From Vitrella brassicaformis CCMP3155 (taxonomy: Eukaryota > Protista > Chromerida), in contig CDMY01000280.1 of NCBI GenBank assembly GCA_001179505.1, forward strand, positions 72,682 through 136,681: a stretch of DNA of 64,000 bases. Direction: 5' to 3'. Positions 1-64,000 of this stretch are shown here, piece by piece; position 1 is the first letter of the stretch; every line of letters begins with the position of its first letter. A model generated the notes under the pieces. It was not told where the DNA came from. It did not search any database and was given only the letters and a program-made list of their open reading frames with translations. The translations under genes were made by a program, and so were the position numbers.

Positions 1-113
1 GGGTGGGGCGAAGCGAAGCGACACCAGGCACCGCACCACATGCTGTGTGTGCGTGTGTGCGTGTGTGTGTGTGCGTGTGTGCGTGTGTGTGTGTGTGCGT
101 GTGTGTGGTGTAG

Positions 114-2430
114 GCTGTCAAGGGCTGGCCCAACGACCTCGATCAGCTTGTGGCGTTTTTCCGCAAGTGTGGGGCGGGCTCGGCTGAGGCGCAGTCGTTC
201 AGCAGAGACTCATACAGGCTCGGTGAGGGCTGGCTCGCCGACACCCTCACACCCTCACACCCTCACACGCACACACTAGACGCACATAGACATGGCCTCC
301 ACATGTGTATGTGTGTGTGTGCTGTCAGCCAAGAACCTGGATTTCTTCAACCTGCTGTCTCTGTGGGCCGCGTGGCCGGGCTGGTACGCACAACCAACAG
401 CATGAGGGCGGATGCAGTGACTGCAGCTGCACCAATGGGTGGGTGTGTGTGTGGATGTGCAGGCACATAGCGAACGTGTTGGTGCTCTTCTCCGTGTGGC
501 TGTACATCTACGCCAGAATCGTCCTCGGCGTGCTCACAGGTCAGTGAGTGAGTGAGTGGCTGGGTGGGTGTGAGGTGTGATGGGCCACACCGCACAAGAC
601 ACACACACACGCACACACGTGTGTGTCTATGTGTGTCGAACAAACAGAGGAGGCATCTCCCGAGATGATAGCGATGCTGAAGGGTTGGGACAAGAAGGAC
701 TGGAACCTCATGGACCAGATCTCCCTGGGGCTCTTCATCTTCTTCTACGTCAAGTTCTTCGCAATGGTCTCCGTCGAAGAGGTACAGCATGGCCCATTGA
801 TGGCACAGACACAGAGGGAGAGAGAAAGTCCGTGGAGATGTGTGTGTGTGTGTGCTGTGGGTGTTGATTGATTCTATCAGGGTGTTGGTAGGGGTTGGCA
901 GCACTTGCTGTACCACCTCAAGAGCTTCTCCATCCTACACTTCACATTCACAAGTACACAGACGCCCCCNNNNNNNNNNNNNNNNNNNNNNNNNNNNNNN
1001 NNNNNNNNNNNNNNNNNNNNNNNNNNNNNNNNNNNNNNNNNNNNNNNNNNNNNNNNNNNNNNNNNNNNNNNNNNNNNNNNNNNNNNNNNNNNNNNNNNNN
1101 NNNNNNNNNNNNNNNNNNNNNNNNNNNNNNNNNNNNNNNNNNNNNNNNNNNNNNNNNNNNNNNNNNNNNNNNNNNNNNNNNNNNNNNNNNNNNNNNNNNN
1201 NNNNNNNNNNNNNNNNNNNNNNNNNNNNNNNNNNNNNNNNNNNNNNNNNNNNNNNNNNNNNNNNNNNNNCCCCCCCCCCCCCCCCCCCCCCCTTCATTGT
1301 GTGTATGTGTATGTGTGTGTGTGTGTGGCACCCACCACCGCCACCCCACCCCCCACCAGTCGGCACGTGGACGTCTGCCTTTGACGACACGATGCTGTAC
1401 GGCCGGGCCAAGTACCAAAACGCCGGCAGAGGCATCCAAATCGTACACAGGTGCGGTGCCTACCTACCTGCACAGGCACACAGATACAGACACACCGAGC
1501 ATTTCATGCGTGTGTGGGGCACGCCGATGTCCGTCTGCATGCCATGCAGGGATTTCCGCCACTTGTGGCGGATGTACTTCTTCTCCCACTGGCAGCCGGC
1601 CGCAGAGCTGCTCACCATCCTAGTCTTCCACGCCGTAAGCAGAGCACCCTCCCCTCCCCCGCGACTCACACACAACACACCCCCATGACATCTCTCTCTC
1701 TGTGGTGTGTGTGTGTGTGTGATTTCATCCATCCATCAGTTCGGCCAGTCGTTGATGCCTGTTAACTTCGTGCGCACGTGGTTCTTCTGGATCGTGGCGG
1801 CCTCGTGGCTGTACATGCCCATCCTCTACAACCCCATGGGCTTCTCCTGGCACAGACTCACTGACGACCTGCGGCTGTGGCAGCGGTGGATGCGGTCACA
1901 CGTAAGCCACCGCCCAGCTCCCACACACAGAGAGACAGGGAGGGAGAGAGAAAGAGAGAGATTTGCAAGTGTGTGTGTGTCGGTGTGATGTGTGTGGTTA
2001 ATTGGCTGGCTGATTGGCTGACTGCAGGTGGCGGACGACCCGCAGGAATCGTGGCTGGGCTGGTGGAGGTCACAGATGACGGTCCGGTGCAAGGCCATGC
2101 TGCAAAACAGGGCCGTCATCTTCACGCGCAACTGGCGGTTCATCATCCTCGCCCTCTGCATCTTCAAGTCGCTCGCGTAGTAAGCAAAGCATCGCGCCTG
2201 GGCGGCCAACCACACACACACCGACACAGAGAAAGAGAGAGAGGGCACACGGCGTGGGCGTTGGTTGGTTTTGGTCCAGCCGAGAGGATATGTCGCCATT
2301 CGACCTTTTTGCGCCGCCTGCCGTGGTGACGATGTGCATGCTGATGGCCCTGATGCTCACCGCACGGAGCGAGCGCAAGAGCTTCCAGGGAATCAAGGCC
2401 ATCGGTCGGTAGTCTCCACACACATACACA

Positions 2431-2466
<36 letters not shown>

Positions 2467-2994
2467 TACTTCACAGGTCTTTCTGCATCTTTCTGTGTGT
2501 GTCCCGCTCTCTTCGCCTGTCTCATTGCGTATGGTTTAGGGGTGCCCATGGTGTTTGCGCGTCTGGCGGCCCCCGTCCGGCTGCTCAGCTGGCTGGTCAC
2601 CGCGGGCCTCTTCGTGTTTGCCTGTGCGACGATGAAGCAGAGCTTCATCCAGCTGCTGGGCGGCGTGATGGCCTTGATGATGGCTCTGTGGACCATCTGC
2701 CACACGACGGTCGAGGTGGTGGGGCACATCGGCAACTGGCTGGACTTCTCGACGGTGCCCTTCATTGTGGAGACCGTCCGGCTGTGTCACATGAGCATTG
2801 GCTACGCTCTCTTTATGCCGGTGATCGTGGCCAGCGCCTTCAAGTTCGTCCTCAACGCCCAGGAGTTCCAGACCAACTACATGTGGAACCCCAATGTGAC
2901 GTCGACCTTCAAGACGTCGCAGCTCGAGACGGCCAACCTCATACGCAAGGGCACCTTTCCTGACATCGCCACCAAGACGCTCCACACCGCATAG
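114..2994 (+). CDS. FKS1: 1,3-beta-glucan synthase (callose synthase / FKS / GSL family), 3' part; multi-exon, 5' end outside window
   Basis: Spliced exons give AVKGWPNDLDQLVAFFRKCGAGSAEAQSFSRDSYRL (cf. KGRDVG..K...G.GEQ..SRD.YRL), HIANVLVLFSVWLYIYARIVL, FTFTIGTWTSAFDDTMLYGRAKYQNAGRG (cf. GGAKY..TGRGF), RDFRHLWRMYFFSHW, ASWLYMPILYNPMGFSWHRLTDDLRLWQRWM (cf. WLFAPF.FNP.GF.W....DW..W) and SWLGWW. Stop TAG at 2992-2994. Confidence 0.9.
970..1269. other. Assembly gap (300 N) flanked by poly-C, inside a glucan synthase intron
   Basis: 300 N between C-runs. The flanking exons splice in frame (TTC ACA A|gt ... ag|TC GGC). Confidence 0.95.
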
Positions 2995-4825
2995 TGCTTA
3001 GCTATGCGGTGTGTGTGTGTGTGTGTGTAGAGCCTTCCCCCTCTCTGCCTCTGTGTAGACTTTGTTCTGTTTTTGGGCTTGGCCGGGTCGGGTGTGTGCA
3101 GCTGAGGGATTGGGAGGGCGCCAGGGAGGAGCAGCTGTGTGCGTTGTGTATAGCCGTGCGTGTGTCCATGCGGTGTGTGGGGCGGGGGACGAGTAGGAGT
3201 GTGTGTGTGTGTGTGGATAGCAGCAGCAGCAGCAGCAGCAACTGTGTAATTCGCTGCTGAGATACAGCGCGCACACTGACACACACACTGAATGAGACCG
3301 ATGGATCGCATCTCAGTGAATGTCTTCCTGTCCTTCATGGATGGATGCTGCGTATAATTTTGTGGGACGGCACCGAGGGGGCGGTTTGGCCGGGCCGGGG
3401 GCGTTGCTTGCCATTTTATTTTGTCTGTCTGGTGGTGATGGTGGTGGTGGTGGGAATTAGAGCCATCCGCCACACAACACATCCATCGCATCACAGCACA
3501 GGGGCTGCCTGTGACTGACTGACTGACTGACCGACCGACCGACTGACGTACCTATCGCTCCTTCCTAGTGTATATAACCCCCGTGTGTGTCACACTGCCC
3601 GGCTCTGACATTTTGTAGCGCTCGCTCTCTCTCTGCGTGTGTGTGTGTGTGTGTGTGGGCAACTCGTTTCCATATGTTTCCACTCTCCTTTCTTATCCTA
3701 ACTTACTAATGCTGGGCTGTGCGTGCGTATGGGGCGTTGGGGGCGTTGGGGTGATGAAGGTATGTATCTTCCAGCCACTCACTCATGGGTGTCTCGTCTC
3801 CCTCACAGGCTTTTTATAGGTACCGATTTGATTGATGCGACCCAACACACACACACAGATGAGGGAATGGTGAAATGATAGAATGATTGGCACACGCAGC
3901 GCAGCAGGGGGGCCCTCTCTGTCTGTCTGTCTGTCTGTCTGTGTCGCCGTATTTGATAGAGTCGATGCCGCCCTCCCCTCCCTCTCTGCTGGTGTGTTCT
4001 GATGTCAAAACGAGTGACCATTGTGTGAGTGCGTGTGCGGCTCCCTAGTGCTGATGGATGGCTGGCTGGATTGCGGGCCGTGTCAGTCAGTCAGTCAGTG
4101 AGTCATGACTCTCTCTCCCACCCCTAGCTGCCTCCTTACCTTTTTTGTCGTCCGTCCGTCCCCTCGATCTTTGGCTCTCTCTGCTGTCTGTCTCTCGCGT
4201 GGTCGTACTGGCTGTGAGTGAGTGAGTGAGTGTCCGTACTCTCTTTCATGTGGTCGTCGTCTTGACTGACTGACTGGTGGTGGTCTCTCTCTCTCTCCCT
4301 CTCCCTCTGCGTGCGTGCGGTGCCTCTTATCTGTGTGTGTGTGTGAGACTCATGCGGTGCGGCCGTCGACTGACTGACTGACTCATCCAACCAGCCCTTT
4401 TTCTGATCAGACCTGGCTGCCTCTCTGTCTGCTGTGTGTGTGTGTGTGTGTGTCTGGCTAAGTGACGTGTTGGTACCAATGTCTGTCTGCCTGTCTGCTG
4501 GACGACACACTGACGTGACGTTGCCATTCATTCACACCATCCATCCGCTCGCTCTCTCGGTGCAGCAGTCCGTCCACCAAGCCAACAGGCAATGGAGTCG
4601 CAGGAGTCATGGAGCCCGCCAAGTCGACAGACAAATAGACAGACACATCAAACATGGCCATGTACGTCCACAACACACACAAGGAGATGCTAGGCTATGC
4701 TGCCCTTAGCCGTGTGTTAGTTCTCTCTCCTGACTACCAAGAAAACCACCACACCCCACCGACAGTTCGAGAGCGACTGAAAGTCTATCTGCCCTTCCAT
4801 CCATCTGTCAGCCTTTTAGCCCTAG

Positions 4826-7800
4826 CTACATGACGTCGTGTATGGCGTCCATCAGCACCTCCTCCTCAAGACTATCGTCACCCATACCACCACCACCACC
4901 ACCCCCCGCTAAGCCCCCCTTGCCGGCTGCATCATCAGGGCTGTTGCAGCCGCCCTTGTCCAACGCACCTAGCCCTAGCAGAGAGGGCACCGTGGACGTG
5001 TCCACACTCAGCAACAATGGCTTCTTCTGTGCCTCGCCGGTGACCATCAACACTTGGCCCTTTCTCTCGCCTCGGTGCTGCTCGCCTCGTCCAGCTGTTG
5101 CGGTTGCGAAGGCTCCCCAGCCGCCGCCGGTGTCGCTTCCTTCCTCGTCTGCCTGGAGGAAAGCCGACGATGGGTGGTGGGTCTCCTGGGTGTCTGTCTC
5201 TGCATGGTGGGAGTGGTGGTGTGGGTGTGTGTCTCCCTCCTCGTCAGCTGTGGCTGCCCTGGTCTCGGCTGTCGTGTCGGTCCGCTTGCCCTCTGCTGCT
5301 GGCTCATGCACTGCCTGGGTGGCGACTGGCTTAGCAGGTTGTGTGGGGGGCGGGATCGGCGACACGGTTTGCGGTGGGGGTGCAGCGGCAGCGGGGGGAT
5401 GGGAGGCGGGGGCAAGCTCGTCAGGAAACGCCGCGAACACAGCTGCTGGTGGCATGGCGTCACGCACACAGATCAACACACAACAAGATGACCGACCGAG
5501 GGAGCAAGGCATGACATGACGCGCTGTGTGGTGTGGGTTAGGTTACCCATCGTGGCGGGATCAGCAGTGTTTGTGTCTGGTGTGGCTGCGTTGCGTGCGG
5601 CGATCCACTGGTTGCTCGATGCTGCCCACGGAGAGGGGGTGATGGAGGGGACGCCAGAAGATGGTCCACGCGCAAAGGGGTTGCTGCACACACACACACA
5701 CACACAATCGGTGTGAATGAGTCGACTGTGCAGACAGGCAATACGTTTGTGGGGCCTTGAATGGGTCGTCGTGTTGCTGGCCGGCGGCACTCGCGACCAC
5801 CGACTGGATCAGCCGGTCCTCCTGAATGCCATCATGTGGGGTGGGTAGGGTAGGGTGCACACCACACACGCATCACTTGACGCGTCTGTCTCTGTCTGTC
5901 TGTCTGTCTGTCCGTTCCTACCAGGTCATCGCGTGTGGAGCCTGACGACCCGTCAGGGCTCTGCGGCAGCAGCTGATCGTCGTCACTCCGGGGGCTATCT
6001 GCTCCGGCCACCTACACACACACACACAAAAATGGTATTCACCCCCTCTAGCAATGTTTGTGCGGTGACACCCAAAGCCACACACACACACACATACGTA
6101 CGTGTCTGTGTCTGCCCTTTGGCCGCATGGGCAGCTCCACAGCATCGGTGGTGGACCGACCGCTGCCCCACACAGTGCGCCCAAGCAGCAAGAGACCTGC
6201 ACACCCCCCCCCCCACNNNNNNNNNNNNNNNNNNNNNNNNNNNNNNNNNNNNNNNNNNNNNNNNNNNNNNNNNNNNNNNNNNNNNNNNNNNNNNNNNNNN
6301 NNNNNNNNNNNNNNNNNNNNNNNNNNNNNNNNNNNNNNNNNNNNNNNNNNNNNNNNNNNNNNNNNNNNNNNNNNNNNNNNNNNNNNNNNNNNNNNNNNNN
6401 NNNNNNNNNNNNNNNNNNNNNNNNNNNNNNNNNNNNNNNNNNNNNNNNNNNNNNNNNNNNNNNNNNNNNNNNNNNNNNNNNNNNNNNNNNNNNNNNNNNN
6501 NNNNNNNNNNNNNNNNCCCCCCCCCCCACACACACACACCTGTGGTGCATCCCGTGAGGCAGCACTCCATCCCATAAGCAAAGAACACACCCAGCAGCGC
6601 CTGTCCATGCTGCGGCACTGTCGAATGGGTCCGCCATATCGAGAACAAACTCTCAGGGCTGACAGACCAAACACACACACACACCGCTTCCCTCTCTGCC
6701 TGTCAACCAAAATGCCGCGGCTGGCTCACTTGGTTCCCCCAGCGAAGCCAGCCCTACAACCGTCCAGCCCTGTGGTCATGAGATCTTCGTCCTGGGGCGG
6801 CTGGTGCATCGGCCGCTGGTAGGCATAGCTCTGGTGCACCGACGACTTGAGCGACTGGGGCACAGGCGAACCGCACAACGACCTGGCGTGACCTGTCACA
6901 CACAGACAGACAAACAAACGTCCACACACGAGACGAGTGTTTCTAGATCTCTCCTACCCCCTCCCTCCCTCTCCTCACAGCCACCTGGCGCGATTGCGTC
7001 GATTTGCCGTTCGAGTGAGTTCATCTGCGCCTCTCGAGTGAGGAAGAAGACCACCAGCGCCGCCACCAGCAGCGGATAGGGCGCCACTCCCGAGACCAGG
7101 AGGCTGCCCACCGAGTGCGCGACGGCCGTGAGGGCTATCACGGCCACACCGAAGTTCATCGCCGCCGGCAATGTCGCCATGAACAGACTTCCCGCATCCA
7201 TGCTGACACACGCACACACACATCCATGTGTGTGCTGTGCTGCAGGTCAGGTAGGTGTCTGTCCAGAAGCACACACACGCGCTCACCCAACCGACCTGTT
7301 TGCGTCAGCTAAGTGTCTTTTGTTTCTGTCCTTTGGCGATCCGCTGGGCGACGGCATTGGGAGGGGCAGCGAGGCCGACGACACGAGATGGCCTGCACCA
7401 TGACATCACGTCAACAAAGTGAGTGCAGTGCACATCGTGTCATGTCATCGTGTGTGTCCCATCGACCGACATACGTACGCCTGTGGATGAGTGTGGCGAG
7501 GGCCAGCAGTGACAGCACATACAGCACCGTCCACACCGACAACAGGTGGTCTGATTATATATATCCACACACAACACACAACACACACACAACACACGAA
7601 CGAACCAACACCTCGAGTGAGTACATCTGTCTGTCTGTTGCAACCGTTGGCTGCGCCGCTGAATTACCGAAAAACGGCTGCATCCTAAAGTCCGTGTGCG
7701 GCAACGGCAGGAACAGCGGCAACAGCCTGATCGGTCCATCCATCACAAACCCGACAGACACAGAGACACAACAGACAGCATCCATCAGCCACGTCGGCTC

Positions 7801-8452
7801 GGCTCCTGTCTTGGTTCTGCGTATCGTACCACGCCATTGCGGCAGCTACGAAGCCCACGAGGTGCTTTAGGCTAAACCGACCCCTGTGCACCTGCGACAG
7901 CACCAATGAGGTCAACGCGGTCGTCTGCACACACAACAGACACACAGCACAGCTGTGTGGTGCACTGCACTCGCCAATTCCTCTACATGATTCAGTGAGT
8001 GTCACGTGCATGCCTGCCTGCATTGGCACGGCTGCCGTGACGGGCAGGAGGGCGTAGGTGGCGCACTCGAGGGCGAAGCCGACCCACGGCAGGATCCCAT
8101 ACAGCACCGGCGACAGATCTGACAACCTGTGCACACACACAGACACACACACGCACACGCGAGCAGATGAGATGTGAACCATGACTCCTCTTGTGCAATG
8201 AGTTATCTATCTGCGTGCGTACTTTGCGGCCAGATTGAGTGGCGTGACGAGGATGTGTGGGTTCAACAGAGGCACGCGCACAAACCGCACCGCCTGACAC
8301 ATACACACAGACGACACACAACAGATCTGCAAAGTCCATCGGCCCTGCCTGCAGCTGGTGTATCTATCTACACACACACGTACCTGCAAGGCCGCCGCCA
8401 TGGTGCAGCTGGTGTATCCCAGCAACACCTGCGCTTCCACCGACAGCGTCAT
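4826..8452 (-). CDS. Multi-pass membrane protein, NIPA / drug-metabolite transporter (DMT)-like, with long low-complexity C-terminal tail
   Basis: ATG at 8452. Exons give MTLSVEAQVLLGYTSCTMAAALQ-AVRFVRVPLLNPHIL..., GILPWVGFALECATYALLPVTAAVPMQ-TTALTSLVLSQ...FSLKHLVGFVAAAMA (resembles NIPA 'YAFAPA.LVTPLGA...LA...L.E.L...G' helices), further hydrophobic exons at about 6975-7219 and 6560-6660, and a Pro/Ala/acidic tail (ORF 4826-5512). Family assignment and the link to the tail are inference. Confidence 0.5.
6217..6516. other. Assembly gap (300 N) flanked by poly-C, probably intronic
   Basis: 300 N between C-runs and (CA)n. Confidence 0.95.
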
Positions 8453-8670
8453 CTCCTCCAGATCCCTTCGCCTGGACGCCGCGGGAGCTGACCAGACGCC
8501 GATGTCACAAAAACCTCAGTTCCACCACCTTTTCGTGGCTCATCTGAGGCGCTCGACACAGAGAAGCGCTTTCACTCCCATTTGGGTGCTCCTCTGCCTT
8601 CGGATACAGCAAGCGCGCAGCAGAATCGCTGCTGAGCTTGCAGATCTTTTCCCTTTCATCGCCTGGCGTC

Positions 8671-9759
8671 ATGGATGAGGCGGCCTTCAACAAGGAGCGG
8701 TCCCTGCTGCGGACCAAACACGCCAATGAGCTCAAGGAGCTCGAGAAGGACGTCAAGAAGAAAAAGGCAGGGCACATCACAAGGATGAGACGAATTGACG
8801 AGATCTCCAGCTTACATTTGATTGACTGACTGCGCCGGTGTATTGTGTGTCATCGTGCAGGGTGCGATGAAGGAGGCGGCTCAGAAGAAGCTCGAGGATG
8901 CCGAGGAGCGTCACGCAAAGGAGCTCGCCGAGTTCGACAAACAGAGAGGCGGTGGCGGCGGCAAACCATCCGCAGCATCAGCATCAGCATCATCATCATC
9001 ATCATCGAAGGACCAACCCAAGAACGGCACGGCCTCCAGCAGCTCGTCTTCGGCCGCCCTGGCCATGAAGGTGTTCCCCGACGCCAACTGGTCGGGGCTG
9101 TCGAACAGCGAGCTGCAGGCGGCGTGTGAGGAGCGGGGCATCAGCAAGAAGGGCAAGAAGGAGGACCTCATCAGCCGACTCATGCAATTCCACCAGAGCC
9201 AGGCCGCACGGCTCAGGGAACAGGAGGGCGGCGGCCAGGGGCAGCAGCAGCAGCAGCAGGCCAGCAGGGCGGCAGGGGGTGACGAGAATGGCGGGATGGA
9301 CAAGGATGACGACGACGACGACCCCAAGAGCCAGGCTGAGATCGAGGAGAGCGAACGGCAGTACAAGAGAGAGCTGGTCAGGCAGAGAGGGAGGGAGGGA
9401 GGGGGAAGAGAGAACACCTGCATCCATCACACACCCATCAACATACCTGTCTGCTGTGTTTGTGTGTGTGTGTGTGTGTGCAGGTGATGCGCAAGGCGCT
9501 TCGTGCGGTGCTCAACAAGCATGCGCAGAAGCTGGCGGCCGATGGCGTCACCGAGGACCCCGGCATCCCCATCGACGAGCTCTGCGAGCGGTTCGCGGCC
9601 ATCAAGGTCCGCAACTTCCGACCCGAGCTGCTGGGCTACACGACAGTGGAGGAGTTCGTCGACAGCCAGCCGGACGGTTTGGTGTTTTACGACAAGAAGG
9701 CCAAGCGCCTCTACCCACCTGAGGAGGGAGACGATGACGACGAGGACGATGACGACTGA
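8671..9759 (+). CDS. Coiled-coil + SAP domain + C-terminal LOTUS/OST-HTH-like protein (3 exons)
   Basis: Exon 1 MDEAAFNKERSLLRTKHANELKELEKDVKKKK. Exon 2 contains WSGLSNSELQAACEERGISKKGKKEDLISRL (SAP consensus). Exon 3 GIPIDELCERFAAIKVRNFRPELLGYTTVEEFVDSQPDGLV (LOTUS-like L...Y/F......P..LG...L..F..S.P) plus an acidic tail; stop at 9759. Confidence 0.75.
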
Positions 9760-10355
9760 GTCGGCCGCTGGCCAGCCCTGTGTGGGTGTGAATAGGTGTG
9801 AGCGAGGTTGTGGCGTGTGTGCGGTTTGCACGGTTACTTCAGACTGTGAGTGAAGGTTTTGTGTGTGCGTCGTGTGCGTCGAGTGAGTGCTGGCTGCATC
9901 CATCAGCTTATGTAAGTCATGTATCTCAGACTCATATACGAGCAGAGCAGTGTCAGTGCCAGCACTCTGTGTGTGCCGTGACGTGGCGTCATGTGAGTGA
10001 AGAAGGCACATCTGCATGTCTGAGACCACTTGTGCTGACTTCAATCAATTTCATTCTTCACCCTGTCGCGTCTCAGTCTTTGCACAGCCAAGCCAAGCCA
10101 GCCCCAGAGTATCGACACATGGGACAAAGAGCAGCACTGCTGTCTGTTTGAAAAGAAAAGAAAAGAAAAACCGGGCCCACCTCACGTGTCTGCCTGCCTC
10201 ACCCGAGTGAGCCATCTCAGCTGCCACGCCTGCCCTGCCAGCCACTTCTTAAACAAAACACCACACCCTCACGCTACCACCCACATCACACCCTCCTCGC
10301 ACCACGAGAATGCACACACCACAGCCGGCCCGTGTGTGTGTCGAGATGGGTCAGA

Positions 10356-13036
10356 TCACCAGTAGGGGTCTTTGTTGTCATCCCACGGCGGGAAACCGCC
10401 GTCGTCTTCGGGCTGACTCGGACTCAGCGGCAGCCCCTGGAGGGCCGCCGGGCTGTGGGAGGAAAGGAAGGCGCAAAGAGCCCATCCATCCATCCAGCGA
10501 GTACAGATGAGCGTGCCCCTTTCTGTCTCTCTGTTAGCGTACGTGTCAAGTGTTTGGTTCGCACTGAAGGGTACCGGTCGTGTTGTGACGGGTTGGGCGA
10601 GGACGGCAGGCTGCTGGCCGGGGCTGCGGTGGGATGTTGCCGCCCATCGCGGCCGACCCACGCTCACACTCCCGCCGACAAAACGCTGCGGCACTTCGTA
10701 GACCACTGGGGGCGGTAAGGCCTCGGCGAGAGTTACACCACACTGAATGAATGGACCAAGACAGACAGATCGATGGATGCACCTCCCTCTTCGTCTGGCT
10801 TGACACACCCACCTCGAGAAAAGCCATTTGTGACGAGAGCGTGATGGTGTGCTGGATCATAGAGGGATCTATCTGCTGGGCCAACAGGTTGGCGAGCGTC
10901 TGCCGTGCGTGGGGGGACAGCAGCGGCACCACCGTGTTGATGAAGGCACCCACATCGTCGTCGGTGCAGACACCCGTTTGGGTAAACAGCCGCCTGGGCC
11001 GCTCGAGCATTGCCGACATCGACGTAGCGATGTGCTGCGAGCAGTACTCGTCCAGCTCAATGCCCGCCTTGCAAAATGCCGCCAAAGCTTTCACAGGCGG
11101 ACACACGCATATGAGTGCAGAGAGAGAGATGACATAGTGCCATTACTTGCAAATGGCCTGAATGGGGTGCCGGCGAGGATGCCGACCAGCAGCCTACGAT
11201 CATAGTCCGTAACTGACCTGAACGAAGACATCGACGGCGCTTTCACACACAGTGTCAGGGAGATCCGAGGAGGGCCCTTTCGGTCTTTGATTCTCTCCCC
11301 TCGGCGACTTACTTTGCGAATTGCGTAATCTCCTCCCACTTGGTCTCCATGATGCACTGGCGCAGGTAACGACAAGCCATTGTGCGGAAGGGGTATGAGC
11401 AGAAGAAAACATTGACCTTGACCTCCTTAAGCGGCACCTCCCCAACTCCCGCCTCTGCAAGCTGCTCGATCGACAGCGTGTTGCCACACATGTGGAGCGG
11501 CAGGTTACTGCCCAGGAAGGTAACTCCATATTCGTGGCCCCCGTGAGCCGCTGGGCCACGAAGCCACCCCGTCGGCTTTGACAGCACCGCCACCTCTTGC
11601 CGTCCCTGTCCTTGCTGGTCTCCCTCCTTGTCCACCCCAATTTTCACCCAAGCATTAAAGCAGGCACACGCGGATGGCAGAGAGGCCTCTGTAGCGGTCG
11701 CCGATAGGCAGAGCTGGAACCTGGTCGCCTCGTGCAGCAGCCGCTCGGCCACGAAGGGAGGTTGATTGGGGTGGTTGGGGTCTGCAGGGGGTGAGAGGCA
11801 GACGGTAGCACTGACGGACATCCCGGGCAGGATGCTCCGGCTGCATGTGCAGAGAGTGTCCGTGCACTCGCAGGTGGGTACGACGGGGATAGCAGGTGAA
11901 GTGGCGAAGGGGTAGGCCACCTGCTGCTTCGAATAGCATGCCAGATCCTTGCGGTCGAAAATGACACCTGCAGGCAACACAAAACAATGAGCAGACAGCC
12001 TGTCTGAGTGTCGTGCTTGCTTCTTTCCCGCACCGACCGATGGCGTCAGGAAGCTCTTGTGTGTTGGTCGATACGATGAGGAAGTTCGCCAACTGCTCTG
12101 CCGAGGCCTGCATATGGCCGCAGGCGAGATGTCGGCAGAGGTAGCTGACCAGCACCATCACTGCAGCACACACGCAGCAGCGATGAACGACCTGACCTGT
12201 CTGTCGCGCACTTCTTAAGTAGGTATGTGTACCTGCTCTCATTGCGATAGGATCGTCTCCGTCCCAGAAGGGCTGGATGAGGTCGGGGTTCTGCAGCAGA
12301 AGGCTCGACACAGCCGCAGGCCACTGGTCACACGCCCGCTGAAGCGACGAACTTCGCCACCACAGTATGCCCAATGGACCGGATGAGCTCAATTGCGAAC
12401 AGCGGATCATCTATCCAGTCGCGACGCACCATCTGTCCATGACACCACACACACGACGTGGCATCTCGTTGGTCCCATCTCTCTCCTTCCCTTCTCCCTC
12501 TATGACCTTCCTCTCGAGTTTGCGAAGCATCATGGCGCTCACGCCGCTGTGGAAGTACTCGAGGGCCTCGAGCACGGAGAGAAAGTTCTCCTTCGTCAGG
12601 GCATTGAACATAGCACTTTCCTTCTGCAAGACCAATCGAGCTGTTACGAGGTCCACCTCCTTAATCACGATGCGATGCGACTTGGACTCGCCGAAATTCG
12701 CCTCTTGAAGTATCTGACGAGGACGGTGATGCACACAAGACACACAGGCAGCTGCTCGGTTGGTTGCCTGTGTGGGTCCCTCTCTGACTCATGCCATACC
12801 GGTGTGAAGTGTGCGAATGTCATGAGGAGGTCCCGCTTGATGTGCAGCGTCTGGTCAGCGCCCACATTCGTGCTGCCTTCATCCTCCCACTCATTGACGA
12901 ACACCAACTCGACAGAGGGGCTCAGGAGAGGACCGGATGTGGTCATGATGGGTGAGGGCTGAGGGATAGGGCCTGCCTGGTGCTCCGCATCAGCCCTCTG
13001 GCTGCCTGAATCATCAAGAGGAAGAAACAAAAGCAT
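10356..13036 (-). CDS. BTB/POZ-domain protein, multi-exon, lineage-specific C-terminal part
   Basis: SVELVFVNEWEDEG...QTLHIKRDLLMTFAHF / ILQEANFGESKSHRIVIKEVDLVTARLVL...LTKENFLSVLEALEYF matches the BTB pattern (F..M....f.ES....I.I.evd ... en...vL..a.yf). Further exons at about 11300-11970 and 10810-11100; start uncertain. Confidence 0.65.
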
Positions 13037-13229
13037 CAATTGTTCGTTTTTCACTCATTGGAGGAATCGCCTATGATGACTTACCCTCAGTGGACATACT
13101 AAGAGGACGCCAACGCCCCTTTGTGGCCCTCTGGGCCTCTTCGAAGTAAAGGGGTCGAAGTGGCCGGGTAACGGAAACGGGCCAAAGATCTGCCGATTTT
13201 CTAGCCAATCCCGCAGCCATCGCATAGAG

Positions 13230-16204
13230 ATGGACAGCCACACGCCTCGCCGCGGGCTGTCCATCCCTCCCAACAGCCGCTCAGCCGCCTCCATGCGCGC
13301 CCCTTCCCGCACGCCCGTGCCGTCATCTGCTTACCGCCCTCTGGTCGGCAAGCCATCCCTGACGGGCAAGGCATCGCTGGGCGGCAAGGCGGGCGCCCTG
13401 GTCAAGGGCGGCAAGAGGGCGGGAGCGGGTCTGCGTGTGAGCCAGTCGCTGGGCAAGGGGAGCAAGAGGGCAGATCCCCGCAACTTCCATGACCGTGGTT
13501 TCCAGAAGGAGTGCGGGATGCAGCTGCTGCAGTACCTCAATGCGCACGACTACCCGTACCCGATGACGGCCAAGCAGCTCAACTCGCCCAGCCGCAACGA
13601 CTTCTTCAACGTGGTCAAGTTCCTCATCGGCGTCTACGACAACGAGTATCGCTATGACAAGTCCATCGAAGTCGACATATCGTCATTCTTCAGATACGTC
13701 CGGTGAGCATGGGACGACGAGGGCCAAACACAGAGAGGGGGGGAGGAGGGAGGGCAGATGTCATGGTGTGGTGTGGCGTGGCGTGGCGCGGTGTGGTCAG
13801 GTACCCGAACCCCATCAGCAAGACGGCGTTGCTCAACGTGGGTGCGCCCAACACGTGGCCATCCCTCCTGGCCGCCCTGCAGTGGCTCATCGAGCTCTGC
13901 CAATACGCCGAACAGGTCAACACATACATCCGACCCGTCATCCATCCATCCATCCATCTCTTTCTTTGCGCGTCAGTTGGATGACCGTGAGGACCCGTTC
14001 GGTGTGTCTGACGTCGAGGAGGAGGGCGCCCATGGCAGCAGCGAAGCATCGCCATTGTCGCCCTCGTCTTCCCTGACGTCGTCTCTGCGTCGCGAGCAGT
14101 GGGTGTGTCTGAAGGAGACCTATGCCCTCTACATGGCGGGCGAGGACCACTACCCGGAGCAAGACAGACGACTCAGTAAGATGATGCACACAACACAACA
14201 CAACAGAACACAGCGCAACACGACACACCCCTGTGTGCGCGGCGTTGGACGGCATGGTGGTGTGTGCTGTTGACGTCCATCCATCCATCCATCCATCAGA
14301 GGCTCACTATGAGCAGATGGAGTCGGCGTTGCAGACACGGCTGCAGAATGCGCGCGATGTGAGCCGGCAAACGGGACCCCACACAGACCCACGGGGATGG
14401 CGCATGGATGGTTGAATGAAATGTGGTGGTGCGTGTGCCTTTGGCTGTCACTTACAGCGTTCGGCCGAGCAGGCGGCCTCGAAGCTGGGCTACCAGGAAG
14501 ACCTGCAGAAGGAGGGTACGGTCAGACGACATGAATGCATTCCTACACAGACAGACGGACACAAACACGCAAACACACACTCATGTGGGTGTGGCTGCGT
14601 GTGTGGTGCAGATACGTTGAAGGCGAGCATCGCACGCAAGCAGACCGACATGGAGAAACTCTCGCGGGAGATACGTAGACTGCAGGAAAACCGACAGAAG
14701 AAGGCACGCACACTAACACTTGACACCCACAGGCGCCTATGGCTGGGTACATGTGATATATGTGTGTGTATGGTGTGCAGGAGGGTCCGTGGGGTGAGGT
14801 TGCCCGTGCGCAGCGTGAAGTAGAGGCCGTCAGGCAGATAGTCCAGGAGCTGGTCAGTGAGTGAGTGAGTCAGAAAGGGAGATGCACAACCTATGTGTCC
14901 ACACATCCACACGCCCGACCACACTGCCCTCTTGCTGTTTGTGCGTGTGTGTGGTCAGAGTGCTGAGGAGAAGAGGCTCAAGGAGACGGTGGCAGCCCAG
15001 GAGGTGGGTGTGGGTGGGTGCGTTGGTGGGGGTATGCCGTGTGTGGGTCCGTCCCTGTGTATACGTGTGTGTGTGTGTGTGTGTCTTTGTGTGCAGATAA
15101 GTGCGTCTGATGTGGAGCATCTGCTGAGCGAGCAGCGCAGATACGAGACCAAATACAAAGCTGACAGAGACGTAAGGACACCCAACACACATACACGAAG
15201 GCGTCGAATCTCTGTTGTGGTGCCCCTCCCCCATCACTTCAGGACAAGGCCAAGTTGGACCACAGCGTCATGCAGATGGAGGATAAGGTGAGTATCGCCT
15301 CCCACACACACCAGACACAGGTCACATATGACCCATCTGTCCATTCCTCAGCTGCACCAGCGCCAGAGCTCCCTCTCATCCAATAGCCGAAAGGTAAACA
15401 CGCGCATGCGCACCGGGGCCGCTCACAACAAACCCCTCCCTCCCGCCCATTTTCCTTTCCACACCCCAATCGCAGTTGCAGAGCCTCATGTCGGCCATTC
15501 GTCACGACGGGCAGCTGCCCAGCACCGACTCGCCCACCATCGGGTCGTTCCTGGCGCTGCCCACGCCGTGTCTGATGCTGCAGTGCGATGCGCTGCAGCC
15601 GGCCGCTCTCGAGCAGCACGAGAAGGACAAGCGTGAGTGGACAGATGTCGTCGATAGCGTGGTACGTGGGTGGCTGGGTGGGGTGGTTGTGGGTGGTGTG
15701 ATGCCATCGGCATACATGTCTGTGTGTGTGTGTGTAGTTGGGTGTGGATAGCCAAAGGTTTCGTGATCAGCTGGAGGGGCTAATCGAGCAGGAGGCCCAA
15801 CACCATAGCAAGGTAAGTGGGTGAGATATCTGCGGTGTGTCGTGCCGTGTGTGAAAGGCCTGTCGTATTCTGTGAACAGTTGAGTGCTGAGGCGGATGAG
15901 CTGCAGAGGGCCATCGACGCCATGACAAAGACCATCAAACAAAACCAACAAGTACATTCCCACCCTCCCTACCGACACGCACGCCGCCCAAACACACCAC
16001 CCTCGGATGCCCCCGCCTCTCTCTCTGTGTGTGCAGGCCAAGGACCGGTCTCACTGTCGGTATGAGCGTCACGTGGACGAACTGCAGCGGCTGCAGAAGC
16101 AGCACGAGGAGGAAGTAAACAACATCAACAAGGAGACACAGGTGGGCGAGTGGGTCGCCCACACATAACAATGCATAGACCAGGGGACAAATGGACGGTT
16201 TCTT

Positions 16205-16239
<35 letters not shown>

Positions 16240-16766
16240 GCGACGATAGCCAAGGTTGAGAAGGAGCAGGCGGACGAGGAACGCAGCCTGCGCCAAATCG
16301 AGGAGGAAAAAGAGGCACTCCCACACATCCATCCATCCATCCACCCACATGTATCTGTCTTCTTTCCTTGTCTCTGTCTGGCAGCTGTTGCGTGACCAGA
16401 TCACCGCTCAGCGTGAGGAGTGGCAGCAGAGGGCCAAGACGGCATGTGACATCATCAAAGAGGTACGCACACACATGGCCATGATGCAAGACTCTGTCTG
16501 TCTGTCTGTCTATGTGTGTCTCTCGGTCTGCAGAGTGTGCGCATGGTCGATGCTGCCCAGCCGCCTGTCGTCAAGGCACTCAACGAGTGAGAGAGAATGG
16601 CAAGACACACGCCAAGATCATTTCTTTCTTCTGTGTGCCGTCCATGTCTCTGCGTCACATCAGTGGTTTCCAAGCCCTGGTAGACGTCAAGAAGCACCTC
16701 TCACAGCAGGAGGCCGCTATGCCGCTGCGCATGCCGACCTTCCCCACTGATGAAGAGCCTCAGTGA
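13230..16766 (+). CDS. NDC80: Kinetochore protein NDC80/HEC1
   Basis: DPRNFHDRGFQKECGMQLLQYLNAHDYPYPMTAKQLNSPSRNDFFNVVKFLIGVYDNEYRY and YPNPISKTALLNVGAPNTWPSLLAALQWLIEL match the Ndc80_HEC calponin-homology domain. Many coiled-coil exons follow, ending MPTFPTDEEPQ*. Confidence 0.92.
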
Positions 16767-16974
16767 TGGCTGGATGGCCGCACATTAGATGGTCGACTGG
16801 GTGTGTGGATGGATATGAGCGGTCGGTTGGGATGCATTCACGTGCCTTCGTGTGTATACATTCAGAAAGACACTGACTGGCCTGACCGACAGACTCATTT
16901 TCTTTCCACAAGTGGCAGTCTTTGCTAACCAAACGACACAGTCAGAGTCCTCGGCAAACAGTCACATCGCTGCG

Positions 16975-17247
16975 AGTGCCTCGTCTGTTTACCCGCTGTT
17001 TACCCTTGTTTCCCTGGCTTTTGCGGTTCCCCCACCGGGCAAGCGAGTGGGGCCGTTTACCATAGCCCTCTTTACCTTAGAGTGCGCCACTTGAGTATGT
17101 CACGGTAGATACTCCTGCGATGCGAGCTCGGCTTCAAGCTCGCAGCGGCATTGAGGCGGCCGGCCCCGCTTATGGTAAACGGCCCCACTCGCTTGCCCGA
17201 TGGCAAAGAAAGGCAAAGCCAGGCAAACAAGGGCAAACAGAGAGGCA
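16975..17247. repeat. Inverted-repeat (fold-back) element with perfect 29-bp core and two internal hairpins
   Basis: 17036-17064 cgggcaagcgagtggggccgtttaccata is the exact reverse complement of 17171-17199. Imperfect arms extend outward. Inner hairpins: gagtat/atactc (17093-17114) and tgcgagct/agctcgca (17121-17144). Confidence 0.85.
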
Positions 17248-17529
17248 TCGTGGCTTTCACATGAAGACCATCTGGCTGTGTGTCAGGTCCTCATTGTGCG
17301 CGTCGCTGGTGTGGCTTGCCTGAGATCTCTACGTGCATCAGGTGTGCCGTCACACACACCGCACACACACACACACACACACACATCCATGCACACAGCA
17401 CCCTCCCTCGCTGTCCTTGTCTGTCTGTGTGTGGGTGGCTGGTCAGTCACGCGATCGATCTCTGCAGCGTCGCATCGCCTGAAGCAGCCGCCGGCAGCGC
17501 CTGCAGTGGCCGCCGGCGGAGAGCTTGAG

Positions 17530-18226
17530 ATGCCTATTCTGCCGCGGGTCCTAGTGAAGGTCTACTACAGAGGCACGCAGCAGACCGGCAACCCCGTCTT
17601 AGAGTTTGACATGCCGCTGCGCGACGACACCTCATTTGAGGACCTGAGGGGGGTGGCCCTGCAAAAGCTGGTGCACTGCTACGACCAAGCCGGAGATCAG
17701 AAGCCGCCAGCTGTTTACCAAATCGTGTATCCCAGAGGCGAAGACGAAGAGCCTTTCCTCCTTTCCGACCCTGTCAAGTGCGTATGCTTGAAGACGCCAC
17801 ACCACACATGCACATGTGTCACAATGTGTGCTTTCTATTGCGCTCCTCCTTCTGTCTATCAGACGTGTGCATCGGAAGAAGATCGACGCGAAAGAGCCCA
17901 TCGTGCTCGTCATGATCGCACCCGCACCGTCAAGTGAGTCAGACAGGGACCAAAAGACAAATGCTTGCGTCATTTGCTGTTTACGGTGCTTGTTTTTGGG
18001 TTGCTGTACTAGGACGGAAGAGACCGACGAACAGCCAACCGCACTCAACTCAGCCAGCCAGCGCAAATCCGACAACCCATTCGAATCGAGGCGTCTCTAT
18101 GAGGAGCAGCGGCCATGGATCACGCTTTGTCTCATCCGCCTCTGCGGAATTACTGGAGCCACTTCTCGATACGACGTGAGACGATATCTTATCGGCAAAC
18201 TCGACAAATGGCCTGCACAGCGTTGA
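17530..18226 (+). CDS. Hypothetical protein (possible ubiquitin-like beta-grasp segment), multi-exon
   Basis: Coding-like exon MPILPRVLVKVYYRGTQQTGNPVLEFDMPLRDDTSFEDLRGVALQKL...PFLLSDPVK with plausible downstream exons. No firm family match; upstream exons possible. Confidence 0.35.
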
Positions 18227-18926
18227 AGCGAACCAACACAGCTGAGGTGCACCAGCTCCGCGCGCTTCTCTTGTTCCTGCTGGGCTGCATCGAGCTTGCG
18301 GTTGATCCTCTCGCGAGTCTCGGATTCAAGCCATAGTGGCTGTGCCCGGTGGGGGGATACACTCATCCAACAAGGTGGACCGGAGGGGACGTAGAAGAGA
18401 AGACATGGATGGAGAGAGTGGTTGCTATAGCTATGGCTGCGGGAGATCTGGGTGATGTGCATGCGGCCGTCGATGTTTCTGCCGTCGTCTGGCGTACTCG
18501 CTTTTTCTGCCAGGCACTCTCGCACAGGCTTCATGTTGGATACGGCAATGATTGATGCACATGATTAATGTGCCGCTTCTTGTGCCGGTGACCGTTTTTG
18601 CGTGCCTTGTCTGCTTCTTGTTTATCATTCGTTATCTGTGACAAGTACGGTGGACATCGTAGGGAAATATATATGTCAAAACTCTGTCACACAGCTCTGT
18701 GCTCTGATGAATCAAGATATGTATTCACACTCATACCAGATATCACCAGTAGTCATGCCACATGCGACTTCAGTAGATACAGCATATTGCACACACGTAC
18801 GCGTGAACACGCATGTGAAGACAGGCACATAAGTGGCCACACAGATCGACTCCCAAATGGCCTTGTCTCACCAATGGGCCTGTCTCGCTACATGATACAA
18901 CCGTTGGAGGCTTCCTCGGTCTATGT

Positions 18927-19024
18927 GTCTGTCTATCTGTCTGTCTGCCTGTCTGTCTGTCTGTCTGCCTGTCTGTCTGTCTGTCTGCCTGTCTGCCTGT
19001 CTGTCTGTCTGTCTGTTTGTCTGT
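18927..19024. repeat. (CTGT)n/(CTGC) tetranucleotide microsatellite
   Basis: About 100 bp of ctgt repeats with occasional ctgc/ctat. Confidence 0.9.
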
Positions 19025-19543
19025 CAGCTGCCCAACCCCTGGAGTGTGTACACGTACGACGTGCCTCATGCAGTGATAAATAAGTCGGCTGGACTAGACA
19101 GGTGGCTAAGTGGCTAAATGGTCTGTTGAGCCTGTTTTTTTCCGTCGATTTATGTGTGCTTATTTGTGGTCGCTACGGTCTGGCTGATGACGTGTGTAAT
19201 GGCGCACACGTCCCGGCCAACGGTTGGCTCGGTGCGCTGTGTTGTCTGTTAGTTTCTGAGCAGCTGGCACCACGACGAGTGCTGAAACGTTTGTGATGTC
19301 CACAGATATTGTTGTGTGTGCTGACCATCCGTTGATATCCCATCTGGTATACACAGTGTACACGCCATCCATCCATCCATGCATCCGCCATCCATTGTCG
19401 GCCATTGACATGCACCACAAGCCCCCCAACCGCCCGACAGCCACACACTAAGCAAAGCATCAAAACACAAACACGCACATGAACGCATGCCTGGCGTGCT
19501 CATGTATCCATGCATGTTTGTGGGTCAATCAATGTCGCTGATG

Positions 19544-21422
19544 TCACTGCCTCCAGCGGATGAGCCCTCGTCCGTGTCTCGCTCCTCGGGGCGCTCCGGC
19601 ACAGACTGGGGGAAGTACGACCTTAGGAGTGCCACACACTGCAGCCACGCCATACGTAAGGGGGGCAGAGTTGTGGCGTGAACGGTTGGCTTCATTGCTG
19701 ACCCATCGATTGAGCCCTTCCGTGCCGTGCAGCGCCAGATGTCGCATCTTGGCCACGCCGCCAGCCTGTCGTTTCCCTCCCCATACGCAGAAACCCCATG
19801 AGCCAGACCGTCTTGCCCTCAATTGTGTCTCCTCCCTGCCCTCATGGTGACTGACCTGGTGGACGAGGTCACAGTAGGGGTTGTTTGCGAGGCCGTCGGC
19901 CGCCTGCTTCTGCTCACCCACACTGCATACACATGGATGGGCGACGACACAGCCACACAATGCATTAATGGGTGCCGCCCCTTGTGCGTGTGATCTATGT
20001 GCTGCCTGACAGACCGCAGAATGCCATCGAGTGTCATCAGCGCCAGTCGGACCTCCGCAGGGTTGTCGCTGTCCAGCACGCCACATAGGGGATCGATGCA
20101 CCCACACTCAACCACATACTCGCCCTGCAGGCCCGTACAAGAGACAGAGACGCGCATCCATCCCTGTTTGTCTCCTTAGCTGAGGATTTACCTGTGCCTG
20201 TGATCCCTTTGACGTGATGTTGTACAGTGCCAGCGCTGCTTCGCCCTTGCTGCCCGACAGCCGCTCAATCAGGACAGGCACCAAGCCCCCATCGATCACC
20301 GACTGAATGGCACCGTGCAGACCTGCAGGCACACATATACAATGTACCCAAAGATGGGACGCGTTGTATCCCATACCTGTATCTGCGATTGCGGCGACAG
20401 TCAATGATGCCTCCTTGGCGATGAGCGGATTGCCCGACGCCAACATCGCCTTGAGCTGGGCCATGTGCTCCAAAAGGACACCAACAAAATGACGATAGTC
20501 CCCACCTGTCAGTCAACGAAGTGACAAATGTCAAAGAACTGACTCCATACCATGTGCTCTTCCTGTTCAGCCCTCTGACCCTCGATGAGGCGCCCCAGGA
20601 GGCGCCGGGTTGTCCGCAGGACTAGCGCTTGTACACAGTAGAACCCTAGGTACTCGCAGCGGGACGGCAGCTGTGGCAGGAAGGGGGCAGGTGACGAGAC
20701 ATGGCAGAGCCCAATCGCATGACCTCCATGAGCAAAGGAAAACCCTGGCTTTCTGCAATATCGAAGACGACACAAAGAGTCAGCAGTGCCATGTGCAGCA
20801 GGGCCCTGTCTTGGCCAGGTGTCTCGACCAGCATCACCAGCACACGCACACACTCTGCCACCAGCCAGAGGGGCAGCAGCGGGTTTCTGCTCAATAGAAG
20901 CATCAGCAGCGCAACGCAGTGCTGGGGGACCCCGATTTGCCTTTTGGTCTTGCTACGCAGCCTCTCCAGCAGTGGCTCAATCACGCCCGTCTCCAGAATG
21001 GCTTCGCACGCCGCTGCCGAGTGACTGGCCATGTGAACCAAGAAGGTGGCAACATGATGCACCAGGGTCAAGTCAGCGCTGGACGCCAAGACCTTGACCA
21101 GGACGGGAATAGCATCGGCGTCCATCAGCGATTGGACGGCAACGCCTTCCGATGCTGAATGGGAAAGCCGTCGGGAGATCTCAGTAGCGGCAAGGATAGC
21201 GAACAGCGGCTGTCGGCTTATGCTTCGCAGCAGCCCGGAGAGGGGCTCACGGCGGAGAGACCATCGAAGGACCGCCGCCACTGCAGCGAATGCCGCCACC
21301 ACGGCCAGCACCACCAAGAACACCACGGTGAAGAACCAGCGCGAAAGATACAGAGGAAGGGACCACACGGGCTGCATGTCAGGCCCACCGCGACGAGCGC
21401 AACCACAAGGCAGCGGCGCCAT
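19544..21422 (-). CDS. Armadillo-repeat protein, importin-alpha-like, with hydrophobic N-terminal segment
   Basis: ARM-like LMDADAIPVLVKVL, ILETGVIEPLLERL, VIDGGLVPVLIERL...AALALYNITSKGSQAQ, YVVECGCIDPLCGVLDSDNPAEVRLALMTLDGILR-VGEQKQAADGLANNPYCDLV (importin-alpha C-terminal pattern). N-terminal WFFTVVFLVVLAVVAAFAAVAAVLRW. The 3' end is approximate. Confidence 0.7.
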
Positions 21423-21476
21423 GGCCAGTCCCACCAAAAACTCATCGTTTCGGAATCGGATGCATCCAATTTACTG

Positions 21477-21540
21477 GGGGCGAGAAAGGGAGACGGCGAG
21501 AAAAGGAGGGGGCGAGAAAGGGAGACGGCGAGAAAAGGAG
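21477..21540. repeat. 32-bp direct tandem repeat x2
   Basis: ggggcgagaaagggagacggcgagaaaaggag repeated twice between divergent loci. Confidence 0.85.
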
Positions 21541-21757
21541 GGGAAAAGTTCCTCCTCAACAACTGTCTGCTCAGGAGTCCGAAGCAAAAGCAAGGAGGAC
21601 GGACGCTATCGACTGTGACGACGTTCGGCGCTGGGCGAGTAGAGTTCGACCCGTGGGTGAGCCGACATGTACACGCATGAGAGATGGAGATGACATCGTG
21701 TGCCCATGTGTCGTGTGTGCAGGTGAGTGTACGTGAGTCCTGGGTTCTTCAAAATGG

Positions 21758-23740
21758 ATGACGGAGCAGATTTGCCGCCCCGCCGAGATATACGCAGACG
21801 GAAAAGTCATGCTCGACAGACGCAGAAAAAACAGACACAGAATGACACGCATCGGATATGCGTCTATGGCTGCAGTGCTGGAGGGCGGGTACACTCCACA
21901 AATGCTCTTTGGAGCGTCCATTCCGTCAGTCGAGGCCCTCCTCAAGACGATCGCCAGAGACGCCGCACTCACGCCAGAGGCATTCGAGCTGTCGCCCGTC
22001 AAAGCATGGACCGGTAAACCCAGCCATCGCAATGATGATGCTTTCCTTGTATCATCTATTGTATTTGCATCGCTTACCAGGGGGGTTTCCCACCCACAGG
22101 GTGTTGCGGGACGATGGCGACATGAAAAGATGCCCAAATCCATCATGCTCTTCACTCGTGAGAAGGAAATGATCGATCAATTCATATGGATGCCCTTTCT
22201 CTGTCTATCGTCAGCTGGTGAAGAAGCTTCAGCAGCTGTACAAGCGCTTTAGCCCCCTCAATCCTCTCCCCCCGCCCCCGCCAATGCCCAAGACGGAGCC
22301 CACACCCACTCCTCCGCCAGCCACCGCTCCAGAGACGCGACGGACGCACCAAGAAAGCCGAACGGAGCGAACCAGCCGCCAAGCCAAAGCCACCCATCAA
22401 GACGGGAGTGTGGTGGTCCGAGAAATTTCGGGCGTGGGAGGCAAGGTCGTACACGAGATGGACGACCCAAAGCAGAAGGCCAAGTACTTTCATGTCAAGG
22501 ATCATGGATTCGAGAAAGCATAGGTACCATAGCCAACATCCCACCCAAGCCAATACATCCTTTCCTCTGCTCTCCTTGTCTTCCCTCATCATGTGTCATC
22601 AGATATTGGCCGAAAGTTTCGTCTCAAGCTAGAGCGGACCGAAAGGGTGGCGACGAAGAAGAGGCTCGAGCTGGAGCACCACAGCGGCTTGGAGGGGGTC
22701 ACCTTTGAGAACAACGCGTTGAGGGCCTGCTGGATGGAGGGCGGGAAGAGGAAGCGAAGAAAATTCGACCCGCAAGCTGGGATACGAGGGTGCTAAACAA
22801 GCGGCCATCACCCACCGCCGCCAGATGAAAGAACGGCACCATCCCATTCTCAAGGGCGAGGCCATGTAAGACAGCGAGCAGGACGAGGACACCGAGGACA
22901 TGGGCAGTGGCGCCGCTACTCCAAGACCAACAGGCAAATCGACAAACAACCGGTGCGGTTCAGGAGGGCAAGCGCACCGGGATCGCGATCGTGACCGAGA
23001 TCGTGAAAGTGACAGCAGCGCGGACGACAGAGACACAAAGGGCACCGCCACTGGCCGAGGGGTCCATGCGACGGCCATGCAGCGCCGTCTCAGGCGTGAG
23101 GTACGACACTACGCCGAGAGTGATGGCTGTGAAGAGGCTGAAGAGGACGCAGGGCATCACCATTATGCGAGTGGTGGCCGTCGTGGGCGTGGACGGGGCG
23201 GAGGGGGGGGAGGGACTGCCGCTGCTGCTGCGGCACAAGCTCCAACTATAACAGCGACTGCGACGTTCCGGAGGAGGACGATAAGGACGAGGTTCTGGTG
23301 GTCCTCCCGTCGACTCATATTCCGCGAAAGATGAGTGTTGCGCGGCTAGGGGGTGTGTGGCAAGGTGGTACGAGAAGGGCGACCCCACTCGGATGGCCAA
23401 GTACTTTTATGTCAAGGATCATGGATTCGAGAAAGCAGGTACCATAGCCTAACATCCCACCCACCCAAGCCAATTACATCCTACCTCACTGTCTGAGAAC
23501 GTCCTACCTCTGCTCTCCTTGTCTTTCGTCATCATGTATCATCAGATATTGGCCGAAGACCGTCATGAGCTACAGCGGACAGATACGGTGGCGACGAAGA
23601 AGGGGCTGGAGAGGGTCACCTTCGAGAACAACACCTGGAGGGCCTGGGGGATGGAGGGCTGGGGGATGGAGGGCGGGAAGAGGACACGCAAAACCTTTCC
23701 TGTGCGTGAGCAGGTGGCCATCACCCGTGTGTCATGCTGA
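21758..23740 (+). pseudogene. Degenerate ApiAP2-like locus with internally duplicated AP2-type segments
   Basis: AP2-like pieces KAKYFHVKDHGFEKA, GVTFENNALRACWMEGGKRKRRKF and CVARWYEKGDPTRMAKYFYVKDHGFEKA. Copy 1 has an in-frame TAG (22521-22523) at the splice donor; in both copies donor and acceptor phases do not give a clean reading frame. Confidence 0.55.
22450..23728 (+). repeat. Direct duplication of about 360 bp (22450-22815 vs 23368-23728) including a shared intron
   Basis: Shared ggccaagtactttyatgtcaaggatcatggattcgagaaagca, intron start gtaccatagcc, acceptor catcagatattggccgaa and ggtggcgacgaagaag...gtcaccttygagaacaac. Confidence 0.85.
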
Positions 23741-24027
23741 AGATGTACGAGACACAGCTACAGTTGGCTGACTTAAGGCTTATTGTCTGTGTGTCTGTCT
23801 GCAGCGATTACAGCCGTTCAAGAGCAGAGATACTGATGCCATCGCTGTCTACTTTTTATATTCGATGTTTCTTTTTCTGCTGCCGCACACGACTCATATA
23901 AAGCACTTTTTGATGGCACGAGCTGACTGAACAGCTGACCACCTGCAGAGAGATGGATGAGGGCGAGACAAACGATTGGTGTGAAAAAGCATGGACGGTC
24001 CGACCACACAAATGGGTTCACACACGT

Positions 24028-24058
<31 letters not shown>

Positions 24059-24561
24059 TGTGCTTAAATGAAGGCCACACAGGGATGTGAATCTGAGTGC
24101 GCGTGTCTCTCTGTGCAGAAGCACAACTGATTGAAGAGTGTGTGAGCAGGTTCACTCCCTCTCCCCGTGTGTGTCTGCCTGCCTGCCTGCCTGCCTGCCT
24201 GTCTCTCAAGTATCTCCGAGCAGCCAGGCAGAGAGCTGCTCTTGCAGATACATCCACCTAAATGAGCCACTGACTCGGTTTTTGGCACACCAAAGGACCG
24301 GGAGAGAGAGAGACTGTCGGGAAGCGGGTGAGATACAGTGACTAGTGGATGGTTGAGATATGATATTAATTGGTGGGAGGCTCTGCATTGATTGTCAGCA
24401 ATCTTCGATGTGCATCGTCGAGTCTCACATTCAGCTGACTGAATGTTGCGTTGTCACGTCATGCACACAAGGGCTCCCATCCAGAAGGTTCCACTCACGA
24501 GAGCTGACCATCAATGACAGCACAAGAAGACAATTATGATAACTATTTGTCACTAGCATAT

Positions 24562-26794
24562 TTATACCTGTCCATCAGCTGTTTCGGCATGCTCTGCCTT
24601 GGCGAGGGTCTTCAATTCGGCTTCCAAAGCCTTTTCTTCATCCTCTAGCTCATCTATGATTCTCTTTCGTCGCTGCAGAAAGACACGGGTATCACACGCA
24701 TAATTTCCCATCTCGACTTGGAACATTTAAATCTTCTCTTACTGAATCTGTAGAAAAAACGTCTGTCTGAGAAATTAGTTTGTCATACTGACGATCCAAG
24801 GCATTGGACCGCATTCCAAGGGCGGCGTAGCGTGGCTGATTGGTGTGTCCGCCGTATTTGTAGTAGTCGTCCGAATGCTGAGCCCCATTGGCTTTGAGGA
24901 GGGCAGCGACATCCTTCAGCTCCGGCTGCATCACCTGCACACACATGGCACGCAGTCAGGCCATGGCATCTCTTCATGCTTATCCCTCCGCTCACCACTT
25001 CGTCTAAAGGCGCCACGATTAGACCGCCCGGCCGACGCTTGCCAAGGTTGGGGTCTGCTCCGGCTTCCAACAGCAGCTCCACAGTGTCGAATATCCGAGC
25101 GGCTCGCGCGCCATCAGCATCCCACGCCAAGGGGCTGCCGGTCGCTGTCTCGGCCATCACTGCGCGATGAAGCGGCTCGCCGCACGCCATGTTTGGATCT
25201 GCGCCATTATCAAGAAGCGTCTTCACAGCCATCAAAGCATCTGCTGCCCCTTCTTGATAACGGACGAGAAAGAAATCGTACATGTGCTGCCTCATGCTTT
25301 TCCACCCCGTGTCTCCCTTTCGAATTTGATCGATTCGATCGATGAGCTCGGCGTGTTGGAGTCCCGTGAACTCTGTAATCAGCTGACAACTGATGACTGC
25401 CACCGTCAGAATGATGTTGGCAATGGGAAGCAGCTGCAGCTGGTAAGTGGGATAGCAGAGGAAGAGGACATTGCATATCAGGCCGAGAAGGTCTTCGCAG
25501 AGTATGCTGCAAAGACGATTGCCCCTGGCATTACGATGGCTTCTGGCGTCAACTTTGGCCTCAAGCATGGTAATCAGAGAAGGATAAAGCATAAAGGTCC
25601 CTACCAGGGGGGACAAAAAGTAGAGGCGCCAAGGCCATGTGGGGACTCTCTCGCTGAAGACCGCAATCGAAAAGAATGTAATCCAATCGGTGATGGCATC
25701 GACAAGCTCCGAAATCAGCACATGCAAAAGACCCAATCGGCTGTAATCGGGAAGAATAACATCCGGAAGAAGCTCTCTCGGAATCATGCAGTGGGTCACG
25801 ATGCCAATAGAAATTTCAATCACAATGCCGATGAAGAACAGCAAAACAGCCCCCCACCAGAGAAACTCCCCGATCCAGATGAAGATCCACCAAGCAGGAA
25901 ATGCACCTACCAACCCGCCCAGCGTCCCGACGCCACACAGAAAGGGGGCCCCCAGATGCAGATAAGGAATTGTGGGGGTATGCTTTTTCAGTGAGGCTGT
26001 TATGTTCTGCGCCAGCTGCTTCTGCACGTGCTCTTGCGAGGCTTCGAAGCCCATGGCTTCGTAGGCTGAGGCGATGGCATTCAGCAGATTCAAAAACAGA
26101 TTGCAGATGAGTGTGCCGATAGCACCGGCTCCTGGGTTGGCGCAAAGAATGATCACGACGTTGATGAAGTCGATGCTGTCGTTCAGGACAGAGATGCCGC
26201 TCAGCACCGTGATCACCCTGACGAGCCACCGAGGAGGGTCGGGCCGGTGGAAGCGAGCGATGATGGGTGCCGTGGGAGACGGCCCTCGCGGGGTCGCTGC
26301 CTGAGAGTCCACGCCCGAGTCAATGAGACAGGAGCGTTCGCCTAATTCGATGTCGCCCGATTGTCCCTTCTTGCGCTGCACCTGAGCGACCGCAAGGCAC
26401 AGGTCGTCAGCAAATTGCTCACACAATGATGTCTCCCCTGCGTACCCGTGTGGCATTCATTTGGACGTACTCCAGGCACCATTTGAGGACGAGCAGAGCC
26501 GTCGAGACAGCGGCAGAGGCGAGAAGGAGTCGCTTGCACAGGAGGGGAATGGTGTATTGGGACGGCTCGTTGATGATCATCTCCCAGAAGGAGAACCAGT
26601 CGGTCACTGCACATTGCAATGGGGGCAGAGAGAGAGCAAGATGCGTTATGATGGCGCGAGAGATGGTAAGAGGCCTGCTGTTGCTTACGGGCTGCAAAGG
26701 CGCCCAGAAGGATGAGCATCATGTTCTCTCGGAGGAACACTTGCAGTGATAGTCTGGGCCCTTGGGCCGGGCCCTGGCTGGATGAAGCATCAGC
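24562..26794 (-). CDS. Module M2: multi-TM + ankyrin repeats + terminal coiled coil
   Basis: Large exon in ORF 24783-26456. LLDNGADPNMACGEPLHRAV, VELLLEAGADPN, VAALLKANGA. Confidence 0.75.
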
Positions 26795-28959
26795 TGTATC
26801 GGCACGCACTGCCTTTAGAGCTTTCTCGCTATTCTCTCGTCGCACTTCAATCAAAATTCTTGTCGCCACGTGTGCATCGCAAATCAGTGCCTTGGATCGC
26901 ATCAAAAGGGCGGCGTAGCGTGGCTGATTGGTATGTCCGCCGTATTTATAGTAGTCGTCCGAATGCCGAGCCCCATTGGCTTTGAGGAGGGCGGCGACAT
27001 GATTCAGCTCAGGCTGTATTACCTGCACACACATGACACGCAGTCAGGCCGTGTGTGTGAATCTATGTGGCATCCATCTCTTCATGCTTATCACCCCGCT
27101 CACCACTTCGTCTAAAGGCGTCACGACTTGGCCGCCGGCCAGCTGCCGTGTGCCAAGATTGGGGTCTGCCCCGGCCTCCAGCAGCAGCTCCACAGTGTTG
27201 AAAATCCGAGCGGCTCGCGCGCCATCAGCATCCCACGCCAAGGGGCTATCGCCGGTCGCTGTCTCGGCCATCACTGCGCGATGAAGCGGCTCTCCGTTTG
27301 CCATGTTTGGATCTGCGCCACTGTCGACGAGCTCTTTCATGGCCAATAAAGGAGCGTCTCCGTTTCGAATCTGGTCGATTCGATCGATGAGCTCGGCGTG
27401 CTGGATGCCGATGTGTGTTCTAATCAGCTGACAACTGACGACCGCCACCGTCAAAATGATGTTGGCTATGGGGAGCAGCTGCAGCTGGTAAGTGGGATAG
27501 CAGAGGAACAGGACATTGCATACCAGGCCGAGAAGGCCTTTGCAGAGTATGCTAGAGAGACGATTGCGTCTTGCATCACGATGGCTTCTGGCGTCAACCT
27601 TGGCCTCGAGTATTGCGATCAGAGACGGGCAAAGGATTGGCCCTCTGGCGTCAATTTTCTGCTCGAGTGTTGCAATTAGAGAAGGGTAAAGGATGAGGGT
27701 TTCTGTGGCGGGGCAGAGAAAGTAGAGGTGCCAGAGCCATGTTGGGACTCTCTCGTTGAATACCGCAATCGTGAAGAAGGTAATCCAGGTGCTGGTTGTA
27801 TAGACAAGCTCCGCGATCAGCAAATGTAAAAGACCCAATCGGCAGTAGTCGAAGAGAAGAACATCCGAAAGAAGCTCCCTCGGAATGAGGCAGTGCGTCA
27901 CGATACCCATAAAGAGTCCATAAATTAATTTCGTCAGCATCAGAAAGATGGCAAACCACCAAAAAAGGCGCCCAATCCAGGTCATCCACCAAAGCCACCA
28001 AGAATTAGCAAGAAGGGCGCCGATCAACCCAAAAGGCGCAAAAAGCACGCCGGTCACCCCACAAGGCATAATAAAGACCGCCGGTACAGCGGTAGCCAAC
28101 ATCCGAACGATATCGAACAGAACGAGCTCGTCCAACCCTTTGCTTGTGATTTGCGCTAGCTGTTGCATGCGCATTCGCGAGGCTTCGAAGCCCATTGCCT
28201 TGTAGGCTGAGGCGATGGCATTCAGCAGATTCAAGGAGAGATTGCTGATGAGTATCCCCATCGCGTGGCTTCGGGGGTTGCCGATGGCGCAAAGAATGAT
28301 CACGACGTTGATGAAGTCGATGCTGTCGTTGAGGACGGAGATGCCGTTCAGCACCGTGATCATCCTGACGAGCCACCGAGGAGGGTCGGGCCGCTCGAAG
28401 CAAGTGATGATGGGTGCCGTAAGGGATGGCCCCTGCGGGGTCGCTGCCTGAGAGTTCACGCCTGAGTCGATGAGACGGGAGCGTTCGCCTAATTCGATGT
28501 CGCCCGATTGTCCCTTCTTGCGCTGCACCTGAGCGACCGCAAGGCACCAAAGACGTCAGCAAATTGCTCACACAATGATGTCCCCACTGCCTACCAGTGT
28601 GGCATTCATTTGGACGTACTCCAGGCACCATTTGAGGACGAGCAGAGCCGTCGAGACAGCGGCAGAGGCGAGAAGGAGTCGCTTGCACAGAGCCGGAATG
28701 GTGTATTGCGACGGCTCGTCGATGATCATCTCCCAGAAGGAGAACCAGTCGGTCACTGCACATGTGCATTGGGGGCAGAGAGAGAGCAAGATGCGTTATG
28801 ATGGCGCGAGAGATAGCAAGGGGCCTGCTGTTGCTTACGTGCCGCGAAGGCGCCCAGAAGGATGAGCATGATATTCTGTCGGAGGAACACTTGCAGTGAT
28901 AATCGTCTGGGACCTTGGCTGGTCGAAGCCTGCGACACGGAGGGTTGTCCGCCGGCCAT
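24562..28959 (-). CDS. Two-module concatemeric multi-TM/ankyrin-repeat protein (minus-strand array)
   Basis: ATG at 28959 (MAGGQPSVSQAST...). Exon structure matches the plus-strand modules. ORF 26342-27034 reads from module 1's ankyrin exon directly into module 2's first exon. The last exon ends RRKRIIDELEDEEKALEAELKTLAKAEHAETADGQV* (TAA 24564-24562). Confidence 0.75.
26795..28959 (-). CDS. Module M1: multi-TM + ankyrin repeats + linker
   Basis: Large exon in ORF 27044-28528. Ankyrin motifs LVDSGADPNMANGEPLHRAV and VELLLEAGADPNLG. Confidence 0.75.
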
Positions 28960-29115
28960 TCTTCTCTTCTGCAGTCGGTTTGTGCCTGTTGCTTTGTGCC
29001 TTGTTGCCACGATCCTATAAATAAGTGGGGGCGACTTGGGGGGCGAGACTGAGGGGCGACGGAGTCTCGGTCTTCCGCGGCCCCCTCGTGAAGGACACCA
29101 GGACACATCGCAACA

Positions 29116-29661
29116 ATGGCGCTACTTCGCCAGATATTGGGCTTTGCACTGGCAGCTGTTGTTCTCGCTGCTTTCCTCGCAGCTCAAACCGACGCGAACA
29201 TGGTACGCATCTTTCCTCTGCCCAGGCGTTCTGCCATCCGCGAAGATACCTTGTTTGTATCATTGCAGATCAAAGACAAGCCCAATGTAGCCTATATGTC
29301 CTTCTTGGCAAGAGACATCACCAGTAGGCCAGACAACAAATTGAAGCTCAATCGTTGGAGTGCTTCTGCGTGTGCTCGACAGAGAAGGCAGTCGGTCCAT
29401 CGTCGGTCAACAAATCGTCGTCGATCCCTCACCCATCGTCGCCCGAGAGCACCACCCAAGGCCAGAGCACCAGGAGCCACGCCAAGACGGTGGCCGTTGA
29501 GGCTGATGGGAGACGTCGCGTCATCCATCCGATCGAGTGTGTGGATAGGCGGCAGTGTGCACGAGACAGAGACAGACATGGTCATGTGCACTTGGGAACG
29601 GACTCTACATTTCGTTCAAGGGCTTGGTTGTGTGTCGACCGATATCAGAACACAGTGTTAA
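29116..29661 (+). CDS. Small protein with predicted signal peptide; 3' end uncertain
   Basis: MALLRQILGFALAAVVLAAFLAAQTDANM|gtacgc...ttgcag|IKDKPNVAYMSFLARD; signal-peptide-like hydrophobic N-terminus. Confidence 0.4.
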   Translation: MALLRQILGFALAAVVLAAFLAAQTDANMVRIFPLPRRSAIREDTLFVSLQIKDKPNVAYMSFLARDITSRPDNKLKLNRWSASACARQRRQSVHRRSTNRRRSLTHRRPRAPPKARAPGATPRRWPLRLMGDVASSIRSSVWIGGSVHETETDMVMCTWERTLHFVQGLGCVSTDIRTQC

Positions 29662-29714
29662 CATGCCAACAAGCAGAATGTCCAACCATATTAACATCTC
29701 ACAGCGACACGAAG

Positions 29715-31431
29715 TCATTCTAACCCCTCCCCCTCCACCGCCCCGCCATCATCGCCATCACTGTCCGATTCCTCATCATTTGACGGTGGTTCTTCCTCTT
29801 CTTCCCACACCTTGTGGCCCAGCTCAGCGCCGCACACACGCATCACGGCAGCACGTGTCTCTGTGTATGGGCGAAGCTCGGTCGTGAACACCAGGACAGC
29901 CATGACGTCCCGCCCTTCACTGCTGCCGTCGGCAACCATCAGCTCTGCCACAATTTCCTTGTCCACCACCTCGTTTGTCAGCAGCAGACTCCGAAAATGC
30001 CCCGGGTTGTCAGGAAGGCCTCCAGTGGCGCAGTCGAACACTGGGCACCCCTCGACCGGCCCACTGAATGGGGCCGTCAGCAGCTGCTGGCATCGACGGA
30101 AACATGCCGAGTCGCGCTGAGCAGATGTCCACTGCCTGATGGAGTCATTCCGGATCTCCTCACAGGCGGCCAAGAGGCGCACACCCACCAGACATGTGAG
30201 AGAGCGATACACCTCGTCATGCCCAGTGTAACGCGCTGGCGGGTTGTTGCGGTCGAATGCATCAGGTGGGAAGAGGGGCGAGGGATTGGGGAGGACGGTG
30301 AAGTGGTCGAAACGGTCCTCGCCGAAGTCCCTTAGCCGATCATCGCCCTCCATCAGCTGCCGGCCCTCAACCACGAGCTCCTTCCCGATGACGCTCAGCT
30401 GTCTCATGGCCTCTGGGGCGGCCAGGAATGCCTGTCGCCCTGCCCGCGTGCTGACATGCTCGAAGGTCGCCTCACCCAGCACCAGTGGCTCGTCGCAGAT
30501 CAGCCGGAAGATCACCAGATGCGGCCGCCATCTGACCCACTCGCCGCCATGCTCCAGCACAAACAGCCGCCTCAGCACACGGGGCAGCTCGTCAGACACA
30601 CTCAGCCACGTTGTCCCGTCGCTGCGGATGCGCCGATGGCGGGGGCCCTCGATGGCCGCCACACGCAGCAGCTCAGCGCCGAGGCTCATGTGGCTGTCGA
30701 TAGCCTTTGAGAGGCGGCTGGTGAAGTAGGCACCATCGATTGGGTGCTCTGTCGCGACAATGAAGTCGGTCTTGACCAGCCGGAGGGTCAGGGCGTCATC
30801 GATGTCCAGCAGGTCGGCAAGAAGGGGATGCAGGGAGAAGGGGAGGCTGGCGAAGCTGTGGCGAACCTGAATGACAAGCACCCGATGGAGAAGAGAAATG
30901 AAGAGGAGAAAGATGCAAAAGCTTCAGATCCCGAAGCGCGTACCGTCTGTGTGTCACCCATGTCAGGACGCAGGCGACTCCCAGTAGCGAAATACCGAAA
31001 GCCGCCACGCACCTGATCATTCCAACACAGACACACCAGAGAAAGCCATCCCTGTCGACTGAGTGAGCAACCCGGTCTACAGCTGTCTGCTTTGCCAACC
31101 GCGTGTGGCTCGAGTTCCCTGAACCGTGCGATGCTGTTGGGCACCACCGCCTCGAAGAGCTCCCTGCCGCCCGCCTCCTTCATGGACACCCGTGTACCGC
31201 CTGGCGTGCTGGTTGTGGCATACACCTCCGCCGCCACCCATCCCCGCCGCGGTGCGGCCGACGCCTGCAGCACGCGAGTGCCGGGCTTGTAGCGACAGGA
31301 AGGGATCACCTGCATGGAGAAAACACACAAGAGGGAAGGGAATCGACGACACAACCGGTGGGTCAAAAGCGCTGTGTGTGTGGTTTCACCATGAGTGCAG
31401 GAGTCGGTATGGCACAGGACGCTGCCAACAT
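29715..31431 (-). CDS. Hypothetical protein, probably a lineage-expanded family, with N-terminal SH3/Tudor-like segment and acidic tail
   Basis: ATG at 31431 MLAASCAIPTPALM| spliced to VIPSCRYKPGTRVL...RGWVAAEV. A long 3' exon (ORF 29715-30881) contains LRRLFVLEHGGEW, FDRNNPPARY...YRSLTCLV and ends in an E/D-rich stretch. Confidence 0.6.
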
Positions 31432-31544
31432 GAGCCACCAAGACGTATGGTGCGCTGTCTTGCCTCTTCTCTCCTTTCTCTGGCCTTCCTGCGATCCAAG
31501 CGCGCAGTCGTTCGTGGAGCAAAGAACGCAGAATAGGTGAAGCC

Positions 31545-32180
31545 ATGAGCGGTGACGGTGGTAGCGGCAAGGTGGGATCTGTAGTGGAAGTGGTGGATTC
31601 GGAGGCGATGGTCGAGGTAGACCTGGAGGAAGGCAGGGCGGTGGCCGACAGGGTCATCGAGGATGAGGCCACCCATGCTGCCACCAAAGAGGAGGAGATG
31701 GAGGTATAACCGGACGGACGGGGGGGCGAAGGGACAGACTGCACTCGATGGATCTCTGCCCTGCTGATGTGCGCTGCGTCTGTGTGTGTGCAGCCTTCGC
31801 ACGAGATAGGTCGTGGTCCGAGTTACTACCGCAAGGACGACGTGCCCCTCACGTGCGTCGTTGCCAGCTTCTGGCTCAGCTTCATCTTCCCCATCGCTGG
31901 TCAGACACACACACACACACACACGCGCACACACGCACACACGCACACAAAGGGCTTCGAATGCAGCAACGCATCATCCGTGTGTGTGTCTGTGCGTGCA
32001 GGTTGCATAGGATTCTGCCACAACGTGACGGCGCCCGAGACGAGCGCCCGCAAGATGTGGGCGCGACGGGCGGTGCTGATCGGGTCCATCCTGTCGTTTG
32101 TGTACCTGCTCGTCATCGCCTCTGCCATCGGCTCCTCGCAGCATGAGAACCACGTTGACAACTTCGTCAATGCGGAATAG
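31545..32180 (+). CDS. Small two-TM membrane protein (about 148 aa, 3 exons)
   Basis: In-frame splicing gives MSGDGGSGKVGSVVEVVDSEAMVEVDLEEG...EEEME|PSHEIGRGPSYYRKDDVPLTCVVASFWLSFIFPIA|GCIGFCHNVTAPETSARKMWARRAVLIGSILSFVYLLVIASAIG...NAE*, with GT-AG introns. Confidence 0.75.
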
Positions 32181-33491
32181 CTGGGGCGTGCATGAGATGA
32201 GGCTGGTGCAACGGAGTGGGCCACTTTCTCGTGAGGGGGTGGATGCGATGCCTGGCGATTGGTCGTTTTTGATGTCAGTCGGGCTCCCTGTGGACACGTG
32301 TGTGTGTGGTTTTATCCATCTGCGTGTGTGTAGTGGATGTGTCCGTGTGTTCTGTGGCCATCTTTTTGCCTGGCGCACTGAGCGAAGATGATGCGTCTCT
32401 CTCTCTCTCTCTCTGGTATGTCCTCCTGCGTGTGCTGTGGTGTCTGCATTGCCGACTGGTCCTGGAGGTGGTGAGGCGAGTGCTGCTCAGATGATCGTCT
32501 TGACCAGCACTTGCCTGGCCACCGGAGCATCATGTCGGCAGCAGCACGCACACACACACACACGCGTGAAGAGAGACGAGACGCAGCGGGCAGTGATGCC
32601 AGCCGGTGTGTGTGTGGTTTGGGTCACTTTTGGATGATGTCACTGTGTATCACCCTGCCCACGTCTCAGTAGCGTGATCGATGCATTCGTTGTGTCTTCT
32701 CCTCACTGTCGACGTCGATACCCAGTGCATGAGAATACACTGGCGGTCGCCGTCGGCGGTGGGGCGGGACAACGGATGCATCGATCGGCGCATGGGATGC
32801 AGGGAAGCTAGCTAGCCTGTTTTCTTGCCCTTGGTTCTTGTGTGCCTTGGTCTGGATGCGCGTCACTGCTGTCTACCGTCGTGGTCAAGTGCTGCACGAA
32901 GACTGATCGGATAAACGTCTCGATCAGAAACCGTGTGCTGCTTGGTCTGAACGTCTGACTGCGGTGCTGCGCAGAAATCATCCATGCCCTTGGAATTGAC
33001 AGACAGCGAGGCCACACGCCGCTCCCTCTCTCTCTCTCTCTGCAGACTTGTCGGTGCGTGGTGTCTGTCCGTGACGCTGTCCCTCCCCCGCCGATCGAGC
33101 AAGGTTTTTGATGCTCGGTGGTGAGGACAGGGCTGCTTGAATACCTACCTGCATGGTGTGTCCGCCTGACCTGTGGTGTGCACGATGGACGGCATGGCAT
33201 GACGACTCGATCGTGAGACGATGGATGGATGGCTTTATAAGCGAGGTCGTCTGCCTGTGATGGTATTTATTTGACCGAGGAAATAGAGACGAGTCACTCA
33301 CACATGCCGCATACACCTGCTAGACATCAGTCAGCCAACCACACAGTCAATGTACAGGTCCCCGAGCCTCCCTTGAACAAAAGAAAGCACCGGGAACGAC
33401 ACACATGGCCATTCTACCATCATGCAGGCCTATCTTATCTACAAACGCTGACAAATGACACTGGCATCGGCACTCCGCCCCTGGTACACAA

Positions 33492-34770
33492 TCACGTGAC
33501 CAGCTTGATCAATGTGAAGAGCTGAAACTCCACCATGGATGGCACGGCGTATGTGGGCATCAGCACCATGGGGTAGCTCAGCACCTCTCGTGTGTCGGGC
33601 TTCCGCCCGCCAGTATACCCAAACCCCCACAAAGACGGCAGATAGTAATACAGGAACTGAACAAACAACACACACGGATGCCGCAACACGCTTGTGTCTG
33701 TGTGTCTCGTAGAAATGTGTTGATCGCTGCTTACGATGACGGCGAGTGGTGCCACCGAGATGCCCACAGCGCAGAGGAAAATGAGGAACGAAGTGTTGAC
33801 CGCCACGCCGGCCGTCAGGCAGATGCCCGTGACCAACACGGGCACCGCATGGAGGAAGTCGACAGTCGCCGGCATTGCGGCCCACCACAGCGGCAGCTTG
33901 CCCCGGAAATACTGCACACACATGAAACGAAGTCAGGAAGGAATTTGCCATTGGTCGGCTGGTGGCTTCTGCTTCGCAGCCGGCAGACCTTGATTAGTGT
34001 CCCGACAGCCAACACACGAACGTACTGGAGCGTGAACAGCCACCACAGGGGAGTTGCATCAAGCAGATCCTGCAAGGAAGGCAATTCACAAGAAACAAAC
34101 AGATGACACGCTGCAATCATGGGTCTCTTCCTCGTATGCCCACCGCAGTGGCGGTCCTGAAATCCCCCGGCACAGCCGCCGCAATGATCGTGGCGACGAG
34201 CGGCAGTATGCCCACCGCCATCGTGAGCTGCCGTGTGGTCCGCAGGAAGAAGCCCTGGTACCCAAGAGCGCCGACCACCACACCGAAGACCAGGCGGACG
34301 GCGAACCATGTCCAGAGGGAATACTCCTGGGCGGCAGAGTACCAGCCGATAGTGAACGCCAGCCAGATGAACTGCCAGAGAAAGATCAGTGGCGTGACGA
34401 CGCTGTTGCCGCGGTCATGCCGGGGCTGTTCCTCCCACTCACGGGAATCGAGCTTCTGAGATTCCACATCGCCTGCCAACCGCACACACACACACGCACA
34501 CACAGGCATGGTAAGGAAAGAATGACTCCTATTGTGAAGCTGCAGAGCGTACTGCATGATGTGCATTCCTGACCTTGAACAGGGACGGTGCCGTACTGCT
34601 GTGCTGCCATTTACGCTTTGCGAACACGTAGATATCGTCAAGAGGCTGTAAGTGAATCGACGGCGGACAGATCTGTTAGATCCGAGCACAGATAAAGCAG
34701 CACAACCATGAACACGACAAGCATAAAGCTCCTTTCCCTAAACATGAACACGAATCTTGCGAGCTCCATG
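33492..34770 (-). CDS. Multi-pass membrane protein of unknown function
   Basis: Hydrophobic exons VTPLIFLWQFIWLAFTIGWY...WFAVRLVFGVVVGALGYQGFF, PLWWLFTLQYVRVL, VPVLVTGICLTAGVAVNTSFLIFLCAVGISVAPLAVIV, FLYYYLPSLWGFG. Start uncertain. Confidence 0.55.
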
Positions 34771-35066
34771 GTCTCATTTGCGAGCTCGACTTTCTGCGTG
34801 GGAGTTTTAGTCAGCGCGAAGGTCCCGTCAGCAGCAGAGGCCACCAGAGAAGTCACAACACCTTCCTCACCCTCTTACTTCCAGCCTTGCTTCCAGCCGT
34901 AGTTTTTGAGAGCCCCATTGCTGCGTAGCCCATTGCTGGGGCTGTGCTGAAGACGGCCCTGTAGCCCCATCGCCGCATTTTTAGCAGTCATTTTTTTGCG
35001 ACATATATATTCTTCTTTGCTCTTCCGCCCCCCCACCCCGTCATTTCAAGAGCCCCGCCTGCAGCT

Positions 35067-35654
35067 ATGAGTGACTCAGAGCGCAGTGTCCATGAGCCGC
35101 CGCCGCGGATGTCGAGGATCACATCCAACGTGTCCTTCCTGGTGGAGCAAGAGGAGAAATCGGAACCTATCGACCGACCGCCTTTGTTCCGGCTGCCCAC
35201 TCATCGGTTCCGCCAGGGCTCGACTGTAGTCTCGTCCACCGCATCGACCCTGCAGCACGCCTCTCTCGAGCGCCGCTTCATCCTCGCCTACCTGCACCGC
35301 TACTGGATCGTCTACATCCTTTTGCTGTGGCTGGCGGGGTGGGTGGAGGTGGCCCTGCAGAAGGAACTCATCCAGTGGACCAAATACGGGATTGAGCTGT
35401 TGGCGTCGGGGGTCTTGACGGCGGTGCTTCTGCTCTTCCTGGGGACGAATGTCGGGCTCAGTCACCGGGAGAAGGCGGGTTACCAGGTGGGCATTCGTGT
35501 GCTGTATGCGTGTATTATCGCCGTGCACCTCATAAGTCGGCTCGCGCGGCGTCGGGAGAGGGCTGGAGCCCAGCACTCGCTGTGGATCTACATCGCCATT
35601 GTGGCCAGCAGGTGAGGAACAGACAGAGACACGGAAAGAAACAAAGAAAGAGAC

Positions 35655-35685
<31 letters not shown>

Positions 35686-38600
35686 TGCATCCGTGTCTCG
35701 CTTTCTCTTGTTTGGTGCAGGTTGCCTGCTACGTATGGCCTTATGGTTGGTTTGTCGTCCGTCGCGGTTGTGTCGATCCTCATGGCCTTCGACTCGCCCC
35801 CCAGCATCGTGCAACTGGTCTTCACCATGGCCTTCCAGCTGCTGGCTGTGGTCCGAACGCACAGAAAGTCAGACAATACAAGATAAAGGGACGCAATTTC
35901 CTTGTCTGTGTGGCTGGCGGGCTGGCTGTGTAGGTGGGTATGGGTGTTGCTGGAGCAAGGAAGACCGACAAGTGAGTCAATGAGTGCCGAGCACGCACAG
36001 CGGGCATGCACTGCATTTGTTGACTACTGTTGCTTGCAGGACTCTTCAGGAGCTGTAAGCGCGTCTTTTGATATATCCATCGTCCACTTTTCCACACCTA
36101 CACACACACATACAGTCCCCTCCCTGTTCTCTCTGTTCGCTGGTCAGGTATGACGTGTTTTGCAAGATCCGCCTGCATGCATGCGACAGCAAAGACAACC
36201 TGGCGACCCGCATCTTCATCGGAGAGCAGTGGACGCCCGGCAAGACATTCAGGCAAGCATACCATGGGTGGATGCTTGGATGGATGGATGGCTGGATGGA
36301 TGGCTGTATGCCTTCCTTCATTCAATCTGTCAGAGGAGTGATCCATCCGGTGTATTTGCGGTTCAAGAAGGAGGACGCCGCGCAGTACTACGAGACCATG
36401 CGGATGCTGTCGGCCATGGGCTATTACAAATCCTCACTCAGGTATCTCGTCGCAAGCGTCACATTGTGGACATTGAGTCAGCTGGCGACTGCCTGGATTC
36501 TCTATGGCGAATGGAATCTCGCCATGGACCCTCTGACTCGGGACTCTGCTCTGGTAAGCGAGTGAAGTTCACTCAGTGAACATTCTTACGGAGACACAGT
36601 CTCAGTCTCTCTCTCTCTCTCTGTCTCTTTGTCTCTCTGTGTGCCTCTGCGTTTGCTAGGACATGATTATTTTTGTGTTGTTTTGCTGGGTGACGGGCGT
36701 TCTGAGCTATACATTCATATCGGCGAGGAACATCGAGCGGCTCGGTCTGCTGGTGGCCCTGCAGCGGCTGGCGTCCTCTTTCTGGCGGACGTATCGGTTT
36801 GCTTCGCACGCCAACCCATCGCTGTGCTTCGAGATGACGGTGTTGAATGTGATTGGGATCCACACTCTGCTGAAGGTGAGGTTCGACTACGTCATCGCCA
36901 TCGACTTGGCTGTGCTGATCGGATCGAACGTGATGCTCTGGGCGGGGGGCAGCTTCAAGTGAGTGGCAGGGCAGGGCAGGGCAGGGCAGAGCAGAGAACC
37001 ACATGCGCGCGCACAGACACAAAATACAATCTCTCGTCGTGACGTCGGCGTGTAGGCATGTTGTGGAGATGAATTACACATCAGGGCTGTGCGTGCTGCT
37101 GTGTATGTACAATGCACACCAGGTGACTGACTGACAATACGGAACATGGATCATGGGAAACAACGCAACGCGTTGCCTTTGTGTGCGCAGTGCGAGTACA
37201 ACAAGCGGCTATTTTTCACCGTCGTCAGCTTCCCTGGCCTCACCCGGGCCCACATGATGGTCAGCCAAAATCCGGATCAGCGCGGATGAGCGCACCCATT
37301 TCATACTGTTTGTTGCTGTGCTGTCCACAGGCCAAGACTCGCAGCCGCGGCAGTTCTTCTCCTGGAGTGCCCGTCATCTGCAGACCACGCCGACGGAGAA
37401 CTGGGGCGGCAACGAGGAGCTGCACCATCCGCTCTTTACCATGAACAACATGCCGCACACCAAGCAACTGCTCCAGGACGGCAGCTCACGCAAGACAGTG
37501 GCACTCATCCGCATGGCCACCAGAAGAGTCGCCAGCGTCGCCAAATCATACGCGCGAGCAAGTACATATGCCAAGTGAATAACGATTACCCGCCTCCCTG
37601 TCTCCACGTGGATGTATGCGTACGTTTCTGCGTGTGCAGACTCCCTTCTCTCGTTCACCAGCGGTCTCGAGTCAGAGACGCGGTCTGAAACAGAGAAGGA
37701 CAACATCAAGACGGCCATCGCGAGGGACGGAGGGGATGCTAGCGGCCGTGGGAAATTGCGCAAGCTGAGGTCGGCACCGCTGGAGGGCGTAGGCGCACTT
37801 CACCAGTGTTCGGCCGGCACAGATGCCGCCGAGAATGCTGGTGTGGACGAGGGTGCTAAGGGAGATGAGCGCGACTGCGCGTCGGACACGGAAGTGGTCG
37901 TATTCAGCAGATGGTCAGTCAGGCAGCAAATACAACACAAAGACGAATACATCATGAGCGGCTGATTGGACCATCAATCAGGCGGTCTCGTCTGCTGTCT
38001 TTGGGCGTCTTACCGAGTATGGTGGAGGACCTCTTGTCGCCTCTGGAAAACGTGCTCAACACCTACTTTCAGCAGTACCTACAGGATAGCCCCTGGCTGC
38101 CGCGCGAAAGGCGACGGATGTCCGACACGACAACGGCTTTCCCCCCACCGTCGCCCGCAAGGGAGAGCAGCGAGGCCACCTCATGCAGCCCGCAGTGGAG
38201 AGCCGACCCGGTGTATGGCCGGGCAGCTCCCATCAGCCCCGGTAGATGCGCTGCAGAAATGGCCCTCATTTCTTCACAATAATTAGATCATCTCTCTGTT
38301 GTGCAGGGTGCATGAGCATCGACGCGATGGAGACGGGGTCCATTCTGTCGGTGAGTGAGAAATTAACATGAAAAACTTTGATTCCAGGGCGTGGATGGGA
38401 TATGGCACGTCACGCGTTCCCGTCAGGCGAATCCTCGCACAAGTCTGGAGTCGATATCAAACCAGGTGAGTCATCAACACAACAAGATCCCAATTTCCTC
38501 CTATACCGCATTTTGTCCCGTCTGTGTAAAGACTGCGATGATCCGCAACTTCCTCAGCTCCATCATCGGCGGCACACCGTCTTTCAGACCAGCGTAAGCC

Positions 38601-39384
38601 CAGCACAATTACATACCAAAGAGGAGAGACAAATGCTTCTGGCCTGTGTCTGTCTTCTTCCCCTGTTCAGACGTGTCAATTCTTTGAAGAGACCGTCACT
38701 TGTTCAGACAGGCATAAGTGCCCAGGCGCATGGCAGGGAACCCGTCGCGAAGAGGCCGCCAGAAAGCCCACCAAACAACTCACCGTGAGGACTGCACAGA
38801 CAGAGATACTTAGATGAAGCCTCACAGTGGCATGCTGGTACGATAGGGTCTCTGCAACGAGCTCACAAATGCGGCAGACCGTCAAGCTCCGGCGCAACTC
38901 ATCAATGGACGTGCGAGGCATCGGAGGGGCGCACTGCAACGCCCTCAACCCCATGAGCCCCCGATCCGCCCACCGACACTCTTCCCGACGGATGCCTGAC
39001 AGGCTCCTTACGTTGCCTTCTCTCAAGACCATCGACGAGAGCCCCGTGCTCTTTCTGGCCAGGAGGGCGAAGAAGCGCGAGAGGGACTCTGTGTGCGTTG
39101 ATTCGATCGGGGATGAGAGCACGCAGAACGGGGAAAGGGAGAGAGACATGGTCATCCGACCACCGCCCGAGACATGTGTGCCGCCGTTCTTTCTGCCGAG
39201 CGCCTGCGGGCCGCCTCAGTGTCAGAGACAGAATGAGAATGGGAATGGGGATTTGCAGGGGGTGGGGGAGGGCGGGGATGATGTGCTGCATGAGCAGCTG
39301 TTTTGTGGCGACCACATGGTGCTTGAGAGTTTCTCTCACTCGGGCAGCTCCCTGACCGCAGACGACAAGAAAGAGAGCGATTGA
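35067..39384 (+). CDS. Large multi-pass membrane protein (two hydrophobic blocks) with low-complexity C-terminus; reminiscent of nucleotide cyclase/PDE membrane anchors
   Basis: ATG at 35067. TM block 1 (LERRFILAYLHRYWIVYILLLWLAG...), a cytosolic segment, LRFKKEDAAQYY, TM block 2 (...HTLLKVRFDYVIAIDLAVLIG), then Ser/Arg-rich exons. No catalytic motifs recognised; the 3' exon assignment is tentative. Confidence 0.55.
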
Positions 39385-40225
39385 CCTTATAGATCTGATC
39401 TGGTGTTGATGCGTTCAGTGGAGAATGAGGTGTGAGGGCTGAGCGCCTTTTTGCAGTCCGTATGGCGGGTTGTAGACATCACATGTATGCCGAGCTCGTA
39501 TCATCTCCCTGTCTGTGTCTGTGTGTGTGTGTCTGTGTCTGTGTGTGTGTTCGTGTGTCTTTTTCGTCTGTCCATCCATCTGTTTGGTAGTCATTAGGGC
39601 GGCTCGCCGCTGGCGGCCGGTAGCTCAGCCACGCGCGGCTTTACATGTTATCCATTCATCTGAGCGCACACGTCAGTGGGTGTCTTTATCTGTCACGGCT
39701 GCTGCTGTGCTGCATGGGTCGGTCGTGGCTGCCTGTCTGTCTGCCCCTGGTGAGTGACAAATAAATAAGCCAAAAACAATCGTGGGATCGATCCGGAAGG
39801 CAATGAAATCATCAACCAGCCGACCAAGAGGCCACCCACACACAACAGCCCACGCACGTACCTTACGCTTAGCCTACACGTACATTCTGTGCAGCAGTAG
39901 ACCACCGCCCCCACCAGTAAGTCAGTCAGCAGAGGCCGCCAGCGACAAAAGATGACACACCGGTCAAATCAGTGGCCATCCATCCATCCATCCCCCCAGG
40001 CAGCCAGCTGACAGGGGACTGACTGGCTTACAGACAGACACAATGACTCCCGCCCTCCACGTCCCCTCCCTGTAATGTTACCGACGACCGTTGACAGCCA
40101 CACTCACTCACTCATGTGAGTGGGAGGCACACAGACAGACAGATTTATACGCACACCACAATTATTATGGGGTTTGTATGTGTGATCGGTGAATGGATGG
40201 ACGGCTATAGGGGTGGGCGAGAGGG

Positions 40226-40574
40226 TCAAAAGGCGTCCGAAATGAGTACACACCTGTCGGTGGGCTTGAGTGGCGTCTTGGAGGCTTTGGGGGGGTTCAG
40301 CTGCAGCGGCTCGCCGTCACGCCACACGCCAATCACACTGTCACCCTCGGCACGCGCAAGCTCGTTCAACTGACACACACACACGCACACACACACACAG
40401 GCAGGCAGAAAGAGACACTGTGGTTGCATGTGTGTGTGTGGGTGAGTGTGAAGGCACATTGGTTACTTGTGCGACTGTGATGGTCTGTTTGGGTGCGACT
40501 TTGTATTTGCTGTTGATGACCGGCACACAGATCTCCTTGCCGGACGGCTGCAGCAACTCCTGCGCAACCGCACA

Positions 40575-40608
<34 letters not shown>

Positions 40609-42974
40609 TGCGCCTCTCCCTCCAATCTCGTGCCCACTCGAACGAACCGTGTAGATGTGTTGCAGCTCCGGCTGCATGAGGATCTGGACGAGGACGCCGC
40701 TCTCGAGCTCTGCCGGCACTATCACATCGACGCCCTGCAGCTTTGCCCTCGTGGCCCTGAGCATCAATGTGGGCGATGACGCCAGCCGGCGGGACTGATA
40801 AGGGAGCCGCCAGGGGCGGGGGGCGGCCTTGGCGGGCAGGTACTGCACGCTCAACGCCTGGCTGAGGTGCGTCACCACTCTGATGGATCAAGGGAGAGAG
40901 GGAGGGATGGCGTGTGCCGGTGTGTGTGTGTGTGTCTTAGTGCCTCGGCATAGGTTTGTTTGTGTCCCTCATGTGTGACTCGAGCAGCAGCCGCATCCCC
41001 AGGATCTCAGCGTCACGCTGCATCAACACATCAACCAATCAGCCACACTCACATCCATCCGCAGAGCGAGAGGATGGCTTTGTGTCCTCATCTCAGCTCA
41101 TCTGACCTCTTGCTGTATGTTGACGTCGCTCGTTGACCTGACAGAGCTGCCGTCGAGGTGCACGAGCAGCGCCACGTCGGCATCCTCAGCCTGCACAGAC
41201 ACAGTGGATGGATGGATGGATGGATGGGCCATCTGATGGCTGGCCACCTTGACGCTTTTGAGTGTCTTGAGGGTGGAAGGGTCCTTGACGACCGTCCTGA
41301 TGCGCAGGTTGCCGAAGCGGCGGCAGGTGGTGGGCCGGGGGAACGCCTTGACGTGCAGCTGACCCACACGCCTGAACACATAACACACACACACACACAC
41401 ACACAGGTGGGTATCTGTGTGTGTGTCGAGAGGTGAATTGGGTTAGGTCAGTTACTGGTTGAGGGGTGCTGGTGTGACCAGAGTGACGTCGAGCGGTTTG
41501 GTGAAAGTCGCCGCCCACTCGTCGAGATGACGCAACAGACTGGCCGTCTGCTCTGAGCTCCCACTGCAGCCAAACCGCCCACAGACACACACCCAACAGC
41601 ACACACACAGTCTCTCTCTCTCTGTGTGTGTGTGTGTGTGGTGTATCTGTCGGCTTACGCGTCCATGGTCAGGTCGGCCTTTGCCGTGTTGAGGATGAGC
41701 ACTTTTCGCGGATATGCCTTCTGCATTTCGGCCTGTGTGGCCCGCCGGCTCCTCCTGACGTCAGACACCTCATGTGTGCCGACGGCCGAGCGGGAGTAAC
41801 GCAAATTGGTCTTCTGCACACACACACCACACACACAGATGGATGGATGGATGGACTCGTCTGTGTGTGTGTGTGTGTACGTCCGTGGCGACAAAGATGA
41901 GCTGGTCGTTGGGGCCGATCATCACACTGTTGGGCGGCGACAGCATCAGCTCGCCGTCCTTGACCAGACCACACAATGACGCCTGCACACACACACACAT
42001 CCAGGCAACACACACCAACAGATATGGCCTCTTGTCAGTCATTCAAGCATCCCGTGTGTGTGTGTGTGTGTGTGGTTTACCCTTGGGAAGTGTTTCCACG
42101 CCTGTCCGAAGGTCTTGCCCTGCACGCCAGCGTACATTCTGGCCGCCTCGATGTAGAACTCACTGCCCTCCTGGTGGAACAACTCGGCGTACACCTGACA
42201 GACAGACAGACAGACAGCAGGTGGACACACACACACACACACACAGATGGATGGATGGATGGATGGATGTGTGTGTGTGTAGGGTCGGTGGCCGACCGTG
42301 CTGAGTCCGGGCTGCACGACACACTGTGCGAGCAGCCGATCCACAAAGCCGTCGGTGTCGACCTCAGCCAGCGATGCGAAACGGCCGGCCGCAGACGCAC
42401 CGGGGTGCTGCTCCACTGCTGCCTCAGGCACAGACACCTGCAGCACACCACAGCACAGCACAGCACACACCACGAGCACATAGATAGATGGACACACACA
42501 ACCAACTCTCTCTCTCTCTCGGTGTGTCTGTCGACTGACCACGACGGTCGGCGGGTGTTTTGCTGCCCTTGACGACGGCAGGTCGTTGCTCTGTCTGTCC
42601 CGTACAGCGGCGAGTACGGCCGTCTGGCGGCGGACGGCAGACGCCCCACCAGTCTGCTCAGCCCCCTTGGCGGCCGCAGTGTCCCTCAGCACCAACACGT
42701 TCTTGGCCGCACCTGCTGCTGCCTTGTCCAAATCCTATCGACCCATTGCACACAACACACACAGACAGACAGACAGACAGAGAGGGATGTGTGTGTGTGG
42801 TGGTGTGTGTGGCTTGGTCACTTACGGTGAGGCTGTTGGGGTCTCCCTCTCGTGTGACGATTCTGAGAGTGCTCTGCCGCTTGACGTCCTCGGCGATCTT
42901 CATGTCCATCGTCGGGCGACTCTGATGGACGCACACACGCACCCACCCACACACACTCACACACGTGCCAATCT

Positions 42975-43005
<31 letters not shown>

Positions 43006-44100
43006 CGTGTCTGTCTGCCAATCGCTGTCCATCACCCACCCCACCCACTTGGTCAGAGAGTACCACAACGGTGCCGGGGTCCCTGCCCTCCTTCTTGGCG
43101 AGGTCCAGCTGCCGCAGCACAGCCGTCGTGCGGTCGTTCCAGTTGAGCACCACAGTGTGGCCGCTCTCGTGAACCGGGAAGTTGCCGTAACGAAACGATG
43201 CTATCGCAGTCGACAGGGCCGTCGACAGCAGCCCCAACAGAGAGGCGAACGTCAGAATACCTGCGGGCAGGCGGGCACCAAGCCAAGCAATCAACCACAC
43301 ACAAAACCGCTCGGTGCGGTGGGTGTCCTTCCTGTGTGTGTGTGTGTGTGTGGTTCCCTACCGGTGATGTACAGTCCGTTGACGACCCCCCGGCCCCACC
43401 CAGTCTCGTTGAACAAGCTGCAGCCGGGCAGCCCATTGAGCCACAGGTAAGACTGGAAGAGCGACTGGCGCCACGACCGGCCCGTTGCTGTGCGGTAGAA
43501 GAACGCCCCGACGCCGATCGCCGTGGCCGCAAACCCCGCCAGAGCCAACATCTGGACGGGCAGGGCGGCCGCCAGCAGCAGCTGGAACCGATACACCACC
43601 GACCGCGACACGAAGGACGGGAAGAACCGCACAATCGCCAGCAGCACGGCCAGAGAGGCCGTGACAATGACCACATTGCGCTGGAGCTTCGGCATGCGGG
43701 CGATGAACTTCGGGACAGAGAGGGAGGGCAGGGGCGGCGGGGAGGGGAGGGGCGGCAGGGGCAGCCTCCGTATCGGCATCATCCGGCCCTTCCGCCTCTT
43801 CTGGCGCTCTCTCTCCTGGTCGGACTGCAGCACACTGACGGGCACGGCCACATCCGGCCAGCTACTCTGGTCGATGTATCTGTGCTGAATCTGCGGCGGG
43901 GCGGCGTGGGAGAACAGCACGCCACACTTCCTTTGCTGACGGTGCTGCTCCAGCAGCTGAGTCGGCCGCCCCATCGACCGCCGCTCCAGCCACGGCAGCA
44001 CAAACCCATCGCAGTGGGCCAACAGGGCGACCAGAGGGAAGGCGACGGACGCCAGGAAGGCCACCGGCCTCCTGCGTCGTGGCAGCACCGCGGTGCGCAT
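40226..44100 (-). CDS. CASTOR/POLLUX/DMI1-like cation channel (RCK domains) with putative bipartite plastid presequence
   Basis: GILTFASLLGLL...FRYGNFPVHESGHTVVLNWNDRTTAVLRQL, TLRIVTREGDPNS, DRLLAQCVVQPGLSTVYAELFHQEGSEFYI, LCGLVKDGELMLSPP...IGPNDQLIFVA and the C-terminal LQLNPPKASKTPLKPTDRCVLISD match Castor/Pollux family motifs. ATG at 44100. Confidence 0.85.
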
Positions 44101-44550
44101 GAGTGAGTGAGTCGGTCAGCCACCGGGGGATTGTCGAAAGGGGGACGCCGGATCTCGCTGCCTTGACATTAGATCTTGACAATGGCCGATGGGCAAACGT
44201 CCACAGCACCCAACACGGAGGCGTCTTCGGCTTCGCAATGCGAGCTTAGATGTGCGAAGCTCGCAAAGTTTGCACAGCTTCATTTTGGCACGAAAGGAGG
44301 TTGGAGAGGAGCGGTGAAGATCACAGCATATCCGCTGACCAAGATCTAGCCCGCACTCGCCCGGTGAGTCGAGTCAGCTCACACGCAGGCCAGTGGAGGA
44401 CAAGAGGTACACCGATGGAGGCAGGCGTGCAGACAGACAGACAGACGAACAGCCTTAGCACAGATGCACCAGAATAGGATGCGCCACTATGGGTATCGTC
44501 TCTTGCATCCTACCTTTTCTTGTGCGTTATCTGATCTGCGGTCAGGCATC

Positions 44551-47500
44551 ATGTCGGTGGCTTCGTCGTTCGACCCCGTGACCAACGACAATGTGGACGG
44601 GTGGGGTCCCTCATACACCGACGACATCTTCGACTCATGCCTCCACGAAACTGAAAAGTTCCCCTTCGAAGTCTCACTCAAAAGTAAGCAAAGCACACAG
44701 GCCGACTAGTTGGCCTGGTGGCGGGATGGATGGCTCACCAGCCACTGTCTGTCTATCTGTCTGTCTGTCTGTTGGGTGTGTGTGATTGGTTCGCTGGTTG
44801 AGCAGTTGACAAGTTGAGTCGCGTGTGTGACTTCACCCAGAGCGGCTACCGATGGCAGCAGGAGAGGGCCAGGCAGCAAGGTACACAGACAGACAGACAT
44901 ACTACGCCTGACACAAAGAGTTGCCAGAATCGCTCGACGCGCGACTGTGTTTGTGTTGTGTGTGGTGCATTGTGGTCAGCGATTCGCTTCGGTCGTGAGG
45001 GCGGAACACCCGAGAAGGAGAACGAAGAAGACGCGTTCCAGCTTGTGGTACGCACCGCACCCTGCCGAACGACTGACTGATGCAGACATACATCGCTCGC
45101 TCACTGATCAGCTCCCTGTGTGTGTCTGTGTGGCTGGTCACGTCACAGGACAGCCGCCCGGCGCCTAAGCCAAAGTATAGGACGTATCAGCAGCGACGGC
45201 CGTGGCAGTACCACGGCGGCAGGGGGGGCCGACAGCAACCGCAGGAGGACGAGCGAAAGTCAGTGAGAATGAGCATGTCGAACGAACGAAGGGGACAATC
45301 GATGCATTGATCGTGTGTGTGTTGTGTGTGGTTATGTTGTCAGTTTGCAGCAGGGTCGTTGGGGTCTGCAGCGTCAGAAGACGCAGCAGCGTCAGCAGCA
45401 GAAACAGCTGCAGAGGCAGCAGCAGCAGAGGCAGCAGAGGAGATGGGACAAGTGAGTCACGACCAACACAACAGACGGAGGGAGGGAGGGAGGGAGGGAC
45501 GATTGGATTGGAGGGGGGAATGCACATGAGTGTCTTGGTGTGTGTCGTCCGTCCATCAGTCGTTCCAGGATGTTCCGCGAGTGGTCGGTGCAGACAAAGC
45601 CCGAATGGCAAGTCGTCCAGGAGGTAATGATCAACACTCACAGACACACAGACAGACAGACAGACAGACAGAACCACCAACACACGTGTGTGCGCATCAG
45701 CATCAATCGTGTTGCATCTCTCTCTCTCTCTCTCTGTCCGTATGAGCAGATCCCCTTGGCGCAGCTGCCCAAGCAGAACCTCGATGCGTCAAAAGTCAAA
45801 GTCACCGACCTGTGAGCAGCAAACCACACACACACACACACACTCAAGCAATGACACCCATTCTTTACTGAGATTTCTATGCCTATTCTCTCTGTCCTTC
45901 AGCAAGTGGTGCGGCGATCTGCGTCACTACGACCGTTCGTACGACCGCATCACGGAGAAGACCAAGAGGAACCTGACGCGCTACACACAGCTGCAGTTCT
46001 ACAACCCCTCCACCACATCGGACATCAACCTCAGGTCACACTCACACACTCGCCTCGCAACAAGATGAGATAGATGGTCATGTGCAGCTGGAGGGCCTGT
46101 GGTGTGTTGTGGTGTGTGCGTGTTGTGTTGTGCAGGGAGTTCTTGGCCGATGACAGTGTGCAAGTGATTGTCACAGGTGCGGCAGACAGCTAGGCAGACA
46201 GACAGACACGCAGGACACGCACAAGCCATCCCACACCTTCAGGTATATGTGGTGGTGTGGTTGTGTGGTTGTGTGGTGCAGATTCCATCCTGTCGATGAT
46301 GATGGCTGCCTCACGGTCCGTCTACTCGTGGGACATCATCGTCATTGTGGTCAGTCAGCGAACCAGTCCTTCACACACACACACACACACGCCCCTCTAC
46401 CCCACTCTCTCTCTGTGTGATTGTGGTGTGCAGGCTGAGGGCAAGATAGTGCTGGACAAGCGCGAGGACGCCCCCGACCTGCTCACAGTCAATGAAAACG
46501 CACAGGAACCACCCGCACAAGACGCCAAGGTGAGTGGAGGCAAGTGGTGGGTGCGGTGCCTCCAGTCGGTGGCAGCTTTTTCCCTTGTTGTTGTGTGTGT
46601 TGCGATTGTCAGCCTGAGTTTAATCAGCCGCAGCGCCTGGCCTTTGAAGCGTCGCTCATCAACCAGAACTTCTCGCAACAGGTCAGTCGATGCGGTCGCA
46701 TCGGCCTGACCATTTGCCTTTAGCTGTCTTGTGTTGTGTTGTGTTGTGTTGTGTGTACTGTGTGTAGGTGCTGGACAAGACGTCGCCCCCGGTCGATCTC
46801 AAGGAGAAGAACCCATTCGCACAAGGCATGCTCCCACACTCGCCCAGTGACCCACCCTCACCCCTCCCTCGATCCCTCTCTGTGTCGGTCTCTCTCAGAC
46901 GACAGCCAGGCAGCGTCGTGTGCGTTCCGGTACCGCAAGTTCACCGTCCCAGGAAACGACAAGGCACCCAATGAAGCGGTCGGTCCCCACTCACACCACA
47001 CACATCACAAAAGCAAGACAGCCGCACTCTCACACTGTGTGTGTGTCCATGTGGGTATTGGTCAGGGCAAGAAGGATCTGACATTGGTTGTGCGTGCGAC
47101 GGTGGACGCCAAGATGCCCACCGAGGCGGGCGATTCCTACTGTGTCATCAAGGCACTCAACGAATACGACCCAAAGGCAAGCCGCCCAGGCAGTGTCAAA
47201 TGACTGACCCCGCAAACGCGTCATGAGTGCCCGTTTGAGCAGGTGGGATTGAGTTGGCGCAAGTCTCTGGACTCACAGCGGGGCGCCGTGCTCGCGGACG
47301 GTAAGAAAAAACCGATCACTCCCACACACACAGAGGGCATCACATGTGTGTGTGTGTGTTGGTTGGTTGGTTGTTCGTCCATCCATGTATCAGAGATCCG
47401 CAACAACGCCAACAAGCTGGGCCGTTGGGTGGCGCAGGCCAACATTGCCGGGGCTGACACTCTCAAGCTCGGATTCGTCACGCGAACCAACCCAAAGTAA

Positions 47501-48087
47501 CAGACGGCTCACACGCACGGACACACGAATGCACCCCTGTGTGTCTTTCTCTCTGTGTCTGTAGGGATCCGACGTCTCACCAGGTGTTGAATTGCCAGAC
47601 GTACCTCACCAACCAGTTCGCATCGCAAATCGGACTCACCGAAAACAACGCGTAGGCCAACAGAATCGCTCTCTCTACATGTGTGTGTGGATGTCTCTCT
47701 CTCTCTCTCTCTCTCAGATGGGGCGTGGTTCGTTCGATCTTGGATTTGTGCGCATCCCAGGAGGACGGCAAGTACCTCCTGCTCAAGGACCCCAACAAGC
47801 CCATCATCAGGCTCTACCAGGTACGCATTCCGGACCCCACACACAGACACGGGGGCCTGGCCTGCACTCACCACATGTGCGTGTGTGTGTGTTTCGATCG
47901 CATGATCCACCAACAGATAGCGTGGGAGGACTTTGCTGCCGACGATGAGGACGAGGAGGACGTCCGCCAGCCAGCGCCACCAGCTGACAAGGACAAGACA
48001 CAGGTCAGTCGGTCACGCGCTCATTGCTCCACCATTCCCCTCTGCCATGCGTCTTGTTTCGGTGTGTATCAGGCTGGTGCCAAGTGA
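44551..48087 (+). CDS. eIF3d: Eukaryotic translation initiation factor 3 subunit D
   Basis: [114 protein letters not shown]...[47 protein letters not shown]...[17 protein letters not shown]. Confidence 0.95.
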
Positions 48088-49441
48088 GCGATGGACTGGT
48101 CGGCCGAGATCACGCGTGCGTGCAGCCAGCCGTGCCAGCCTGCTGTATCGCCGCCACACTGTTCGTGCAGCTAGCTTGTTCAGGTGTGTGTCTCGTGCGA
48201 GCGACTGAGCCCAGATTTTTGAAGGTCTGTGCATTGCATGCGATTCGTGTCAATCGGGTGGAATGCAGTGGTGCGGTCACATATCTGACCGTCGGGTATG
48301 CAGCAATGGCTCGGCTGCACTCCTTTGTGTGTGTGTGTGTGTGTGTGTGTGACGAAGGGCAACGTGAGGTTTCAAGAGTGAACTGCCATCTTTCTGAATC
48401 CCAGACCGAATATGCCCTTTGAGTGCCGAATACAAGCATCACCGTCTCAGTAGCCTAGTCAACTCATGTCACTGCACCCCACTGGACTGCACTCCACTGG
48501 ACTGATGCAGGGAGGAAAGAGATCGTGGAAAGAGATTATGGAGGCAGAGACAGGGTGTTTCAGGGTTGTTCGCCGCCCCGCCTCCCGGCCGTCCGCTGCT
48601 GGCCGCCGCCCGCCTTGCGCTTCTTTCCTTCTTCTGCTGCTGTTGGTTGTTGCTGAGGCTGTGGGGCGGGGGGCTGGGCACCAGCAGCCGCGATGGCTGC
48701 ACTACACGCAGAAGTTGATTGATTCTACGACCTTCCAGGGGCCCACCTATCTACACGTACAGATAGGTTCTTCTGTACAGCCATCCATCTATCTGTACGT
48801 GTCTCACATCTCACATCCGTCTTTCAAGAAACTGAGTTACTCTCCCCGACTGAACCCACCCCCTCCCCCTCCCCGACTCCTATTGGCGACTCGGCGCTTC
48901 TTGCGCACCTCCCCGCCCTGCTGTGCCCCTCCGGCCGTCCAGGGCTGCTGCACGCCACGTCCTGCTGTTGTATGCTGTTGCTGGTTGTTCTTCTGCTGGC
49001 TGTTCTACTGTTGGTTGTTGCGCTGTGGAGGTCGTAAGAAAGGCAGACATTGGGCAGACAGAGACACGATGTACATCGAGTGATCGAGTTCGGTGACATC
49101 GTGCAGCATCAAAGTAGCCCGGGGCCCGCTGCTGGTAATTTGCACACACACACACACCCCACTGTGGAAGGCGACTGGCATACGTGCGCCTTTCTACCGG
49201 AAACACAAATGACCCAGCGATCACCCTACCAGCGATGGGAGCGCTGCCAGCGAGGGGAGGCAATACTTGGACAGTGGCTGGACATATGGACATGAGAGTG
49301 TGGTCATTTGAAAGCCCTTGCTCTTGCGGTCATTTTGGCCCATTTCCTCTCCCTTCCCCGCAGATCCGCGAGCTCAGCCTTTTTGAGGACCGTGGCAGCA
49401 CGGCGCAAACCAATAGGCAAAAACCACTGTAGAAGAGGAGA

Positions 49442-51563
49442 ATGGCTGGCGGACAGTCCTCCGTGTCGCAGGCTTCGTCCAGCCAAGGTCCCAGACGACT
49501 ACCACTGCAAGTGTTCCTCCGAGAAAACATGATGCTCATCCTTCTGGGCGCCTTCGCAGCACGTAAGCAACAGCAGGCCTCTTACCATCTCTCACGTCAT
49601 CATTATGTATCTTGCTCTCTCTCTGCCCCATTGCTTATGTGCAGTGACTGACTGGTTCTCCTGGTGGGAGATGAACATCGACGAGCCGTCCCAATATACC
49701 GTTCCCCTCCTGTGCAAGCGACTCCTTCTCGCATCTGCCTCTGTCTCTACGGCTCTGCTCGTCCTCAAATGGTGCCTGGAGTACGTCCAAATGAATGCCA
49801 CACTGGTACGCAAAGGAGACGTCTTCACGTGAGCAGTTCGCTGACGACTTGTGCATTGCGGTTGCTCAGGTGCAGCGCAAAAAGGGACAATCGGGCGACA
49901 TCGAGTTGAGTGGACGCTCCCGTCTCATCGACTCGGGCGTGGACTCTCAGGCAGCGACCCCGCAAGGGCCGTCTCCCACGGCACCCATCATCGCTCGCTT
50001 CCACCGGCCCGACCCTCCTCGGTGGCTCATCAGGGTGATCACGGTGCTGAGCGGCATCTCTGTCCTCAACGACAGCATCGACTTCATCAACGTCGTGATC
50101 ATTCTTTGCGCCATCGGCAACCCCCGAAGCCACGCGATGGGAATACTCATCAGCAATCTCTCCTTGAATCTGCTGAACGCCATCGCCTCAGCCTACAAGG
50201 CAATGGGCTTCGAAGCCTCGCGAGAGCGCATGCAACAGCTAGCCATAGCGCAAAGACTAGAAGCTCCCGTCGTCCTCTTTGCGGCCTTGGGTGTGATCGG
50301 TGCTCTTTGCGCTTATTGGGGGTGGATCACTTGGTGGATAAGTTGGATTGGGGGGTTCTTATGGTGGCTTGCCTTGGCTTTGATGCTGGTGATATCAATG
50401 TGTGAGACGATCGCAACCTGCTCGAGAGAGTTTCTTTCAGATGTTCTTCTCTCCGACTACATCCGATTGGCACTCTTGCACGTGCTGATCGCGGAGCTTG
50501 TCTATACAACGAGCACCTGGATTACATTCTTCACGATTGCGATCTTCAGCGAGAGAGTCCCGACATGGCTTTGGCACCTCTACTTTCTCATCCCCGCTAC
50601 AGAAACCCTCATCCTTTACCAATCTCTAATCGCAACACTCGAGCAGAAAATTGACGCCAGAGCCCACGGCCATTCGACCAACGCACTCCGTCTTTGCACC
50701 ATGATACTGGATGGCCTTGTGGGCCTGATATGCAATGCCCTCTTCCTCTGCTATCCCACTTACCAGCTGCAGCTGCTCCCAATAGCCAACATCATTCTGA
50801 CGGTGGCAGTCGTCAGTTGTCAGCTGATTGCAGACTTAACGAGACTTCATCACGCCGAGCTCATCGACCGCATCGATCAGATCCGAAAGGGAGACACTGT
50901 GTTAGTGGACATAAAAGGGCTTCTCGACGGTGGAGCAGATCCAAACATGGCATGCGGCGAGCCACTCTATCGAGCAGTGGCGGTCGAGACACAGACCGAC
51001 AGCGACCGGCCCTTGGTGAGGGATGCTGTCGCTGCGGCCGCTCGGATATTCAAGAGTGTGGAGCTGCTGTTGGAAGCCGGGGCAGATCCCAATCTTGGCA
51101 CACGTCGCCTGGCCGGTGGCCTAGTCGTGGCGCCTTTAGACGAAGTGGTGAGTGGGGGGATAAGCATGAAGAGATGAATGCCATCGAGACTAACACACAT
51201 GGCCTGACTGAGTGCCATGTTTGTGCAGGTAATACAGGCGGAGCTGAAGGATGTCGCCATCCTCCTCAAAGCCAATGGGGCTCGGCATTCGAAACACTTC
51301 TATAAATACGGCGGACACACAAATCAGCCACGCTACGCCGCCATTTTGATGCGATCCAATGCCTTGGATCGCAAGTTAAATGCTTGGCGACATGAACGTG
51401 CATGTGTGCAAGAGATTCAGATGATTGAAGCCGGTTCAATGTAACATGGGTCTGATGTCCGTGTCTGCAGCAGGAAGGAGAGCCTGAAAAAAAGCTACTG
51501 GATGAAGAGAAAGCTTTGGAAGCCAATTTGAAGACCATCGCTCGCGCTGTGCGCGCAGAGACA
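49442..51563 (+). CDS. Module A: multi-TM + ankyrin repeats (carries the ATG)
   Basis: Exons 49442-49562, 49645-49805, 49870-51147 and 51229 onward. LLDGGADPNMACGEPLYRAV, VELLLEAGADPN. Confidence 0.8.
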
Positions 51564-53598
51564 GCCGATGGACAAGCTTTCGTGCCGCAGGCTTTGTCCA
51601 GTGACGGGCCTAGAAGGGTGTCATGGCAAGTCCTCCTCCGAGAAAACATAATGCTCATCCTTCTGGGCGCCTTCGCGGCACGTAAGCAACAGCAGGCCTC
51701 TTACCATCTCTCACGCCATCATGATGCATCCCTCTCTCTGTCCCCATTGCAATGTGCAGTGACCGACTGGTTCTCCTTCTGGGAGATGATCATCGACGAG
51801 CCGTCCCAATACACCATTCCCCTTCTGTGCAAGCGGCTCCTTCTCGCATCTGCCTCTGTCTCTACTGCTCTGCTCGTCCTCAAATGGTGCCTGGAGTACG
51901 TCCAAATGAATGCCACACTGGTACGCAGAGGAGACGTCTTCAGGTGAGCACTTTGCTGACGACTTGTGCATTGCGGTTGCTCAGGTGCAGCGCAAAAAGG
52001 GACAATCGGGCGACATCGAATTAGGCGAACGCTCCCGTCTCATCGACTCGGGCGTCGACTCTCAGGCAGCGACCCCGCGAGGGCCGTCTGCCACGGCACC
52101 CATCATCGCTCGCTTCCACCGGCCCGACCCGCCTCGATGGCTGGTCAGGATGATCACGGTGCTGAGCGGCATCTCTGTCCTCAACGACATCATCGACTTC
52201 ATCAACGTCGTGATCATTCTTTGCGCCATCGGCAACCCCCGAAGCCACGCGATGGGAATACTCATCAGCAATCTCTCCTTGAATCTGCTGAATGCCATCG
52301 CCTCAGTCTATAAGGCCATGCGCTTCGAAGCCTCGCGAGAGCGCATGCAACAGCTAGCCATAGCGCGAAGACCAGAGGATCCGGGAGTATTGGGAGCTGC
52401 CGTCGTCCTCTTTGCGGTCTTGGGGGTGATCGGTGCTCTTTGTGCTTATTGGGGGTGGAGCACTTGGTGGATAAGTTGGATTGGGGGTTTCTTATGGTGG
52501 CTTGCCATCGCTGTGATGCTGATGATATCAATGTGTGGGACGATCGCAACCTGCTCGAGAGAGCCTCCTTCAGGGGCTCGCCTCTTCGATTACAGCCGAT
52601 TGGGTCTTCTGCATGTGCTGATCGCGGAGCTTGTCTACACAACCAGCACCTGGATTACCTTCTTGACGATTGCGATGTTCAACAAGAGAGTCCCCATATG
52701 GCTGTGGCGCCTCTACTGTCTCATCCCCGCTACAGAAACCCTCATCCTTTACCCCTCTCTAATCGCAACACTCGAGCAGAAAATTGACGCCAGAGCCCAT
52801 CGCCATCCGACCAAAGATGGTTGCAGCATACTCTGCGAAGCCCTTTTCGGCCTCACATGCAATGTCCTCTTCCTCTGCTATCCCACTTATCAACTGCAGC
52901 TGCTCCCAATAGCCAACATCATTCTGACGGTGGCAGTTTTCAGTTGCCAGCTGAGTAGAAGGCCCATCGGCCTTCAACATGCCGAGCTCATCGACCGCAT
53001 CCATCAAATTCGAAAGGAAGATGCTGCGTGGATAAGCATGGCCATGAAACAGCTTCTTGACGGTGGCGCAGATCCAAACATGGCGTGCGGCGAGCCGCTT
53101 CATCAGGCAGTGATGGCCGAGACAGAGACCGACGACAGCGACAGCCCCTTGGTGCGGGATACTGAAGGAGCTCCTATTCGGATTTTCAACACTGTGGAGC
53201 TGCTGTTGGAGGCCGGAGCAGACCCCAATCTTGGCAAGCGTCGGTTCGGCGGCCTAGTCGTGGCGCCTTTAGACGAAGTTGTGAGCGGAGGGTTAAGCAC
53301 TAAGCGACGGACACCTTCGAGACTAACACAAATGGCCTGACTTGGTGCCATGTTTGTGCAGGTGATACAGCCTGAGCTGAAGGATGTCGCTGTCCTCCTC
53401 AAAGCCAATGGGGCTCGGCATTCGGACGACTACTATAAATACGGCGGACACATCAATCAAGCCCGCTACGCTGCCCTTTTGATGCGGTCCAATGCCTTGG
53501 ATTGCGAAGAATACCGTGGGATATGTATTCCTTGGCGTCGAGAGAAAGACTTGGAAGCCGACTTAAAGACCCTCGCTGAGGCAGTGTGTGCCGAAACG
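51564..53598 (+). CDS. Module B: multi-TM + ankyrin repeats
   Basis: Large exon in ORF 51910-53340. ORF 53350-53976 continues without stop into module C exon 1. Confidence 0.8.
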
Positions 53599-55132
53599 GC
53601 TGAGGGACGGGTCTTCGTGCCGCAGGGTTCGTCCAACCAAGGGTCCAGAAGGTTACTGCAAGTGTTCCTCCGAGAAAACACGATGCTCATCCTTCTGGGC
53701 GCTTTCGCAGCACGTAAGCGAAGCAGGCCTCAAGATGTTTATTACGCCATCATGGTGTATCTCTTTTCGCCCCCATTGCAATGTGCAGTGACCGACTGGT
53801 TCTCCTTCTGGGAGATGATTATCGATGAGCCGTCCCAATACACCATTCCCCTCCTGTGCAAGCGGCTCCTTCTCGCATCTGCCTCTGTCTCTACTGCTCT
53901 GCTCGTCCTCAAATGGTGCCTGGAGTACGTCCAAATGAATGCCACACTGGTACGCAGGGGAGACGTCTTCAGGTGAGCACTTTGCTGACGACTTGTGCAT
54001 TGCGGTTGCTCAGGTGCAGCGCAAAAAGGGACAATCGGGCGACATCGAATTAGGCGAACGCTCCCGTCTCATCGACTCGGGCGTCGACTCTCAGGCAGCG
54101 ACCCCGCGAGGGCCGTCTCCCACGGCGCCCATCATCACTCGCTTCGACCGGCCCCACCCTCCTCGGTGGCTCATCAGGGTGATCACGGTGCTGAGCGGCA
54201 TCTCTGTCCTCAACGACAGCATCGACTTCATCAACGTCGTGATCATTCTTTGCGCCATCGGCAACCCCCGAAGCCACGCGATGGGAATACTCATCAGCAA
54301 TCTCTCCTTGAATCTGCTGAACGCCATCGCCTCAGCCTACAAGGCAATGGGATTCGAAGCCTCGCGAGAGCGCATGCAACAGCTGGCCCAAATCATACCC
54401 GGAGTTTCATGTCAGTCCGACCTGATGTCGTCTATGGGGATTCTTCGATTTCTGCCAACTATGGGGATCTCTATTTGTCCCTTTGGGGTGATCGGCGCTC
54501 TTCTTGCTGATTCGTGGTGGCTTTGGTGGATTGGGAGTTTTTTCTGGTGGCTTGCCTTGGCTTTGATGCTGGTGACGCTAATGTGCGGGCTCGTTCTTGG
54601 CGTTGTGACGCATTGTTTGGTCCCGATGGGGCTCCTTTCGGATGTTCTTCTCTTCGACTACATCCATCTCGGTCTCTTACACGTGCTGATTCCGGAGCTC
54701 GTGTACACGACCAGCACGTGGATTACCTTCTTTACGACTGCCGTCTTCAGCGAGAGAGTCCCGACATGGCTCTGGCATCTCTACTTTCTCTGCCCCGCCA
54801 CAGCAACCCTCATCCTTTACCCTTCTCTAATCCTAACACTCGAAGAGAAGATTGACGCCAGGACCCATCGCGACACGGCCAAAGCACTCCGTCTCTGCAC
54901 CATGGGACTTGAAGGCCTTCTCGGCTTGATATGCAATGCCCTCTTCCTCTGCTATCCCACTTACCAGCTGCAGCTGCTCCCAATAGCCAACATCATTCTG
55001 ACGGTGGCGGTCGTCAGTTGTCAGCTGATTCAGATTTTTGTGCAAAATCAGAAAGCAGAGCTGGAGGATGAAGAGAAAGCTGCACTCGAAGCCGACTTAA
55101 AGACCCTCGCTGAGGCAGTACCTGCCGAATCA
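53599..55132 (+). CDS. Module C: multi-TM only (ankyrin region absent)
   Basis: ORF 53939-55333 goes ...VAVVSCQLIQIFVQNQKAELEDEEKAALEADLKTLAEA directly into module D exon 1. Confidence 0.8.
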
Positions 55133-57570
55133 GCTGATGGACAAGTTTTCGAATCGCAGGGTTCGTCCAGCCAAGGGTCCAGAAGGGTACTGCAAGTGTT
55201 CCTCCGAGAAAACACGATGCTCATCCTTCTGGGCGCCTTCGCAGCACGTAAGCAACAGCAGGCCTCTTACCATCTCTCACGCCATCATCGTGTATCTTGC
55301 TCTCTCTCTGCCCCCATTGCACATGTGCAGTGACCGACTGGTTCTCCTTCTGGGAGATGAACATCGACGAGCCTTCCCAATACACCATTCCCCTCTTGTG
55401 CAAGAGACTCTTTCTCGCCTCTGCCTCTGTCTCTACGGGTCTGCTCGTCCTCAAATGGTGCCTGGAGTACGTCCAAATGAATGCCACACTGGTACGCAGG
55501 GGAGACGTCTTCAGGTGAGCACTTTGCTGACGACTTGTGCATTGCGGTTGCTCAGGTGCAGCGCAAGAAGCCACCCTCGGGCGACATCGAATTAGGCGGA
55601 CGCTCCCGTCTCATCGACTCGCATGTGGACTCTCAGGCAGCGACCCCGCGAGGGCCGTCTCCCACGGCACCCATCATCACTCGCTTCCACCGGCCCCCCC
55701 CTCCTCGATGGCTGGTCAGGATGATCACGGTGCTGAGCGGCATCTCTGTCCTCAACGACATCATCGACTCCATCAACGTCGTGATCATTCTTTGCGCCAT
55801 CGGCAACCCCCGAAACCACGCGATGGGAATCCTCATCAGCAATCTCTCCTTGAATCTGCTGAATGCTATCGCCTCAGCCTACAAGGCAATGGGCTTCGAA
55901 GCCTCGCGAGAGCGCATACAGCAACTCACCCGAATTGTAAGCGGACTCCCGAGGGGAAACCCACTGGTTGACTGCACAGGCTCCTTAGTGCGTGAAAAGC
56001 TTCCGGGGCTGTTCGATGTCCGTCGGGCATTGCCTTGCTGGGGAAGCAGTATTTGTGTCTTTGGGGTGATCGGCATGCTTTGTGCCCCTTCTGGGGCTAT
56101 CCATGCCTCGTGGTGGTTTTGGTGGATAGCTTGGATCGGGCACCATTTCTGGTGGCTTGCCATGCGCCTTTTCTGGGGGCTTGCCATCATGCAGATGCTG
56201 TCGACGCTGATGGGTGGACTCGTCGTGACGCATTGCTTGATCCCAAAGGAGCTTCTTTCAGATGTTCTCCTCTCCGACTACCACCGATTGGGTCTTTTAC
56301 ATGTGCTGACGGCGGAACTTGTCTACACGACCAGCACGTGGATTACCTTCTTCACCACTGCCGTCTTCGGCGAGAGAGTCCCGACATGGCTCTGGCATCT
56401 CTACTTTCTCTGCCCCGCCACAGCAACCCTCATCCTTTACCCTTCTCTAATCCTAACACTCGAGGAGAAAATTGACGCCAGGACCCATCGCGACGCGGCC
56501 AAAGCACTCCGTCTCTGCACCATGGGACTTGAAGGCCTTCTCGGCTTGATATGCAATGTCCTCTTCCTCTGCTATCCCACTTACCAGCTGCAGCTGCTCC
56601 CAATAGCCAACATCATTCTGACGGTGGCGGTCATCAGTTGTCAGCTGATTACAGAAATCACGGGACTCCACCACGCCGAGCTCATCGACCGCATCGATCA
56701 AATTCGAAAGGGAGACACCGGGTGGAAAAGCATGGGAGAGAGTATAGCTCTCTATTTCTATCCCGAGTGGGGGTATCGGAAAGCTGATGCTTTGGCGGCG
56801 GTGAAGATGGTTCTTGATGGTGGCGCAGATCCAAATATGGCGTGCGGCGAGCCTCTTTATCGCGCAGTGATGGCCGAGACAGCGACCGACGGCAGCGACA
56901 GCCCCTTGGTGAGGGATGCCGAAGCCGTAGCTACACGGATATTCAACACTGTGGAGCTGCTGTTGGAAGCCGGAGCAGACCCCAACCTTGGCACACGGCA
57001 GCTGGCCGGCGGCTTAATCGTAGCGCCTCTGGATGAAGTGGTGAGTGGGGGGATAAGGATGAAGAGATGAATGCCACACAGATTCACCCACATGGCCTGA
57101 CTGAGTGCCATGTTTGTGCAGGTAATACAGCCTGAGCTGAAAGATGTCGCTGTCTTCCTCAAAGCCAATGGGGCTCGACATTCGGACGACTACTATAAAT
57201 ACGGCGGACACACCAATCAGGCCCGCTACGCTGCCCTTTTGATGCGATCGAAAGAGCTGATCGGCAAATTTGATGCTTGGCGACAAGATTTCGTACGACA
57301 AAGAAGATTTGGATGATTGAAGTCAATATGATGAATAGGTATGATGCCTTTGTCTTTCTGCAGCGAAAATATTAGGAACCAGAGCGACTAAAAGAAATGG
57401 AAAAAGAGTATAAGGAAACGGAAGACAAAAATGCTGCGATTCCTTCTTTTAAAGAACGAGAGGAGAAAGAAGAAAAGGAGCATCAGGCGAAGCTGAAAAA
57501 GTTAGAAGACGAAGAAAATGAACTAGAAACCGAGTTGAAGACCCTCGCTGAGGCAGTGCGTGCCCAACCA
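55133..57570 (+). CDS. Module D: multi-TM + ankyrin repeats + long coiled-coil linker exon
   Basis: Large exon in ORF 55481-57070, ankyrin exon from 57122, E/K-rich linker exon from about 57376. Confidence 0.8.
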
Positions 57571-59897
57571 GCCGATGGACGGGTCTTTGCATCCCAGGCT
57601 TCATCCAGCGAAGGGCGTAAACGAGTCTCACTGCAGGTGTTCCTCCAAGAGAACGTCATGCTCATCCTCCTGGGCGCCTTCGCAGTACGTAAGCAACAGC
57701 AGGCCTCTTACCGTCTCTCACGCCATCATCGTGTATCTTGCTCTCTCTCTGCCCCCATTGCACATGTGCAGTGACCGACTGGTTCTCCTTCTGGGAGATG
57801 AACATTGACGAGCCTTCCCAATACACCATTCCCCTCCTGTGCAAGCGGCTCCTTCTCGCCTCTGCCTCTGTCTCTACGGCCCTGCTCGTCCTCAAATGGT
57901 GTTTGGAGTACGCCCAAATGAATGCCACACTGGTACGCAGGGGAGACGTCTTCAGGTGAGCACTTTGCTGACGACTTGTGCATTGCGGTCGCTCAGGTAC
58001 AGCGCAAAAAGGGACCCTTGGGCGACATCGAATCAAACGACTGCTCCCGTCTCATCAAGTCGGGCGTGGACTCCCCGCAAGGGACGTCTGCCACGGTGCC
58101 CATCATCACTCGCTTCGACCGGCCCCCCCCTCCTCGGTGGCTCGTCAGGATGATAACGGTGCTGAGCGGCATCTCTGTCCTCAACGACAGCATCGATTTC
58201 ATCAACGTCATGATCATTCTTTGCGCCAACCCAGGAGCCAGTGCTATTGGCACACTCATCTGCAATCTGTTCCTGAACTCGCTGAATGTCATCGCCTCAG
58301 CCTATGAAGCCATGGGCTTTGAAGCATCCCAAGAGAAGATGCAAGAACAGCTGGCGCAAAACCTGACAGCCGCACTGAAAAAGCATGCACGGCTGGAGGA
58401 TTCACCCGATACCTTACTGCAATCGTCCAATCGACGCTGGCTATCTGGGCGGGCGCACATAGCGGCCCCCATTGCGTGTTTCTGTGGGGCGATGGGTGCG
58501 TTGCTAGGTGCAATCCCTGCTTCGTGGATCTGGGCAATCGTCATTTGGTTTGGGGGAGTCTTCTGGTATGGTGCTGTTCTGCTGTTCTTCATCGGCATTG
58601 CGATTGAAATCTTTATTGGCGTCGAGACGCACTGCCTCATTCCGAGGGAGCTTCTTAAAGTTTCAGAAGTCAATCTCTCTGACTACATCCGATTGGGTCT
58701 TTTGCACGTGCTGATTCCGGAGCTTGTCGATGCAATCACTGATTGGATTACCTTCTTTTCAACTGCCGTCTTCAGCGAGAGAGTCCCGACATGGCTTTGG
58801 CGCCTCTACTTTCTCTCCCCTCTGATAGGGACCTTCATGCTCTATCCTTCTCTTCTCACCATGCTCGAGGCCAAAGTTGATGCCCGAAGCCATCGTGAGG
58901 CGAGACGCAATCGTCTGTGCAGTATACTCTGCGAAGACCTTTTGGGCCTGGTATGCAATGTCCTCTTTCTCTGTTATCCCACTTACCAGCTGCAGCTGCT
59001 CCCAATTGCCAACATCATTTTGACGGTGGCGGTCGTCAGTTGTCAGCTGATTACAGAGTTCACGGGACTCCAACATGCCAAGCTCATCGACTATATCGAT
59101 CAAATTCGACAGGGAGACACCGGGCGGAAAAGCATGGGAGAGCGTATAGCTAATTTTTGCTATCCCCAGTGGGGGTATCAGAAGAGAGATGCTTTCATGG
59201 CTGTAAAGACGCTTCTTGACGGTGGCGCAGATCCAAACATGGCATGCGGCGAGCCCCTTCATCGCGCAGTGATGGCCAAGACAGAGACCGACAGCGACAG
59301 CCCCTTGGTGTGGGATGCTGAAAGAGTAGCTACTCGAATATTCAACACTGTGGAGCTGCTGTTGGAAGCCGGAGCACGCCTCAATCTTGGCACACGGCAA
59401 CTGGCCGGCGGCCTAGTCGTGGCGCCTTTAGACGAAGTGGTGAGTGGGCTGATACGCATAAGAGATGGACACCATCGAGACTCACACACATGGCCTGACT
59501 GAGTGCCATGTTTGTGCAGGTGATACAGCCCGAGCTGCAGCATGTTGCCGCCCTCCTCAAAGCCAATGGGGCTCGGCATTCGGACGACTACTACAAATAT
59601 GGCGGGCACACCAATCAGCCACGCTACGCCGCCCTTTTGACGCAATCCACTGCCTTGGATCGTCAATATGACAAGATACGAGACGAAATGGATTTGCTTG
59701 AGACGATGATTAAGGAGCAAGACAAAAGACGAGAGAAACACGATGAGGACGAAAAGTCTCGCGCCGGTCTTTCTGAGAAAGAACGGGAGGACCAAGAAAA
59801 AAAGGCACATCAGGCGAAGCTGGAACAGTTGCGAGACCAACATCATAAACTACAAATGGATTTATGGACCTCCGCTGAGGCAGTACGTGCAGAACCA
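57571..59897 (+). CDS. Module E: multi-TM + ankyrin repeats + coiled coil
   Basis: Large exon in ORF 57922-59502. ORF 59508-60125 reads through a coiled coil into module F exon 1. Confidence 0.8.
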
Positions 59898-62100
59898 GCT
59901 GATGGACGGGTCTTTGCATCCCAGGCCTCATCCAGCCAAGGTCCCAGACGACTACCACTGCAAGTGTTCCTCCGAGAGAACGTCATGCTTATCCTTCTGG
60001 GCGCCTTTGCAGCACGTAAGCAACAGCATGCATCTTACCATCTTCACGCCATCATTATGTTTCTCTCTGCTCCCGATGCAATGTGCAGTGACCGACTGGT
60101 TCTCCTTCTGGGAGATGAGTATTGACGTGCCCTCTCAATACACCGTCCCCTTCCTGTCCAAGCGACTTCTTCTCGCATCTGCCTCTGTCTCTACGGCTCT
60201 GCTCGTCCTCAAATGGTGCCTGGAGTACGTCCAAATGAATGCCACACTGGTACGCAAAGAAGACGTCTTCACGTGAGCAGTTCGCTGACGACTTGTGCAT
60301 TGCGGTTGCTCAGGTGCAGCGCAAAAAGGGACAATCGGGTGACATCGAGTTGAGTGGACGCTCCCGTCTCATCGACTCGGGCGTGGACTCTCAGGCAGCG
60401 ACCCCGCGAGGGCCGTCTCCCACGGCACCCATCATCACTCGCTTCCACCGGCCCCCCCCTCCTCGATGGCTGGTCAGGATGATCACGGTGCTGAGCGGCA
60501 TCTCTGTCCTCAATGATATCATCGACTTCATCAACGTCGTGATCATTCTTCATGCCATCGGCAACCTCCGAAGCCACGCGATAGGAATACTCATTAGCAA
60601 TCTCTCCTTGAATCTGCTGAATGCCATCGCCTCAGCCTACAAGGCAATGGGATTCGAAGCCTCCCAGCTGGCCCAAATCATACCCGAGGATCCGGAACAG
60701 ACCGTCAGGCTCTTTGCGGTCATTGGGCTTTGTGCTCCTTCTGGGGTGGTCGGTGCTCTTTGTGCTTATTGGGGGTGGAGTTGGATTGGGGGCTTCTTTC
60801 GGTGGTCTTCCATCATGCTGATGCTGTTTCTCCTTTCCATGCTCATGCTGGCTTGCTTGCTCGGCTGCGCAACCTGCTTGATAGAGGTGATGCCAGGGGC
60901 TCACCTCTTCCACTACCACCGATTGGGTCTTCTGCATGTGCTGATCGCAGAGCTTGTCTCCACGACCACCGCGTGGATTACTTTCTTTACGATTGCGGTG
61001 GTCAACAAGGGAGTCCCCACATGGCTTTGGCGCCTCTACTTTCTCTGGCCCGTCACAGAGACCTGGCTCCTTTACCCTTCTCTTCTCACCATGCTTGAGG
61101 CCAAAGTTGATGCCAGAGCCCAACTGATGTTCGGATGGGCTCGTCTCTCCAGCATACTCTGCGAAGACCTTCTCGGCCTGATATGCAATGTCCTTTTCCT
61201 CTGCTATCCCACTTACCAGCTGCAGCTGCTTCCACTTGCCAACATCATTTTGACGGTGGCAGTCATCGGTTGTCATCTGACTAGAGAGCTTACGGCACTT
61301 CAACACATCGAACTCATCGACCGCATCGATCAAATTCGGAAGGGATACATCAAATGGAAAAGCATGAGGCAGCGGATGTACGACTTTTTCGGTGTCCGTT
61401 ACCAAGAAGGGACAGCTGATGCTCTGGTGGCTGTCAAGAGGCTTCTCGACGGTGGCGCAGATCCAAACACGGCAAACGGAGAGCCTCTTTATCGCGCAGT
61501 GATGGCCGAGACAGAGACCGACAGCAGCGACCGCTGGGTGTGGGATGCTAAAGGCAGAGTAGCTACTCGAATATACAACACTGTGGAGCTGCTGTTGGAG
61601 GCCGGGGGAGACCCCAATCTTCGCAACCTTTTCGACGAAGTGTTCACCGGGGGGATAAGCGCAAAGAGACGGATGCCACACAGGTTCACACACATGGCCT
61701 GACTGGGTGCCATGTTTGTGCAGGTAAAACAGCCGGAGCTGCAGCATGTTGCCGCCCTCCTCAAAGCCAATGGGGCTCGACATTCGGACGACTACTATAA
61801 ATACGGCGGCCACACCTCTCAGCCACGCTACGCTGCCCCTTCGACGCGGCCCAAGGGTTGGTGACAAGAATTCGTACGACAAAGAAGATTTAAAATGATT
61901 GCAGTCGAGATGAGAAAGATGAGTGTGATGCCTATGTTTTTCTGCAGCCTGATCAAGAGCGAAATCAGGAGCCAGAGCGACGCGAGGAAATCAGGAAAGA
62001 GCTAGAGGATGGAGAGCAAGTTTTGGAAGCGAATTTCAAGACCCTCACCGAGGCAGTTAGTGCACAAGCAGCCGGCGGTGAGGTATTGATAAGCTGGTGA
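59898..62100 (+). CDS. Module F: terminal multi-TM + ankyrin module with degenerate 3' end
   Basis: Large exon in ORF 60239-61702. The usual gtgagt donor is replaced by GAAGTGttcacc; in-frame TGA at 61862-61864; orphan terminal exon about 61951-62100 ending AAGGEVLISW*. Confidence 0.7.
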
Positions 62101-62326
62101 CACCCGATTCTCATCATGCGAGGTGGCGCACAGCCGATGTGACCGCACGATTGGTGCATGAGAAGTGGACTTGCGGGTGTCTCTGTAGGTTTTATATTTT
62201 GTATGTGTGTATGACCCCATATGTGAACGGATCATGCGAGAGAAACTTGCATTAAGCATAACACTCGTCTGTGTGTCCGTGATACTCATAAACATACAGT
62301 CCCATGAGCACGCAGAGTCAAAACGC

Positions 62327-64000
62327 TCACGGGGAGGAGGGATTAATCCCAGCCCCATCAGCACACCCCAGTCCCGCAAACCCTCCCCTCCCTCCCCCAC
62401 GCAGACGATAGCTAGTCGCACGCGCGAGGGCGATAGACAAGCGAAAGCGAATCCATCCAGACACATGACTGAACCCCCGATCCTTCCACCCCTCCTTCTC
62501 CAACAGCGCATGAGCCATGTGGGCGATGAACACATTAACATCGTGTCCCCACACACCGTCNNNNNNNNNNNNNNNNNNNNNNNNNNNNNNNNNNNNNNNN
62601 NNNNNNNNNNNNNNNNNNNNNNNNNNNNNNNNNNNNNNNNNNNNNNNNNNNNNNNNNNNNNNNNNNNNNNNNNNNNNNNNNNNNNNNNNNNNNNNNNNNN
62701 NNNNNNNNNNNNNNNNNNNNNNNNNNNNNNNNNNNNNNNNNNNNNNNNNNNNNNNNNNNNNNNNNNNNNNNNNNNNNNNNNNNNNNNNNNNNNNNNNNNN
62801 NNNNNNNNNNNNNNNNNNNNNNNNNNNNNNNNNNNNNNNNNNNNNNNNNNNNNNNNNNNNCATCTCCCGACGCACACCAGCGTCCCCCCACGCCATCCCA
62901 ATCAGCTCGGCAAAAGTGTCCCGCAGCTCGTTATGGCGACGAATCACCAGGCCGTACCGCTTGCAGCACAGCGCATGGTCGACGGTGAGGGGCTGGTTGC
63001 AGTGCTCGCAGCGTGCAGCGAGGCCAGGGGGGTGACGGCCGTATCGCATGTTGAGGGCATCTCGAAACTCCGCAGCATCAAGACCAGTGTTGTTGTCTGT
63101 CGATGGGAGGGTGGTCAGCCAGCCGGACGTCTTGTATTCGGCACTGCGGGAGAGGACGCGATGGCGCCGGCGGTCGATGTGTGGTAAGGCGGCCTCCCTC
63201 TTGGTCTTGTGGGCGACGTCCTGCTGCTGCTTGCTCCGGGTGAGGGCGTGGCGGATGGTGGCACGATGGTCGCCAGGGTGGAAGGGAGCCTTGCCTTGGA
63301 CGGCCTTGTAGACCACCTTGGTGCTCGCGCGGGAAGCGGGGTAGGCGGCGGCGGCACGGTCGAGAGGGTCACGTATGCCGGTGCCGCCAAAGCGGGCAGG
63401 CAGCAGCATCGAGTCGACCTCGGATGGCGTCACAGGGCCGCCGAAGAAAGCCGGCAGCAGCTCGTTGGCGATGGCCTCGCGGAGGGGGCTGAGAGTGCAC
63501 TCGTCGGTGAGCACGACACGAAAGACGTAGTCCCACTTCATCAGCAGAGACCTCGTCATTGCCGCGTGGGCCGTGTGCGGGAAGTTGCGGGCAGCAGACG
63601 CAAGCGCGCGCACGCCGTGCACCCACCCCTCGACCTTCTGGCCGAGGAACGCCGCCCTCCCCCCCTCATCGCCCACGTAGCCGCCCAGAAACCTCTTGCC
63701 CGTGACGATCTGCACCCTTTCGGGCTCGAAGAGCTCCCTTGCGATCTGCTCGAGCTTGGGTTTGACGACGAGGAAGGACTTGGCGGTCTCTGGGTGATAG
63801 GCGTATGAGGGACCGATGCGATGCAGGGCTCGAAACCACACGAGTATGCCGTGAAGTTTGCCGAGCGCCGATGAGTCATCTGCATACCAGCACTGCCGCA
63901 GCGAAGCGCCAGATGAAGAGGCCGACGAGGCCGACGAACTCTCTCTGTCCTCCTCACCAACTCCAACACCTTCTACATCAGAACACACACATACACCCGC
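62327..64000 (-). mobile_element. Non-LTR retrotransposon ORF (reverse transcriptase C-terminal part, CCHC-like knuckle, probable restriction-like endonuclease); interrupted by gap and window edge
   Basis: QCWYADDSS (RT YADD), GPSYAYHPETAKS, GKRFLGGYVG, LLPARFGGTGI, SGWLTTLP...FRDALNMRYG, CEHCNQPLTVDHALCCKRYG...RHNELRD, then RFRLSIALARAT after the gap. This is typical of RLE-type (CRE/R2-related) LINEs. Confidence 0.88.
62561..62860. other. Assembly gap (300 N) within the retroelement
   Basis: 300 N. Continuity of the ORF across it is unverified. Confidence 0.95.

What the first reader, a model, noticed from the sequence alone, without database searches (positions are those of the whole stretch)
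49442..62100. Tandem modules fused in frame into a giant multi-pass membrane/ankyrin concatemer
Seen: six head-to-tail units, each spliced as exon1 (VFLRENxMLILLGAFAA) - exon2 (LTDWFSFWEM..LEYVQMNATL) - a large TM/ankyrin exon - an ankyrin exon - a coiled-coil linker. Only unit A has a start context. Three junctions are open reading frames with no stop or intron: B to C (ORF 53350-53976), C to D (53939-55333) and E to F (59508-60125). Inference: the array is one gene, or a few, encoding up to roughly 3,500 aa with about 10 hydrophobic helices per module, i.e. a beads-on-a-string membrane protein grown by whole-gene concatenation. A gene predictor would split it into separate hypothetical genes. 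I do not recognise this architecture from any described family.
Basis: partly seen in the sequence, partly recalled or inferred. Interest (0 to 1): 0.85.

Follow-up and report, generated by a model that had tools for sequence, protein, structure and literature searches.

The report
In-frame concatemer of membrane-protein gene copies
In the alga Vitrella brassicaformis, six nearly complete copies of a species-specific membrane-protein gene are joined head to tail behind one start, but three small lesions at copy boundaries cut the reading frame, and no RNA data show what protein is made.

Summary
The three junction ORFs exist as stated. The genome is Vitrella brassicaformis CCMP3155, contig CDMY01000280.1.

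The fusion is already in the public annotation as three uncharacterised proteins:
- CEL99445.1: module A, 529 aa.
- CEL99446.1: modules B-C-D, 1470 aa.
- CEL99447.1: modules E-F, 1339 aa.

Only canonical GT-AG sites are needed to build one 3,669-aa ORF. It requires a shifted donor at A-B and use of a TAG as acceptor at D-E. With the homologous sites the frame breaks at three places, all within 12 nt of a retained intron-4 splice site: a 2-nt deficit in A, CAG>TAG in D-E, and CGA>TGA in F. Module bodies are intact, with dN/dS 0.2-0.6.

An intact two-module paralogue (1,296 aa) with the same head and tail lies on the minus strand of this window. A transcriptome ORF spans a junction in another paralogue.

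I found no RNA evidence for this array. The runs I laid were genomic DNA.

The membrane domain (about 10 helices) has no Pfam or PDB relative, and the ankyrin match is sub-threshold.

Verdict: this is a real concatemer-type gene family. Multi-module products are likely. The six-module giant protein is unproven.

The parts
49385..49441 (+). Conserved 5' flank of the array head (likely 5' UTR or promoter-proximal). It is found only before the first module.
   Evidence: 57 nt are about 86% identical to the flank of the minus-strand array head. There is no significant similarity to any linker (z<3). The metagenome contig L002 is also colinear from 49387.
49442..51405 (+). Module A. Exons 49442-49562, 49645-49805, 49870-51147, and 51229-51397 (homologous donor) or 51229-51405 (in-frame donor GTGCAA). 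Start ATG at 49442.
   Evidence: P0002 (CEL99445.1) matches the first 500 residues exactly.
51398..51470 (+). A-B junction intron 4. The homologous donor at 51398 is out of frame by a 2-nt deficit and leads to stop TGA 51483-85. Unspliced, the stop is TAA 51441-43. The alternative donor at 51406 restores the frame.
   Evidence: The DNA contig 51262-51680 is identical in four runs.
51471..53713 (+). Module B (exons 51471-51681, 51760-51920, 51985-53280). Exon 4 from 53362 runs without stop or intron into exon 1 of C. Intron 4 is deleted in frame.
   Evidence: ORF 53350-53976. The chain translation has no stop. P0021 is identical over 799 residues.
53789..55247 (+). Module C (exons 53789-53949 and 54014-55247). 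The ankyrin-like part, intron 3 and exon 4 are deleted in frame, so the last helix runs straight into the linker and exon 1 of D.
   Evidence: ORF 53939-55333. Alignments.
55331..57292 (+). Module D (exons 55331-55491, 55556-57040, 57122-57292).
57293..57375 (+). D-E junction intron 4. The homologous acceptor puts the exon start at 57364 and gives RKY followed by TAG (57373-75), where the F tail has CAG. Using that TAG as the acceptor (exon start 57376) keeps the frame. The annotated start of the E-F gene is ATG 57397, only 21 nt after the annotated stop.
57376..60015 (+). Module E (exons 57376-57688, 57772-57932, 57997-59439). Exon 4 from 59520 runs into exon 1 of F. The intron-4 donor has changed GT>AT and the former intron is read in frame as a long charged helical linker.
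   Evidence: P0009 (CEL99447.1) matches exactly. ORF 59508-60125. Alignment. The linker is modelled as two long helices with pLDDT 75-94.
60089..61864 (+). Module F (exons 60089-60249, 60314-61639, 61724-61864). The intron-3 donor is shifted 3 nt (GAA|GTGTTC). A premature TGA at 61862-64 lies where D has CGA.
61874..62100 (+). F intron 4 (61874-61947) and the array tail exon (61948-62100, stop TGA 62098-62100). The tail is homologous to the tail of the intact paralogue but is cut off from F by the TGA.
24562..28959 (-). Intact paralogue with the same head (MAGGQ..), two modules fused in frame, and the same tail (..ETADGQV stop). It encodes 1,296 aa using canonical homologous splice sites.

Best explanation
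What it is. The locus is one member of a Vitrella-specific gene family in which nearly the whole coding sequence has been multiplied head to tail in frame. The module is about 10 membrane helices, a short ankyrin-like region and a helical tail.

How it is built. An array has one head, n modules and one tail. The head is a conserved 5' flank plus ATG MAGGQ. The tail ends ..ETADGQ-stop.

How it arose (inferred). The joint between modules lies exactly where the tail's A-D-G-Q (GCTGATGGACAG) meets the head's A-G-G-Q (GCTGGCGGACAG). The concatemer most likely arose by recombination at this 12-nt microhomology. Unequal crossing-over between the homogenised 5' parts of modules probably then changed the module number (2 in the minus-strand copy, 6 here).

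How it would work (inferred). Each module has an even number of helices with both ends on the same, probably cytosolic, side. Modules can therefore be strung together without topological conflict. The product would be a covalently linked pseudo-oligomer whose subunits differ in a hypervariable central pair of helices.

State in the reference sequence. The six-module frame is interrupted at three module ends. The ORFs are A (581-591 aa), B-C-D and E-F, as in the public annotation. Multi-module polypeptides of two or three modules are the most likely products. Longer ones are made only if the alternative donor (51406) and acceptor (57376) are used.

Shown: the module structure, ORF continuity at three junctions, the lesions, purifying selection, the intact two-module paralogue, and a junction-spanning transcript in a paralogue. 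Inferred: a single transcription unit, topology, oligomer mimicry and the recombination mechanism.
For: - Six modules in register.
- Public models of 529, 1470 and 1339 aa lie on this stretch, with only 21 nt between the stop of the second and the ATG of the third. That leaves no room for a separate promoter.
- A 3,669-aa stop-free chain can be built with GT-AG sites only. P0009 matches it exactly, and P0002 and P0021 match over 500 and 799 residues.
- dN/dS is 0.22-0.64 for all module pairs in the three better-conserved regions and 0.27-0.80 in the hypervariable region.
- All three frame-breaking lesions lie within 12 nt of intron-4 splice sites. There are none in about 3,400 codons of module bodies.
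- Three junctions are in frame by three different routes: intron deleted, large deletion, and intron exonised after GT>AT.
- An intact two-module gene with the same head flank and tail lies at 28959-24562 on the minus strand.
- The MMETSP transcriptome ORF P0006 runs ankyrin-like part, linker, next module with all four introns removed, in a paralogue.
- A stand-alone single-module relative, P0005, has its own start and stop.
- About 10 helices per module.
Against: - There is no RNA evidence for this array. No RNA run holds the A-B stretch, and the only possible RNA run has 4% of its words. The four runs laid are genomic DNA. No transcript-derived ORF matches the head of E.
- B-C-D has no start codon before the first helix.
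- Translation of E-F from the same mRNA after a stop would be inefficient.
- The two frame-restoring sites could easily be there by chance (my estimate is about 0.6 and 1 in 3 or better).
- Module order is not confirmed by any bridging contig, and a 300-N gap lies 460 nt downstream.
- The structure models are of low confidence, so topology rests on hydropathy.
Confidence: 0.55

Rival explanations
1. One giant protein. The whole array is spliced into a single mRNA. It uses donor 51406 at A-B and acceptor 57376 at D-E and is translated from ATG 49442 to TGA 61864. The product would have 3,669 aa and about 58-60 membrane helices.
For: The chain with these sites has no stop, and all 19 introns are GT-AG of 64-83 nt. 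There is a single conserved head. B lacks its own start. Only 21 nt and 30 nt separate the ORFs. The B-F bodies are intact and constrained.
Against: Both sites differ from the homologous ones used in paralogues. Acceptor 57376 lacks the pyrimidine tract that precedes 57364. GTGCAA is a weak donor. Such sites are expected by chance. There is no RNA support.
Confidence: 0.15
2. Recently decaying array. Only module A is still made, as a single-module protein of 581-591 aa, or nothing is made. B-F would be a young untranslated remnant that has not yet accumulated further damage.
For: There are three frame-breaking lesions. No RNA holder was found. The intron-3 donor of F is altered. Module C has lost its ankyrin-like part. 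Another decayed tandem array was reported elsewhere in this genome (unchecked).
Against: About 9 kb of B-F coding sequence has no stop or frameshift. dN/dS is well below 1. The lesions are confined to about 8% of the length (the linkers), which has a chance probability of about 5e-4 if they fell at random. This is my estimate from the coordinates.
Confidence: 0.2
3. Polyprotein. The concatemer is translated and then cut at the conserved linker (..LKTLAEAVRAE-ADGRVF-SQ-SSSQG-RR..) into single modules, as in the light-harvesting polyproteins of dinoflagellates and euglenids.
For: Whole units are concatenated in frame with a well conserved linker motif. Precedent exists in a related algal lineage, where 80 loci encode multi-unit polyproteins that are cleaved into single units (PMC4351107).
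Against: No plastid-type presequence is evident at the head. The first hydrophobic stretch starts at residue 30 and is a conserved membrane helix. No known cleavage motif (SPLR) is present. Modules of about 10 helices would insert co-translationally.
Confidence: 0.08
4. Assembly artefact. Dispersed paralogues were wrongly chained into one array.
For: No contig of the DNA runs bridges two modules. There is a scaffold gap at 62561-62860.
Against: The unique junction segments 51262-51680 (A-B) and 55090-55245 (C-D) are each held in single contigs without differences. The variable segments have similar depths. The same architecture is seen in the minus-strand copy and in other contigs.
Confidence: 0.03

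Closest known systems
Public gene models CEL99445.1, CEL99446.1 and CEL99447.1 of Vitrella brassicaformis CCMP3155 (uncharacterised proteins)
   Same: They cover the same DNA. They already join B-C-D and E-F in frame and use the same introns 1-3.
   Different: They stop A inside intron 3 and start B at a methionine inside the first helix. They remove 393 nt of C and 258 nt of D as extra introns. They do not recognise the array as one head-to-tail unit. No function or family is attached to them.
Light-harvesting-complex polyprotein genes of dinoflagellates (Symbiodinium acpPC) and euglenids
   Same: Whole membrane-protein units are multiplied in frame within one gene. The number of units per locus varies. 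Units are shuffled by gene conversion (PMC4351107).
   Different: Those units have 3 helices, are plastid-targeted and are cleaved at known motifs. Here the unit has about 10 helices plus a soluble part, has no evident targeting leader, and cleavage is untested.
Pseudo-oligomeric channels made of concatenated homologous membrane domains (four-domain Nav/Cav, two-pore channels)
   Same: The idea is the same: subunits of an oligomer become covalently linked by tandem duplication and fusion, and the domains then diverge.
   Different: No sequence or fold relation was detected (no Ion_trans match). The fusion here is young and polymorphic in module number, and it includes the soluble tail of every unit.
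Single-module paralogue P0005 (615 aa, contig CDMY01000619.1)
   Same: It has the same module: a leader, about 10 helices, an ankyrin-like part and a helical tail (46-47% identity).
   Different: It is a stand-alone gene with its own ATG and stop, and no neighbouring copy within 8 kb. Its ends lack the AGGQ/ADGQ microhomology.

Membership tests
Ankyrin repeat (Pfam PF00023/PF12796/PF13637) | Score at or above the Pfam gathering threshold | tested here: not met
   The best score is 20.0 bits against a cut-off of 21.1. Other modules score 12.7-19 bits.
Ankyrin repeat (Pfam PF00023/PF12796/PF13637) | Sequence similarity to bona fide multi-ankyrin proteins | tested here: met
   phmmer matches residues 439-510 of the module-D ORF to proteins with 4-14 matched stretches, with E down to 1e-14. 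The precomputed Pfam Ank/Ank_4 hits are on paralogue P0022.
Ankyrin repeat (Pfam PF00023/PF12796/PF13637) | Helix-turn-helix repeat fold | tested here: inconclusive
   The AlphaFold2 model of this part has pLDDT below 50.
XK-related / Xkr scramblases (PF09815) | Profile match to the XK-related domain | tested here: not met
   The only support was a language-model lead (score 0.85, 149 features). It was not reproduced on the membrane part alone. There was no Pfam hit in 15 members at E up to 10 and no PDB sequence hit.
Polyprotein genes of the dinoflagellate LHC type | Complete protein units concatenated in one reading frame | tested here: met
   B-C, C-D and E-F are continuous, and the two-module paralogue is intact.
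Polyprotein genes of the dinoflagellate LHC type | N-terminal plastid-targeting presequence and a known cleavage motif between units | tested here: not met
   The SPLR motif named in PMC4351107 is absent from the linkers. The head sequence has no N-terminal hydrophobic signal before residue 30. No targeting predictor was available.
Polyprotein genes of the dinoflagellate LHC type | Proteolytic release of single units | not testable with these tools
   This needs protein data.
Voltage-gated-type or TRP-type channels (Ion_trans) | Pfam Ion_trans / Ion_trans_2 match in the membrane domain | tested here: not met
   There was no such hit. The only trace is a TM-score of 0.28 to an Ion_trans_2 cluster for a poor Atlas model.

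The most novel reading that the evidence does not exclude
The array is expressed as one mRNA. Regulated choice between neighbouring splice sites at A-B (51398 vs 51406) and D-E (57364 vs 57376) would then decide whether translation stops after 1, 4 or 6 modules. One locus would yield a graded series of covalent pseudo-oligomers of up to 3,669 aa and about 60 membrane helices.
Probability: 0.12. Interest if true: 0.75.

Novelty: new variant of a known kind. Interest (0 to 1): 0.45.

Why it matters
If multi-module proteins are made, this is a young and still variable example of a known evolutionary route. In that route, subunits of a membrane-protein oligomer become one polypeptide by whole-gene concatenation, as is inferred for four-domain ion channels. 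Here the intermediate states can all be compared within one genome:
- a stand-alone single-module gene;
- an intact two-module gene;
- a six-module array with three different junction repairs and three boundary lesions.

It also flags that the public gene models at this locus are inconsistent. The membrane domain is an uncharacterised, apparently Vitrella-restricted family.

Tried and rejected
1. RNA evidence. The look-up of sequencing runs returned no RNA holder. The call covered 51100-57099, so the TAG at 57373-75 and the TGA at 61862-64 were not re-checked in reads.

2. Transcript-derived proteins. Searches with the module-D ORF, the head of E and the whole E-F protein found only one transcriptome ORF. 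That ORF, P0006, comes from a paralogue (84-87% identity to P0022 and P0001).

3. My first idea of a 31-nt intron between exon 2 and exon 3 was wrong. B-E have no AG there, and the real intron is 64 nt.

4. Overlapping genes or frameshifting at the exon-2/exon-3 border. I rejected both for the same reason as in point 3.

5. Fold of the membrane domain. AlphaFold2 with a 15-sequence family alignment gave pLDDT 50 and pTM 0.29. That is too poor for a fold search, so none was run.

6. Family assignment. Pfam gave nothing on single ORFs or on all 15 members. The PDB profile search gave nothing. The Atlas XK-related lead was not reproduced.

7. Homology between A's 5' flank and the linkers. None was significant, so A is a true head and not a converted internal module.

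8. Metagenome contig L002. It carries only one truncated module and says nothing about junctions.

9. Spliced-leader trans-splicing as a way to express B-D and E-F separately.
Full report
**Identity of the sequence.** A protein search with the large ORF of module D returned only proteins of Vitrella brassicaformis CCMP3155, one MMETSP transcriptome ORF and one metagenome ORF. The exact look-up of P0009 places the stretch on contig CDMY01000280.1 (136,681 nt) of assembly GCA_001179505.1. The window is the last 64 kb of that contig.

**Observation.**
- Six direct copies are in register, spaced 2115, 2029, 1542, 2441 and 2317 nt.
- A multiple alignment of the units and motif positions give the same gene structure in every unit:
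  - Exon 1 ends in ..MLILLGAFAA.
  - A 73-83-nt intron follows.
  - Exon 2 runs LTDWFSFWEM..LEYVQMNATL.
  - A 64-nt intron follows.
  - Exon 3 runs VQRKKG.. through the membrane domain and the first ankyrin-like repeats to ..LDEVV.
  - A 79-83-nt intron follows.
  - Exon 4 starts IQPELKDVA.LLKANGARHSDDYYKYGGH...
  - A linker then leads into exon 1 of the next unit.
- The public protein P0002 and the transcriptome ORF P0006 both read NATL|VQRKK. This fixes intron 2 at 49806-49869 in A. The 'MPHWYA' start of each big ORF is intron sequence read in frame.

**What the public record already has.** The annotation calls three genes on the array:

| Window range | Accession | Length | Modules |
|---|---|---|---|
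| 49442-51177 | CEL99445.1 | 529 aa | A |
| 51651-57375 | CEL99446.1 | 1470 aa | B+C+D |
| 57397-61864 | CEL99447.1 | 1339 aa | E+F |

The in-frame fusion of modules is therefore already in the databases, unnamed and uncharacterised. The models are inconsistent with each other:
- A is ended by reading through the intron-3 donor.
- B starts at a methionine inside the first helix.
- Parts of the variable regions of C (54411-54803) and D (55937-56194) are removed as in-frame introns.
- The stop of the second gene and the ATG of the third are 21 nt apart.

**Can it be one ORF?**
- Using only GT-AG sites I assembled a chain from ATG 49442 to TGA 61864. It translates to 3,669 aa without a stop. It contains P0009 exactly and P0002 and P0021 over 500 and 799 residues.
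- Two of its sites are not the homologous ones.
- At A-B, the donor homologous to that of D and F (51398) is out of frame because A has 5 nt where D has 7. It gives ..AWRHEPGRRA-stop. An in-frame GTGCAA donor lies 8 nt downstream. Unspliced, the frame ends at TAA 51441.
- At D-E, the homologous acceptor gives RKY followed by TAG (57373-75). The tail of F has CAG at that codon, and the frame after the TAG is the conserved linker frame (EPER..). Using the TAG as acceptor keeps the ORF open.
- In F, a TGA (61862-64) stands where D has CGA, three codons before the intron-4 donor. It cuts off the 50-residue tail, which ends at 62100.
- All three breaks lie within 12 nt of the three retained copies of intron 4.
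- The three junctions without that intron are open: B-C has it deleted, C-D has a larger deletion, and E-F has the donor changed GT>AT with the intron read as coding.

**Are the modules coding?**
- Nei-Gojobori estimates on protein-guided codon alignments give dN/dS of 0.22-0.64 for every pair in the three better-conserved regions, and 0.27-0.80 in the hypervariable region.
- dS is 0.10-0.42 in the 5' part (0.10-0.24 among A-D and F, 0.31-0.42 for pairs with E), 0.13-0.60 in the 3' membrane part and the ankyrin-like part, and 0.13-2.3 in the central variable segment.
- Intron 2 is as conserved as exon 2 (94.7% against 93.0%). The 5' part is therefore most likely homogenised by gene conversion. 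This agrees with another first-stage note about hypervariable segments in near-identical modules.
- No stop or frameshift occurs in about 3,400 codons of module bodies.
- If three lesions fell at random, the chance that all would hit the linkers (about 8% of the length) is about 5e-4. This is my estimate.

**The family.**
- The exhaustive representative search found only 7-8 proteins that match the membrane part. Five of these were traced to Vitrella records. P0010 comes from a short JGI/IMG contig, and the metagenome contig L002 is 84-89% identical in DNA. All other hits match only residues 439-510, the ankyrin-like part.
- No Pfam family reaches threshold. No PDB sequence matches. The Atlas lead to XK-related proteins was not reproduced.
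- AlphaFold2 models were of low confidence, except for the E-F linker. That linker is predicted as two long helices with pLDDT 75-94.
- Hydropathy and the model's helices indicate about 10 membrane helices per module. A basic loop (VQRKK..RFHRP) follows helix 2. I infer that both ends are cytosolic.

**Paralogues that calibrate the reading.**
- On the minus strand of the same window (28959-24562) there is an intact gene of 1,296 aa. It has the same head (MAGGQPSVSQ.., with a conserved 5' flank), two modules joined in frame without intron 4, and a tail ending ..ETADGQV-stop. All its splice sites are canonical.
- Public proteins P0001, P0004, P0008 and P0022 from other places also cross junctions. 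The transcriptome ORF P0006 crosses one with introns 3, 4, 1 and 2 removed. P0006 is the only transcript-level evidence, and it concerns a paralogue.
- P0005 is a stand-alone single-module gene with its own start and stop.
- The head codes A-G-G-Q, the tail codes A-D-G-Q, and the internal joints read ..ETADGQ/R-.F... The fusion point coincides with a 12-nt microhomology. I infer recombination there as the origin.

**Expression.**
- No RNA run holds the A-B stretch. A possible RNA run has 4% of its sampled words.
- The four runs I laid are DNA: colinear contigs that include introns, with no joints.
- They confirm the local sequence, including the A-B lesion region (51262-51680, no differences in four runs from two studies). 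They do not confirm the order of modules.
- The D-E and F lesions were outside the laid stretch.

**Conclusion.**
- The step from 'in-frame array' to 'one giant protein' is not supported by the homologous splice sites or by any RNA.
- The best reading is a concatemer-type gene with one head and one tail whose frame is currently cut into 1+3+2 modules.
- My estimates: about 0.55 for the statement as a whole; about 0.15 for a single six-module product; about 0.2 for a recently decaying array.
- The nearest described analogues are the polyprotein genes of dinoflagellate light-harvesting proteins (PMC4351107) and, in principle, pseudo-oligomeric multi-domain channels. No homology to either was found.

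Noticed in passing
window 24562-28959 (minus strand): This is an intact two-module paralogue (1,296 aa) with the same head and tail as the six-module array. No public protein of this length turned up in the searches, so it seems to be annotated differently or not at all.
   Followed up: partly
window 54411-54803 and 55937-56194: The public model CEL99446.1 removes these in-frame stretches (393 and 258 nt) of the hypervariable membrane segments of C and D as introns. D's stretch has a perfect GTAAGC donor and CAG acceptor, yet the ORF is open through both. They could be optional introns that remove several helices.
   Followed up: partly
window 49806-49869 and its five copies: Intron 2 is as conserved between modules as the flanking exon 2 (94.7% against 93.0% mean identity). 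Introns 1 and 3 are at 82-83%. This points to gene conversion or to a functional element in intron 2.
   Followed up: partly
window 59655-59900 (E-F linker): A former intron 4 has been turned into coding sequence after loss of its GT donor. The resulting lysine- and glutamate-rich linker is the only part of the family that AlphaFold2 models with confidence, as two long helices.
   Followed up: partly
L002 (ENA ERZ893784 contig k147_970655), 10-1393: A metagenome contig carries an A-type head and a truncated module that is 84-89% identical in DNA to the window's units. A Vitrella-like organism is therefore present in that environmental sample.
   Followed up: no
window 62561-62860 (also 970-1269 and 6217-6516): These are 300-N scaffold gaps. 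One lies 460 nt downstream of the array tail, so the 3' context of the array is not continuous sequence.
   Followed up: no
window 60632-61882 (minus strand): A 416-aa antisense ORF lies over module F, and similar antisense ORFs lie over E. They are most likely a by-product of the codon composition of the sense strand.
   Followed up: no
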